Assembly (NCBI GenBank): GCA_002238905.1
Contig: MPNG01000001.1
Coordinates: forward strand, 12,599-76,598
Direction: 5' to 3'
Length of the DNA stretch: 64,000 nt
Origin: Alphaproteobacteria bacterium bin98
GTDB lineage: Bacteria; Pseudomonadota; Alphaproteobacteria; Bin98
The translations under genes were made by a program, and so were the position numbers. This document shows, in pieces, positions 1 through 64,000 of this stretch; positions within the stretch are counted from its first letter, which is position 1; the number at the start of each line of letters is the position of its first letter. The notes below the pieces were generated by a model. That model was given only the letters and a program-made list of their open reading frames with translations. It did no database searches and had not been told where the DNA came from.

Positions 1-574
1 AATACTGATAGTATAACTCGGCGAATAAAGAATTATCATTATCACAGAATTCGTAGCATGAAGATAGAAGGTAATGGTAAGCTTTCATATATTTTACTTT
101 CCACTTTGAATGCTCCGCATTCCCGTTTGAATGAAGTTCCCACGAATATATTTCTTTCAAAAAACAAAAAGCTTGCATAAAAAGTGATGGATTAAGATGA
201 AAATCATCACTTAACATATTCTCAGCTTCCTTTTCTATTATTGCCTGATCTGCTGTAGGGTTTGTTTTTCTGTCGCATTGCGTAAGAATATCGAGTATTG
301 GTTCTGCAAATACTTGTAACTTCGAAGGATCTTTTATGTTCATAAATGGTTCCCTCTTCAACTGAGCTAGCAAAGCGTATCGGTGATCAAGGGCGATATC
401 AGCTTGAGCGCGTCGCCAACAAGAAACACGCACAGCTGTTGTTTTATGTGGCTTATCAGATAAGTAAGACTGTCTCGCGTCACTCGCCTCTTTAAGTAGC
501 GCATTATTCCAAAGGATATCAAAATCACTGCCATGCGCGTGCCAACAAATTAAGAATAATAGTAGTAAGTTCAT
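1..574 (-). CDS. secreted FC-family protein, C-terminus truncated by window edge
   Basis: ATG at 574..572 preceded by GAGG RBS. N-terminus MNLLLLFLICWHAHGS is the family signal peptide. C-terminal region reads YHYLLSSCYEFCDND. Open frame continues to position 1. Confidence 0.6.
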   Translation of the reverse strand, partial: MNLLLLFLICWHAHGSDFDILWNNALLKEASDARQSYLSDKPHKTTAVRVSCWRRAQADIALDHRYALLAQLKREPFMNIKDPSKLQVFAEPILDILTQCDRKTNPTADQAIIEKEAENMLSDDFHLNPSLFMQAFCFLKEIYSWELHSNGNAEHSKWKVKYMKAYHYLLSSCYEFCDNDNSLFAELYYQY

Positions 575-828
575 AGTTTCCTCTCTTGTTTGTAATTTAT
601 CATATCTGAATCATAAATGTAACATCATAGTTGTCTGAAAAAAGCAATTAAATACCTTTGGGGCATAATACTTCATAGAGCTACTGAGCAGTAATAATCG
701 TAGTAGACGAGAGTATATTGCATTAAATGCATCTTGATAGTCATGAATCAATATTTGCAAGACACAAGATTATGCAGGGGTGCTCTTGATCTTCAACAAT
801 AAATAGATAGTATGAATGAGAATGCCCT

Positions 829-1040
829 ATGATTATATTTACTCTCTGCATACGCATATAGCGCGCTAACACCAGAAGCAAGCGAAGTGCTCACTCCTTT
901 CAGAGGAGCATGGTCCTCCAGTTGCGCTCGATTGTTGATGATCAGTGAGGAGAATAGTGCCCTATCTGATTTAACACGCGAAACTTCTGTGTCCCATAAA
1001 TTAAAAATCCAAAATAGCAAAGCTGTTTTTTAGAATAAAT
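829..1040 (+). pseudogene. internally deleted remnant of an 11378..12193-like family gene (5-prime and 3-prime ends only)
   Basis: DNA matches the 5-prime 230 bp and last 30 bp plus downstream module of 11378..12193. The middle (about 570 bp) is missing between AACGCG short repeats. The frame stops after 10 codons. Confidence 0.55.
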
Positions 1041-1195
1041 ATCAGACAATTTCTGAATTGATATCAGGATTTTGTCAAAGATATACTGCTGTTTGCCCTC
1101 TATCGAATTTTCGCAGCTTGCAAGTTAAACAATAAAAAGCAAAAAATTGTACTGTGGCTCTAATGACGATCTACTCAATCCCATGGCACTCTAAG

Positions 1196-1774
1196 TCAAG
1201 TCTGATTTAGAGATTGGAGCTCTGAATGATAAATGATCTTCTTGGTTTCATCAAGAGCCGCCTGTAACTGATCCACTCCGTCCCAAAGCTCACTGTTCGC
1301 ACAAAAATCTTCTAAAGATGATAATACGTTTCGGTATGCCTTACGGTATCCATATCGTAGCAATAATTTATGTACTACATCTCTATCCTGAACTAAAGAG
1401 AACAAGCAGTGTGAATGGCATAATGCATCAAAATAAAACAAGAAGGTTTCTAAATTGGCCCCACCCTCTTTTTTATTCAGAATATATTCTTGATCTGCAA
1501 TTATCTGGATAGAAGTCAGGTGATGATGTTTCTCTAAGGTTTTTCCAATATCATCCTGTACTCCTCGCGCAAAGGTAGCTAATTCATCACACTTCATACT
1601 CGCATAATTACTATTCCTGAGGGTATCTAGCAGATTTTTTTTGTGCGTCTCCAACAATTCTTGATCGTTTTCCCAACCTTTCAGAGCAAAAGATGGGCTG
1701 GGGTAGTCCTCATAGATCTTTTCTGCGCCACAAGCCTGCAAACAGGTTAAAAATAATAATACTAATAACATCAA
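1196..1774 (-). CDS. secreted FC-family protein (paralog of 22496..23095)
   Basis: Signal peptide MMLLVLLFLTCLQACGA. Contains KHHHLTS and LSSLEDFCANSE. About 50% identical to 22496..23095, and the two share upstream DNA. Confidence 0.65.
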   Translation of the reverse strand: MMLLVLLFLTCLQACGAEKIYEDYPSPSFALKGWENDQELLETHKKNLLDTLRNSNYASMKCDELATFARGVQDDIGKTLEKHHHLTSIQIIADQEYILNKKEGGANLETFLFYFDALCHSHCLFSLVQDRDVVHKLLLRYGYRKAYRNVLSSLEDFCANSELWDGVDQLQAALDETKKIIYHSELQSLNQT

Positions 1775-2605
1775 TATATCCTCATACTTTTAAAGTATAC
1801 TGCAATACTGCATATTTTAGCAAAAATTGAATGCGTATCGATACGAAGCTGTTTTTGATTTTCAGAAAAAGTCTGTATAACAATAAGAGGCGTTGTTTAT
1901 TAATCATAATACTATTGCATAAAAGTGCGTGCTGTCCTCGCATATCATGCCACAACACAACAATTGGCACATCTTTATAAATATGATGAGGACTCACAAG
2001 AGCGATCAAATTTTTTTCCACACTTCACAAATACCTTCTTTCATCGCAACTGTTTATAGTGCTACTTGCAAGTATGCATGATGCATTAAACCAGGTTTTT
2101 GTGAGAATATTAACATTATCTAACCAGCCTGAGTGAAACTGAGAGCACAAAAAGCATGCATGCTGCACGTTTTGTATAGAGGTGTAGTTGCGTTAATTCT
2201 GGTATCTGTCAGATTTTTTATAGTAGCGCAAATCCTATACGCAGATTATGTATTTATAGCCGTTATGCAAATAATCCTTTATGTATGATGATGTATGATG
2301 CCAGCATCTAGCAACGTTGTGCTCTAAAAAATGACTGCTTATAATGAGTAGAAAGACAATAATCAACCCCTAAAGCATTATCTCCACGAAATAGTATAAA
2401 TCATCGCTTTAGGCATCTATAGTATCAAAATTAATCAGTAAAATACCCGACTTCCAACTAGCTTTTCAAAGATCAATCACTAAAAAGAGTGTTTTTCTGT
2501 TCTTATTTAGAGCTTTTTGCATTTCTTTCGACTTAATGCAGACAAGCAAAGGTCAGAAACAATCTTCTACACTCAAGTAGTAGAGCCTTATCATCATATA
2601 TTGTT

Positions 2606-3355
2606 TCAATCTATCTCCTCCATGTAATGAAATGTCAGAATAAATTTTCTCAAGCGTTCAGAAGCCCAAATTTGTCTCCCCATACAGAAGCCTTCTAAAG
2701 ATGATAATAAGTATAGACATGCAGCATTGTATTGTGTCTCTAATGCTATTCTGCGAGGAGATACTTGGTATTTACGAAATAATTGCTTATATTCTGAATC
2801 TCTTTCAAATTCAGAAAAAAGATAAAAGAAGAGTTCTAGATCAAGTTGTTGGGCAAATCGCAGCTGTATGAAAGTCTTAAGATCATCTGGCTCAATCAAA
2901 GGGTTGCGTGAGGATATTCTTGTAGCAGTAAGAGCTAGTATCTTTTCAGAAGTCAGTTGATGATGTTCGGTCAAAGACTGTTCCATAACAGCCTTTACTT
3001 GTTTTGAAAAATTATGTAACAAGGTAAATCGCAAAGAAGAATAATGTTCCCGCGACAAGGCGTTTTGTAAGGTGGATGCCAAAATTTCTTTTTGTGTCTC
3101 TAATAACTTTTGATCTCCCCACTCTTTTAGCGATGGGTCAGCATGCCTGCGACGCAAACACTTAGATAGTCGAGAAATAGAATTAGAAAAACAGTGCAGT
3201 AGTGTGCCCCAACAGCTATTATCACTCCAGTTATTATAACTTATGCAGAGTGTCTGTATGGGGGGGGATTTTTTGTCCTTACACCGATCATCGGCGTTTT
3301 CTAAAGCTCCATGGAGATGAAAGCAGAGCAAAAATAATAATATATATGTCATCAA
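2606..3355 (-). CDS. secreted FC-family protein, subfamily A (HHxLTSxxILxLTAT)
   Basis: Signal peptide MMTYILLFLLCFHLHGA. Motifs HHQLTSEKILALTATRI, LDLELFFYLFSEFER and LLSSLEGFC. Paralog of 13441..14433. Confidence 0.65.
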   Translation of the reverse strand: MMTYILLFLLCFHLHGALENADDRCKDKKSPPIQTLCISYNNWSDNSCWGTLLHCFSNSISRLSKCLRRRHADPSLKEWGDQKLLETQKEILASTLQNALSREHYSSLRFTLLHNFSKQVKAVMEQSLTEHHQLTSEKILALTATRISSRNPLIEPDDLKTFIQLRFAQQLDLELFFYLFSEFERDSEYKQLFRKYQVSPRRIALETQYNAACLYLLSSLEGFCMGRQIWASERLRKFILTFHYMEEID

Positions 3356-3530
3356 TACACCTTATTTGTCAATACTAGATTACACGAGAATGAAATTAAA
3401 ACAAAGATCTCACTTACTCGCACTAAACAAAATCAATGCACCAAATGCTTTTTAAAAAGTTGATGTTTTTAGCAAAACAATCATTATTTAAAGCAATGAA
3501 GATAAATGTGAAGGTGAGACATTCAGAGGT

Positions 3531-3566
3531 GCCCCCTTAACCACTCACCTCTGAATATTCTTGCAA
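3531..3566 (-). terminator. 11-bp-stem hairpin downstream of 3596 gene; possible intrinsic terminator
   Basis: attcagaggtg / cacctctgaat perfect inverted repeat with a 14-nt loop, 30 nt past the stop of the minus-strand gene. An identical copy lies at 4617..4652. Confidence 0.35.
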
Positions 3567-3595
3567 ACTGTCGTAAAGCCTCTCCAATTTTGAAC

Positions 3596-4201
3596 TCAAT
3601 CCTTTTCTGTGAGACCGGTTAGGGAACGCCAGGCTTTATAACAAGCAATAGCTTCCTTCTGGCGCTCACAGAAATGCAAACAAGATAATAGAAGAGACTT
3701 ATAAGCTTTTACATATTTTGCCAACACAAGATCTGGATTATCCTGATTACAGCCATCGGTTACAGTAAGCATACAGCTTTGTCCAGTATAAGACAGAGCA
3801 TGCATGAAGGTTTCTGGAGTAAGATGGAAGCAAGGACTTAGCATATTGCTAGCTTGCTCTTTCATTTTGTCCTCACTTATGTCAGGATGTTTTTCGGTGA
3901 AATACTCTAAAAGTATATCCCGCAGTCCGTCTGCAAAAGCTTTTACTTCCTTAATGTTTTCCATTTGACAAATTGCTTGCGTCCGCAAGTGATCCGACAC
4001 ACGTTTTCTCCAAGGATTTTTGAAAGCAGTTTGACCTACGTCCCACCAAGAACACTGTAGAGTTAGTTCTAGAGGTGACATCGCACGCAGTTGATCTATT
4101 CTTGTGATCATATATTGTTCTAACGGACTATATTCACTCACACCCTCATCAGCTCCAGACACGTGCAAACAAATCAAAAATAATAGTGGTATGAATTTCA
4201 T
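3596..4201 (-). CDS. secreted FC-family protein, subfamily B (tandem paralog of 4689..5288)
   Basis: ORF runs to 4234, but the family signal peptide starts at MKFIPLLFLICLHVSGA (4201). GAGGA RBS upstream. Motifs KHPDIS and LLLSCLHFC. Confidence 0.65.
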   Translation of the reverse strand: MKFIPLLFLICLHVSGADEGVSEYSPLEQYMITRIDQLRAMSPLELTLQCSWWDVGQTAFKNPWRKRVSDHLRTQAICQMENIKEVKAFADGLRDILLEYFTEKHPDISEDKMKEQASNMLSPCFHLTPETFMHALSYTGQSCMLTVTDGCNQDNPDLVLAKYVKAYKSLLLSCLHFCERQKEAIACYKAWRSLTGLTEKD

Positions 4202-4247
4202 AGTTTTTTCCTCATAGTCAATATAAATATGCATTGTATATCGTATA

Positions 4248-4451
4248 TCATTTCAGCCGTGAAAGCAAATTTAAAACTATAATATTGCATTTCATGAATA
4301 TCTCCAATCTAGCGGAGTGCGTATAAAATGCTATAAATTTAGTGCGCCAAGATCCCACTTGTTTTACCAAAATCATGCACCTATCATCGGTGTTTTCTAA
4401 AGCTCGATGGAGATGAAAAAAGAGCAAAGATGATAATATATATGTCATCAA
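4248..4451 (-). pseudogene. truncated N-terminal duplicate of subfamily A gene (copy of 2606..3355 start)
   Basis: The first 25 codons and upstream DNA are near-identical to 2606..3355, followed by a deletion and divergence. Part of the 1.1-kb tandem duplication unit. Confidence 0.5.
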
Positions 4452-4616
4452 TACACCTTGTTTGTCGATACTATATTACACGCAAATGAAATTAAAACAA
4501 GGATCTCACTTACTCGCACTAAACAAAATCAATGCACCAAATGCTTTTTAAAAAGTTGATGTTTTTAGCAAAACAATCATTATTTAAAGCAATGAAGATA
4601 AATGGGAAGGTGAGAC

Positions 4617-4652
4617 ATTCAGAGGTGCCCCCTTAACCACTCACCTCTGAAT
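4617..4652 (-). terminator. duplicate copy of hairpin 3531..3566
   Basis: Identical inverted repeat within the duplicated intergenic segment. Confidence 0.3.
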
Positions 4653-4688
4653 ATTCTTGCAAACTGTCGTGCCTCTCCAATTTTGAAA

Positions 4689-5288
4689 TCAATCCTTTTC
4701 TGTGGGAACGATTAGGCGATGCCAGGTTTGATAATAAGAAATAGCTACCTTATTACCATCACAGAAATTTAAACAAGATAGTAGAAGATTCTTATAAGCT
4801 TGTACATATTTTGCGTTCACAGCATCTGGATTCCCCTGATTACGGATATCGCTTATATCCAGCAGATATCTTTCTTCAGAAAAACACAAAGCTTGCATGA
4901 AGATTTCTGGACTAAGATGGAAGCGAGGACTTAGCATATTGATCGCTTGCTCTTTCACTCTGGAATAACTTATGTCAGGATGCTTTTCTGTCTGATACTC
5001 TAAAAGTATCGTCAGCAATGGGTCTGCAAAACCTTTTAATTCCTTAATGTTTTCCATTTGACTAATTGCTTGCGTCTGCAAGTGATCCGACACACGTTTT
5101 CTCCAGGGATTTTTGAAATTAGCTTGATTTAGTCTCCAACAAGAACACTGTAGAGCTTGTTCTAGAGGTGGTAGCTGACGCACTGCATCTAATCTTAGGC
5201 ATAATTCTTTTAACGCACTCTGACAACACGCATCCTCATCAGATCCATACACGTGCAAACAAAGGAAAAATAGTAGTATGAATTTCAT
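4689..5288 (-). CDS. secreted FC-family protein, subfamily B
   Basis: Signal peptide MKFILLFFLCLHVYGS. Motifs KHPDIS and LLLSCLNFC. About 60% identical to 3596..4201. Confidence 0.65.
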   Translation of the reverse strand: MKFILLFFLCLHVYGSDEDACCQSALKELCLRLDAVRQLPPLEQALQCSCWRLNQANFKNPWRKRVSDHLQTQAISQMENIKELKGFADPLLTILLEYQTEKHPDISYSRVKEQAINMLSPRFHLSPEIFMQALCFSEERYLLDISDIRNQGNPDAVNAKYVQAYKNLLLSCLNFCDGNKVAISYYQTWHRLIVPTEKD

Positions 5289-5690
5289 AGTTTTTATCCA
5301 TAATCAATATACAAGTGAGTACTTAGGATCATTATATATCATTTATTTGTTTCAACAATGATTGAGATTGCATGAATTTGACACAATACAGAAAAATCTT
5401 TCAATTTCTATGTACCAAATGGTTTTTAAGAGGAAGGTAGAGCACGAAAAAGCATGGTTCTGTATGGATAGATTTGGCTTAATAGAATATCAACTTATTG
5501 CCCAACTGCTTTAAGCAATAAAGGTTACTCTCTTTGTATTTTCAAATCAACTGAATCAAGATAAACGTCGACGATCAGTAGTCTTTTGAGCAAGTGGATC
5601 AATTTTTGCAGGTTTTGCCTCAATCCAGATTATTTCTCTTGGATACCCAAGGAATATTCTATCAAGTGAAAAAAAATCAAAAGTGTCTCT

Positions 5691-6398
5691 CTACGAATGA
5701 GCTCTCTTAACACGCTTTGCTACCGATCTTTCAACGTTAACTTCAATAATGTCAAGGATCTCTTCCTGCCATAAAGAATAGTGTACATCAGATCGTACTA
5801 AGAAGTTGTCACAAAAACCATCGAAAGAGCTTAGGAGGTGATAATACATTCTTTGACATTTTTGATCATCACTTGAAACATCAGATGCTGAGAATGCATA
5901 TTCTCGTTCCAATAAAGCAAAAGAATGATAGTAAAGCGTTAGATCAAGATGGAAGTTTTTCTTTTCCATCTCAGGCACCTGCTTTGCCACCAACCCATCA
6001 GATATGATGGGATGCTTTTTTGTATAAACTTTCACAAGAACCTTGAGTACTAATTGTGCGATAGGCTTGAGTTCAAATAGTTTTGACGCCTCAGACAAAT
6101 TTATTTTCTTCATAATATTTTGAAACGCTGTTCTGAGTGTCGTATCCAAACAGCCTTCAGAGTAGAATGGCTCCAGAGGAGCATCACACACCATTCTGAT
6201 TCTTTCATCCAAAGAGTTTTGAGCTACATCCCACAAAGTGGCCTGCGTAGCTTTTTCCCCAAATGTCAGGGATGCACAACAGAAAGAAAGTCTTTTCTTT
6301 TTTGCCTCTTCTATAGCTATAGCAGAAAGGCACTCTGCGCTATAGCTAGCCTGTAAACAAGTTAAGGTTGAAAATAATAATATTAATCGCAATTTCAT
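5691..6398 (-). CDS. secreted FC-family protein, subfamily C (paralog of 27992..28684)
   Basis: Signal peptide MKLRLILLFSTLTCLQAS. Motifs KKHPIIS and LLSSFDGFC. Upstream DNA is also shared with the 27992 copy. Confidence 0.65.
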   Translation of the reverse strand: MKLRLILLFSTLTCLQASYSAECLSAIAIEEAKKKRLSFCCASLTFGEKATQATLWDVAQNSLDERIRMVCDAPLEPFYSEGCLDTTLRTAFQNIMKKINLSEASKLFELKPIAQLVLKVLVKVYTKKHPIISDGLVAKQVPEMEKKNFHLDLTLYYHSFALLEREYAFSASDVSSDDQKCQRMYYHLLSSFDGFCDNFLVRSDVHYSLWQEEILDIIEVNVERSVAKRVKRAHS

Positions 6399-6479
6399 AC
6401 ACTTATTATTTATTTTTTTTTTTTTGATGTCAATTCATAGACTCGTATTTTGCAAGCGATCATCATCCCAATAGAGCAG

Positions 6480-6760
6480 TGTAGATAAAACATTGCAGAA
6501 TTCCGGCAATCACCAGCACTCTTAAAAGACTCACAACTCAAAGAAGAGAGTTGGCATACAACGCAAGCACATATTGCTCAAAGCGTTGCGGTGGCAAAGA
6601 CATCCAAAGGACTAGCTGCTTTTGCTGGTTGAAGTTTGTTTTTTTCAGCAATTCTTTTTACGCTTTGACCTAAAAAAAGAATGGCGACAAGGATTTTTAG
6701 GGGAAGGTAGTGAATCTAGCGTTCAAATATTTAGATTTTTTCACTACCTTACACACATAG
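6480..6760 (+). pseudogene. mosaic of gene fragments
   Basis: 6521..6585 matches codons of 14690-type genes (14851..14915). 6579..6700 is about 95% identical to 32470..32590, the antisense 3-prime end of the NhaC-like gene. 6705..6755 matches 19045..19110. No open frame. Confidence 0.5.
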
Positions 6761-6840
6761 GATTGCAAGATTAAGCAAAAAACTCTAGAACAATTAAGTA
6801 TTGATCTGACATACACATAATTTTACAAAAAACAATCATT

Positions 6841-7407
6841 ATGATACAATTTTGTAATATGTTAATATTATTATTTTTCACTTGTTTACACACTTATGGA
6901 TCTTATGCTCCAGTGGCCACTGAAAAGCATCTTTGGCAACACAGTCAGGAAATATTTAAGCCGTATCGTGATGCCACTCTAGCGGCACTCCAACGCTCTC
7001 CATATACTTTGCGCACCTTAGAGTTAGTAGAAATGGAGTTTGGGGATGCCTATCCAAAATTTATGCTTAACGGTTGGAATATGACTGCATTTTCAAAGGA
7101 AGCTTTTGCTCATCAAGGCGTGTATCCCCAATTAAGATATATTCAAGATAATCCAGAAGATCCAAATTTTAATCTTGATATCCCTACCCTCTCTAAGGCT
7201 TTGACGATGGCCTCTGAGCATAACTCACTCCTTCAACTTCCACACTACACCCCCTTATTAGAAGTCGCTCTGCATGGACAGTATAGCCTCTTGTTATCTT
7301 GCAAAGCTTTCTGTGAAAACCGTCCAGGGGAGGCTTTCTCAGAGTATGAGAAATATTGGCACAATACTGCTTATACAAGCGTTTCAAAAAAAAAGAAATC
7401 GTCCTAG
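6841..7407 (+). CDS. secreted FC-family protein, subfamily D (paralog of 19192..19725)
   Basis: Signal peptide MLILLFFTCLHTYGS. Motif LLLSCKAFCEN. A degraded third copy lies at 17398..17890. Confidence 0.65.
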   Translation: MIQFCNMLILLFFTCLHTYGSYAPVATEKHLWQHSQEIFKPYRDATLAALQRSPYTLRTLELVEMEFGDAYPKFMLNGWNMTAFSKEAFAHQGVYPQLRYIQDNPEDPNFNLDIPTLSKALTMASEHNSLLQLPHYTPLLEVALHGQYSLLLSCKAFCENRPGEAFSEYEKYWHNTAYTSVSKKKKSS

Positions 7408-7584
7408 AAAATATTGAGGAGACGAAAAAGTCGCCAGAATCATCAAGAGTAGCGTTGGCAGAAGACTTAAAAAAGATTTCAACATCACTTTTTTCTCTTT
7501 TTGCAGAATCCCATCCCTCTTACAATGATCGCTTACGTCTTTCAGCGCTTTTCGCATATCTTCATATAAATAAGAAACACTGGA

Positions 7585-9765
7585 CTAGGCATGCAGTCGC
7601 GGCTCAATTTCCATTGCTTTGCGCCTCACTTCTTCTATTGCTTTGCGCCTCACTTCTCCTATTGATTGGCGCCTTTCGCGCCTCACTCCCCTTTCTTTTT
7701 GAATCATTTCTTCCATTTCTTTTTGAATTATTTTTTCCATTGCTTTAGCTCGAACGACTCTTATTTCTTTCATTTCTTTTTTCATATCTCGAGCAAGAAG
7801 AAACAGTGGACGGTTCTCCACAAAGGGTAAGAAATGGTCTATGTCTTCACCTCTTATATTTCTTAAAGTTTTTTTAGATTTACATAAATTGAGTATATAA
7901 TTATGGCTACGATTTGCATCTGTAAGAATCTCTCTCACAGTTTTTGCCCTGACCTCTTTTGCAGGCCACCTGACCTTGGGGGTGAAATCAGCTACAGGTA
8001 GTGCAAAAAGGTCTTGAAAGTCCAAAAATAATAGATAACCTTTTCTTAATATTGAATTTCTATAGTGTGAGTGTTCTGGACACGCCAAGGCACGCTCCAC
8101 AAGAGGCCTCGCTCTTTTTCTAAAAGGTTCTATTCTTTCCTCCATTTCTGAAGAAACGGAAGATGGTAAACACATTATGCGAGTCAAACTATCAATATCC
8201 AAACAAGGGTCCAAAAACGCTAGCGGTATTCCAGACATGATACACACGGCCTCTGCCTCATAATCCTGCTCATCAATGTACAACTTAAACATCTGTTTTT
8301 CAGAAATAGCGTCTGTATTATACAGAACACGGATACTCCTTAATTTTTCTTTTAAATTTTCCCCACTCCATTCATCACAGCAAAGACCAGAATGCATATC
8401 ATATAAGATTTTTGCATAAACAACTAATTGCATATTTAAAGCTTTATTCTCCCCTTCCCCTTGCATTAATGAGATACATTCTTTTTCCAAAACAGCCGAA
8501 GAAGGCAATCCTTGAGCCCTTTGTTTTCTTTGATTATAAGTATATACCATGATACCTAGAAGATCCTTTCTTGTTGAAAGTTTTTTCATACAGTCTTTTT
8601 GGAGCGGCCAATCCACAAAATTTAATGGAGAGAGTTTACCTTCATATTCTTTTATAAATAGATCCTTTACACGGAGCTTTATTTTTGCAAGAGCATCTTG
8701 CACATTTGGATCTTCTTCACATTTTCTCAAGTATGCAAAACCTCTCTTCTGGATGTCTGCCCCTTCTCTGAGAAACAATTCATAATTTGTATCTATGCAG
8801 CGATCTTTAGAAAATGATATTTTAGCTGCCATCGAACACACAACACTTGCATCTATAAAACCATCCACAGGAACCTTGAGGTGTAAGTGTTCGAGCGGAT
8901 GATCCATAAAACCTTCCATACATTCACTAACATAGTGCAAACCCTGTTCATGCAACATCCAAAAAAGAATATCTTTAATATGTTCAAAACAACCTCCATC
9001 TTTTTTCAGCCTTAAAGCTTCATTCCATAGTGGTCGAAATTCCTCCAAAGCTATAGCAAAAAATTTTGCAAAAGGCCCTTTTGTTATAGCATCTTGCTCC
9101 AACTGATGCAGAGCCATATCATGATGCAGAATCACAGATCCAAGGCCTTCATAAGCATCATGTACTACCACAGGAGTATTCAAATCTTTTGGTACACTCA
9201 AAAGATATTTATATTTATCGCAAAGCATTAATGTCAGAAAATCTTCCTCCGAGAATCCACCATTCTCAGTCATAACAAACACAAACTCTCTTTCTGCGAC
9301 TCTCCTCAAGCCTTCTAACTCTGCTTCATCTACAATAATTCTCAGCGCCATACAGTCACGGTAGTGTAAAGAAAGTGTAAACCTCAAAAAATCTTTAGGT
9401 ATTTTCCGCAATGATCGAGTGAAAAGTTCTTGTATACTAGCGTGGTAAACGCTACCTAATCCACAGTTCAATTCAAATGCATAGGGACTCTTCTTATATA
9501 AATCAGATTCAAGCATATCCGCTATTTTTGACATAGGGATGAATCTTTTTTCCAGTTCATTCATCGCTTCCACAAGGAAAGGTAATTTTTTCCTCTGAGC
9601 TACACTCCATTGTGGCCAGATAGCCTCACAGGATGATTCTTGGCTTGAAATTGCGCCATGCGCGCAGCAAAAAGTAAATAATAATATAAGTATCATATTC
9701 TTGTTGAAGAGTAGCATATTTGCATTACAAATGAAAATCCCAGTGTCTGCAATTATTGAGAACAA
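7585..9765 (-). CDS. large secreted protein with family-type signal peptide and repetitive basic/acidic C-terminal tail
   Basis: 726-aa ORF. A family-type signal peptide MILILLFTFCCAHGA sits 23 codons in, so the likely start is 9696. Duplicated GLGSV segments. C-terminal EVRRKA/EMEEMIQKE repeats are encoded by DNA tandem repeats at 7600..7750. Confidence 0.6.
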   Translation of the reverse strand: MFSIIADTGIFICNANMLLFNKNMILILLFTFCCAHGAISSQESSCEAIWPQWSVAQRKKLPFLVEAMNELEKRFIPMSKIADMLESDLYKKSPYAFELNCGLGSVYHASIQELFTRSLRKIPKDFLRFTLSLHYRDCMALRIIVDEAELEGLRRVAEREFVFVMTENGGFSEEDFLTLMLCDKYKYLLSVPKDLNTPVVVHDAYEGLGSVILHHDMALHQLEQDAITKGPFAKFFAIALEEFRPLWNEALRLKKDGGCFEHIKDILFWMLHEQGLHYVSECMEGFMDHPLEHLHLKVPVDGFIDASVVCSMAAKISFSKDRCIDTNYELFLREGADIQKRGFAYLRKCEEDPNVQDALAKIKLRVKDLFIKEYEGKLSPLNFVDWPLQKDCMKKLSTRKDLLGIMVYTYNQRKQRAQGLPSSAVLEKECISLMQGEGENKALNMQLVVYAKILYDMHSGLCCDEWSGENLKEKLRSIRVLYNTDAISEKQMFKLYIDEQDYEAEAVCIMSGIPLAFLDPCLDIDSLTRIMCLPSSVSSEMEERIEPFRKRARPLVERALACPEHSHYRNSILRKGYLLFLDFQDLFALPVADFTPKVRWPAKEVRAKTVREILTDANRSHNYILNLCKSKKTLRNIRGEDIDHFLPFVENRPLFLLARDMKKEMKEIRVVRAKAMEKIIQKEMEEMIQKERGVRRERRQSIGEVRRKAIEEVRRKAMEIEPRLHA

Positions 9766-9882
9766 ACAAGAGCTATTAAATGGATTTTTTGGATTAGTCT
9801 TCGTTTTTATTCAGCATGAAGTCAACATGCTTAAATGCAGGATCTACTCGGCAGAATGATACTGCAAGCGGAATAGTGTAAG

Positions 9883-11094
9883 ATGCAAAACTCTAGTGAC
9901 ACTGCTTATTTAAAGAGATATATTAAATACGTGAATAAAGAGATATTTATGCCATTACTGTTATTATTTATAATTTGTTTGCAGGCTTATGGATCTGAAG
10001 GAGCCTGCGATGATGATGGTGATCCATGCGAAGATATCGTAAAATTTTTTGCGCAAAAGCGTATATCTTGTCTAAGCGAATTTGATGAGGGTTGTCGTGA
10101 TTTCCGAAGCTTTGCGAAACTAAAGATGAGTCTTGATGAATGGATGACCTTTGCGAAACCAGTGCTCACGATAGTGGATGCAGCCTACAAGAGACAGCAT
10201 CCCAATCTCTCTGAAGAGATGTTTGCAAAAAAGAGAGAGGATATTATCCAACTTGCTAAGCAAGGATTCTTTCCTCTTTCGATAGAGAAATTCTGCCTTT
10301 TCTTTCATGAGTTAAAGGTAGAGTTTAAGAGAGATTTGCAGGATTTGAGAGATTTGCAATTGCTGCATCAGACACTTTTGAGAGAGAAAGAGTTGGGGCA
10401 TTTGATAGATTTTATAAATATTCCACAAGAAAGAGCCAAAATTGAGAACAAAAACATACATTTATTCTTTTCCTTGTTAGAATCTTTATATCATTTCTGT
10501 CGAAAATCAAAAACAGGTGCAAATAGTGCTTATTGGCTGCAACTGGGCACATGGGAAAGCAATCAAAGAAAATTTGATCCATACAGAAGCAAGATTTTAA
10601 GAATTTTTGACCCAAAAACAACAGATGTTTTAGAGGTCTTAAAGAAAAGAGGCTTCTGCTTTAGTAGGTGTACTCTTTATCCTCAAAGCTTTGTACAACC
10701 AAAGATGAGCATGAATGAATGGATGACGTTTGCGCAACCAATAGTAGAGATCCTGCTATCAGCCTATAGGAAAATGTATCGTGGTAGTGCTGCAGAGATA
10801 TCTCAACAAAGTCTGTTGATTGCCCAATCTGCGAAGCAAGGATTTTTTAGACTTGATCTAGAAACCTACTTTCTATCTTTGCATCAATTAAAGATAGACT
10901 ATGAGAAAGATTTTCTACAAGAAGAAAGAGCAACACTCGAGGATGTACACATACACTCGCTTCGTTCCTTGTTAGAATCTTTATATGCTTTTTGTCTGCA
11001 TCAAAAAGTGGGTGCCGAGGAATCATATAGCGCTTGTTGGAAGAAACCTATTCAAAGAAAAGAGGCGAGAATGCATGCTGCAGTATTAGTGTGA
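9883..11094 (+). CDS. secreted FC-family protein, two-domain (internally duplicated) form
   Basis: Signal peptide MPLLLLFIICLQAYGS at codon 23. Two tandem copies of the family core: KMSLDEWMTFAKP ... LLESLYHFC and KMSMNEWMTFAQP ... LLESLYAFC. Confidence 0.65.
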   Translation: MQNSSDTAYLKRYIKYVNKEIFMPLLLLFIICLQAYGSEGACDDDGDPCEDIVKFFAQKRISCLSEFDEGCRDFRSFAKLKMSLDEWMTFAKPVLTIVDAAYKRQHPNLSEEMFAKKREDIIQLAKQGFFPLSIEKFCLFFHELKVEFKRDLQDLRDLQLLHQTLLREKELGHLIDFINIPQERAKIENKNIHLFFSLLESLYHFCRKSKTGANSAYWLQLGTWESNQRKFDPYRSKILRIFDPKTTDVLEVLKKRGFCFSRCTLYPQSFVQPKMSMNEWMTFAQPIVEILLSAYRKMYRGSAAEISQQSLLIAQSAKQGFFRLDLETYFLSLHQLKIDYEKDFLQEERATLEDVHIHSLRSLLESLYAFCLHQKVGAEESYSACWKKPIQRKEARMHAAVLV

Positions 11095-11377
11095 AAAATG
11101 ATACATTGAAAAGAACCTCCTTTGTCAAAAGCAAGCATTATCTCAGCATATGCAAGACAAAAGATTATGTAGGGTTGATCTTAATCTTCAAACGATACGT
11201 GCAAATTTTACAAATTATCATAACATTACAATATATTACAATTTGCGATCAAACTATATTATTGCAAAAAGATTTTGTGCTAGCGAGATATAAGGATCGC
11301 TATATTAATCTTGCATTTCTGAGCCTCAAAATGTACAATGGGGCAGTAATCTAATCACAATTGAATCAGGATACCCT

Positions 11378-12193
11378 ATGCATTTTATATTATTATACTT
11401 AATCGCTACATACACATATAGCGCGCAAGCACCAGAGATAGATCCGGCCAACGCAACCCAATGGTTGAGGACGAAGGCCGGGCAAAGTAAACTATCTACT
11501 TTACAACAGAGGTTGAAGTGTTCCGGAGAAGGATGGTCCAGCACTGGCCAATGGTTGAGAACGAAGGCCGGGCAAAATATCCTATCTGATTTAAACAACG
11601 CGTTAAGATCAGATATTGGTTATGATTGTTTCACTTTAAGTCAAGTAGCGGATGAGATAACTAGGATGATGCGCTTAGACGATTACCATAAGAAATCAGC
11701 TAATCTGAAACAGGCTTACAAAAGATCACGAGACTCTTACTCAACACACTGCTATACAGAATCCTATCAAAGTGCTCGTCAAGCACAAAAGGACATCGAT
11801 AGCTCAAAGGCCACACTTGCCAAGACGCATCAAGAGTACATACCGCCTAGCTTGGAAGCTAAGGTTGCCGATCCCGATAGTGAATTCCATAAGATGAGTA
11901 TAGAGCTCCTCAATGCGCTTTTAAAGGACGCAAATGCAGAGGCAGACAATCCAAAACTGTACACCGATCAGCTCAGTCCTATGGGTATTGAACCCCTATC
12001 TGATTTTCCAGTTTTAGCGATACATAGAGATCTTTTAGAGACTATTAGGTATCTCTGTGAACAACAACAACATATGGCTGAAACCAGCTATCGTAATTGG
12101 TATAAGGAAAGAACATCAGATGAACAGATGGCGTTTCGTAGCTCATTATCACATCCGGCTGAACGCGCGAAACTTCTGTGCCCCATAAATTAA
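11378..12193 (+). CDS. secreted family protein with internal QWLRTKAGQ repeat
   Basis: Signal-peptide-like N-terminus MHFILLYLIATYTYSAQA. Internal duplicated segment. Its 3-prime module is shared with fragments at 829..1040 and 15482..15870. Confidence 0.6.
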   Translation: MHFILLYLIATYTYSAQAPEIDPANATQWLRTKAGQSKLSTLQQRLKCSGEGWSSTGQWLRTKAGQNILSDLNNALRSDIGYDCFTLSQVADEITRMMRLDDYHKKSANLKQAYKRSRDSYSTHCYTESYQSARQAQKDIDSSKATLAKTHQEYIPPSLEAKVADPDSEFHKMSIELLNALLKDANAEADNPKLYTDQLSPMGIEPLSDFPVLAIHRDLLETIRYLCEQQQHMAETSYRNWYKERTSDEQMAFRSSLSHPAERAKLLCPIN

Positions 12194-12205
12194 AAAATCC
12201 AAATA

Positions 12206-12238
12206 GGGCGTAGTCAAAGTTATCTTTGACTACAGCCC
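12206..12238 (+). terminator. rho-independent terminator hairpin
   Basis: gggcgtagtcaaag ttat ctttgactacagccc, 13 nt after the stop, followed by a T-rich run. A homologous hairpin lies at 15795..15824. The hairpin is precisely absent from the copy at about 1005. Confidence 0.5.
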
Positions 12239-12546
12239 ACATAGAAATTTTCTTTATAGCAAAGCTGTTTTTTAGAATAAATCTCGAACAATCTTTGCCT
12301 CGATAGTTAAAAACTCATCCGCAATCTCTAGAAGATAGCCACTTATCTTACTATGAGATACCATGAACTCACATTCTTTTATGAATTATGCGGAAGAATA
12401 AGCGTGGAAGCAAATAAAACGCAATAATATTAACATTCGCAAACTCTAAAAAAGTATCTCTACGGAATAGTATAAATTATCATTTTAGGCATCGATGCTA
12501 TCAAAATGTATAAGTAAAAAAATCTCATCACCCCTTCTCAGAAAGA

Positions 12547-13129
12547 TTACCGCTCACTCTCACGGACAGCCTGTTTTGTTTCTGTATGGCTATTTGGCAA
12601 AATGCGAACATTACATAAAAGTTTTAAGACCAAGTCGCCCAAAACCAAGCGTTCCGGCATGGATCTGGCAATGGATCCACCATTACAGAGAATCTTTAAA
12701 GAGACGAAGAGTTGTTGCAACACCTTTCGGGCTTCCCTTACTGCTGGATTATCTGCGTCAAAACTAGAGTATCTTATATACTGTAATTTTTCATATTCTT
12801 TCTGGATATCTAGACCATTTTCTTGAAGGCAGCAAGCTATATCTGGTTCAAGGCCGCACTCCCTATTTACTTTGCTAAAAACTTCCATCACCGCATCTCC
12901 ATACTGAAACAGTGTGCTCTTTGTCACAGGATTGTCTGTTTGTTTTTTGAAAGTCGCAATCGCACCTAAGAGCGTATCTTTGTACGGCAGGGTGGCTTGT
13001 TGAGCTGCTTCCCAATTTTTTAATTCTTCAGGACTCTGCATTAATTGCGGCACAGTTGCTTTTTGCGACGACTGCTTCTTTAGTGGCTCCGTGAGTGCAG
13101 GAAAAAATTAAAAATAATAATACGAACTT
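12547..13129 (-). pseudogene. FC-family gene (subfamily E, LFxSLxxxCxG) with a +1 frameshift between signal peptide and body
   Basis: ATG at 13129 encodes MKFVLLFLIFSCTHGA but stops after 34 codons. The 168-aa body (12547..13053) is in the +1 frame and aligns with paralogs 18278..18844 and 35077..35577. Confidence 0.5.
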
Positions 13130-13440
13130 CATATATCTACATCCTTTATATTACACTATCTATTAAATCACAGCATAATTTTGTGCTTTGCAAGACTCTA
13201 TTCTACCGGATTTTTCTCTATCTAACACACCTCCTTTTTCAGGGCATTGCAGTTTATTTTGTTGCTGGCACCCCTCTTTGCTTCTAAAATATTTTCTTCT
13301 ACCCATCCCCTCTCTATGAGCATGCACAGCCATGATGATTGATATAATGATCGATCATTCTCTATATTAAATCCTCTTATTATCTTATGCAATTTTTTGC
13401 ACAAGATGAAACAGCAATCACATGATTCAAGAGTCTTTTT

Positions 13441-14433
13441 CTATATCAAAATCAAAAAAGACAGCTGCTCTCTAAAGGCTCTCAATGCTTGACCATACGA
13501 GGCATTATTCGAACAAAAACCTTGCAAAGATGATAATAATTGAGAACATAAGATTATTCCCCATCTTTGATTCCATTCTCTGACCTCAATGCTAGCGCGA
13601 GATATTGCTACTTTTTTGAATTCAGAAAAAATATAAAAGAACGATTCTAGATCAAGTTTGGAAGTGTCGATATGTCTGAGGAAATTTTGCAGATTAAGCG
13701 GCTCAAGAGAAACGTCGATGTACAGTGTCTTTTCAGAAGTAAGTGACTTATTTTTCCAGAATTCCATCGCATCATCAGACATTACTCTTTTGGTCTCTAG
13801 ATCAAGAGGATATATGACGCTTCCTTCAGCATTAAAAGTAAGGGAGTCGAGAATAAAAAATCGCCTGGCACATATCTTTGTAGCAGTAAGATCAAGTATC
13901 TGCTGAGAAGTAAGTGCATGGTGTTTTGTGATCAATAATTTTTCGATAGAATCCGTTACTTTTTTTATCAAATTATATATTTGACTAAATGACAAACAGG
14001 AATAATCCAGATCTCTGGAAAGGAAGTAGGCATTTATCAAAGATTTTTTTTGTGCCTTTAATAAGAGGTCAGTTGGCTCTGACTCATCACCGGAGGCTCT
14101 TTGTAAAGCGCTATAACCATCTTCAGCATCGGCGAAAATGGCATTCTCTACTTTCCTCATGATCCTTTCCACAGCTGTGCTTATGCTCATTCTCCTGAAG
14201 CTTTCTATCACATATTGACCTCTATCGGAGGCACTTTGTGAATCGATATCCGCATCCTCATCATCAGGCAAAATAGTATTTATGGTCATGATCAAGAACC
14301 TTAACCTCCAATCACTATCATGATCGGAGGCACTGTTCGAAGCGCTATGCGCATCTAAAAAAATGAATAATAATATTAGAAATATCACAAAACTCCTATT
14401 TATCATCTTATATGATTTTTTTTTAATAAACAA
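13441..14433 (-). CDS. secreted FC-family protein, subfamily A
   Basis: Signal peptide MINRSFVIFLILLFIFLDAHSA, so the likely start is 14406. Motifs KHHALTSQQILDLTATKI, LDLESFFYIFSEFKK and LLSSLQGFC. Confidence 0.65.
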   Translation of the reverse strand: MFIKKKSYKMINRSFVIFLILLFIFLDAHSASNSASDHDSDWRLRFLIMTINTILPDDEDADIDSQSASDRGQYVIESFRRMSISTAVERIMRKVENAIFADAEDGYSALQRASGDESEPTDLLLKAQKKSLINAYFLSRDLDYSCLSFSQIYNLIKKVTDSIEKLLITKHHALTSQQILDLTATKICARRFFILDSLTFNAEGSVIYPLDLETKRVMSDDAMEFWKNKSLTSEKTLYIDVSLEPLNLQNFLRHIDTSKLDLESFFYIFSEFKKVAISRASIEVREWNQRWGIILCSQLLSSLQGFCSNNASYGQALRAFREQLSFLILI

Positions 14434-14689
14434 GCGTCGTATGGACTCTCATCACATAAGCTCAAACAAGCGGATAGAAGACAATAGTAAGCGCTTACAT
14501 ATTTTTGAGCCCTGCTCACTACTAGTACGACGTTGTGGATCAGGCCAATATTTTGCATTCAAAAAAGCAAAAGCATGCATGAAAAACATATGTACCTGCC
14601 AGTACACTCCACACGTTCTTTATTGCCTTTTTTTACAACACAATTCTTGATACAATGCTATTATTACACTATTTACTAAAGGGTATACT

Positions 14690-15463
14690 ATGACATCAAT
14701 AATATTGTTATTTTTAATGTCTTTTTCACAGGCAGATGCGGCTATGCCCGAAACTCTTACTGATGGAATGCAAAAAATGTGCTTACATGATTATGGAGCT
14801 GTTCAGCAGAGCGACTATGCAGAATTTCGGAAAGCAGTACTCTTAAAAGACTCAAAACTCAAAGAAGACAGTTGGCATACAGCTCAAGCATATATTGCTC
14901 AACATCTCAGTGAAATTCGCGAGTTCATCGATGTAGAACCTTCGGAGTATAATTATCACACTCTATTAACATTACGGGATATTTTTTCTGATTTCAGCCC
15001 ATATGTTAATGAAATCCAAAAGCAGCACCAAACTTCCGAAAATCTGCTGACATCCATGATGAACAGCCAGCATATCTCTCACAAAAGATCTATGGAAAGT
15101 ATGTGTCAAAGGGGTGAAGCATCTCTATTGCATATATTTCCAGCGGAGATTTCGGAGGAAGAGTGGATGATTGTTTTAAATCCTAAACTGGAAGGCTTTA
15201 TTCTTGATGCAGCCACCATATATACACTTTTAATAGAAGCGATAGAAGAGATAGATGCACTAACAGAGAATAGGTTGTTTAAGATCTTTGAAACCAAATT
15301 AGATCAATGCAGAAATACCAATATCTATGTACATCTCGTAAAAGTTTGCAAACATCTCTGTGACAACCAACCACAGATGTGCTACGAGGCATATGATCAC
15401 TTTTATCTTCTTAAAGAACAACAGAAAGACTGGCTGCGAGAGCCAGTCTTTAGCATAATCTAG
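14690..15463 (+). CDS. secreted family protein, subfamily F (VKVCKHLCDNQ; paralog of 31501..32073)
   Basis: Signal peptide MTSIILLFLMSFSQADA. The C-terminal 60 aa are about 70% identical to 31501..32073. Confidence 0.65.
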   Translation: MTSIILLFLMSFSQADAAMPETLTDGMQKMCLHDYGAVQQSDYAEFRKAVLLKDSKLKEDSWHTAQAYIAQHLSEIREFIDVEPSEYNYHTLLTLRDIFSDFSPYVNEIQKQHQTSENLLTSMMNSQHISHKRSMESMCQRGEASLLHIFPAEISEEEWMIVLNPKLEGFILDAATIYTLLIEAIEEIDALTENRLFKIFETKLDQCRNTNIYVHLVKVCKHLCDNQPQMCYEAYDHFYLLKEQQKDWLREPVFSII

Positions 15464-15481
15464 ATTTGATTATGCTAAAGT

Positions 15482-15718
15482 ATGCATCTCCTCAATGCGT
15501 TTTTAACTAACGCAGAGGCAAAGGTGTGGAGTTACACACTTTACCCCCCCAACCACTCTCCTGAAGCTACCGAACTATTGTGCGAATTTGAAGTTTTGGC
15601 GATACATACAGATCTGATAGAGACTATCAAGCATCTATGTGCAAACCAAGTGCATCAGGCTTTTCGCAGCTATTGTGTTTGGTATGAGAACAGAACGCCA
15701 ACGAAACAGATTAAGTAG
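15482..15718 (+). pseudogene. C-terminal fragment of an 11378..12193-like gene
   Basis: 78 aa align to the last 80 aa of 11378..12193. No signal peptide. Followed by the shared 3-prime hairpin module at 15795..15824. Confidence 0.5.
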
Positions 15719-16246
15719 CGTAACAGCTTAAATGCAGAAGAGCTTGCGCAGCTTCTGTGCCCGATTGCCTGAAAGAAAAGAAGTGATCCAAATAGGGCGT
15801 ATCAGAGCTATCTTTGACACGCCCACTTGAAACGCATCGTGGTACAAAATCTGTTTTTCAGAATAAAGTTAGCACAATTGCTGGATCAAACGTACACGTG
15901 GCTATATATATGATGTTGTTAAACTGATGCATTGCTGTCATGCTGTTCAGCGCGAAGTGGCAAAAACAACATGGTGATCTAACGCCCGCGATGAGAGCTA
16001 CTGTATGCGGTATTTCCGTACGCTGACTGCCACATCATATAGTTTAGATCAGCATTTGATTGAGAATTATGGAAGTCACAATCGTTAAAAGGCATGACGA
16101 AGTCTATAGCTCATATTATTGAGTCTTTCGCGCGCAAGCTTGCAAAATAGTGATGGATTGAGTAGAAAGTCCTTCGCTGCTTCCGAACAGGTAAAAAATA
16201 ATAATATCAATACTCTTAAGTGAAATATACCGTCAGTAAGATCGAA

Positions 16247-17104
16247 TTAGTCCATAAGGAGTGGGGCTTGGGATGGCATCCTTAGTGTGCAGTGAGTCAA
16301 TTTTCCCTTCCACAATAGTTTGAAGCAATTCCATTTTTCTTTCCACAAATTATATTGTTTCACAGCTTCCTCTAAACTATATTGTTTTGAAGCTCCCTTT
16401 TCCTCTCTCTCTGCCTCTTGATTTGTTCGACAAAAATTATCTACAGAGCATAGAAGGGTCTGACAGCACTCTCCGAATAAAGTCATCCCCGCAGCATTCA
16501 TTGCAAGCATTGTTGTCCATTCTGATGGTTGAAAAGCAGTTTCACACAATTGACAAAACGCGGCATGAAAGACGGGTAGATCAAGATTGTGAACAGTGGG
16601 CGTGTATTTTTCGTGCGCACAAAATGCTTTTTCATCAAAAATATGCCCCTTACCTCTATCTAGGAGCAATTTTATTGATAGTGTCCAATCTCTTAATTGA
16701 TTTAAATCTTGCACTTTCTCATATTGTTTCGACGCAAAAGCACTTAAAATCTCTTGTTTATACTCGTCAAGAACTCTTTCAGCACTTGTCTTCTTTTTTT
16801 GAGGTGACTGATTAGGACTAGTGTCATTTGTCTGAGGTTTACAGCAATCAAGAGGCATAGCTTGCGGACCAGCACCTCTGTCTCGATAGTCTGCATTCAA
16901 CTGACGAATAATAGGACCAAATGCATCAGGCGAAGGACCACCTGGTGCATGCAATTCACCAATCAAGGTAGCAAACATTCGAGTATACGCAGGATTGATT
17001 GCATGAGCCTGATAAATAAGATTAAGATCCTCTTCACCTGCTCCATATATCTGGAAAACAACAAAAAACAATACTATAAACATAACTGAATTCTTCACAA
17101 ACAT
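16247..17104 (-). CDS. secreted FC-family protein (divergent)
   Basis: Signal peptide MFIVLFFVVFQIYGA. C-terminal LLCSVDNFC. Cys-rich. Confidence 0.6.
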   Translation of the reverse strand: MFVKNSVMFIVLFFVVFQIYGAGEEDLNLIYQAHAINPAYTRMFATLIGELHAPGGPSPDAFGPIIRQLNADYRDRGAGPQAMPLDCCKPQTNDTSPNQSPQKKKTSAERVLDEYKQEILSAFASKQYEKVQDLNQLRDWTLSIKLLLDRGKGHIFDEKAFCAHEKYTPTVHNLDLPVFHAAFCQLCETAFQPSEWTTMLAMNAAGMTLFGECCQTLLCSVDNFCRTNQEAEREEKGASKQYSLEEAVKQYNLWKEKWNCFKLLWKGKLTHCTLRMPSQAPLLMD

Positions 17105-17397
17105 ATTGTAAATGATATTATAGAAAATTACTACTTTTTCGCACGCAAGAGAGTTTTTTTTTCAAATCAAAATAATTGGTAGCAAAAGCCTTCAGATCTA
17201 TAGGAGAGTTGACGTGTTTTGTATCATTAAAAGCAACGGATTCTATGATAAAAAAGTTGGAACGCATCTTTGTATAAGTAAGACCAAGTATCTGCGCTTA
17301 GTATGATGAGAGTCAATCAGAAGAGCTATCCAAATTTTCTGTGGCTTACAAGATAAGCAAAAAATGCTATAGTCACACAGAGTGATAAGCAAATTGA

Positions 17398-17890
17398 CAT
17401 CAATATTACATTGATGTAACTATTTTTCACTTGTTTACATGCTGATGGCGCTTCTGCTCTAATGGCCGGTGAACAACTTAGTGAAACGGCACGTTGGCAA
17501 CAAACTCAGAAAAGATTGAAACCGTATCGTAATGGCGTTCTGGCGACACTCAGACGCTATCCATATATTTTACCACCCTAGAGTTAGTAGAATTTGATTT
17601 TAAAGACGACTATCAAAATGTATCCCTGGCAACCGCCTATATCTCAGGAATAAAAGCGATTTTTGTAATAAAGATGCCTCCGCAGTAAGCGATGTACAAG
17701 CTATACTGGCTTCACTGTCATCTTTGTTGGCTAACAGGTATCCCAACTTAAAAGATATTTAAGAGAATCCTCAAGATCCAAATTGTCATCTTGATCTCCC
17801 CTCACTGAAGCTTTAAAATGAGGCAACTAGCCCATACCTTCGCCTTTCATTGCCATTTGACCCCCCCTTATCAAAAACCCCTTGTGTGAT
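17398..17890 (+). pseudogene. degraded copy of subfamily D gene (6841..7407)
   Basis: DNA alignment to 6880..7270 with multiple stops and frameshifts. No ORF of 60 aa or more. Confidence 0.55.
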
Positions 17891-18277
17891 AATACATGAA
17901 GCAAAGATTTAAGTGGATCGAAAAAATCCTCTATACAGCGATAGAAAAATCTTCAATTCGATCTAGGTTGCCAATTCAGATCCTTGATTTGCGTTTCAAG
18001 CATATAAATGAAGGCAGATTAAGCATAAAAGAGTAGTGAGAGCATAGTATCTTTAAGAATTTATGATTCCAGAAGCGTAAATTCTGGAATCATGCACTTG
18101 TACTCATATTTTTGGAAGTTATAGTTGGAAAAGAAATCAAAAATTTATTGCTCCCTACACAAAAAAGATTCGAGAGACTATTTGTCTTTGAAGAGCTTTG
18201 CAAAGCAAACAAAAGAGTGCTCAAGACAGCGTCAAGTTTTATACTCTCACAATCTCGCAGAATTACAGGGCTCAGGA

Positions 18278-18844
18278 TTATTGATTGACAACAACTAATG
18301 TAGCGTAGAACTTATCATATCTTGTATTAAACTTATCTTGGAGTCCATTACAGAGAGCTTCTAGACTTAAGAAGAGTTGTCTCAACGTCTCTTGGTATCT
18401 CTGTACTTCTCGATGATCTAAAGAACAGGGACTTAATCTTTTAGAAAATGTAGACAATTCTTGCCTATTCTCTTTGAGTACTGGAGGATTTTTTTTCAAC
18501 AAGGTATGCATCTTTGCTTCCGCCACAACACTCAGGACATTACATCCATAATCAATGAGATCAGACAATGAGAGGGGATGCTCCGTTTGTATCAAGAAAG
18601 TGTCAATCGCAGTTAAGATCTTGTGTTTGTACGGAAAAATGGCTTCTTGCGCTACCTTCCAATGTTGTGATTTTGCAACAATCCCACCTTTTTTGCTATG
18701 TTCTAGAAAATGAGATTCCCATATTTCGACAGCTGCCTTCACCAGCTGTGCACCCTCTTCTTCCATGCCAGGCACTGATTTTAAGCTTGAGGTAGTTCCG
18801 TAAGCACATGAAAAAATCAAAAATAATAATATCAAATTCATCAA
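18278..18844 (-). CDS. secreted FC-family protein, subfamily E
   Basis: Signal peptide MMNLILLFLIFSCAYG. Motif LFLSLEALCNGL. Paralog of 12547 and 35077 genes. Confidence 0.65.
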   Translation of the reverse strand: MMNLILLFLIFSCAYGTTSSLKSVPGMEEEGAQLVKAAVEIWESHFLEHSKKGGIVAKSQHWKVAQEAIFPYKHKILTAIDTFLIQTEHPLSLSDLIDYGCNVLSVVAEAKMHTLLKKNPPVLKENRQELSTFSKRLSPCSLDHREVQRYQETLRQLFLSLEALCNGLQDKFNTRYDKFYATLVVVNQ

Positions 18845-19191
18845 TATCTCCTTATCTACAATTTTACCTTATATCATCTCACAATTTAACTATGATTCGC
18901 ACTGTTATTGGGCAGAATTCTCATAGCCTGAGATCAGAATAAGTGGCCAAATTGCGTTACTCTCAGAAAAGTATATGAAACAGAGAAAAAAGCGGAGGAA
19001 GAAAAAAATAAGCCAATCCGAATGATGCATCCGTAATCAGGTTAGGCGTAGTGAATATAGCGTTCAAATCTTTAGACTTTATCGTCAAAATTTTTCACCA
19101 TCCTCTGAGCTCAGATAGAAATGGTCAGTTTTACTCACTGAAACCTACTGTCATCATCCCATTTATCACAATATCATCATATGGCTTATAA

Positions 19192-19725
19192 TCATTGCTT
19201 ATAAGCCAAAAAAATATCATGAACAGATGGTGATATGTGAGCATACCAGTCTTTATATACTCTGTAAGCGAGATCCTGGTTGTTTTCACAGAAAGCTTTG
19301 CAAGCGTATAAGAGATTATTGTGTAGGATCAAACGATGGAGGCTTGACAATTGGACCCAAACTTCAATGCGGTGGGAAAAAACCTGACGATTGCGCAGAT
19401 CTCCACGTATTGCTGCATTGAGAGCTTTAGCGAGGATAGGTACATCAAGTGTAAATTGTGGACATTGAGGATCCTCTTCACTTTCATTAATTATTGCTAT
19501 TGCACTTGATCGGCCATGGATGATATCAGCAAGATCAAGAAACAGATTTTCTGTTCTGATTAAATCGCAAACGGTATATGAAGGTTTGTTCAATATGGGC
19601 TTGAGCAGCTCTTGTTTCAGGATTTCTTCAGTATATCCAGCGGAGGGGCTTAGCAAAGCTCCATAAAATGGTGAACTCACAAATAACAGTAAAATTAATA
19701 TCATAAATCTATCCTTATTTACCAT
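19192..19725 (-). CDS. secreted FC-family protein, subfamily D
   Basis: Signal peptide MILILLLFVSSPFYGA. Motif LLYACKAFCENN. Confidence 0.65.
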   Translation of the reverse strand: MVNKDRFMILILLLFVSSPFYGALLSPSAGYTEEILKQELLKPILNKPSYTVCDLIRTENLFLDLADIIHGRSSAIAIINESEEDPQCPQFTLDVPILAKALNAAIRGDLRNRQVFSHRIEVWVQLSSLHRLILHNNLLYACKAFCENNQDLAYRVYKDWYAHISPSVHDIFLAYKQ

Positions 19726-19800
19726 TGTCGCAAAAATGGTGAACTCACAAATAACAGTAAAATTAATATCATAAATCTATCCTTATTTACCATTGTCGCA
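19669..19800. repeat. 66-bp tandem duplication spanning the start codon and signal-peptide codons of 19192..19725
   Basis: Two near-identical direct copies. The upstream copy encodes a 24-codon stub MVNKDRFMILILLLFVSSPFLRQW. Confidence 0.7.
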
Positions 19801-20015
19801 AAAGTAAAAAATAGTTGCAAGAATCAAGTGGTTGCAGCATTGCGATTCTATTGACCTCGCAGCACACTTTGAATTGACTCTCAAACTAAGGATATACTGA
19901 AACACTTCTTAGAAATGCAAAGATATTAATCAGTGGTTGAGCGCATTTATGTATTTTGCTAAAAGTTAAGATATGCCAGAAACTGCATAAATAAATTTAT
20001 CTCACCTTCATTCAT

Positions 20016-20420
20016 ATGTTTGTTATTGTTAAGTGTGTGAATAGTGATAGAATACCATTAACGGAGGATTTCAATGTGCAAAATTACTATCTTTTTTTAC
20101 CCTTTGTAATAAAAAATTTATACTGCGCAAGTACTGAGCACTGTCTAAATATTGATGAAAGAGAGCAAGAAAGAATAGCCCATATTCAAAGTCCACCAAA
20201 GATAGATATAACGCAATCACTGGTGCTGAAATTAGAAAACGGCACTCATTCAACTTATATGGCCATAGAAGTCATTGATAGCGCAGAAGAGCAAGTAGAA
20301 CAAAGCTCTCTCAAGAAATTTTTGAAGTGCAAGATTGATAAAAAACATGTGATTTTGACTACCTTTCTGGTGAATATGGCACTTACTTTAGGTATTGTGA
20401 TCTCAGTATGGTATTCATAG
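20016..20420 (+). CDS. hypothetical tail-anchored small membrane protein
   Basis: 134-aa ORF with a C-terminal hydrophobic segment. No family signature. First of three co-directional small ORFs. Confidence 0.3.
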   Translation: MFVIVKCVNSDRIPLTEDFNVQNYYLFLPFVIKNLYCASTEHCLNIDEREQERIAHIQSPPKIDITQSLVLKLENGTHSTYMAIEVIDSAEEQVEQSSLKKFLKCKIDKKHVILTTFLVNMALTLGIVISVWYS

Positions 20421-20424
20421 GGCC

Positions 20425-31500: not shown

Positions 31501-32073
31501 ATGGTATTAATTTTATTTTTTTTAATCTTCTTGCATGCTTATGGAGCTGTTCAGCAGCGCGACGATGCAGAATTTCAAAAATCAGCAGTATTCTTAACAG
31601 ACTCAACAATCAACAAGGATCGCTTCAGACAGGACAGTTGGGACACAACTCAAGAACAGATTGCTCAAAAGCGCAGTGAAATGCGCATGTACTTCGATGG
31701 ACACTCTTCTTATGAGTATGATTATTACACTTTAACAGGATTAGAGTATCTTTTTATTGATTTCAAAGGACCATGCAATCTGTGGAAATCTAGCACAAGC
31801 ACAACATTGATGACTGTATTCAATCCTAAACTAGAAAGCTTTATGCTTAATACAGAGACCATAGCTCACCTTTTGACAAGCGCCAAGGAGGAGGTGGAAA
31901 AACTAATTGAGGAAGGATTAAAGATCAACAGAAAATTCAATCGACACATAGGTACCAAGCCCTATGTACATCTCCTGAAAGTTTGCAAACATCTTTGTGA
32001 CAACCAACAAAAGATGTGCTACGACGAGTATGAGCATTTTTATCTTCTTAGGGAACAACAGAAAGGAAGATAA
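31501..32073 (+). CDS. secreted family protein, subfamily F
   Basis: Signal peptide MVLILFFLIFLHAYGA. C-terminal VKVCKHLCDNQQKMCYDEYEHFYLLREQQ. Confidence 0.65.
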   Translation: MVLILFFLIFLHAYGAVQQRDDAEFQKSAVFLTDSTINKDRFRQDSWDTTQEQIAQKRSEMRMYFDGHSSYEYDYYTLTGLEYLFIDFKGPCNLWKSSTSTTLMTVFNPKLESFMLNTETIAHLLTSAKEEVEKLIEEGLKINRKFNRHIGTKPYVHLLKVCKHLCDNQQKMCYDEYEHFYLLREQQKGR

Positions 32074-32345
32074 CTAATCAGAATAGCCTTAACATAGTTG
32101 AAGACTCTATCACTCGAATCTTTAAAAAGGCATGCCGCAATTTATGAAGAATGTGATTTATCGAAAGATGAGCAGAAAAAGATCAAAACTTTACTGTGTA
32201 AGGACATCGCAGATCACAGAGGTTGCAGCGATTCCTGAAAATGCCCACAAAAATTCTTTAGCAGTATTTTACTACTAAAGAATTTTTAAAGCTGAAAGTG
32301 TAATTTCTCACTCCCCTACCCATAATGGATAAGGAGGTTGTCTCC

Positions 32346-33620
32346 TTATTTTCTTTGTAAAAATAGTGCGCCTATTACATAAAGAGCAAGAGGGTAAAAG
32401 CAAAACGGCATAATATTAATGGGTGACTGGGAAACAATGGACGATGCCAGCAAGATTTGTGCTCCGTGAGGAATAATACACTGCGTTGCGGTGGCAAAGA
32501 CATCCAAAGTACTAGCTGCTTTTGCTGCTTGAAGTTTGTTTTTTTCAGCAATTCTTTTTACGCTTTGACCTGAAAAAAGAATGGCTATAGTGTTATTGGC
32601 AAAAATAATATCTGATATTATCGATATTTTGGCAATAAACCATGAGGCACGATAAGGATTTTTATATGATTTTTCAAGAATCTCCAAACCTTTATGTCGC
32701 ACAATAAACGCTTGTATACCTCCTAAGAAAAAGGAAAGGATGGCCACTTCCTTCATGGAAAAGATGCCTTCTTTAAATTGTTCTGCAAATGTTGTCGCAC
32801 TGTAATCAGAGAAGGAAATCCCTAGCAAAGCTGCAAAAAGTATAGATCCAAACAAAGAAAGTGTGACAGGTATACCCGCAAGCGCCAGTCCTGTGACCAT
32901 AACATAAGGAAGAAGTTTCCACCAAGAGATATCAGCTGCAATGTTTTCATTTCCTAGTATTGGTGTAGCGCCAAAGGCTGAAAAAATGCCATATAAAACA
33001 ATCACACTGATACACGCTATAAGCGCAGTTGGAGCGTTTGCTATAAGTTTTTCCTTTGGCGTTACACCTACAGTTTGTGATGCTGCAATGGAGGTGTCAG
33101 AAACAAGGGATAAGTTATCACCAAACGCCGACCCACTCACCACAGCTCCAATAAGCCATAACGCTGCTAATGAATCGCCATGCGCCAATTCAACAGCAAA
33201 AGGCCCCACAACTCCAATAACACCCATAGAAGTTCCCAAAGCCATGGATATTAAGCAAGAAACAAAAAATATACCTGGCAATATTGCTCCAGATGGAAGA
33301 AATTCTTGTGTAATAAGCACGGCTTCTTGGACACTTCCAATGCCTTTGCTAACTTCGGAAAATGCACCGGCCAAAAAAAATATGAAGAGCATGGCCGCAA
33401 TGCCTTCATTTGCAAAACCTTTGCATAAATTATCGACCCTTTTTTTTAAAGAACCAGAGTCTAAAAGAACCGACAAAAAAAGTGCTGGCATAATACAGAC
33501 AACCGCTGAAACCTTGTAAAAAGCAAAATCAGCACCTTGGAGTGTAAAGTAAATCCCGCAACCTAAAAAAAGCAGGACAAATAATAAAATGGGGCTTAAC
33601 GATCTATATAACATGATCAT
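32346..33620 (-). CDS. NhaC-like / ion-transporter-superfamily polytopic membrane permease
   Basis: 424 aa with about 11 hydrophobic segments. GDNLSLVSDTS-type motifs are typical of the IT superfamily (NhaC-like). Its 3-prime 120 bp are duplicated at 6579..6700. Confidence 0.5.
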   Translation of the reverse strand: MIMLYRSLSPILLFVLLFLGCGIYFTLQGADFAFYKVSAVVCIMPALFLSVLLDSGSLKKRVDNLCKGFANEGIAAMLFIFFLAGAFSEVSKGIGSVQEAVLITQEFLPSGAILPGIFFVSCLISMALGTSMGVIGVVGPFAVELAHGDSLAALWLIGAVVSGSAFGDNLSLVSDTSIAASQTVGVTPKEKLIANAPTALIACISVIVLYGIFSAFGATPILGNENIAADISWWKLLPYVMVTGLALAGIPVTLSLFGSILFAALLGISFSDYSATTFAEQFKEGIFSMKEVAILSFFLGGIQAFIVRHKGLEILEKSYKNPYRASWFIAKISIISDIIFANNTIAILFSGQSVKRIAEKNKLQAAKAASTLDVFATATQCIIPHGAQILLASSIVSQSPINIMPFCFYPLALYVIGALFLQRK

Positions 33621-33835
33621 CTCCTAATAAATAGAGTTAAAAATAAAATTGTTTTTTTGAATTAAAGAAATAGGTAAATTAGTGCGCAAAGCGCATTCGC
33701 ATGGTGAGAGCAACATTCATATCATGCACATAATACATAATTTATTTTACCATACCACACTCATATAGTCTACGCAGTAAAGTTTTGAGGAATTATAATA
33801 CATTCAAACAAGAAATAGGTTTGATAAATCTGCTG

Positions 33836-33965
33836 CATTCTCGATATCTTCAGCACTGATTTGGCATTGGCGAATAGTATCACCTGAGGAGAGTCTGTAC
33901 CTCTCTCCTACCTCCAACCTCTCTTGAGCGCACAACCTTACTTGTGTCGTTATTGATCACAATAT
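33836..33965. repeat. about 130-bp conserved non-coding element (second copy 35641..35775)
   Basis: About 70% identity. Both copies lie within 60-350 nt upstream of minus-strand gene starts (33620 and 35577). Contains a ggagag/ctctcc inverted repeat. Confidence 0.5.
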
Positions 33966-34136
33966 TAGTATAGTCAGCTTAAAGTCTTGACCTTCTGCGT
34001 ATATTTGAAAATATTATCAAACAACCATGATGAACCAGTAGTTCATTATACTTTTCTACTACAGCAGAAGTATATATACGCACCTAGACTTATCTTTCCA
34101 ATGATGAATCGGATGCCAATGCAACAGAAAAATTTC

Positions 34137-34847
34137 CTACACCACCCATTGAAAAATCTTCTGGCATTCCTTTGTAAGGAAGAACATCTTTAAGGAGACG
34201 AGATGTCGATTGCCCATACATATAGCCTCGAAAACACCTAACAGATTTATGTATCCTGCTTTAACACGCGCATTTAGACATGCTGCGGAAACGGATTTAG
34301 GCCGTGATAAGGTTTGTGCGTCAGAAAGGAGCAACCAGCGACGAGCTAAAATGTTCAGCAAGCTATTCTCTATGGTTTCAGTCATAATAGGTTCATCCTT
34401 TATTCTGGTTAGAGTCTTTATTATGCTTACAGTAATATTAGGTTCACCCTGCTTTAGTATGGTTAGAGTCTTTATTATGCTTACAGTAATATTAGGTTCA
34501 TTCTTTATTTTTGCAAAATCATACGCGCACACAACTTTTGAAAAAACATTATCGCACAAAATAGTCATGATTGGTTTTATATAAATCTCTTCTAAGTCAT
34601 CAAGATTACATGTCTCTTGATAAGCCAAGCTTATATATTTACCTGTATCAGGTGCAGATGCACTATAGCAGCGATCGTCGCGAACAGTGTCGAGAACAGC
34701 TCGAATCTTACCTCTAGATGAATCCATGAGTGTTTGAGTGTTTGTCCACTCTTCATCAGAAATTGCGACAGAAGCGCCATGAGCGTATGAAATGAAAAAT
34801 AATAATATAAATAGCATAATTGTTACCCATGATATTATGCCTGACAA
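34137..34847 (-). CDS. secreted protein with 19-aa tandem repeat (EPNITVSIIKTLT)
   Basis: Signal peptide MLFILLFFISYAHGA is internal to the ORF start. 57-bp direct repeat at 34381..34494. C-terminal YINLLGVFEAICMGN is FC-like. Confidence 0.55.
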   Translation of the reverse strand: MSGIISWVTIMLFILLFFISYAHGASVAISDEEWTNTQTLMDSSRGKIRAVLDTVRDDRCYSASAPDTGKYISLAYQETCNLDDLEEIYIKPIMTILCDNVFSKVVCAYDFAKIKNEPNITVSIIKTLTILKQGEPNITVSIIKTLTRIKDEPIMTETIENSLLNILARRWLLLSDAQTLSRPKSVSAACLNARVKAGYINLLGVFEAICMGNRHLVSLKMFFLTKECQKIFQWVV

Positions 34848-35076
34848 CTAAATATTTGCAAATGGTAGTCAAATTTTTCTGGAAACTCTAGATATCTGCC
34901 ACGATTCAAGAAAACACTTTCTGAACAGGAGACAAATATTCTGGATGCTCTATTATCAAAAGTATCTTAAGGAAAATCCTCTTGAATTACTGAAATTTTC
35001 AGATCAAATGCTAGGTATAGTTGCTAAAAATATTGGATGACCAGAAGTGATAGTTGGAAACGAAATGAAACATTTA

Positions 35077-35577
35077 TTATTTCGGCAAGTAACAAGGCGT
35101 CTCTATTAGGCGCACATAAGTATACACACTATGAAGAAGTTGCTTGTACCATGTCATGCTTTGATCAAAATCTGTTAGAGGTCCTTCTTTTCCTTTACAG
35201 ACAATTTTTAAAGAGAGAAAGAGTCGCTTCAATGCCTTTTGGACTTCCCTTGCTGTCTGAAACAGTTTTTCCGCTCCTAAAGTATCAGCTGTTCGTTTTT
35301 TGAAAGTCGCAATCGCATCTAAAATCGTGTCTTTGTACGGCTCAATACGTTCTTGAGCTACCTGCCAATTTTGTAATTGTTCCAAAGATCTTGTCTCCGA
35401 CTGAGCACTCCTTGGGGGCAAGACAACTTTTGTTGGATCCATCCCCCTCTCTGAGATCTGGGCATTAGCCTTAGCTAAGATCTCCTCTAAGTGATTTTGC
35501 AAATCTTGTCCTCCCTCTGCTCCGTGCAGTTGCTCCATGAACGCAGGAAAAATGAACAATAATAAGACAAAGTTCAT
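35077..35577 (-). CDS. secreted FC-family protein, subfamily E
   Basis: N-terminus MNFVLLLFIFPAFMEQLHGA. Motifs YKDTILDAIATFKK and LFLSLKIVCKG. Confidence 0.6.
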   Translation of the reverse strand: MNFVLLLFIFPAFMEQLHGAEGGQDLQNHLEEILAKANAQISERGMDPTKVVLPPRSAQSETRSLEQLQNWQVAQERIEPYKDTILDAIATFKKRTADTLGAEKLFQTAREVQKALKRLFLSLKIVCKGKEGPLTDFDQSMTWYKQLLHSVYTYVRLIETPCYLPK

Positions 35578-35816
35578 AATAGAGTGCTATATCATATGAC
35601 GTGTTTTAACAAGGCTTGACTCAAAGTCAACCCGCTGCATTAGCGACATCTTGAGCAGTGATTTATTATTGGAAAGTAGTATCAACCTTAGAGTCTGTAT
35701 CCCCTCTCCTACCTAATACACAAATATCTCTTCAGCACGCAAACTTACTTATGTTGTGATTGATCAAAATAAGTGATTCTGCTGTCAAGATACAGTAAGC
35801 TATGCAACAATTAGTT

Positions 35817-36260
35817 ATGAAAATAAGGATTTTGTGTATTGGTAAGTTAAAAAGTAGTTACCCTATATCAGATTTGATATCTTTTTATCAAAAACGTATT
35901 AAAATAGCTGTAGATATTATAGAGTTAACGTCAAAAGAGCCTCGCAATGAGCAAGATATGATAGCTTTGTTTTCATCCTATAAAAATGAAAAATGCTGGG
36001 CACTTGATCAGCGAGGTAAAAGCTGGAGTGAGCATGATTGGGCTCATCGCATTCTCCAAGAGAAAATGCAAGGATTAAAAAGCTTGAATATTATGGTGGG
36101 TGGAAGCGCGGGCATTCCTTACACACTTTGTAAATCCAGTGAGGAATCTATTGCCCTGGGACCTGTAACCTGGAATCATTTGTTGATAAGACCTATGATA
36201 TTAGACATGCTTTATAGATGCGAAAAAATTTGGGAAAATCATCCCTACTCACGTACATAA
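35817..36260 (+). CDS. rlmH: 23S rRNA (pseudouridine1915-N3)-methyltransferase RlmH
   Basis: Collinear similarity to E. coli RlmH/YbeA over the full length, including the C-terminal NHPY(H/S)R motif. Start chosen by alignment (MKIRIL ~ MKLQLV). Confidence 0.85.
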   Translation: MKIRILCIGKLKSSYPISDLISFYQKRIKIAVDIIELTSKEPRNEQDMIALFSSYKNEKCWALDQRGKSWSEHDWAHRILQEKMQGLKSLNIMVGGSAGIPYTLCKSSEESIALGPVTWNHLLIRPMILDMLYRCEKIWENHPYSRT

Positions 36261-36476
36261 ATAGTGCAATATACTCAAACAGGTCATGTTCTTCAGTTAG
36301 TGGTCATTGAGGGAGATATCACCACTGACTAGATATTCATACTTTTCGTTAACCATCACCAACAACAAGAGTCTTATAGAAAACTAGAAATTCTTTACTA
36401 GGAATCCATCAAGATAGTGTATCTCAATTTTTAAGAATGTTTCTTTACATTAATGTGCGCTTTTTATAAGAGGAAG

Positions 36477-36553
36477 TGGTGGGCCTGGGAAGACTCGAAC
36501 TTCCGACCTCACGCTTATCAAGCGTGCGCTCTAACCGGCTGAGCTACAAGCCC
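36477..36553 (-). tRNA. tRNA-Ile (anticodon GAU)
   Basis: 77-nt cloverleaf GGGCTTGTAGCTCAG...CTTGATAAGCG...GGTTCGAGTC...GGCCCACCA with a 7-bp acceptor stem. Anticodon loop CUUGAUAAG. Encoded CCA. Confidence 0.9.
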
Positions 36554-36863
36554 ACATAGATATTCTATGAAATTATACTTATTTTATCAATGCCTAATTT
36601 TTTAATTAACACCCTTTTTCTAATCAAACATAATTGTTGAGTAAAAAATGAAGAGCATTATTTTGATTTTTCTTAATAGTATTAAGGGCAACTCGCTATC
36701 TTCTGGAGATGCGATTTGATAATATATTTTTTCATTTTAAAAAATATTTCTCTTGAGGAACGAAAGAATAAACTTTTTGTTAAACAATCATCTTTATATT
36801 GATTGCATTATTGTTTCAAACAATACAGTGTATAATATTCATAGTGATTTTATATAAAGAGCC

Positions 36864-38510
<1,647 letters not shown>

Positions 38511-38985
38511 TATTACAGTAATAGTCATAAATGTAAAAAAAAATAAGGTTTCACGCAATCTTTTCACTAGAGAGCCCTTTAGCATTGAACATGATTTAGA
38601 TGAAATACGTATGACTCCTTACGACACTTTAGACTGCTCCTAATAAGGAAGAATCTGGAATATCTCATTATTTTGACACATATTTTACACTTCTCACTAA
38701 TATTAGTTTTACTTGCTCTGACTGGATCAGGATTCCGTATCCTCTGTACATGCCATTCATGATCTATAATGCTGGCTTGCAGGCAGATCATCAACGTTAT
38801 TCGCACATCTTTTTTTGGAAGCGATATGGGTCTTCAACATAGCACGGCATTTGTCTTCGCAAGATCATCCCAGCATATGAAAGATAGAGTGTGCGAAAAA
38901 CAGGTCACATGAGAATAGAATTCATGGGCGTTTGGGTTGCAGAAAAAAAGAGAATATCAATATCATACAATTACAGAACATTTGT

Positions 38986-39591
38986 TCACATCCACCTTAC
39001 AACCCTTTGTTGGAGTGTATTGACCAAACATTGCCACTTATAATATTCGTCCTCAGCGTCTAATTTCTTTTCCTCACAATAATATTTCAAAGATAATAAG
39101 AGGGTAGAGTACACGCTACCACTGTCCAGAGAGACAGATGCACCTTTTGCTTCTAAAAGTAATCTCTCGAATTCTGTACTTGTAGTACAAAAAGCACAAA
39201 GGTACGTTAGTGGGTTAAGATGAAAATACCGAGCTCTGCAATCCACCATTGCTTGACGTCTCCTCTCATCATTTTCTAGCAACTTCTCTTTGTTGCAGAA
39301 CTGTGCAAGCATATCTTCTACTGGTGTTACGCAATCTTTCATTAATCGCTGAAAATCATTAGTGTGTATTGTCCCGCACGGTAAAGTTAAAGTAGAAAAA
39401 AAATCTTTCAAACCTGTTCTGCACTCATCAAAAGATCGTTGATCCATTTTCCATTTAAAATATCGCAACCCCATATCTTCTGCTGATTGAGTCCTAAATA
39501 GCATATATCTATACAATTCAGACTCAGAGTCCTTCCCGCTCTCTGTTCCATGAGAGTATGAGCATATCAAAAATATTAATATCAGTTTCAT
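38986..39591 (-). CDS. secreted FC-family protein
   Basis: Signal peptide MKLILIFLICSYSHG. Motifs YLCAFCTT and LLLSLKYYCEEKK. Confidence 0.65.
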   Translation of the reverse strand: MKLILIFLICSYSHGTESGKDSESELYRYMLFRTQSAEDMGLRYFKWKMDQRSFDECRTGLKDFFSTLTLPCGTIHTNDFQRLMKDCVTPVEDMLAQFCNKEKLLENDERRRQAMVDCRARYFHLNPLTYLCAFCTTSTEFERLLLEAKGASVSLDSGSVYSTLLLSLKYYCEEKKLDAEDEYYKWQCLVNTLQQRVVRWM

Positions 39592-39725
39592 ATGGCTATA
39601 ATTTGATTTAAATCATCCTTAATAATATTACACGCCATCTTTTGCAAATTTCAAAATCAAAGTGCAGAATCACGATATAACAAAAAAGAGCACTTTAAAG
39701 CGCTCTTTTTTGCATTCACTTTCAA

Positions 39726-41030
39726 TCATTTAAAAGGAGTTTCTGGAATAGCTATGATACGAAAACCAGGCAGATCGACTGTTGATAAGTCTCCTGGCAA
39801 CTCAAGCATTGTGCATCCAGGACCCTCTAATGAGTATTGCGCATAGTGAGAAAAAGGCTTATCTTCTCTGGGATCAACTCGAAAGTGACAGCCAGCAACA
39901 TACACATGTAGCTTATCACTGACATTTTCAACTTTGTAAACAAACATTTCTGTCCCTTTATAAGCGAGTATTGTGCCTGCCCTTAAATCTACTTCGTCAC
40001 CTTTCTGGCAGATCTCGAAAAGCTCTTTCTGAGTGCGGCGTACTGCAGAGTTTATAATGGTAGAGGCGAAAGAGCTTGAGTCATGAGATTGTCCTGTTAT
40101 ATAGGCTCCCAAACCTCCCATTTGAAATCCTCCGCCCAATACTTGAGGGCAGAACCAGTAGTCAAACCCAGAAACCTCATATTTTTGATAAAAAGACCCT
40201 TCCGAAGTATTGAAACCTGTCAGAATGTCTAGAGGAGTAGGCTGTCCTCGCAATCGAGATATTTGTACTGTACCTGGAAAATATTCTTCAGCAGCTTTTA
40301 TCATTCCATCCAGAGTGTTATTTCCACGTGTCATCATAATGTGAAAAAGATAGGCATGAGCAAAAGGCATAAATCCTTCATGAGGATTTGGTTTCTGCAT
40401 TTCATCTTGTTTTTGTGCTTTGGCATACCAAGCAAATCCATCCTCTGTGCAAGAGTTATATTGCCAAATATGCATCCACTCTTTTGCATAGTCGTGTACG
40501 ATTCTAGTAGCTTTGCTTAGAAGATCGGGTGCAATATTGTGATTCACTGGCAAGACATTTGGGATTTGATCGTAAAGTTTTGAGTGTTGTTGCGCTTTAT
40601 AAAGCATAGATGCTTGCACATAAAGGAAGCTTTTTTGCGCAGAAGGACTCCAACAGTTAGGAGGGCACGATTCAAAGAAACCTTGGGATTCTTGTACATC
40701 TTCTGAAGAATCACCTACTTGAATCACACCGTATGTTGCTATTTGCGCTAGGAAGAGCCTTTCAGGGTGCTTAGCAGGCATTGCCGCAAAAAATTTTGTT
40801 TGAATAATCATAGATGCTATTTCTTTTGATTTTTCTTTATCTGCATAATCCCCCCAATCTTTTACAAGTTGATCGCGACTCATGATCCTATTTTTTGCAA
40901 AATTTGCAAAATCAGGGAGATTCAAAGGAGAATCTGCAGGTAACACACACAAAGGAATTGTTTTAACTGCTGACTGCGCCGTCGGAACTAACGCAAAAAG
41001 TAATAGGAAATAAGTTATATTCATACTCAA
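39726..41030 (-). CDS. hypothetical secreted protein (distinct, canonical AQS-A signal peptide)
   Basis: 434-aa ORF with N-terminus MSMNITYFLLLFALVPTAQSA. No similarity to the FC family. No recognisable motif. Confidence 0.55.
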   Translation of the reverse strand: MSMNITYFLLLFALVPTAQSAVKTIPLCVLPADSPLNLPDFANFAKNRIMSRDQLVKDWGDYADKEKSKEIASMIIQTKFFAAMPAKHPERLFLAQIATYGVIQVGDSSEDVQESQGFFESCPPNCWSPSAQKSFLYVQASMLYKAQQHSKLYDQIPNVLPVNHNIAPDLLSKATRIVHDYAKEWMHIWQYNSCTEDGFAWYAKAQKQDEMQKPNPHEGFMPFAHAYLFHIMMTRGNNTLDGMIKAAEEYFPGTVQISRLRGQPTPLDILTGFNTSEGSFYQKYEVSGFDYWFCPQVLGGGFQMGGLGAYITGQSHDSSSFASTIINSAVRRTQKELFEICQKGDEVDLRAGTILAYKGTEMFVYKVENVSDKLHVYVAGCHFRVDPREDKPFSHYAQYSLEGPGCTMLELPGDLSTVDLPGFRIIAIPETPFK

Positions 41031-41201
41031 AATTATAACAAAAAAACTGAAAAATCACCTCACATGCCTTAAAATGATAAAAAAGTAATCATTCTGACAA
41101 AAAATAGATCATGACTTTGACAAAAGTCACATTTTCTGTTGCAAAAAAAGGATTATTGATTTATAATGTCTACATAAAATAATAATAAAAAATAGAATAA
41201 A

Positions 41202-41339
41202 ATGCGAAAAGTCAGATTGTTAATATTGGTGCTACTGCTCATTGTGATTAAAAAGGGGATATTAGATGGAGAGAATACTGTAAAAGTGGAAGAAAACAAC
41301 ACAAATGTTGTGAAACGCATTGTCAGTTATTTTGAATAA
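41202..41339 (+). CDS. small hydrophobic upstream ORF (45 aa)
   Basis: MRKVRLLILVLLLIVIKKG..., lying 70 nt upstream of alr. Speculative. Confidence 0.2.
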   Translation: MRKVRLLILVLLLIVIKKGILDGENTVKVEENNTNVVKRIVSYFE

Positions 41340-41411
41340 CGCAGTATAATTTTGTCCAAAGAGCATATTTTTTCACTAAAAGATGACACAATATACTCAA
41401 GGAGATGCATT

Positions 41412-42488
41412 GTGCTAGAAGCCAATAGCCATGTTTTAATATCCAAGCAAAGTTTAAGAAGCAATTATCAATTTTTTGCTGATTATGTCTCTTCGGCTAA
41501 TGTTGCAGTGGTGTTGAAAAATAATGGATTTGGATATGGCTATGCAGAAATAACACCCGCACTCTATGCACAAGGCTGTAGGCGGTTTTACGTTGCAGAT
41601 GTAGAAGAAGCGCTCCGTATGCGGTCTTTTATGCCACATCAAGATGTTATTATAGCCCCCCTCTTTCCTCTAATTTCTCAAAACTCTCTTCACACTATGC
41701 GCAAGGCCGACCTTACCCCCTCCTTGAACAGCGTTGAAGATATTCAAACATACCTACGCTATGGGTGTGGAAAATCTTGTGTGGTGCGCGTAAGTTTTGG
41801 TCTCAATGTGGGTGTGCCTTATCAAAAAATTGCAGAATTAAAAGGTGAATTAGGCAAAATCAAGCAACTCACCGTTTTGGGGCACCTTCCTTTTGCAGAT
41901 GACAAAAATTCTTCTCATAACACAAATGCTCTAAAGGATATGATCGCACTGCGTCAACATTTGCCAGATGCGCGTTTTAGTTTGGCTTCTACAGCGGCAA
42001 TATTCCTTGGAAGTGAGTTTTTTATGGATGAAGCGCGTATAGGTGTGGGTTTGTTTGGTGCTGTTCATTTTTCTAACAACAATGCTGCAAAAAATGCGCA
42101 AGACAAAATTTCCTTTGCTTTAAAATTAAAAGCTTACACACGACATTCTTATTCTGTAAAAAAAGGTCAGATCCTTGGGTACGAAAGCATCGCAAAAGAA
42201 GATATGCAGATGGTGGTTGTGAGCTGTGGGTACGCAAATGGCCTTCCGATACAAAAAAGTAAAGAGCCACTCTCACTTCCATATCAAGGCAAATCTCTAA
42301 GATTAGTTCCAGAAACTCTCTCAATGTATAACGCATCTTTTGCTACTAACGATATTATTGCTTCTGGAGAAGAAGTCACTCTTCTAAAATCCTTTGAAGA
42401 TAGCATGCAATTTCGTCGTATAGAAAAAATCAACCACTCCGAATTGCTTCTGCGCATAAGCCGCGCCCACCAACAATTTATTCCGTAA
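41412..42488 (+). CDS. alr: alanine racemase-like PLP enzyme
   Basis: VAVVLKNNGFGYG aligns with Alr AVVKANAYGHG (PLP-binding Lys). FYVADVEEALRMR aligns with FGVARLEEALRLR. VVSCGYANG aligns with VAMGYGDGY. GTG start at 41412 with an AAGGAG RBS 7 nt upstream. The listed ORF begins at TTG 41352. Confidence 0.7.
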   Translation: MLEANSHVLISKQSLRSNYQFFADYVSSANVAVVLKNNGFGYGYAEITPALYAQGCRRFYVADVEEALRMRSFMPHQDVIIAPLFPLISQNSLHTMRKADLTPSLNSVEDIQTYLRYGCGKSCVVRVSFGLNVGVPYQKIAELKGELGKIKQLTVLGHLPFADDKNSSHNTNALKDMIALRQHLPDARFSLASTAAIFLGSEFFMDEARIGVGLFGAVHFSNNNAAKNAQDKISFALKLKAYTRHSYSVKKGQILGYESIAKEDMQMVVVSCGYANGLPIQKSKEPLSLPYQGKSLRLVPETLSMYNASFATNDIIASGEEVTLLKSFEDSMQFRRIEKINHSELLLRISRAHQQFIP

Positions 42489-42677
42489 ACACTATGTTTG
42501 TGTGAAGGACAGCTTCTTTGTCAATATGAGCATTTTTAATTCAACCGTGATTAATATCATGACTTTAAAAATAATGTAACGCTATCATGTCGTAATATTA
42601 TGATTTTCAATTTTCTTACATGATCATGGAGCGAAAAAAGTTTTTGAATCAGAAAATATATTAATCATATGGGTGAG

Positions 42678-43313
42678 TTAAACAAGCATAAAGATCAATT
42701 CGCTCAGCACAACATCACGAGCCTCGTATTCATACATGTGTGTGAGACGCCAAATATTATATTTTCGTTCAGCGACTTCCTTATTATCCGCACAGTAAGC
42801 TTGAAAAGCTGATAAGAGGAGCCAATACTGCTGCGTATATATTGGGTCTAGCGAAGAGAGATCTTTTTTATATCTTGCCTCTAAGAGTAGTGAGTGACCC
42901 CTCTCTCTCAATACTAAAAAAGCATAACAAAAGATCTTTGCATCAAGCTCAAAGTACACATCTAGGAGATTTTTCTCATAATTCACATCACCTGCTCTGA
43001 AGACATCCCTTTTTCAGAAGGCATCAAGTACATTTTCTATTTGCTCTGAGAAAGCCATTAATTCTTTAAGATTCCTTATATCAAAAAAATTTTGAGGGTT
43101 TAATATATCTTGACAGGTTTTCCTGCAGGTGAAACATTCTTGATTTTTTGCCACCTAATAGTGCGCATAGCTTGCTCCTGGATTATAATCCGTTCACTAA
43201 TTTTCTTGAGTCTGAGAAGATCAGCAGAATTCTCTAACGATATTGCGTCATCTGCTTCATGCGCCAGTGAATAGATTAAAAATAGTAAGATTAATTTGAT
43301 AAATGCATTTCAT
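42678..43313 (-). pseudogene. disrupted tandem paralog of 43379..44029 (subfamily H)
   Basis: DNA collinear with 43379..44029. The N-terminal reading frame is broken (ATG frame stops after 18 codons; G-to-A change). Only the C-terminal 102-aa ORF is open. Confidence 0.55.
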
Positions 43314-43378
43314 AGAGAAACCGTATCACATCTTCATCATACCCTCAATCAATTTAAGAGTGGATGGGTTGAAAGGGC

Positions 43379-44029
43379 TTAGATTAGCTCCATGTTCTGC
43401 TGCATCACAAAATCACGAACCTTGTGTTCCTGTAGGTGTGTGAGACGCCAAATATTATATTTTCGTTCAGCGACTTCCTTATTATCATCAGAGTAAGCTT
43501 GAAAAGCTGATAAGAGGAGATGATACTGCTCCGCATATATTGGGTCTAGCGAGCAATCTTGCCTCAACATTATATAGCTTGCCTCTAATAATACTGCGCC
43601 ACACTTCTTTCTCAATACTAGAAAAGCATCATAGAAGGTCTTTGCATCAAGCTCAAAGAGCACATCTAAGAACTTTTGTGAAGAACCCACCTCCCCTGTT
43701 CTGAATATATTATTGCTTTTGCAGAAGGTGTCAAGCTTATTTTCTATGCGCTCTGAGAAAGCCATTAATGTTTCAAGATTGCTTATATCAAGAAAATTGT
43801 AAGGATTTAATATATCTTGACAGGCTTGCCTGCAAGTGAAACATTTTTGATTTTCTTTCCAGCGAACACAGCGCATATCTTGCCTCTCGATAGGCAAACA
43901 GCACTTGATTTCCCTTATTCTTTGAAAATCAGCATAATTCTCCAAATCGATTTCGGCACCTGCTCCATGCGCCAGTGAATAGATTAAAAATAATAAGATT
44001 AATGTCATGCTCATAAATGTACCTTTCAT
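43379..44029 (-). CDS. secreted FC-family protein, subfamily H (LLSAFQAYxxDNKEVAERKYNIWRL)
   Basis: Signal peptide MTLILLFLIYSLAHGA, with likely start at 44008. Cys-rich N-terminal part. C-terminal motif. Confidence 0.65.
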   Translation of the reverse strand: MKGTFMSMTLILLFLIYSLAHGAGAEIDLENYADFQRIREIKCCLPIERQDMRCVRWKENQKCFTCRQACQDILNPYNFLDISNLETLMAFSERIENKLDTFCKSNNIFRTGEVGSSQKFLDVLFELDAKTFYDAFLVLRKKCGAVLLEASYIMLRQDCSLDPIYAEQYHLLLSAFQAYSDDNKEVAERKYNIWRLTHLQEHKVRDFVMQQNMELI

Positions 44030-44505
44030 AGAAAAATCATATCACATGTTCTTCATATCCTCACTTTGTCAATCAATACATTTAACAAAAGTATTATTTT
44101 TCTCATCACTCACATGATCTGTTGACAAAATGAAGTGACCAATTTGGAATTTGGATAGACAACTTCTAGCGGTTGGTGAGCCCAATCACAGTATTTTTTC
44201 TTATATTTCTCTTTATTTTTGTTTGAGAGATTTCATCAATGCCAACGAAGAATATAATGCTTTGTTAGCTCTTGTAATAGCATATAGAGATAGACCTCTA
44301 TTGCAATTTTGTACATTATTAAAAAATCAAAAATTTGAGAAGACTGTTTACACTTTTCCTCTAGAGAGAAAATCAGCTATTTCAACACACCTCCATGCCT
44401 CTTGAACGCAGTCTATGTTCGCAATCAAAAATTTATATAGTAAGGTACAGGTTTTGTGCTGACTATTTAGCGTATTCTCCCGCTTCAAGATTTTAGCCTA
44501 TTCTG

Positions 44506-45120
44506 CTAGGCATTATTAATCCACGTACTCTTCTTCCTTGAGCAAATCCTTAGTAACATTCCTTCGTGGAGGTGTATAAAACGACAAATATTAAACTTTC
44601 GTTCAGATTCATCTTGAATTTCTAAAGAGTAATTTCGAAGATCTGATAAGAGACTATGATACTCCTGAATGTATCTTAAGCCTTGCAGAGGAGGGCCGCT
44701 CTCGCATTGATATTCTCTCTCTAAGCATCGTAAATGCACATTTCCTCTCAAGAGTGAAAAAGCACAGAAGAAGGTTAATGCATTAAGTTCAAATCTCCTC
44801 TTTAGGGACTCTGACATATCAAAATACACAACATCCCAATCGCCTATTAGATCAATTTTGTGTCAGAATTCTGCAAGCATCATATTAAGAAAAACTGCAG
44901 GATCGAGATTCTTTTCAAAATATTCTCGGACAGAATCAAAACGTTGTTGATCTGAGGTCCAGTTAAAAGCGCGCATACCTCGCTCTTTAACTGTTAAACG
45001 AAGCAATGAATAAAACCTTTGTGCGTCAGCAACATCCTCAAGAGGATGGCTCTCTCTGAAAGACGGTTTGACATAAGTTAATGATGCTCCATGAGCTTTT
45101 GAATAGATAAAAATTAAAAA
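44506..45120 (-). pseudogene. frameshifted subfamily H-like gene (N-part 44830..45120, C-part 44506..44829)
   Basis: The N-part is about 95% identical at DNA level to 46180..46499. The two halves are in different frames with stops between them. Confidence 0.5.
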
Positions 45121-45321
45121 AACAATAACATAAATTTTTTTCTCAACATGAGCATTTTCAATGAAACCGTAATTAATATTATCACTTGAAAAAAATAATT
45201 TATAACGCTGACATGTCGAATATTATTATTTTTAATCTGTTTACATGCTCATGGCGCTAAAAAAGTTTTTGAACCAGATAGACTATATTAATCATCTTGA
45301 TGAATTAAGGGTCTTGGAAAC

Positions 45322-46098
45322 TCAGTGCGGCCCAGCTCTCCTCCGCATCACAGCATCACGAACATTAGGTCCCTCGAGGTATCTGAGACGCCAAATATTA
45401 TATTTTCGTTCAGCTTTTTCATGATTCTCCACACAGTAAGCTTCCATAGCTGATAAGAGGTCATGATACTGCTGGATGTATATTGGCGGAGACAAATATT
45501 GCTGAAATTCTGGCTGATCGTACAGACAGTAATTTTGAAAAGATAATAAGAGGTCGCGACACTCCGGCGTGTACGCTGAGTTTGACGGAGACAAATATTG
45601 CTGAGATAATTTTTTATATCTTTGCGCTGATAATACTGACGTAACATGGCCTCTCAACATTGCAAAAGCACAGAAGAAGCTGAATGCATTAAGCTCAAAG
45701 AGCTCATCTGTGACAATGTTCACAACAGACTTCATATCAGCATAAGCGATTAAATTATGGTGCTGGTTTTTCTTCAGAAGCTCTTCTAATTCCACTGAAA
45801 ATGCCATTAATTCTTCAAGATCGACCATCTCAATCCACTTCTGAGAATCGAGTATTTTTTTACAAGCTTCCCCGCAATTCCCAAAATGTTCTTGATTTTT
45901 TATCCTGTTGAGCTCCCGCACACCTTGCCTTTCTACTGACAGACGGTTGAGTGCAGTTATTCTTTGCGCATCAGCAAACTCCTCCAGAATGGTGGTGGGC
46001 TCTGCTCCATGCGCCAGTGAATAGATTAAAAATAATAAGATTAATGTCATGAATAAACCTCTAATACAAAGTTTATATCCTATTCTCAGCTTTATCAA
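45322..46098 (-). CDS. secreted FC-family protein, subfamily H, with duplicated FC motif
   Basis: Signal peptide MTLILLFLIYSLAHGA at codon 17. Motifs LLLSFQNYCLY and LLSAMEAYCV. About 90% identical to 46639..47415. Confidence 0.65.
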   Translation of the reverse strand: MIKLRIGYKLCIRGLFMTLILLFLIYSLAHGAEPTTILEEFADAQRITALNRLSVERQGVRELNRIKNQEHFGNCGEACKKILDSQKWIEMVDLEELMAFSVELEELLKKNQHHNLIAYADMKSVVNIVTDELFELNAFSFFCAFAMLRGHVTSVLSAQRYKKLSQQYLSPSNSAYTPECRDLLLSFQNYCLYDQPEFQQYLSPPIYIQQYHDLLSAMEAYCVENHEKAERKYNIWRLRYLEGPNVRDAVMRRRAGPH

Positions 46099-46139
46099 TG
46101 AAGAAATTTAAAAAAATGATTGTTCCCCTCATGTTCACA

Positions 46140-46499
46140 TCATACCAACATTGGTTGTGAGAATTCCATTAATTTTTTAATACACTTTATATTAAGAAAA
46201 ACTGCAGGATCGAGATTCTTTTCAAAATATTCTCGGACAGAATCAAAACGTTGTTGATCTGAGGTCCAGTTAAAAGCGCGCATACCTCGCTCTTTAACTG
46301 TTAAACGAAGCAATGAATAAACCCTTTGTGCGTCAGCAACATCCTCAAGAGGATGGCGCTCTCTGATAAAACGGTTTGACATGACATAAGTTAATGATGC
46401 TCCATGAGCTTTTGAATAGATAAAAATTAAAAAAAACAATAACATAAACTTTTTTCTCAACATGAGCATTTTCAATGAAACCGTAATCAATATTATCAC
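46140..46499 (-). pseudogene. C-terminally truncated subfamily H-like gene
   Basis: 119-aa ORF with signal peptide MLLFFLIFIYSKAHGA. Homologous to the N-part of 44506..45120. The core and FC motif are deleted. Confidence 0.5.
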
Positions 46500-46638
46500 T
46501 TGAAAAAAAATAATTTATAATGCTGACATGTCGTTAATATTATTATTTTTAATCTGTTTACATGCGCATGGAGCTAAAACAGTTTTTGAACCAGATAGAT
46601 TATATTAATCATCTTGATGAATTAAGGATCTTGGAAAC

Positions 46639-47415
46639 TCAGTACGGCGCTCTCTCCTTCACAGCAGCACAAACATTAGGTCCATTGAGGTATGTAAGAC
46701 GCCAAATATTATATTTTCGTTCAGCTTTTTCATGATTCCCCACACAGTAAGCTTCCATAGCTGATAAGAGGTCATGATACTGCTGGATGAGCATTTCTGG
46801 CGGAGACAAAGATTTCTTAGATTTTGGCCGCTCGTACAGACAGTAATTTTGAAAAGATAATAAGAGGTCGCGACACTCCGGCGTGTACACTGACTCTGAC
46901 GGAGACAAATATTGCAGAGATAATTTTTTATATCTTTGCGCTGATAATACTGACGTAACCTGGCCTCTCAACATTGCAAAAGCACAGAAGAATTTGAATA
47001 CATCAAGCTCAAAGTACTCATCTGTGACATTGATAACAACAGCCTTCATATCAGGACGAGTGATTAAATCAGTCTGCTGGTTTTGCTTCAGAAGCTCTTC
47101 TAATTCCACTGAAAATGCCATTAATTCTTCAAGATCGACCATCTCAATCCACTTCTGAGAATCGAGTATTTTTTTACAAGCTTCCCCGCAATTCCCAAAA
47201 TGTTCTTGATTTTTTATCCTGTTGAGCTCCCGCACACCTTGCCTTTCTCCTGACAGATGGTTGATTTCATTTATTCTTTGCGCATCAGCAAACTCCTCCA
47301 GAATGGTGGTGGGGGGCTCTGCTCCATGCGCCAGTGAATAGATTAAAAATAATAAGATTAATGTCATGAATAAACCTCTAATACAAAGTTTATATCCTAT
47401 TCTCAGCTTTATCAA
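46639..47415 (-). CDS. secreted FC-family protein, subfamily H (recent tandem duplicate)
   Basis: Near-identical to 45322..46098, including flanks 46060..46140 = 47377..47460. Confidence 0.65.
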   Translation of the reverse strand: MIKLRIGYKLCIRGLFMTLILLFLIYSLAHGAEPPTTILEEFADAQRINEINHLSGERQGVRELNRIKNQEHFGNCGEACKKILDSQKWIEMVDLEELMAFSVELEELLKQNQQTDLITRPDMKAVVINVTDEYFELDVFKFFCAFAMLRGQVTSVLSAQRYKKLSLQYLSPSESVYTPECRDLLLSFQNYCLYERPKSKKSLSPPEMLIQQYHDLLSAMEAYCVGNHEKAERKYNIWRLTYLNGPNVCAAVKERAPY

Positions 47416-47695
47416 CGAAGAAATTTAAAAAAATGATTGTTCCCCTCATGTTCACATCATACCAACAAAGGTAGTAAGCACTCGGAATTTGATATCTTAT
47501 AAGGGCTGTTGAAACAAAGCATGACAAGTTGCATTGTGAGACGTTGCGCAATCTAAGAAGTCATAATAGAGAAATCTTAAAAAAAAGCGTGTGAGAATAT
47601 TGACAGATTCATATTATGTGAATGAGTTGTGTTGGTCCAAATTTGCTCTGCAAACACCATTTTTTCGTGCAAAGTACAATGATATAATACAAAAG

Positions 47696-50600
47696 ATGAT
47701 CACACCTGAAAACAATCGCCCTTTTTTTATCCATCTGCGCATGTCATCCTCTTACTCCTTAGCACAAAGCGCCATTAGCATTCAATCTGCTATTCATTAT
47801 GCAAAAGATCATAATATTCCAGCGTTGGCGATCACAGATGCGCAAAATCTTTTTGGAGCTTTTGAATTTTCATTAAAATGCTTAGAGCATGGCGTGCAGC
47901 CTATTTTAGGAGCCACCATAGAAATTTTCATGAGTGAGACAGAAGAAAACGCGCAGCTTCTGTTGTTGGCACAATCTGAAGAAGGTTTCAAAAACATCTC
48001 TTCTTTGGTGAGTCAATATCATCTGACAAATACACCCTGCTCTTGGGAGGATTTGCGCGCAAAAAATACTGGTGTCATCTGTCTTTCTGGTGGCATACAT
48101 GGCCCAATAGGTCGTCATATATTGGCCAATGATACCGACCAAGCCCTTCGTGTTGCAAAAAAAACTAAAAATATCTTTCAAGACAGATTTTATTTAGAGA
48201 TTATGCGCCATCACCGCGAAGAAGAAGTGAAAACAGAAGAGATATTTTTAAAAATTGCTATAGATGAGCATATTCCTATTGTGGCAACTAATGAGTGTTT
48301 TTACACACAAAAAAATATGTTTGATGCACATAATGTTCTTTTATGTTTAAATGCAGGTGCTTATATTCACTCAGCAGATAGACCACACAGCAATCCATAC
48401 TTTTATTTACGAACTCCACAAGAAATGGCCGAGCTGTTCTTGGATCTACCTGAAGCCCTTGCTAACACTGTCCATATTGCACAAAGATGTCACTTTTACT
48501 TAACACCTATGAAGCCAGAGCTTCCTCACTTCCCTAAAGTGGGTGATGAAACCGAAAACGCTATGATTATGCGTGTTGCTAAGCAAGGGTTAGCAACACA
48601 CATCAAGAATCATAGAGTGTGTGAGCATATTGCCCAAAATATTTACGAAGAGCGCATTGATTATGAGCTTGAGGTTATTACAAAAATGGACTTTTCTGGC
48701 TATTTCCTTATTATGTCGGATATTATTTTATGGGCCAAAAACCAAGGCATACCCGTTGGCCCAGGCCGTGGTTCAGCAGCAGGATCTCTTGTCGCATGGA
48801 CCATGGGTATTACCAATGTGGATTCGTTAGCATTTGATCTTCCTTTTGAGAGATTTTTGAATCCTGACCGTATTTCTATGCCAGATTTTGATGTAGATTT
48901 TTGTCAAGAGCGGCGTGAAGAAGTGATACATTATGTGCGTGATCTCTACGGAGAAGACTGCGTTGCACAAATAATTACCTTTGGAACATTGCAGGCGCGT
49001 GGTGTACTCCGAGATGTAGGTCGTGTTTACCAGCTTCCTTATATGCAAGTTGATAATTTGTGTAAGCGCATTCCTAACCAGCCCGGTCAACACGTCTCCC
49101 TTGCGGAAGCCCTTAAAGATGATCCTATTTTGCAAGATGAATTTGATAATAAGCCTGAAATAAAAAAGGTTTTTGAAATAGCTATGCAACTAGAAGGTTT
49201 GCATAGGCACGCCTCAACACATGCCGCTGGTGTTATCATCTCTAGTCGCCCAATTGCTGATATCATTCCTATTTATAAAGACGCCAATACAGATCTGCAA
49301 GTCACACAATATACAATGAAGTATGTTGAATTTGCAAGCTTAATCAAATTTGATTTTTTGGGCCTCAAAACACTTTCTGTATTAGCAAAAACAACAGAAC
49401 TTTTGAGCAACGATGGATATGATTTTAATCTTGATAGTTTAGATTTTAACGATGAACAAACATTTTCCCTTCTTGGCACAGGTATTACAGGTGGAGTTTT
49501 TCAAATGGAAGGCTCAGGCATGCAAGAACTGTTACGCCAAGCAAAGCCTGATTGTTTTGACGACATTATCGCCATTGTGGCACTTTACAGGCCTGGCCCT
49601 ATGGAAAACATTCCTAGTTTTTTGGCACGTAAACAAGGAAAAGAAAAGGTAGTCTACCTTCACCCTCTCTTAGAAGACATTTTAAAAGAAAGCTACGGCA
49701 TTCCCATTTATCAAGAACAGGTTATGCGCATTGCTCAAAAATTGGCGGGGTATTCAATGGGTGAAGCAGATTTGTTGCGTAGAGCTATGGGCAAAAAGAT
49801 TCCTAAAGAAATGGCAGCTCAAAAAAAGAGATTTCTAGATGGTTCTTCCAGAAACAATGTTTCTTTAGAGATTGCGGAAACTTTATTTGAGCAAATTGCA
49901 CGCTTTGCTGGGTATGCCTTTAATAAATGCCACGCTACATGCTACGCCTTTATTGCCTACCAAACAGCGTACATGAAGTCCCATCACCTCCCCTATTTTA
50001 TGGCTGCCTCTTTAAGCTTTGATATTAATAATGCCGCCAAAATATGGGAGCACAGCAAGAGTCTTTCTGTCTTAGGAAGCGACCTTTTGCCACCAGACAT
50101 TAACGCTTCAGATGTATGGTTTTCTGTTCAAAAATCAGGAGATAAAAAGTGTGTGAGGTTTGCATTAAGTGCTATTAAAAATGTAGGATCTCATATGGCA
50201 GAAACTATAGTAGAGGAAAGAAAAAAGAAGCGCTTTTCTTATCCTTCCGAGTGTTTTCAAAGGCTGCTTATGGCTGGTGTTAGCAAGCGCACTATTGAAC
50301 AATTAATGAAGGCAGGAGCTCTTGACTCTATAGAAAGAAATCGTGCTCTCTTGGAGTATATTTTCTCTGACACAAAAGAATGGATGCCGGATGGCAAAAA
50401 AATAGCAGATGACCAGCCTTCCTTCTTTGCTGAAGATTCTGTGAGCATCGTTGAAGACAATCGGCCTTCACTCATCCACAAAGGCATTGTGGATAAAGGA
50501 TTGCCTCAAAAAGCAGAAGATGAAAAACAAACTCTTGGTATTTATGTACAGTATCACCCTTTGGCGCCTTATAAAAAAATCATTAAAACCATGAATTTAT

Positions 50601-51109
50601 TGAGTATTGAAGGCGCTTATGGATTGTCAGACAAAGCGATGAGTTGTTCAATTATTGCCATTGTGAGCTCTATTACTGCTAGAAAAACGCAAGATGGGCG
50701 ATCATTCTCTATTCTTGAAATTGCGGATGAAAAAGCAACCATGAGCTTATTTCTTTTTAATAAAGAGCTGGAAAAAGTTTCTGCCTATAGCGCGGGCGAT
50801 ATTGTTGTGCTTCGCTGCTCAATTCGCAAATCGGATCGTGGAAGACGTTTTAATCTCGTGGACATACATGGAACAGAGGCGCTGTTGGCGGATATGAAAC
50901 GCCAAAATATTATCATTAATATTAATGCTTTTGTTAATATTCAAAAGTTGCTTGATATGATACAAGCCGCTCTTTTTGAAGGCGGCCCTCACACAATAAC
51001 AATTTGCTTGGAGGGTACGGTGGATTTGCCTCTTAAGCAAACATTTCTTTTCACAAATTATGTGTTGATGGAAATGGCAAAAATTGCTAATATTCAACGC
51101 AAAACGTAA
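47696..51109 (+). CDS. dnaE: DNA polymerase III alpha subunit
   Basis: Full-length collinear similarity to DnaE: PHP domain HLRxxSxYS...ALAITD, the PDFDVDFC palm motif, and FGTLQARGVLRDVGRV. The ORF opens at GTG 47591. ATG 47696 matches the E. coli N-terminus. Confidence 0.9.
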   Translation: MITPENNRPFFIHLRMSSSYSLAQSAISIQSAIHYAKDHNIPALAITDAQNLFGAFEFSLKCLEHGVQPILGATIEIFMSETEENAQLLLLAQSEEGFKNISSLVSQYHLTNTPCSWEDLRAKNTGVICLSGGIHGPIGRHILANDTDQALRVAKKTKNIFQDRFYLEIMRHHREEEVKTEEIFLKIAIDEHIPIVATNECFYTQKNMFDAHNVLLCLNAGAYIHSADRPHSNPYFYLRTPQEMAELFLDLPEALANTVHIAQRCHFYLTPMKPELPHFPKVGDETENAMIMRVAKQGLATHIKNHRVCEHIAQNIYEERIDYELEVITKMDFSGYFLIMSDIILWAKNQGIPVGPGRGSAAGSLVAWTMGITNVDSLAFDLPFERFLNPDRISMPDFDVDFCQERREEVIHYVRDLYGEDCVAQIITFGTLQARGVLRDVGRVYQLPYMQVDNLCKRIPNQPGQHVSLAEALKDDPILQDEFDNKPEIKKVFEIAMQLEGLHRHASTHAAGVIISSRPIADIIPIYKDANTDLQVTQYTMKYVEFASLIKFDFLGLKTLSVLAKTTELLSNDGYDFNLDSLDFNDEQTFSLLGTGITGGVFQMEGSGMQELLRQAKPDCFDDIIAIVALYRPGPMENIPSFLARKQGKEKVVYLHPLLEDILKESYGIPIYQEQVMRIAQKLAGYSMGEADLLRRAMGKKIPKEMAAQKKRFLDGSSRNNVSLEIAETLFEQIARFAGYAFNKCHATCYAFIAYQTAYMKSHHLPYFMAASLSFDINNAAKIWEHSKSLSVLGSDLLPPDINASDVWFSVQKSGDKKCVRFALSAIKNVGSHMAETIVEERKKKRFSYPSECFQRLLMAGVSKRTIEQLMKAGALDSIERNRALLEYIFSDTKEWMPDGKKIADDQPSFFAEDSVSIVEDNRPSLIHKGIVDKGLPQKAEDEKQTLGIYVQYHPLAPYKKIIKTMNLLSIEGAYGLSDKAMSCSIIAIVSSITARKTQDGRSFSILEIADEKATMSLFLFNKELEKVSAYSAGDIVVLRCSIRKSDRGRRFNLVDIHGTEALLADMKRQNIIININAFVNIQKLLDMIQAALFEGGPHTITICLEGTVDLPLKQTFLFTNYVLMEMAKIANIQRKT

Positions 51110-51240
51110 TTAAATCACTACAGTCAATCTATTATAATATTCTTATATTTTTAAAATTAAAAGAAAAAGCAATACTTTATTATTGACGAGATGCTTGTAT
51201 AGCATTACAATAGTTTGATTTACTGTTACAAGGAAAAATC

Positions 51241-52446
51241 ATGCATCATCGTCAATTTGTCATCTGGTCTGGATGGTTAGTAGTATCACTTTTTTATGCG
51301 TATCAATACATTTTACGCGTACTTCCTAACATTATTTTGCCATTTCTGACAGAGCGTTATGCCATGGACGGAGTGCTCTTTGGACAATTTTCAGGCTTAT
51401 ACTACACAGGTTATGCGCTTGCGCATGTTCCTTTAGGTATCCTATTGGATCGATTTGGTGTTAAAAAAGTTCTTCCCCTTAGTTTTGCATTAACATTTTT
51501 AGGTATTTTACCCATTATTTATGGAAGTACCTGGCATTATCCCGCCATTGGACGATTGATCACGGGCATTGGCTCATCAGCAGCTATATTGGGTGCATTT
51601 CAATATATACGTCTCGTTTTTTCTGAGGGACGATTTACGCGCGTTTTGAGCATGACTGTTACCGTTGGTTTGATGGGTGCCATTTATGGAGGACAGCCCA
51701 CACAATATCTTTGCGATACTTACGGCGTGTATACTGTTATACACTTTTTAGTTGTTGTTGGATGTTTACTTTCTCTGGCAGCATATATCATTATGCCTAC
51801 CTCTAAAAAAGAACATCAAAAAAAGATTGGTTTTAAAGAAATTTTCCAAATCCTGACAAACACACGTACCTTATTGCTCGCCATTGCTTCTGGCTTTATG
51901 GTAGGCGCATTAGAAGGGTTTCCAGACGCTTGGGGTGTGGCTTTTTTAACAAAAGTGCACAACGTTACCGCCAAAGATGCCGCACAATTAACATCCTTTA
52001 TCTTTTTCGGCATGTGTTTTGGCGGCCCTCTTTTAAGCTACATTGCTGACAGCACAAAGCGTTATGTAGAAACCATTATTGGGGCTGGATTGGTGATGAC
52101 AGCATTGTTCTTTATTATTTTATTTTGCTCAGTGCCCGTGAGCTTGCTTTACATATTCTTCGTCATTATTGGTATCTCTTGCGCTTACCAAATCCCTGCT
52201 ATTTATCAAGCATCAACATATGTTGAAAAACAATTCACTGGCCTTGCCACCGCTCTCGTCAATATGGTGATTATGGGGTTTGGACACTTGCTTCACTCAA
52301 CAATTGGTGCAACAGTGAACTCTTATGGAGGGATTGACTCTGTATCTGGTTTGCACGCCGGCGTCTTAACGGTACCGATCACTTGTGTAATGGGTGTTAT
52401 GCTGCTTTTGTTGTTTAGAAAGTCTCTAGAAAAAGGTGGCTCATGA
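51241..52446 (+). CDS. MFS transporter (paralog 1 of 3)
   Basis: 401 aa with 12 hydrophobic segments. MFS motif A GILLDRFGVKK. AAGGA RBS. Its stop overlaps the next start (ATGA). Confidence 0.8.
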   Translation: MHHRQFVIWSGWLVVSLFYAYQYILRVLPNIILPFLTERYAMDGVLFGQFSGLYYTGYALAHVPLGILLDRFGVKKVLPLSFALTFLGILPIIYGSTWHYPAIGRLITGIGSSAAILGAFQYIRLVFSEGRFTRVLSMTVTVGLMGAIYGGQPTQYLCDTYGVYTVIHFLVVVGCLLSLAAYIIMPTSKKEHQKKIGFKEIFQILTNTRTLLLAIASGFMVGALEGFPDAWGVAFLTKVHNVTAKDAAQLTSFIFFGMCFGGPLLSYIADSTKRYVETIIGAGLVMTALFFIILFCSVPVSLLYIFFVIIGISCAYQIPAIYQASTYVEKQFTGLATALVNMVIMGFGHLLHSTIGATVNSYGGIDSVSGLHAGVLTVPITCVMGVMLLLLFRKSLEKGGS

Positions 52447-53648
52447 GCAATAGATTAAAAGGATTACCTCTTTGGATCAGTTGGCTATTTGCCACCGCTT
52501 TTTATGCGTATCAATACATATTACGTGTACTTCCTAATATAATGTATGAACCTATTGTCAAAAAATTTTCGATTGATGCTCATATTTTTGGTCAATTTTC
52601 TGGCGTTTACTATACAGGGTACGCCTTGGCTCATATTCCTCTAGGTATTCTATTGGATCGATTTGGTGTCAGAAAAACACTCCCACCTATGATTATTATT
52701 TCTGTATGTGGGCTTCTTCCTATTCTGTATTCAGATTTATGGCTATATCCTGTCATTGGAAGATACCTCACAGGTATTGGTTCAGCAGCAGCCCCTCTTG
52801 CAGCTTTTTATATTATTAGAATTGGATTTTCTGAATCCCAAGGCCCACGTATGCTGAGCTGGTTTGTGACCTTTGGTTTACTAGGCGCCATTTATGGAGG
52901 CACTCCCACCACTTATTTTTGTCAAAAATTTGGATATGAATCTGTTCTGAAAAGCACCATTGTTTTTGGATTTTTTATGGCTTTTATTGGCTTTTTGTAC
53001 CTACCAAAAGAAGAGAGCAAAAAAAGAAAATATGCTGCGTTGCAAGGAATATGGAAAATTCTTAAAAACAAAAAAACCATTATTATTGCCTTATCTTCTG
53101 GCTTAATGGTTGGTTCATTAGAGGGATTTCCAGATGCATGGGGAGGCATTTTTCTTACGAAAGTCTACGGTCTTGATCTAAATCTAAGTGCGCACTTAAC
53201 TTCCTTAATTTTTCTAGGCATGTGTTTTGGCGGCCCATGTTTAGCTTTTATTGCCGAATATCTGAAAAAACCTATTATGACAGTCATTTTAGCAGGATGC
53301 GTTATGACAATAACATTTTGTTCAATTCTTTTATTCACCCTATCAACAATCTTGTTAAATGTTATGTTTGTGTGTGTTGGCATTTGTTGTGCCTATCAAA
53401 TGATAGCTATATACAAAGCAGCGTCTTATGTAGACCCTAACTCCGCCACCTTAGCGACAGCTATTGTTAATATGATTATTATGATTTTTGGTCATATCCT
53501 ACACACCAGCATTGGTGCGGTCGTAGCATATAACGGAGGCATGCAAAGTATCTGGGGCTTACAAATGGGCATAAGCGTTATACCTATGTTCTGCCTAATG
53601 GGTGTTGTAGTGTTAGCCTATAACTATAAAAGATTGAGGAAGGATTAA
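52443..53648 (+). CDS. MFS transporter (paralog 2 of 3)
   Basis: 401 aa, about 45% identical to paralog 1. Shares the N-terminal FYAYQYILRVLPNI. Confidence 0.8.
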   Translation: MSNRLKGLPLWISWLFATAFYAYQYILRVLPNIMYEPIVKKFSIDAHIFGQFSGVYYTGYALAHIPLGILLDRFGVRKTLPPMIIISVCGLLPILYSDLWLYPVIGRYLTGIGSAAAPLAAFYIIRIGFSESQGPRMLSWFVTFGLLGAIYGGTPTTYFCQKFGYESVLKSTIVFGFFMAFIGFLYLPKEESKKRKYAALQGIWKILKNKKTIIIALSSGLMVGSLEGFPDAWGGIFLTKVYGLDLNLSAHLTSLIFLGMCFGGPCLAFIAEYLKKPIMTVILAGCVMTITFCSILLFTLSTILLNVMFVCVGICCAYQMIAIYKAASYVDPNSATLATAIVNMIIMIFGHILHTSIGAVVAYNGGMQSIWGLQMGISVIPMFCLMGVVVLAYNYKRLRKD

Positions 53649-53650
53649 AT

Positions 53651-54856
53651 ATGATGTCTGTAAGCTTAGCGATGTGGCGCAATTGGTCATTTATCACACT
53701 GTTTTATGCCTACCAATATATAGTGCGCGTATTACCCAATATTATCTACAAACCTATTGTAGAAACCTTTGGCATTAATGCTACTATTTTTGGACAATTT
53801 TCAGGCATTTATTATATAGGATACGCATTAGCACACATACCTGTAAGCCTATTGTTTGATCGATTTGGATTGAAAAAAGTTCTACCACTAACGCTTTTAT
53901 TAATGGTGGGAGGGCTTTTGCCTATTATTTATACAGAATCATGGATTTACCCTGTATTTGGAAGATTTTTAACCGGCATTGGCTCTGCCTCCGTAACGCT
54001 GGCGGCTTTTCACATTATTCGTGTAGGATTTCCCGTGGCAAAACATCCTATGATGCTAAGTTTAACAATAGCATTGGGATTGGTTGGGGCTGTTTATGGA
54101 GGAAGGCCTACAGCTTACCTTTGCGACCAACTTGGACATGTAGCCGTTATTCAGATTTTGGTTGCGGTAGGCAGTATTATTTCTGTAATTTCTTATATTT
54201 CACTTCCTAAGGAAAAAAATCGTTTAAAAGATGTGCAAATTTTGAAAGGCCTTAAGCATGTTTTTTGTAACAAAAACACCATGTGGATGTCTCTTACAGC
54301 GGGTTTAATGATTGGATCACTTGAAGGTTTTCCAGATGCTTGGGGCGTTATGTTTTTTACAAAAGTATACGGACTTCAGTTTGATTACTCCGCCCAATTA
54401 ACCTCTCTTATATTTTTAGGTTTAGGAGTTGGCGGCCCATTGGTTAGCTACGCAGCAGAAAAAACTGGAAAAGCCCTTTGGTTTATTATCATCGCAGGCA
54501 TTTGTATGGCTGTTCCCTTTTTATTCTTTTTGGGAATGCAGCTTTCTGACACAATGCTGATCGTTTCATTGATTACTATTGGAGTGGGATGCTCTTATCA
54601 AATGCTCTCTATTTACCATGCCTCTTACTTTGTGGAAAAAAAATATGCCACTATTTCTACAGCAGTGGTGAATATGATTTTGATGGGGTTTGGACATTTA
54701 CTACACAGCGCAATTGGATGCACCGTCAATATTTCAGGCGGATTGGATAATGTGCAAGCCTTGAAAAATGGCCTTTATGTTGTTCCATTAGCCAGCCTTT
54801 TGGGTGCTATTATTTTAATTATTCGCAGAAAATATTTTCAAAACCTCAAATCCTGA
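53651..54856 (+). CDS. MFS transporter (paralog 3 of 3)
   Basis: 401 aa. Starts 2 nt after the previous stop. Its 3-prime 215 bp are duplicated at 57165..57379. Confidence 0.8.
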   Translation: MMSVSLAMWRNWSFITLFYAYQYIVRVLPNIIYKPIVETFGINATIFGQFSGIYYIGYALAHIPVSLLFDRFGLKKVLPLTLLLMVGGLLPIIYTESWIYPVFGRFLTGIGSASVTLAAFHIIRVGFPVAKHPMMLSLTIALGLVGAVYGGRPTAYLCDQLGHVAVIQILVAVGSIISVISYISLPKEKNRLKDVQILKGLKHVFCNKNTMWMSLTAGLMIGSLEGFPDAWGVMFFTKVYGLQFDYSAQLTSLIFLGLGVGGPLVSYAAEKTGKALWFIIIAGICMAVPFLFFLGMQLSDTMLIVSLITIGVGCSYQMLSIYHASYFVEKKYATISTAVVNMILMGFGHLLHSAIGCTVNISGGLDNVQALKNGLYVVPLASLLGAIILIIRRKYFQNLKS

Positions 54857-55071
54857 CGCATGACATTTTTGAACAAATTTTTTTCTGACAGAGCAGAAAA
54901 AGGTTAGCTATATATTTTTGACACTCTACTTTTCAATCAATTCCTGCTAAAAACATAAATGAGGTATTTTTCCATGCCTTTAAAAGGTGATATTTTTTAG
55001 ATAAAAATAAATATTTTTATTTAAACAATATTATTCTATTGATGTATAATTTTTTCATCAAAAGGTATTAT

Positions 55072-55206
55072 ATGTCGCTACTGTTGTTCTTATTTTTTAT
55101 TGCTTTAGATTCCCAAGGATATCACAAGATTACAGATTTTATGGAGACTACTCTTGAGCACACTAAAGCCAAATGCGCCCCTACTCATAGAGTGATCCTG
55201 TCTAGA
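55072..55206 (+). pseudogene. stub with signal peptide homologous to the N-terminus of 57609..61223
   Basis: MSLLLFLFFIALDSQGYHK... is 45 codons long. Its DNA and upstream region are homologous to 57540..57670. Confidence 0.45.
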
Positions 55207-55527
55207 TAAGGCATTTCAAAATATAAGATTCTATTTCAAAAAGAGAATAACTTCAGCTTTCTTATATAATATAGATATAGATAAATGGACAATCAGGCAA
55301 TCTTAAACAACTCAATATATCTGCCCCCGACTTCCATGATCTCGCAACATCTCCTATCTAGCTTTTTTGTAAAAATCAGCTAGTATCAATAAGAAACATA
55401 AACTAGAAATTTCAATACTCTCAAGTATAATAAAAACTTTATTGAAAAAAAATTCTCTATAGTTTCATAGATTATATTACTTCTTTACATATAAAAAGCA
55501 TATAATATACAAAATAGACATTACTTT

Positions 55528-64000: not shown

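Follow-up and report, generated by a model that had tools for sequence, protein, structure and literature searches.

The window analysed here, a 64,000-nt stretch of contig MPNG01000001.1 of Alphaproteobacteria bacterium bin98, contains a cluster of genes in the order B2, intergenic region 2 (IGR2), the relic A', B1, IGR1 and A, all genes lying on the minus strand (Table 1). Two direct copies of a segment, 3282..~4231 and 4378..~5317, were 85% identical over 945 nt, and the joined BLAST match within the window (3282-4225 = 4378-5311) gave 85.2% identity over 945 nt; for its IGR and B portions the E values were 5e-142 and 5e-158, respectively. Repeat family D1 (3282-3574 = 4378-4670, 95% identical) and repeat family D2 (3578-3877 = 4671-4970, 80% identical) both showed a copy spacing in the range 1093-1096. 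The left breakpoint was sharp (3281/3282 = 4377/4378), and homology ended on the right at ~4231 (= ~5317), some 30 nt upstream of where the B genes start. A ~950-bp segment comprising the B leader, the B gene, the 240-nt IGR and the first 74 nt of A was tandemly duplicated once. An earlier note on this DNA had proposed a tandem duplication producing two B paralogs and a truncated copy of A, with a unit consisting of the A 5' end, a hairpin-bearing intergenic region and a B gene; the structural proposal holds exactly, and the direct repeat bears out the presence of the unit in two copies. The duplication by itself is an ordinary evolutionary event. For the 146-nt spacer between the copies (4232-4377) no homolog was found, and it bore just a weak resemblance to signal-peptide-coding DNA, in the form of a relic at 4253-4296. 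Unequal crossing-over between signal-peptide sequences was considered as the route of duplication and dropped, because the spacer shares no homology with 5318-5470, the sequence upstream of B2.

Gene A was assigned to the same protein family as the B genes by its score on the family HMM (E = 1e-40), and its paralogy was also evident by BLASTP. Its first 74 nt (3282-3355) fall within repeat copy 1 and correspond to 4378-4451 at the start of A', with 90.5% identity (7 of 74 nt differing); at the protein level 5 of 25 residues differ, hydrophobic signal-peptide residues being among those lost. The truncated A copy of the earlier account does exist as a 67-aa ORF, but its homology to A is limited to these first 74 nt, and the copied fragment is a dead relic. 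A C8 run lies within gene A, starting 15 nt past the breakpoint; as regards possible phase variation, G/C tracts of at least 7 were enriched (6 observed versus 0.59 expected), and no differences in tract length appeared between consensus assemblies.

Table 1. Positions in the window of the duplicated segment, its genes and its intergenic features
Feature	Position	Strand	Description
Repeat copy 1	3282..4231	-	A 5' end, IGR1, B1 and ~30 nt of B1 leader with GAGGA ribosome-binding site
Repeat copy 2	4378..5317	-	A' 5' end, IGR2, B2 and ~30 nt of B2 leader
Spacer, non-homologous	4232-4377		146 nt; separates the copies; contains the A' ORF tail beyond the homology
Gene A, full length	2606..3355	-	248 aa (ATG 3352) or 249 aa (TTG 3355)
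A', truncated A relic	4248..4451 (ORF 4451..4248)	-	67-aa ORF
Gene B1	3596..4201	-	201 aa (ATG 4201); ATG 4234, 212 aa, with some gene callers
Gene B2	4689..5288	-	199 aa, intact B1 paralog
IGR1	3356..3595		B1 stop to A start
IGR2	4452..4688		Hairpin 4617-4652 and promoter-like site 4608..4579
IGR core, near-identical	3389..3574		186 nt; 2 substitutions versus copy 2 (3405, 3509)
Hairpin, IGR1	3521..3556		Arms ATTCAGAGGTG / CACCTCTGAAT, 14-nt loop; inverted repeat I8
Promoter-like site, IGR1	3483..3512	-	TTCACA-18-AATAAT, 10/12 matches; putative function
Promoter-like site, IGR2	4608..4579	-	TTCCCA-18-AATAAT

Alignment of IGR1 (3356-3595) with IGR2 (4452-4688) gave 11 differing columns of 240 (95.4% identity), which confirms the near-identity that the earlier note had reported for the intergenic regions, and the IGRs were more alike than the coding DNA (95% versus 80.6% for the B genes), the opposite of the outcome that the note had named as refuting it. 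The IGR core includes a 103-nt run that is exactly identical in the two copies (3406-3508). A hairpin in the intergenic region, also claimed previously, is present in both copies (3521-3556 and 4617-4652), with arms of 11-12 bp, a 14-nt loop and a folding energy of -16 to -20 kcal/mol; the first of these lies 40 nt downstream of the B1 stop. A scan for intrinsic (rho-independent) terminators was negative for the hairpin, and no U-tract or T-run followed it on either strand. The promoter-like site of IGR1 lies directly after the hairpin and ~125 nt upstream of the A start, and would drive A in copy 1 or A'-B1 in copy 2; the number of promoter-like matches in the region was not above that in shuffled sequence. 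The hairpin pattern gave a single chance match among genome contigs (Aquibacillus albus) and 0 matches among metagenome contigs.

Several classes of site are expected to be nearly neutral. The A' relic (7/74, 0.095), the proximal leader (5/36), B synonymous sites (14/124) and the IGR edges (~0.14) gave similar values, such that B synonymous sites, the 74-nt relic and the IGR edges together differ by ~11%, a yardstick that may itself carry mild constraint. These nearly neutral sites date the duplication at ~0.11 substitutions per site, far above the differences between samples, in which assembled copies of the locus showed 0-4 mismatches over 2-11 kb. Divergence in the IGR core was 1%, whereas the flanks and the synonymous sites stand at ~11%; the tract 3389-3574, which sits between direct repeats of 85% identity, has diverged one-tenth as much as the DNA flanking it. 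This deficit was significant against the neutral-like classes (binomial P = 1e-5 to 9e-7) and against the pooled neutral classes (Fisher p = 1.7e-5).

As somewhat the more probable cause of the nearly frozen core, we prefer a later event between the copies, either gene conversion over a short tract or unequal exchange. Concerted evolution between tandem paralogs leaves the same kind of discrete low-divergence tract, and the 103-nt exact run could serve as a recombination substrate; concerted evolution in general homogenises non-coding flanks while the coding parts are kept different, and conversion is the candidate process here. With two copies, conversion and strong constraint predict the same picture of the core, and a functional element under strong purifying selection, such as a small RNA, a leader or a terminator-promoter cassette, is a serious possibility to which we give less credence than to conversion. 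In both copies the core carries a 12-bp hairpin 40 nt past the B stop, directly followed by the region's best promoter-like match; once duplicated, the upstream IGR copy could serve as terminator for B2 and as promoter for A'-B1, which would put both copies to use; and direct reading of the sequence shows a 34-codon plus-strand ORF (3445-3549) retained in both. Against a functional element, however, Rfam 15 returned for 2400-5600 just two chance-level matches (E 0.4 and 0.8), both outside the IGRs, and the fold of the whole IGR was no better than that of shuffled sequences (z -0.35). Regulatory DNA ordinarily constrains a fraction of its sites, whereas here 184 of 186 are identical when ~20 differences would be expected, and one of the two changes in the core (3509) hits the -35 hexamer of the promoter-like site. 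Moreover, the element has no further copy in the window and is absent beside the third A-type paralog (P0034/L016), which shares just signal-peptide DNA.

The rates fall into three clearly distinct classes, of which the non-synonymous sites of the B genes are the third. B1 and B2 are 80.6% identical in DNA and 60.2% identical in protein, and the figure of 60% given for these genes in the earlier note is correct for the protein and not for the DNA. Counting by NG86 gave dS = 0.123, dN = 0.260 and omega = 2.1 (Fisher p = 0.0076), and maximum likelihood under GY94 gave omega = 2.47 with F3x4 codon frequencies (LRT p = 0.0044) and 3.04 with equal frequencies (p = 0.00035), all of these values being drawn from a single pair with ~124 synonymous sites, 14 synonymous differences and no outgroup, so that the substitutions are unpolarised and not assigned to a branch. 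The dN/dS that the earlier note had called for is thus 2.1 by counting and 2.5-3.0 by maximum likelihood; across methods, synonymous divergence ranged from 0.09 to 0.12 and non-synonymous divergence from 0.26 to 0.28. Non-synonymous sites differ by 22%, in excess of the pooled neutral classes (Fisher p = 4e-4), and a control pair of MFS genes gave an omega well below 1. Codons with multiple hits were in slight excess (25 versus 20 expected). No overlapping conserved antisense gene was seen at B. The sole homologs found in the search for orthologs or diverged strains were B1 and B2 themselves, the assemblies being at least 99.9% identical, and a scan of metagenome contigs based on the two genes found nothing. 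Mosaic conversion from other paralogs as a source of the B1/B2 differences was rejected, since the closest relative of the two genes anywhere is at most 35% identical and there is no donor.

Positive (diversifying) selection on a putatively secreted pair, not decay, is the simplest reading of the B divergence. Were constraint relaxed or pseudogenisation under way, at least one B copy would be decaying after a redundant duplication, with noise and AT-biased mutation behind the omega above 1. Relics do occur nearby, for besides A' there are truncated ORFs at 42678-42986 and 44506-44829, and a piece of the 3' end of A2 lies outside the window; the genome is AT-rich (GC3 0.32-0.34 versus GC1 0.50); several other paralog pairs have an omega near 1; and omega could be raised by AT-biased mutation where first and second codon positions are relaxed, an effect that F3x4 corrects in part. 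Yet both B ORFs are full length and both of their indels are in frame, an outcome with a probability of ~0.002 for the absence of stops in both copies under neutral drift, and omega is significantly greater than 1, not merely equal to it, with two codon-frequency models. In addition, third codon positions changed least (54, 41 and 23 differences at the three positions; chi-square p = 0.002), and the B1/B2 differences spare the columns that the 24 other paralogs conserve (22% versus 50%, p = 2e-4). Decay is an improbable explanation on this evidence: B1 and B2 are intact, keep their scaffold residues and have diverged in amino acid sequence at two to three times the neutral rate.

The earlier note had left a choice between an old duplication with homogenised non-coding parts and a single duplication followed by accelerated coding divergence, and the second of these, on which the omega above 1 and the neutral classes agree, is our main explanation. 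If B1 and B2 were ancient and gene conversion had recently homogenised all of the non-coding DNA together with the A 5' end, the greater identity of the IGRs than of the B genes (95% versus 80.6%) and the 186-nt core with its 2 differences and 103-nt exact run would be accounted for, and on contig L005 IGR1 passes into IGR2 within that run, as exchange between the copies would produce. At 0.09-0.12, however, the synonymous divergence of B matches both the A' relic (0.095) and the IGR edges (~0.14), so the coding region is not older than most of the non-coding DNA; the excess of coding divergence is wholly non-synonymous, and the 186-nt core alone needs a separate explanation. Thus, the old-duplication reading fails for the unit as a whole, where we consider it quite unlikely, because the synonymous sites are not old, while homogenisation is likely for the 186-nt core. 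That the assembler made the tandem repeat or its copy number is a negligible prospect, even though L005 (1977 bp) follows a B1-IGR-A'-B1 path that is most readily explained by a de Bruijn cycle at the exact 103-nt repeat, since copies 1 and 2 show differences at 15% of their positions, which an assembler could neither collapse nor invent, and the order B2-A'-B1-A recurs on contigs of 2-17 kb from at least eight independent assemblies made with differing pipelines.

The tandem arrangement was identical in all of these metagenome assemblies, the locus being 99.9-100% identical in JGI 3300027391, 3300027327, 3300027951, 3300002151 and 3300002147, ENA ERZ27241788, NCBI GCA_026710745.1 and Logan SRR8092709. 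The contigs are part of the Aplysina aerophoba metagenome MKWU00000000 (PMC5649159, PMC5099237). With a probability of about 0.65, we conclude that the locus reflects one moderately old duplication followed by positive selection on B, with an IGR core that was converted or constrained, within a helical family that grows by duplication.

Of the 74 ORFs in the window that reach 90 aa, 38 belong to this family, and 66 clusters were matched among 1.84 billion representatives; all 20 of the matches outside the window that were checked carried OXC30_ locus tags and came from one Aplysina aerophoba-associated alphaproteobacterial MAG. In the nearest relative by DnaE (55% identity) the family is absent from the syntenic region. 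Searches of A, B1, B2 and their neighbours against Pfam (E <= 0.1), NCBIfam, PADLOC and PHROGs gave no match, and a profile search against PDB sequences gave chance matches alone. Judged by eye, the N-terminus of B1 resembles a Sec signal peptide (MKFIPLLFLICLHVSG), and the same n-h-c pattern (MKFIPLLFLICLHVSG/ADE and equivalents) is conserved over 26 aligned paralogs; the signal-peptide-like region is the best conserved part of the family, in DNA as well (repeat families D3 and D5), and the mature parts are highly divergent. A lipobox ([LVI][ASTVI][GAS]C) is absent from B1 (...LFLIC LHVSG) and B2 (...FFLC LHVYG), because the residue before Cys is I or L and not G, A or S. The AlphaFold2 model of B1 is a confident one (pLDDT 88.7) and all-alpha, with the signal-peptide-like stretch as an N-terminal helix. 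We infer that A and B are members of a single, very large orphan family of putatively Sec-exported, all-helical proteins confined to one organism.

A second tandem pair (45322/46639) gave an omega of 5.6-5.9 (p ~3e-4), and the family may well expand through tandem duplications followed by fast divergence. The most plausible reason would be that its members engage a partner that itself changes, which could be sponge host factors, phages or competitors. On a broader and doubtful view, the duplication would be a step caught in the expansion of a single-organism repertoire of putatively Sec-exported helical proteins, with at least 66 distinct paralog clusters and more than half of the ORFs of the window, in a fast-evolving alphaproteobacterial symbiont of the sponge Aplysina aerophoba. 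The repertoire would diversify by tandem duplication, positive selection on new copies, local conversion of regulatory DNA and possibly slipped-strand switching at poly-G/C tracts, and could then be likened, as a bacterial equivalent, to the variant multigene families known from eukaryotic parasites, with a role in managing recognition by sponge or phage.

To our knowledge, how sponge symbionts escape digestion and achieve host specificity is largely unknown, and the candidate molecules to date are mostly eukaryote-like repeat proteins. The locus adds a tangible case, assembled reproducibly, of another class of candidates, a putatively exported helical orphan family that takes up a large share of its genome region and offers two independent cases of dN/dS greater than 1 right after tandem duplication. 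It also amounts to a clean natural experiment in which 1.1 kb holds a gene under apparent positive selection, a relic evolving neutrally and non-coding DNA whose core has hardly changed, so that the duplicate pair is convenient for studies of expression, localisation and binding and for population sequencing.

Several known systems invite comparison. The helical lipoprotein families of Borrelia, including the PF12 protein BBH37 (PDB 8s2f), are likewise multicopy, small, all-helical and found in a host-associated bacterium, and are exported, as A and B putatively are; BBH37 was among the weak Foldseek matches, which were not significant (E 2.8, TM 0.17); B1 and B2, however, have no lipobox, and the A/B genes are chromosomal whereas those of Borrelia are plasmid-borne. 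The SVM/SAP effector genes of Phytoplasma (Pfam PF12113, SVM_signal) share with the A/B family a conserved N-terminal signal peptide (putative in A/B), divergent mature parts, many copies and a reduced, host-dependent genome. Unlike them, the A/B family had no PF12113 match (Pfam E <= 0.1), its proteins are larger (170-400 aa), and its genes lie in chromosomal arrays between housekeeping genes and not in potential mobile units; moreover, since the organism is a Gram-negative alphaproteobacterium, a Sec signal alone would reach just the periplasm. In Cardinium cCpun, a novel gene family expansion in a symbiont has reportedly been described. Within the Alphaproteobacteria, the OMP-1/p28/msp2 arrays of Ehrlichia and Anaplasma consist of tandemly duplicated, positively selected, lineage-specific secreted or surface proteins of host-associated bacteria. 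OMP-1/msp2 proteins are beta-barrel outer-membrane proteins, whereas the A/B family is predicted to be soluble and all-alpha, with no relationship in sequence or fold, and no expression-site or pseudogene-cassette mechanism is evident in the A/B array; the likeness between the two lies in the clustering of paralogs in a small, AT-rich, host-associated genome, in local duplication that leaves relics and in rapid protein divergence.

All relevant genes of the locus lie on the minus strand in the 5'-to-3' order B2, IGR2, A', spacer, B1, IGR1 and A, where A is a full-length family gene, A' its truncated relic, B1 and B2 are the paralogs from the tandem duplication, and IGR1 and IGR2 are the intergenic regions 3' of B1 and B2. 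The tandem duplication proposed in the earlier note was confirmed: a repeat finder returned direct repeats at 3282-3574 = 4378-4670 (95%) and 3578-3877 = 4671-4970 (80%) with a spacing of 1093-1096 nt, and BLAST merged both into one match, 3282-4225 = 4378-5311, with 85.2% identity over 945 nt. Repeat boundaries, set by sliding-window comparison together with a base-by-base difference list, were sharp on the left (3281/3282 = 4377/4378), while on the right homology was lost ~30 nt ahead of the start codons of B1 and B2 (~4231 = ~5317); the 146-nt spacer between the copies (4232-4377) matched nothing else. The truncated copy of A that had been described exists, with homology to A limited to the first 74 nt, and the intergenic hairpin is real and present in both copies (3521-3556 and 4617-4652; arms of 11-12 bp, loop of 14 nt, -16 to -20 kcal/mol).

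Coordinates of the duplicated unit, the putative promoters, example family ORFs and G/C homopolymer tracts
Feature	Position	Strand	Remark
B2	5288..4689	minus	199 aa
IGR2	4688..4452		between B2 and A'
A'	4451..4248	minus	ORF of 67 aa
B1	4201..3596	minus	201 aa; start at 4234 in some callers
IGR1	3595..3356		between B1 and A
A	3352/3355..2606	minus	248/249 aa
Putative promoter, copy 1	3512..3483	minus	TTCACA-18-AATAAT
Putative promoter, copy 2	4608..4579	minus	TTCCCA-18-AATAAT
Family ORFs, examples	1196-1774, 5691-6398, 6841-7407, 9883-11094, 22496-24548, 25366-31019, 38986-39591, 42678-47415, 61687-63952		
G/C tracts	3260-3267, 15544-15550, 17861-17867, 23196-23203, 28000-28006, 36923-36929		first is the C8 run in A

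Three site classes presumed to be near-neutral were mutually consistent, namely the synonymous sites of the B genes (14/124 differ, 0.11), the dead A' fragment (7/74, 0.095) and the A-proximal leader (5/36, 0.14). Since these classes agree, the whole unit traces back to a single duplication at ~0.11 substitutions per site, a distance far exceeding the between-sample differences of the locus (0-4 mismatches over 2-11 kb). Non-synonymous sites of the B genes (104/473 differ) had diverged twice as much as the pooled near-neutral class (p = 4e-4), and the IGR core, a near-identical tract at 3389-3574, carried 2 substitutions in ~185 nt, ten times below the pooled class (p = 1.7e-5; binomial 1e-5 to 9e-7). 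The extra coding divergence of B1 and B2 was confined to amino-acid-changing sites, and the duplication was followed by accelerated divergence of this kind between the B genes. The observation in the earlier note is confirmed and its interpretation supported: of the two explanations offered there, accelerated coding divergence accounts for the unit, whereas homogenisation of non-coding parts applies only locally, to the IGR core, where constraint could have the same effect.

The two intergenic regions, which had been called near-identical, differed at 11/240 columns (95.4% identity). Read on the minus strand, the IGR core starts ~20 nt past the B stop and continues through the hairpin, a promoter-like site and the A leader, its last ~87 nt forming the would-be leader of A. 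The promoter-like site, directly after the hairpin, is sigma-70-like and the best match of the region. A U-tract was absent after the hairpin, an Rfam search of the locus gave no match, and the whole intergenic region folded no better than shuffled sequence. Within the core 184/186 positions are identical, against an expectation of ~20 changes, and of the two substitutions one falls in the putative -35 box. Because ordinary regulatory constraint would not freeze so many sites, and the putative -35 box itself is changed, we consider a short tract of later gene conversion or unequal exchange the likelier source of the near-identity, with a probability of about 55%; constraint on the whole element, against which both observations speak, is a tentative second candidate. 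A 34-codon ORF (MHQMLFKKLMFLAKQSLFKAMKINVKVRHSEVPP; 3445-3549, plus strand, with its copy at 4541-4645) lies inside the core, antisense to the gene array, and ends in the hairpin; both copies retain it, with a single V-to-G change, and it is probably a chance ORF. Elsewhere in the array, the intergenic pairs 26364-26629 versus 30143-30410 (80%) and 5593-5690 versus 27894-27983 (87%) lie beside family genes that are less alike (29% to ~60% protein identity), and better conservation of non-coding flanks than of genes may be a general trait of the array.

The B genes had been put at about 60% identity, which holds for the proteins (60.2%, with 78 replacements) but not for the DNA (80.6%). Nei-Gojobori counting gave dS 0.123, dN 0.260 and an omega (dN/dS) of 2.1 (Fisher p = 0.0076), and a pairwise Goldman-Yang likelihood model written for this analysis gave 2.47 under F3x4 (LRT versus omega = 1, p = 0.0044) and 3.04 when all codons were given the same frequency (p = 0.00035), all for one gene pair with few synonymous sites and no outgroup, and with AT-biased mutation as a possible caveat (genome 37% GC, GC1 0.50, GC3 0.33). 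Differences by codon position numbered 54/41/23, with fewest at the third (chi-square p = 0.002), multi-hit codons were in slight excess only, and the tandem MFS transporter genes of the same window, used as a control, gave an omega far below 1. This divergence probably reflects positive selection rather than decay of the B copies: both ORFs stayed open in only ~0.2% of random-substitution simulations at the observed density, both coding-region indels are single codons, the changes avoid columns that the remaining 24 paralogs conserve (22% versus 50% changed, p = 2e-4), and the family motifs W..Q, FHL.PE.FM.AL, Y..LLLSCL.FC and Y..W are intact in both copies.

Conversion from another paralog found no donor in the window and 5.8 billion / 1.84 billion database proteins, where the next relative of B1 and B2 was at most 35% identical. 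An assembly artefact as the source of the duplication was ruled out by contigs carrying the exact B1 and B2 proteins (JGI 3300027391, 3300027327, 3300027951, 3300002151 and 3300002147, ENA ERZ27241788, NCBI GCA_026710745.1 and Logan SRR8092709), which match the window at 99.9-100% over the whole B2-A'-B1-A arrangement. One contig, L005 (JGI 3300002160, 1977 bp), deviates in following window positions 4308 to 3406 and then 4501 to 3428, both exactly, with the switch point inside a 103-nt run identical between both intergenic regions; it thereby holds two B1 copies linked via a hybrid intergenic region and A', and represents either an assembly cycle of the de Bruijn type or a true haplotype with three copies that arose by unequal exchange.

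The B1/B2 duplication is one case of a repeated process. A second, younger tandem duplication (44882-46161 / 46189-47478; 93% identical, period ~1307-1317) contains genes 45322-46098 and 46639-47415, which share 84% protein identity, at a dS of 0.016 and an omega of 5.6-5.9 (p ~3e-4), and whose differences lie in patches; a third tandem pair of family genes (61755-62437 / 62790-63472) is 81% identical with omega 1.2-1.9. The window has an excess of G or C homopolymers 7 nt or longer (6 versus 0.59 expected from shuffles): the C8 run in A begins 15 nt beyond the duplication breakpoint, and gene 36864-38510 has another tract directly after its signal peptide. Immediately upstream of gene 5691-6398 is a T13 run (6413-6425). 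These tracts may be slipped-strand switches; between consensus assemblies their lengths did not differ. Other repeats include a 103-nt pair (97%) at 6583-6685, intergenic and upstream of gene 5691-6398, and 32483-32585, inside ORF 32346-33620, annotated here as a Na+/H+ antiporter, and a 498-nt pair (90%) in which 54637-55119, the third MFS gene 3' end plus downstream DNA, recurs at 57160-57656 just upstream of ORF 57609-61223 (1204 aa), itself with internal repeats of ~100-300 nt (58578-59981). The 3' end of gene 1196-1774 has a 126-nt copy (90.5%; 1201-1326 = 8347-8472 of external contig L001) beyond the window's left edge, downstream of a third gene of the B type (208 aa in L001; window <1-574); like A', this copy is a gene relic within the array.

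One orphan family accounts for 38/74 window ORFs of at least 90 aa, as found by iterated HMM search and also by pairwise links. Its members share a few scaffold motifs and an N-terminus, M.LILLFL.CLH..GA, that resembles a Sec signal peptide and is conserved at the DNA level too (repeat families D3 and D5). Some members are two-domain fusions (9883-11094), and P0003, a 1581-aa member encoded in another part of the genome, is matched over 9 stretches. When 1.84 billion representative proteins were searched with a profile, 66 matched, about half of them window-encoded. The 20 outside-window matches looked up all bear OXC30_ locus tags, which belong to one 'Alphaproteobacteria bacterium' MAG. One member of the clusters is from GenBank MKWU01, in which the Aplysina aerophoba sponge metagenome was assembled from Illumina reads. 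Alphaproteobacterial bin98 of that metagenome has 1.9 Mb, 40.65% GC and 34% of CDS in COGs (PMC5649159, PMC5099237). The nearest database relatives of the window DnaE are only 55-56% identical. In the nearest available relative (L019, Logan SRR7783622; DnaE 55%), alr sits next to dnaE and three MFS genes come after them, an order shared with the window. This relative lacks the 5-kb family-gene block that separates alr from dnaE in the window (42.6-47.5 kb; window 42489-47590 versus L019 9445-10000), and no family members occur in 23 kb of its sequence; the array is therefore a lineage-specific innovation. We infer a role of the family proteins at a host or phage interface from their export signal, their expansion in a symbiont that evolves fast, and the positive selection. 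That tandem duplicates diverge quickly in protein sequence is familiar from evolution in general; the novelty lies in the family acted on and in the unusually clean internal rate calibration.

Follow-up and report, generated by a model that had tools for sequence, protein, structure and literature searches.

How a fragment of a transporter gene came to be joined to the beginning of an unrelated secreted-protein gene, and whether the joined DNA still does anything, are the questions raised by a 442-bp spacer (positions 6399-6840) in the genome of Alphaproteobacteria bacterium bin98. The spacer belongs to a stretch of 64,000 nucleotides of contig MPNG01000001.1 that was analyzed as a whole and is called the window here. 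The host is an uncultured alphaproteobacterium represented by a metagenome-assembled genome (MAG). Because no GTDB species representative has a DnaE protein more than 40-50% identical to its own, the lineage is considered deep-branching. A literature search under the assembly and sample accessions found no papers.

The window has a G+C content of ~37%, and a lineage-specific family dominates it, consisting of small proteins whose N-terminal signal peptide has the form ..ILLFL.CLH.YGA. BLASTP comparisons placed at least 33 window ORFs in one cluster, and Pfam searches with this family gave no matches. A profile built from 23 members retrieved 69 clusters from 1.84 billion representative proteins, 27 of which are encoded in the window. 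In a self-comparison of the whole window, the family paralogues were 65-93% identical. The spacer lies between two divergently transcribed genes of this family:

5691..6398, minus strand: left flanking family gene from the ORF list, 235 aa, signal peptide MKLRLILLF..., reading away from the spacer.
6399..6493, no strand: upstream spacer of the left gene, identical in the two alleles described below, with a promoter-like site for the left gene.
6755..6858, plus strand: upstream region of the right gene, with 10/12 matches in the promoter scan.
6859..7407, plus strand: right flanking family gene, 182 aa from the ATG at 6859, with the frame open from 6841.

At the DNA level, the left gene is 77% identical to the paralogue at 27894-28685, and its exact protein was present on 13 contigs. 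The ATG at 6859 is the start called for the right gene in most assemblies. The promoter-like site of the left gene on the minus strand is near-consensus, with TTGACA at 6433-6428, a 17-nt spacer, and AATAAT at 6410-6405 (11/12 in the promoter scan). That of the right gene comprises TTTACA at 6822-6827, a 17-nt spacer, and TG-TACAAT ending at 6850. Contigs of other assemblies covering this region were reached via exact-protein look-ups with the two flanking genes and with a 67-aa protein, P0176, that is introduced below; contigs of assembly GCA_026710745.1 also matched the window.

A preliminary description of this DNA had reported three unrelated homologous pieces juxtaposed in 6480-6760. When positions 6400-6840 were compared with the whole window by blastn with a word size of 7, exactly three pieces gave significant matches, all of them at that place and far above chance, while everything else had E values of at least 0.02. 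The matches were kept under a proper score threshold (E values of 1e-24, 3e-45, and 9e-8), and the self-comparison of the whole window, which had been suggested as a dot plot, recovered the same pieces. Pieces (a) and (b) adjoin without a gap, and the distance between (b) and (c) is 21 nt:

6494..6582, plus strand: piece (a), putative stump of a family gene, called X here, corresponding to codons 23-52 of the ORF in the longer allele; paralogue of 14690..15463 and 31501..32073.
6583..6685, minus strand in the coding sense: piece (b), copy of nhaC codons 346-379 found by blastn, antisense to the family-gene stump.
32483..32585, minus strand: source of piece (b), within the intact nhaC-type gene 32346..33620(-).
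6686..6706, no strand: 21-nt stretch between the nhaC piece and motif (c), with no significant match in the window.
6698..6754, no strand: motif (c), mosaic copy delimited by nhmmer, with a perfect 11-bp inverted repeat (6704-6714/6740-6750) and 5 further pairs.
19038..19112, no strand: motif (c), second copy, located in the spacer that separates two co-oriented family genes, 19192..19725(-) and 18278..18844(-).

Piece (a) (6494-6581) matched 14818-14902, the 5' part of the family gene 14690..15463, with 86.4% identity over 88 nt (E = 1.3e-24), and secondarily 31566-31669 with 69% identity (E = 8.5e-8). In tblastn comparisons, translated 6489-6590 matched residues 42-74 of the product of 14690..15463 (E = 4e-10) and the translated stump matched 31501..32073 (E = 3e-5). 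The family homology ends at 6582. With codons 23-52 in the window and codons 1-52 in the longer allele, the stump is truncated relative to its paralogues, which are about 190-257 aa long.

Piece (b) (6583-6685) was 97.1% identical to 32483-32585 (100/103, E = 3e-45), slightly more than the ~95% estimated previously. Copy and source are 25,900 bp apart, in line with the earlier figure of 26 kb, and lie on the same strand as a direct repeat. No other inter-locus repeat in the window is as similar, and of all repeats a perfect 71-nt tandem duplication at 19665-19803 alone exceeds it in identity. In tblastn, 6688-6584 matched residues 345-379 of the NhaC-type protein with an E value of 2e-15. The piece had been described as an antisense NhaC-like 3'-prime fragment. 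It is indeed antisense, but it does not contain the 3' end of the gene: it covers codons 346-379 of 424 and is thus 3'-proximal yet internal, ending 137 nt before the stop codon. A colinear continuation past a 64-bp gap was considered, as 6685-6699 resembles 32650-32664 at 14 of 15 positions, and was rejected since the resemblance was no better than that of shuffled sequences. An exact 43-mer of the piece had no match in the genome and metagenome contig collections searched, neither of which contains the source genome.

The source gene 32346..33620(-) lies tail to tail with the family gene 31501..32073(+). Its product matches Pfam PF03553 (E = 1e-12), has 1255 database homologues, and is identical to the NCBI entry 'MAG: hypothetical protein OXC30_00610 [Alphaproteobacteria bacterium]'. 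Across six loci the source was 99.9-100% identical and carried no polarising information. The nearest NhaC relatives are 62-64% identical. At the locus of the relative with 62% identity, rlmH adjoins nhaC with no family genes between them, and different genes follow downstream; this locus gives no help in reconstructing X.

The three mismatches between piece (b) and its source are located at 6610, 6628, and 6672 (G/T, G/C, and A/G on the plus strand), and all three are nonsynonymous in the NhaC frame. In an alignment of the resident NhaC with 16 homologues, the leucine (for serine) and the proline (for threonine) of the fragment occurred in 0 of the 16, so that these two changes must have arisen in the copy. 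The third change, proline for alanine, is ambiguous in direction, proline being common at this site among NhaC homologues. Because the changes are nonsynonymous and at least two of them introduce residues never found in homologues, the piece is neither kept as NhaC coding sequence nor under NhaC constraint. It comprises 34 codons with neither a start nor a stop codon of its own. A member of the NhaC family is recognized by a complete ORF for a multi-helix transporter, and by its length and content the piece is best classed as a fragment.

Piece (c) (6707-6742) matched 19048-19083 at 32 of 36 positions (E = 8.5e-8). It had been called a repeated intergenic motif; the match is real, but an nhmmer search found merely a pair in the window, with envelopes of 6698-6754 and 19038-19112. 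The RNA of the mosaic copy is predicted to fold with -15.9 kcal/mol (z = -4.3). Its hairpin (6704-6750) is followed by ACACACATAGG, and a T-run is absent after it. The copy at 19038-19112 carries a 12-nt insertion and folds no better than its shuffles. With no T-run in one copy and no fold in the other, the motif was rejected as an intrinsic terminator. Co-oriented family genes flank each copy, which follows the upstream gene of the pair; the relative orientation of the two copies is opposite. The right arm of the mosaic copy (6737-6759) is identical at 19 of 23 positions to the signal-peptide codons of the next gene at 6874-6896. On this evidence we regard motif (c) as a probable inter-gene spacer sequence shared by the two loci.

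The family-profile search also retrieved the 67-aa protein P0176 (MALILFLLICLHAYGAVQQSGDAEFRKSPALLKDSQLKEESWHTTQAHIAQSVAVAKTSKGLAAFAG), a match to the profile of the family. Over residues 23-54, some of which stem from the nhaC piece, it shares 97% identity with the translated window fragment. P0176 is encoded at the same locus in the ENA assemblies ERZ27241796 (L022, a contig of 115,955 bp) and ERZ27241797. L022 and window positions 1-16632 agree to 99.98%, the exceptions in the spacer being a 177-bp indel and a single SNP within the stump. Alignment of L022 9725-10500 with window positions 6330-6900 located the difference:

6493..6494, no strand: deletion junction, from the alignment with L022 and from junction k-mers.
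6495..6632, plus strand: remainder of the chimeric ORF (P0176), 45 codons and a TGA (6630-6632), with no start codon in the window.
6507, plus strand: SNP linked to the indel, C (Gln) in the deletion allele and A (Lys) in the long allele.

An additional 177 bases are present in the long allele at 6493/6494, placed with an ambiguity of 1 nt (T). This segment holds a -10-like TATAGT, which aligns with TATACT upstream of the paralogue 31501, a ribosome-binding site (AAAAGGAG), an ATG, and 22 signal-peptide codons. With this segment, the long allele is homologous to 14690 over 130 nt (87%) and to 31501 over 183 nt (76.5%), the ribosome-binding site included. The 67-aa ORF consists of 52 family-gene codons and 15 codons from the antisense nhaC piece; its product comprises a signal peptide, 36 family residues, and 15 nhaC-antisense residues. 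Since the long allele still has the ribosome-binding site, the ATG, and the signal peptide, the family piece is apparently the stump of a resident gene and not DNA that moved in. An interpretation of 6399-6493 as degenerate signal-peptide DNA, which had given weak alignments (p = 0.006-0.06), was dropped, as the 177 bp missing from the window contain the true signal-peptide DNA.

Junction k-mers assigned the deletion allele to eight samples and the long allele to three. In the third long-allele sample, the contig has a 24-base tail that is foreign to the window and starts exactly at 6494, the start of the 177-bp segment. Both alleles have the family/nhaC junction and the same three mismatches in common, and none of the contigs examined lacks the nhaC piece. 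L022 and the window differ by three SNPs in 16.6 kb, one of which is that at 6507. The 442-bp spacer thus contains one nonsynonymous SNP and one indel compared with two SNPs in the other 16.2 kb, although these are few events. The deletion is a truly recent event that is still polymorphic. In the deletion allele, the window segment lacks a start codon, a ribosome-binding site, and any usable ORF. The earlier interpretation as a mosaic of unrelated pieces is supported.

We consider it quite probable that a resident gene X was truncated by the capture of nhaC DNA, was later beheaded by a deletion, and is debris now. In this course of events, a third family gene on the plus strand, paralogous to 14690..15463 and 31501..32073, would once have resided in the spacer. 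X would have been broken after codon 52, where a 103-nt copy of nhaC-type gene sequence became attached, and the rest of X would have been lost; the structure of this step can be read from the alleles, whereas its mechanism is proposed. The product would have been the 67-aa chimeric ORF that survives in the long allele. The 103-nt copy then accumulated the three substitutions seen in it. Finally, the 177-bp deletion, with a 1-nt overlap at its ends and seen directly between the alleles, removed the -10-like box, ribosome-binding site, ATG, and signal peptide of X and left a remnant that cannot be translated from its own start. At present the segment would be non-functional debris, and the working parts of the spacer are probably only the promoters of the two flanking genes. 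An intact X-like protein was not found among 5.8 billion database proteins, and the 3' flanks of the paralogues 31501 and 14690 showed no homology to 6686-6840. For the right-hand junction (6685/6686), no partner could be identified. The two pieces, a family 5' part and then antisense nhaC, follow each other in the order and orientation found at the 31.5-32.6 kb locus, a one-in-two coincidence under capture.

The junction reads CAAAGCG/TTGCGG (in fuller form ...ATTGCTCAAAGCG/TTGCGGTGG..., with the slash marking the join). At this point the paralogue 31501 reads CAAAAGCG (fuller form ATTGCTCAAAAGCG) and the nhaC locus ACTGCG (fuller form ...ACACTGCG/TTGCGG). The parents share at most GCG (3 nt), the sequence of X itself being deduced from the paralogue. 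As they share only GCG, the joining would have been at the level of microhomology. This one junction is consistent with microhomology-mediated illegitimate recombination, either by a template switch or by break repair with ectopic filler DNA, and inconsistent with homologous exchange.

The preliminary description had also called the event recent. Copy and source differ at 3 of 103 positions (95% interval, 0.6-8.3%), and with 97% identity compared with 65-93% the fusion is younger than every family duplication in the window. In this sense the term holds, but not at the level of strains. Because both alleles share the junction and the three mismatches, the fusion predates the split of all sampled strains, and the comparison of 3/103 with 3 SNPs in 16.6 kb of the allele backgrounds indicates that it is much older than this split. 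Donors were searched for in the window and a few flanking kilobases, and a closer donor for either piece may exist elsewhere.

The alternative that survives best, although we consider it unlikely, is that 31501..32073(+) and the 3' part of nhaC(-) were copied as one block and that an internal deletion of ~813 bp then took the 3' two-thirds of the family gene, the inter-gene spacer, and the last 46 nhaC codons. The pieces have the order and orientation found at 31.5-32.6 kb, the sequence AAGCG is present in 31501 exactly at the junction point, and other internally deleted relics as well as a co-duplicated transporter 3' end occur in the window. However, the family part has just 76.5% identity to 31501 (over 183 nt that include a 15-nt indel) and is closer to 14690 (87%), and the values of 97% for the nhaC part and 76.5% for the family part are incompatible with a single date (Fisher p = 1.2e-6). 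To rescue a block copy, an extra step of gene conversion or recombination that left no remaining trace would be needed. A plain duplication of the neighboring pair 31501..32073/nhaC is ruled out by these unequal identities. Of the earlier proposal of illegitimate recombination or duplication, the first part agrees with the 3-nt overlap at the junction, whereas the second, as a plain duplication of the 31501/nhaC pair, has to be abandoned.

A different view concerns not the origin but the role of the fusion. The promoter of X in the long allele could drive the formation of a 67-aa secreted peptide or of an RNA acting in trans as antisense to nhaC mRNA (codons 346-379), and the 177-bp deletion would then be read as a regulatory loss-of-function variant. 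The long allele does possess the TATAGT box, which aligns with TATACT of 31501, as well as a ribosome-binding site (AAGGAG), an ATG, a typical signal peptide, and a frame open to the TGA. If the plus strand of the nhaC piece is transcribed, its complementarity to nhaC mRNA is long and nearly perfect (100/103). In addition, a hairpin is located at the stop codon:

6610..6630, plus strand: weak terminator-like hairpin with a T-run from the terminator scan, inside the nhaC piece and overlapping the stop codon of the chimeric ORF.

This hairpin gains base pairs, and thus stronger pairing, from two of the three substitutions, with a predicted fold of -12.6 kcal/mol compared with -8.2 kcal/mol for the source sequence. 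It passed a loose scan; with a z value of only -0.4, however, it is no better than shuffled sequences and was rejected as a selected terminator. The whole chimeric transcript showed no unusual structure (z = -0.5), a search of 6200-7000 on both strands gave no Rfam 15 match at E <= 1, and no consensus sigma-70-type promoter passed the scan in the 177-bp segment. Furthermore, the start region is gone in most assemblies (eight samples versus three), the sole SNP within the ORF changes an amino acid, homologues or conservation beyond the clonal population were not found, and about ten plainly dead relics are present in the same window. We therefore give this functional interpretation a low probability, and judge an antisense RNA or small-peptide role unlikely from the sequence features at hand. 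The more specific idea that the long-allele fusion is a young functional gene, for a secreted peptide or for an RNA ending in about 60-100 nt antisense to nhaC mRNA, appears if anything a little less probable. If it were true, the 177-bp deletion would be a natural knock-out segregating in the population, and the locus would present the birth of a regulatory RNA or micro-protein by illegitimate recombination, with both states available for comparison. From its decay we infer that the segment is non-functional.

Silent donor cassettes are known from the msp2 pseudogenes of Anaplasma, vls of Borrelia, and pilS of Neisseria. That the fragment is kept in a similar manner, as a template for segmental gene conversion into expressed paralogues, is very improbable. 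The window does contain a large, fast-diverging secreted-protein family with many partial copies; against this, about 90 nt of family sequence are left, and these come from the conserved N-proximal part and not from the variable core. One flank is foreign nhaC DNA and not a conserved recombination anchor, no paralogue has an identical patch (the best reach 86-87%), and the fragment itself is being deleted. A diversity-generating retroelement was likewise rejected, as the mismatches are not confined to adenines, at most one of them involving an A in the intergenic copy; Pfam scans of 19 window ORFs revealed no reverse transcriptase. A MITE or insertion sequence would be expected to show terminal inverted repeats and a target-site duplication, and neither inverted nor direct repeats bracket 6583-6685 or 6494-6685. 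The repeats found in the spacer scan were the signal-peptide codons of the flanking genes and poly-A/T runs, and the segment contained no tandem repeats.

An assembly artefact, in the form of a chimeric join introduced on a path through repeats, for which eleven contig ends of various assemblies inside the 442-bp spacer and the break of the NCBI MAG (GCA_026710745.1) between 6463 and 6508 might speak, has next to no credibility left and is effectively refuted, since 6399-6840 is found base for base in five assemblies from different samples and pipelines (ENA ERZ27241798 and ERZ27241788; JGI 3300027327, 3300027391, and 3300002151), two more assemblies have the long allele with the same family/nhaC junction, the three differences between copy and source exclude a join through an identical repeat, and the contig breaks are explained by repeats and the allelic indel. 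The break of the NCBI MAG brackets the polymorphic site, which suggests that both alleles were present in the sample.

The presence of both the pre- and the post-deletion allele in public data documents a stepwise gene death in an uncultured, deep-branching alphaproteobacterium, and it adds to the evidence of a quick turnover in an array of at least 33 lineage-specific secreted-protein genes. The indel together with its linked SNP can serve as a strain marker across at least 11 metagenomes. There is also a practical warning in this locus: the contig ends, that of the deposited MAG included, cluster in the spacer because of its repeats and the allelic bubble.

The array itself offers the nearest comparison. 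About ten other intergenic gene relics are present in the window, so that both the capture of fragments and erosion by deletion are routine events in the array. One relic, at 828-1063, is internally deleted. Another, 57160-57656, is a 90% identical copy of 54637-55119, comprising the last 73 codons of an MFS transporter and the downstream spacer, and adjoins a 78% identical copy of a third locus. Both this segmental duplication and the mosaic contain a 3'-proximal transporter fragment as dead DNA in a spacer of the family array. In contrast to the MFS block, in which gene end, spacer, and start of the next gene are colinear and uniformly 90% identical, the pieces of the mosaic are unequal in identity and thus probably did not arrive together.

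Trans-encoded antisense small RNAs resemble the segment in their complementarity to an mRNA made elsewhere, here 100 of 103 positions, and the long allele has a possible promoter upstream as well as a hairpin and T-run inside the piece. Unlike such RNAs, the segment shows no conservation and no Rfam match, and its putative promoter is deleted in most strains.

Template switching and events of the MMBIR/FoSTeS type represent microhomology-mediated illegitimate recombination with insertion of templated or filler DNA. The fusion shares with them the ~3 nt in common at the junction, a co-oriented donor on the same replicon at a distance of tens of kilobases, and the loss of resident DNA. It differs in that only the end product is available and the right junction (6685/6686) is partnerless, so that a one-step event is no more than a possibility.

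The 'junk DNA' of Rickettsia and the pseudogenes of the Sodalis clade are gene remnants under deletional bias. Unlike remnants of this type, which result from simple deletion or frameshift, the truncation described here joined ectopic DNA of an unrelated housekeeping gene to the stump. In host-associated bacteria, deletion-driven decay at short repeats, by slippage deletions, has been documented (Clayton et al. 2016, PMC4948707). In the present case the deletions occurred in AT-rich DNA and not in G+C-rich repeats, and the host is a deep-branching alphaproteobacterium. In other respects the agreement is close: as with the pseudogenes of host-associated bacteria, a truncated copy with intact paralogues lies in a spacer, is eroded stepwise by short deletions with minimal homology, shows no detectable constraint, and varies between near-identical strains. 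The segment is a decaying chimeric pseudogene and as such an instance of a well-known kind of genomic debris.

The small signal-peptide proteins, a family specific to this lineage, form a dense array of at least 33 open reading frames in the 64 kb of the window, which occupies the following stretches and includes, among others, the members listed.
1-47500 and 56092-56886, extent of the family array
1196..1774, 4689..5288, 14690..15463, 31501..32073 and 46639..47415, examples of family members
The family accounted for only 69 clusters (50% identity) in the 1.84 billion representative proteins searched, and a Pfam scan of it gave zero matches. The AlphaFold model of the 4689..5288 product was confident (pLDDT 86) and comprises nine helices; its matches in the PDB were to generic helical bundles only.

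Many family genes carry a TATAAT-like box (GATATA, TATACT, TATAAT) whose end lies 5 to 12 nt 5′ of the ATG, and these same genes are without a Shine-Dalgarno sequence, as in the following examples.
6399-6433 (minus strand), 6822-6858 (plus strand), 1775-1790, 14680-14689 and 26164-26180, upstream regions
The short distance between box and start codon, together with the missing Shine-Dalgarno sequence, suggests that the mRNAs of many family genes are leaderless or near-leaderless. An AAGGAG site is present instead in gene 31501 and in the long-allele ORF, the 67-codon chimera of a family stump and an antisense nhaC piece found in other assemblies.

A translated search with the open reading frames masked detected relics of family genes in several intergenic stretches of the window.
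4377-4451, 12293-12436, 15479-15766, 17411-17807, 22012-22378, 42987-43303 and 44878-45182, family-gene relics
828-1063, relic with matches at 828-876 and 973-1063 to both ends of gene 11378..12193
The pattern of the last relic is as if about 725 internal bases of a gene like 11378..12193 had been deleted. Between positions 6470-6486 and 28686-28702, 15 of 17 nucleotides match, a weak similarity (p ~0.03 against shuffles). This match adjoins the start codon of the paralogue 27992..28684 but lies 71 nt from that of 5691..6398; it faintly hints that the 77% duplication of 5691..6398 took in part of the spacer upstream, with an indel of 70 nt. A perfect 71-nt repeat at 19665-19803 (copies 19665-19735 and 19733-19803, offset 68 nt), the youngest of all repeats in the window, doubles two parts of gene 19192..19725 (minus strand), its ribosome-binding region and its signal-peptide codons.

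Besides the spacer 6399-6840, the window contains another mosaic spacer, 57081-57656, composed of two adjoining copies.
57081-57156, copy of 62577-62653 (78% identity)
57160-57656, copy of 54637-55119 (90% identity)
The source of the second copy comprises the last 73 codons of the MFS gene 53651..54856, the spacer behind it and the 5′ end of the open reading frame that follows; the 1204-aa gene 57609..61223 now begins within the copied segment. At 51241-54856 lie three tandem MFS transporter genes, each encoding 401 aa, with 65 to 71% DNA identity.

In the nearest relative found, a 119,719-bp contig of assembly JGI 3300007060 whose NhaC is 62% identical, rlmH adjoins nhaC (9331-11290), whereas in the window the family genes 34137..34847 and 35077..35577 separate them. 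Judged from this gene order, a conserved rlmH/nhaC neighbourhood has evidently been invaded by the family.

What the first reader, a model, noticed from the sequence alone, without database searches (positions are those of the whole stretch)
44506..47460. Very recent tandem duplication of a two-gene unit with reciprocal decay of the partner gene
Genes 45322..46098 and 46639..47415 are about 90% identical with identical flanks. The adjacent gene is frameshifted in one unit (44506..45120) and C-terminally deleted in the other (46140..46499). This is ongoing birth-and-death within the family.
Basis: seen in the sequence. Interest (0 to 1): 0.5.

Follow-up and report, generated by a model that had tools for sequence, protein, structure and literature searches.

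The report
Tandem duplicate of fast-evolving secreted-protein gene
A 1.3-kb piece of DNA carrying one gene for a small secreted protein, plus the front half of its neighbour, has been copied head-to-tail in an uncultured alphaproteobacterium, and the two gene copies have since diverged almost only by amino-acid-changing mutations; this is a clear but not unprecedented case of a gene family growing under selection for diversity.

Summary
Window 44882-46150 and 46189-47467 are head-to-tail copies, 93.7% identical over 1285 columns. All genes lie on the minus strand, between dnaE and alr.

The repeated unit is not a full two-gene unit. It holds gene B with 100 nt upstream, plus only the 5' ~45% of neighbour A.
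- The "C-terminally deleted" gene (A2', 46140-46469) ends where the repeat unit ends. It was cut by the duplication breakpoint, not by later decay.
- The original A (A1, 44506-45155) is dead: T8->T7 frameshift, an in-frame TGA, and two in-frame deletions.

The arrangement is not an assembly artefact. Ten contigs from at least five samples carry the exact junction ORF.

"Very recent" is only partly right. Silent and non-coding divergence between units is 1-4%, whereas sampled strains differ by 3 or fewer SNPs per 10-20 kb.

B1 and B2 differ by 49-60 non-synonymous but only 3-3.5 synonymous changes (dN/dS about 4.6-4.9, p about 0.001-0.002). The changes are enriched outside the predicted helices.

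The copies still recombine. The window's B2 carries an 87-163-nt B1-type patch, and three short contigs show single-unit B2/B1 chimeras.

A and B belong to an unannotated family of secreted all-alpha proteins with 16 or more clear members in this window. Function is unknown.

The parts
46151..47467 (-). Repeat unit 2 (dnaE-proximal): 100 nt upstream of B2, B2, the intergenic spacer, the 5' half of A (A2'), and 38 junction nt.
   Evidence: blastn core 46189-47467 vs 44882-46150, 93.7% over 1285 columns. Base-by-base alignment. Homology to unit 1 stops at 47467; beyond it lies the unique dnaE flank.
44860..46150 (-). Repeat unit 1 (alr-proximal): 100 nt upstream of B1, B1, the spacer, and the 5' half of A1. 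The blastn core starts at 44882; a looser alignment extends it to about 44860.
   Evidence: In one search, GAATTCTCACA in A2' aligns with GAATTCTGACA in A1.
46639..47367 (-). B2: intact gene for a 242-aa secreted all-alpha protein (signal peptide MTLILLFLIYSLAHGA).
   Evidence: ORF. Alleles P0002, P0005, P0006 and P0007. 84% aa identity to B1.
45322..46050 (-). B1: intact paralogue of B2, 242 aa.
   Evidence: ORF. Identical to P0001, present in NCBI, JGI and ENA. AF2 model has pLDDT 84 and is all-helical.
46140..46469 (-). A2': junction-truncated copy of gene A. It is an open 109-aa ORF with an intact signal peptide; its last 5 codons and its stop come from the sequence upstream of B1.
   Evidence: The exact protein is found on 10 contigs.
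44506..45155 (-). A1: full-length but dead copy of gene A (pseudogene).
   Evidence: tblastn of B1 covers 45129-44548 in a single frame. Lesions. The same lesions occur in every assembly.
45116..45122 (-). T7 run in the A1 signal-peptide region (T8 in A2' at 46429-46436). It causes a frameshift leading to TAA at 45114-45116.
44863..44865 (-). In-frame TGA in A1; A2' has TCA (Ser, within the motif LMEFS).
46151..46188 (-). Duplication junction: 38 nt that still encode A's family motif (IKCIKKLMEFSQP), fused at 46150 to the sequence upstream of B1.
   Evidence: The junction is present in L001, L002, L004, L005 and L093-L097.
47109..47195 (-). B1-type patch inside the window's B2 (minimum tract; maximum 47086-47248). 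It comprises 10 substitutions and a 3-nt indel, all matching B1: a gene-conversion tract.
   Evidence: One search shows winU2 = winU1 and differs from the B2 of L001/L002/L004/L011 at these positions. Only 1 other SNP occurs in 20.7 kb.
45406..45603 (-). 99-nt (33-codon) tandem duplication inside B1 (the same in B2): SQQYLSP...FQNYC followed by FQQYLSP...MEAYC. Gene C lacks it.
43379..44014 (-). C: intact family member (211 aa), 39-45% aa identity to B.
   Evidence: (P0003).
42678..43303 (-). D: fragmented pseudogene. It is the older tandem duplicate of C (42699-43347 vs 43395-44063, 79% identity).

Best explanation
Shown: a 1.3-kb segment was duplicated in tandem. On the minus strand it comprises 100 nt upstream of B, gene B, the spacer, and the first ~100 codons of the next family gene A. 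One breakpoint lay inside A. The other lay 100 nt upstream of B's ATG, 123 nt from dnaE.

The present order is dnaE | B2 - A2'(truncated) - B1 - A1(pseudogene) - C - D(pseudogene) | alr. The truncated A2' was therefore created by the duplication. The original A (A1) was inactivated afterwards.

Inferred:
- After duplication, the two B copies were driven apart by selection for amino-acid change, mainly outside the predicted helices, while silent and non-coding sites barely changed.
- Homologous recombination between the copies continues. It has produced a short conversion patch in this strain and probably single-unit deletion alleles in other samples.

B and A belong to a lineage-restricted family of Sec-secreted, ~190-260-aa helical proteins, with at least 16 clear members in this 64-kb window. 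The most likely role, which is inference only, is an envelope or extracellular protein interacting with a changing partner such as a host, a phage or a competitor. That would explain why new copies are kept and diversified.
For: Duplication and its boundaries.

The truncation coincides with the unit boundary. Homology to B2's upstream region starts at 46150, and A2's stop lies at 46140-46142.

Not an artefact:
- The order 243-109-242-103-211-102-alr recurs in ENA ERZ27241795 and ERZ27241796 and in JGI 3300027532 and 3300027327. An NCBI MAG carries B2, B1 and C alleles under consecutive locus tags OXC30_00545/00555/00560.
- Ten contigs carry the exact junction ORF, seven of them 50-200 kb long.

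The A1 lesions are fixed in all assemblies.

Positive selection:
- Sd = 3-3.5 against Nd = 49-60.5, dN/dS 4.6-4.9, binomial p = 0.0012-0.0025.
- The non-synonymous rate is 2.9-3.6 times the non-coding rate between the units (Fisher p = 1e-4 to 8e-7).
- Replacements are enriched outside the predicted helices (odds ratio 3, p = 0.003).
- dN/dS falls with pair age across the family: 2.1, 1.5, 0.95, 0.57. The neighbouring MFS paralogues give 0.25-0.30.

Conversion: 10 substitutions and one indel within 87 nt all match B1, against 1 other SNP in 20.7 kb.

Single-unit chimeras: L006 and L008 (crossover within 47317-47415) and L092 (crossover within 46917-46959).

Family: 16 window ORFs match the family profile at E < 1e-5, more at weaker scores. 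Only 40 clusters match among 1.84 billion representative proteins. There is no Pfam or NCBIfam hit. The AF2 model is all-alpha, pLDDT 84.
Against: - dN/dS comes from a simple Nei-Gojobori count on one pair with only 3 synonymous differences. Multi-nucleotide changes, or patches imported from unseen paralogues, could inflate the non-synonymous count. However, the synonymous share is still below that of paralogue-derived differences (p = 0.002), and no donor sequence exists in the window.
- If conversion is frequent, low silent divergence does not date the duplication.
- All sequences are short-read metagenome assemblies. The conversion patch and the single-unit chimeras could be assembly errors, and no reads were available to check.
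- No expression or localisation data exist. Signal peptides were judged by eye, and no function was found by sequence or fold.
Confidence: 0.7

Rival explanations
1. Old duplication kept similar by concerted evolution. The two units are much older than 2-4% silent divergence suggests. Repeated gene conversion keeps homogenising them, and only selected variable patches stay different.
For: - A conversion patch is caught in this strain.
- Identity along the units is mosaic: 100% tracts of 100-160 nt alternate with clusters of differences.
- The 38 junction nt align only loosely to A1, right beside 178 nt at 99% identity. That pattern is expected at the edge of a conversion-prone region.
Against: - The other edge of the unit (47368-47467) is 99% identical right up to the boundary.
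- The poorly aligned 38 nt lie in a decaying pseudogene that also has other indels.
- No outgroup is available. The family has no B-like relatives between 50% and 90% identity apart from B2.
Confidence: 0.2
2. Assembly artefact. Two strain variants of a single B-A locus were stitched head-to-tail, or the true copy number differs from two.
For: - Everything comes from short-read metagenome assemblies.
- Three short contigs (L006, L008, L092) show one unit.
- In ERZ27241788 the assembly breaks exactly between A2' and B1.
Against: - The junction ORF is identical on 10 contigs from five or more samples, produced by different assembly pipelines.
- B1 and B2 differ about 100 times more than strains do elsewhere.
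- The differences are almost all non-synonymous, and A1 and A2' differ in their lesions. That is not what strain alleles look like.
- The single-unit contigs are clean B2/B1 mosaics with two different switch points. They are therefore derived from the two-unit form, not ancestral to it.
Confidence: 0.04
3. Neutral decay. One B copy is redundant and drifting towards pseudogene status under relaxed constraint, with no positive selection.
For: - Two neighbouring family genes (A1, D) are already pseudogenes.
- Replacements concentrate in loops and low-confidence segments of the model, where constraint is weakest.
Against: - Relaxed constraint gives dN/dS of about 1 at most. The observed value is 4.6-4.9 and is significantly above 1.
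- Both B ORFs are intact in all alleles seen.
- Indels between B1 and B2 are all multiples of 3.
Confidence: 0.1

Closest known systems
Tandem segmental duplication followed by non-allelic homologous recombination (the gene amplification/reduction cycle known from bacterial genetics)
   Same: - Head-to-tail copies with one novel junction and unique flanks.
- A breakpoint inside a gene leaves a truncated copy.
- Later conversion, and apparent collapse to one chimeric unit by crossover between the copies.
   Different: Classical amplifications are unstable and the copies stay identical. Here the two-unit form is the standard arrangement in the sampled population, and the copies have diverged by 7%.
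Birth-and-death multigene families of secreted or surface proteins in host-associated bacteria, for example the Borrelia burgdorferi paralogous families of helical outer-surface lipoproteins (BBH37 / PFam12, BBA66)
   Same: - Many small all-helical exported paralogues, clustered in arrays.
- Frequent pseudogenes and rapid amino-acid divergence.
   Different: - No sequence similarity.
- The fold matches are generic helical bundles covering about 100 of 242 residues, scoring no better than designed proteins.
- No lipobox: the signal peptide ends AHGA|E, with no Cys.
- The genes are chromosomal rather than on plasmids.

This is an analogy only, not family membership.
Post-duplication diversifying selection (dN/dS > 1 in young paralogue pairs)
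   Same: The youngest pair has the highest dN/dS, and the ratio declines with pair age (4.6-4.9, 2.1, 1.5, 0.95, 0.57).
   Different: The case rests on pairwise counts within one genome. No site- or branch-level model was fitted, and there is no outgroup.

Membership tests
Tandem (head-to-tail) segmental duplication | Two directly repeated, adjacent copies in the same orientation with high identity along the whole unit. | tested here: met
   44882-46150 vs 46189-47467, 93.7% over 1285 columns, spacing 1307-1317 nt.
Tandem (head-to-tail) segmental duplication | A single novel junction joins the end of the unit to its start, and the outer flanks are unique. | tested here: met
   At 46150/46151 the A-gene sequence abuts the sequence that elsewhere follows the dnaE flank (47467/47468). 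The flanks do not match each other.
Tandem (head-to-tail) segmental duplication | Present in the organism and not created by assembly. | tested here: inconclusive
   Ten contigs from five or more samples and several assembly pipelines carry the junction ORF. No reads or long reads were available, and three short contigs show a single chimeric unit.
Gene conversion between paralogues | A cluster of differences from sister strains in which every variant matches the paralogous copy, bounded by the recipient's own variants on both sides. | tested here: met
   All 10 substitutions and a 3-nt indel at 47109-47195 match B1. B2-specific variants are kept at 47249-47316 and from 47085 downstream. Only 1 other SNP occurs in 20.7 kb.
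Birth-and-death multigene family | Paralogue pairs of graded ages together with pseudogenes within the same array. | tested here: met
   Pairs at 94, 85, 82, 79 and 78% nucleotide identity. Pseudogenes A1 and D. 16 ORFs match the family profile at E < 1e-5, more at weaker scores.
Positive (diversifying) selection after duplication | dN/dS significantly greater than 1. | tested here: met
   NG86 gives 4.6 (window) and 4.9 (unconverted allele). The binomial test of the synonymous share gives p = 0.0025 and 0.0012. This is a pairwise count only; no likelihood model was fitted.
Phase variation by homopolymer slippage (T7/T8 in gene A) | Tract length varies among cells or strains, switching the reading frame on and off. 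| tested here: not met
   A1 has T7 and A2' has T8 in every assembly that covers them. A1 also carries a TGA and deletions, so it is fixed as a pseudogene.
Any curated protein family (Pfam-A, NCBIfam, PDB sequences) | A significant profile match. | tested here: not met
   No hit reaches a curated cut-off; the best E-values are 0.03-0.16. The best PDB sequence match with the family profile has E = 0.06.
Borrelia paralogous helical outer-surface lipoproteins | Lipoprotein signal peptide with a lipobox Cys, and specific fold similarity. | tested here: not met

The most novel reading that the evidence does not exclude
This could be one locus of a genome-wide diversification system in a deep-branching, probably host-restricted alphaproteobacterium. 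In this reading, a lineage-specific family of secreted helical proteins (single- and multi-domain forms, up to 9 domains) expands continually by tandem duplication. Selection drives the new copies apart, and conversion and unequal crossover reshuffle them fast enough to be the main source of variation in an otherwise clonal population. Functionally that would be an effector or surface-variation repertoire of a new protein type.
Probability: 0.3. Interest if true: 0.55.

Novelty: new member of a known kind. Interest (0 to 1): 0.4.

Why it matters
The locus captures several stages of gene-family evolution together:
- a duplication whose breakpoints can be read to the base;
- a by-product truncated gene, and a decaying original;
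- two daughter genes with a roughly 15:1 excess of replacement over silent changes;
- a conversion patch that is almost the only difference from sister strains over 20 kb.

It marks an unannotated secreted protein family as the fastest-evolving component of this uncultured bacterium's genome. That makes the family the obvious candidate for whatever interaction dominates the organism's ecology. It also shows that "percent identity" between paralogues can badly misdate a duplication when selection and conversion both act.

Tried and rejected
- Pfam and NCBIfam scans of six family proteins found nothing.
- The family profile against PDB sequences found nothing.
- The word-indexed protein search found only B1, B2 and C with the single protein. 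With the family profile it added only two further proteins, both from the same long contigs.
- The genome-contig scan with the B/C alignment found no relative. The broad family alignment was too divergent to search with.
- The DnaE scan gave at most 50% identity, so neither the species nor a close relative is in that collection and no outgroup locus exists.
- Both metagenome-contig scans (protein and exact 34-mer) found nothing, so that collection lacks these samples.
- A paper search for the six JGI sample numbers gave no hits, so the host or habitat is undetermined.
- P0007, the window's B2 allele, is not in the contig index.
- Phase variation at T7/T8 is rejected: the tract is invariant.
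- A donor paralogue for the B2-specific patches does not exist in the window.
- The promoter and terminator scan gave only weak consensus matches. One candidate (TTGATA-17-TAAACT) lies in both units at 47387-47415 and 46070-46098.
- Rfam and tRNA scans found nothing in the region.
Full report
**What is there**

All genes in 42.6-47.5 kb lie on the minus strand, between alr (41352-42488, +) and dnaE (47591-51109, +). blastn of the window against itself shows one strong direct repeat: 44882-46150 vs 46189-47467, 93.7% identical over 1285 columns, with 59 mismatches and 13 gap openings. It also shows an older repeat, 42699-43347 vs 43395-44063, at 79%.

Read 5'->3' on the minus strand, the array is:
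- B2 (47367-46639)
- A2' (46469-46140)
- B1 (46050-45322)
- A1 (45155-44506)
- C (44014-43379)
- D (about 43303-42678)

A, B and C/D are paralogues of one another at 30-45% amino-acid identity.
- B1 and B2 are 92.8% identical in nucleotides and 84% in protein.
- The upstream flank is 99/100 identical and the downstream spacer 159/166.
- One neighbour is frameshifted and the other truncated.

**Anatomy of the duplication**

The base-by-base alignment shows that homology between the units begins abruptly at 47467 <-> 46150 (TGTTGGTATGATGTG...). Upstream of 47467 lies the unique dnaE flank. Upstream of 46150 lies the end of A2'.

At the other end, the units are 99% identical for 178 nt up to 46189 <-> 44882. 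After that come 38 nt (46188-46151) that still encode the family motif (IKCIKKLMEFSQP; compare LEELMAFSV in B and LETLMAFSE in C). These 38 nt align to A1 only with a 12-14-nt gap. The alignment includes GAATTCTCACA against GAATTCTGACA.

So the unit is 100 nt upstream of B, plus B, plus the spacer, plus the first ~100 codons of A. A2' reads 5 codons into the sequence upstream of B1 and then stops. Its truncation point is the unit boundary, which makes it the direct product of the duplication breakpoint.

A later deletion would have had to end exactly where homology to B2's upstream region starts. That coincidence makes later deletion the less economical reading.

**A1 is a fixed pseudogene**

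A1 is the original full-length gene, and it is dead. It carries four lesions:
- T7 (45116-45122) where A2' has T8, giving TAA after 13 codons, with no alternative start codon in the shifted frame;
- TGA at 44863-44865 where A2' has TCA;
- a 6-nt in-frame deletion;
- a roughly 12-nt in-frame deletion.

The same T7/T8 lengths and the same TGA occur in every independent assembly. These are fixed lesions, not sequencing errors and not phase variation.

**Is it an assembly artefact?**

The window comes from an uncultured alphaproteobacterium. An NCBI MAG with locus tag OXC30 carries alleles of the same genes (DnaE is identical, MCY4413461). The window's DnaE is at most 50% identical to that of any of 185,579 species representatives.

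The same gene order (243-109-242-103-211-102 aa, then alr) occurs in ENA assemblies ERZ27241795 and ERZ27241796 and in JGI 3300027532 and 3300027327. Ten contigs carry the exact junction ORF A2', seven of them 50-200 kb long. In ERZ27241788 the assembler broke exactly between A2' and B1, which is the normal behaviour at such a repeat.

An expansion artefact is therefore very unlikely. Read-level proof is still missing.

**How recent is it?**

Outside one patch, the window and the other assemblies differ by 1-3 SNPs per 10-20 kb. Between the two units, silent and non-coding divergence is 1-4%: dS = 0.02, upstream 1%, spacer 4%, A part 3%. The duplication is young in absolute terms. It is still about two orders of magnitude older than the diversity of the sampled population, and it is the standard arrangement in that population.

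**Why the B copies look older than their flanks**

Nei-Gojobori counts for B2 vs B1:

| Comparison | Synonymous differences | Non-synonymous differences | dN/dS | Binomial p |
|---|---|---|---|---|
| Window B2 vs B1 | 3.0 | 49.0 | 4.6 | 0.0025 |
| Unconverted B2 allele (L001) vs B1 | 3.5 | 60.5 | 4.9 | 0.0012 |

Further points:
- The non-synonymous rate is 2.9-3.6 times the non-coding rate between the same units (p = 1e-4 to 8e-7).
- The synonymous share is also lower than for differences between old paralogues (p = 0.002). Import of patches from other family members therefore does not explain the excess, and no donor sequence is present in the window.
- All B1/B2 indels are multiples of three.
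- On an AlphaFold model of B1 (pLDDT 84, pTM 0.79, eleven helices), replacements are three-fold enriched outside the helices (p = 0.003).
- Across the family, dN/dS falls with pair age: 2.1 at dS 0.12, 1.5 at 0.20, 0.95 at 0.35 and 0.57 at 0.55. The adjacent MFS transporter paralogues give 0.25-0.30.

This is the classical signature of diversifying selection right after duplication. The caveats are that it rests on a pairwise count with very few synonymous changes and that no likelihood model was fitted.

**Continuing recombination between the copies**

The window's B2 differs from the B2 of L001, L002, L004 and L011 at 10 substitutions and a 3-nt indel, all within 47109-47195. At every one of these positions the window's B2 equals B1. 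B2-specific variants remain on both sides, which limits the tract to at most 47086-47248. Over 20.7 kb there is only one other SNP.

This is a single gene-conversion event, B1 into B2. At the protein level it replaces EKSCREDCEKILGSRKWIEMVDLEELRTFSM with GNCGEACKKILDSQKWIEMVDLEELMAFSV. An assembly double-switch would need k-mers of 23 nt or shorter, because only 23 identical nt separate the patch from the next B2-specific variant on one side. I consider that unlikely, but it is not excluded.

Three short contigs show only one unit, with a clean B2->B1 switch:
- L006 and L008 (JGI 3300002150 and 3300002147) switch within 47317-47415.
- L092 (ENA ERZ27241797) switches within 46917-46959, giving the chimeric protein P0008.

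Because they are mosaics of both derived copies, they cannot be the ancestral single-copy state. They are either deletion alleles made by unequal crossover or assembly chimeras. Reads are needed to decide.

**What the genes are**

- None of the six family proteins scanned matches Pfam or NCBIfam.
- A profile built from four members hits 16 ORFs of the window at E < 1e-5, and more at weaker scores.
- Among 1.84 billion representative proteins, only 40 match at E <= 1e-3. Several carry 2-9 tandem copies of the domain.
- Members start with a short hydrophobic signal peptide (M-x-L-I-L-L-F-L-I-x-S-x-A-x-G-A) and share C-terminal motifs (Y..LLxS...YC, AE.KY..W).

I therefore treat the family as an uncharacterised, lineage-restricted secreted all-alpha protein. 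The suggestion that it interacts with a changing partner (host, phage or competitor) is inference from its export signal, its expansion and its dN/dS. It is not shown.

**Verdict**

The tandem duplication and the birth-and-death dynamics are real. However, the unit is one gene plus a half gene, the truncation is the breakpoint rather than decay, and "very recent" needs qualifying.
- This is a new example of a known evolutionary process in an unannotated protein family. It is moderately interesting, not categorically new.

Noticed in passing
window 1-64000 (e.g. 2-610, 3596-4234, 4689-5288, 5691-6398, 9883-11094, 11378-12193, 18278-18844, 23210-23848, 27992-28684, 34137-34847, 36864-38510, 38986-39591, 56092-56886, 63626-64000): 16 ORFs of the window match a profile of the same secreted all-alpha family at E < 1e-5, and more match at weaker scores. 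Much of this 64-kb stretch consists of family members, with housekeeping genes (alr, dnaE, tRNA-Ile, MFS transporters) interspersed.
   Followed up: partly
window 45406-45603 (B1) and 46720-46920 (B2): B genes contain a 99-nt (33-codon) internal tandem duplication of the C-terminal motif (QQYLSP...FQNYC / QQYLSP...MEAYC). Paralogue C lacks it. So duplication also acts inside genes.
   Followed up: partly
window 54633-55007 and 57157-57531: A 376-nt direct repeat, 98% identical, with 2524 nt spacing. The first copy is the 3' end of the third MFS gene. The pair brackets ORF 55649-56095 (+) and family member 56092-56886 (-). It could be another recent segmental duplication or an insertion.
   Followed up: no
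window 3282-4225 vs 4378-5311; 61755-62399 vs 62790-63434: Two older tandem pairs of family genes, at 85% and 82% nucleotide identity, with dN/dS of 2.1 and 1.5. They extend the pattern seen in B1/B2.
   Followed up: partly
window 57609-61223 (+): A 1204-aa ORF with no Pfam match and with internal repeats of about 300 nt (58742-59981, about 80% identity between repeats).
   Followed up: no
window 51241-54856 (+): Three tandem 401-aa MFS_1 transporter genes with overlapping or abutting stop and start codons. They are old paralogues under purifying selection (48-49% aa identity, dN/dS 0.25-0.30) and were used here as a control.
   Followed up: partly
proteins P0021 (1581 aa), P0025, P0027, P0029, P0032, P0036, P0038 (not in the window): Relatives of the family exist as multi-domain proteins with 2-9 tandem copies of the ~190-aa domain behind one signal peptide. 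Their source genomes could not be looked up.
   Followed up: no
window 47591-51109 (dnaE) and the whole window: DnaE is at most 50% identical to that of any GTDB species representative. GC is 36-40% and intergenic spacers are long. This points to a deep-branching, possibly host-restricted alphaproteobacterium whose habitat could not be identified.
   Followed up: partly
window 37396-37401: A 6-nt in-frame indel polymorphism between the window and contig L003, inside the 548-aa ORF 36864-38510, which has a weak family match. It is one of the very few strain differences seen.
   Followed up: no
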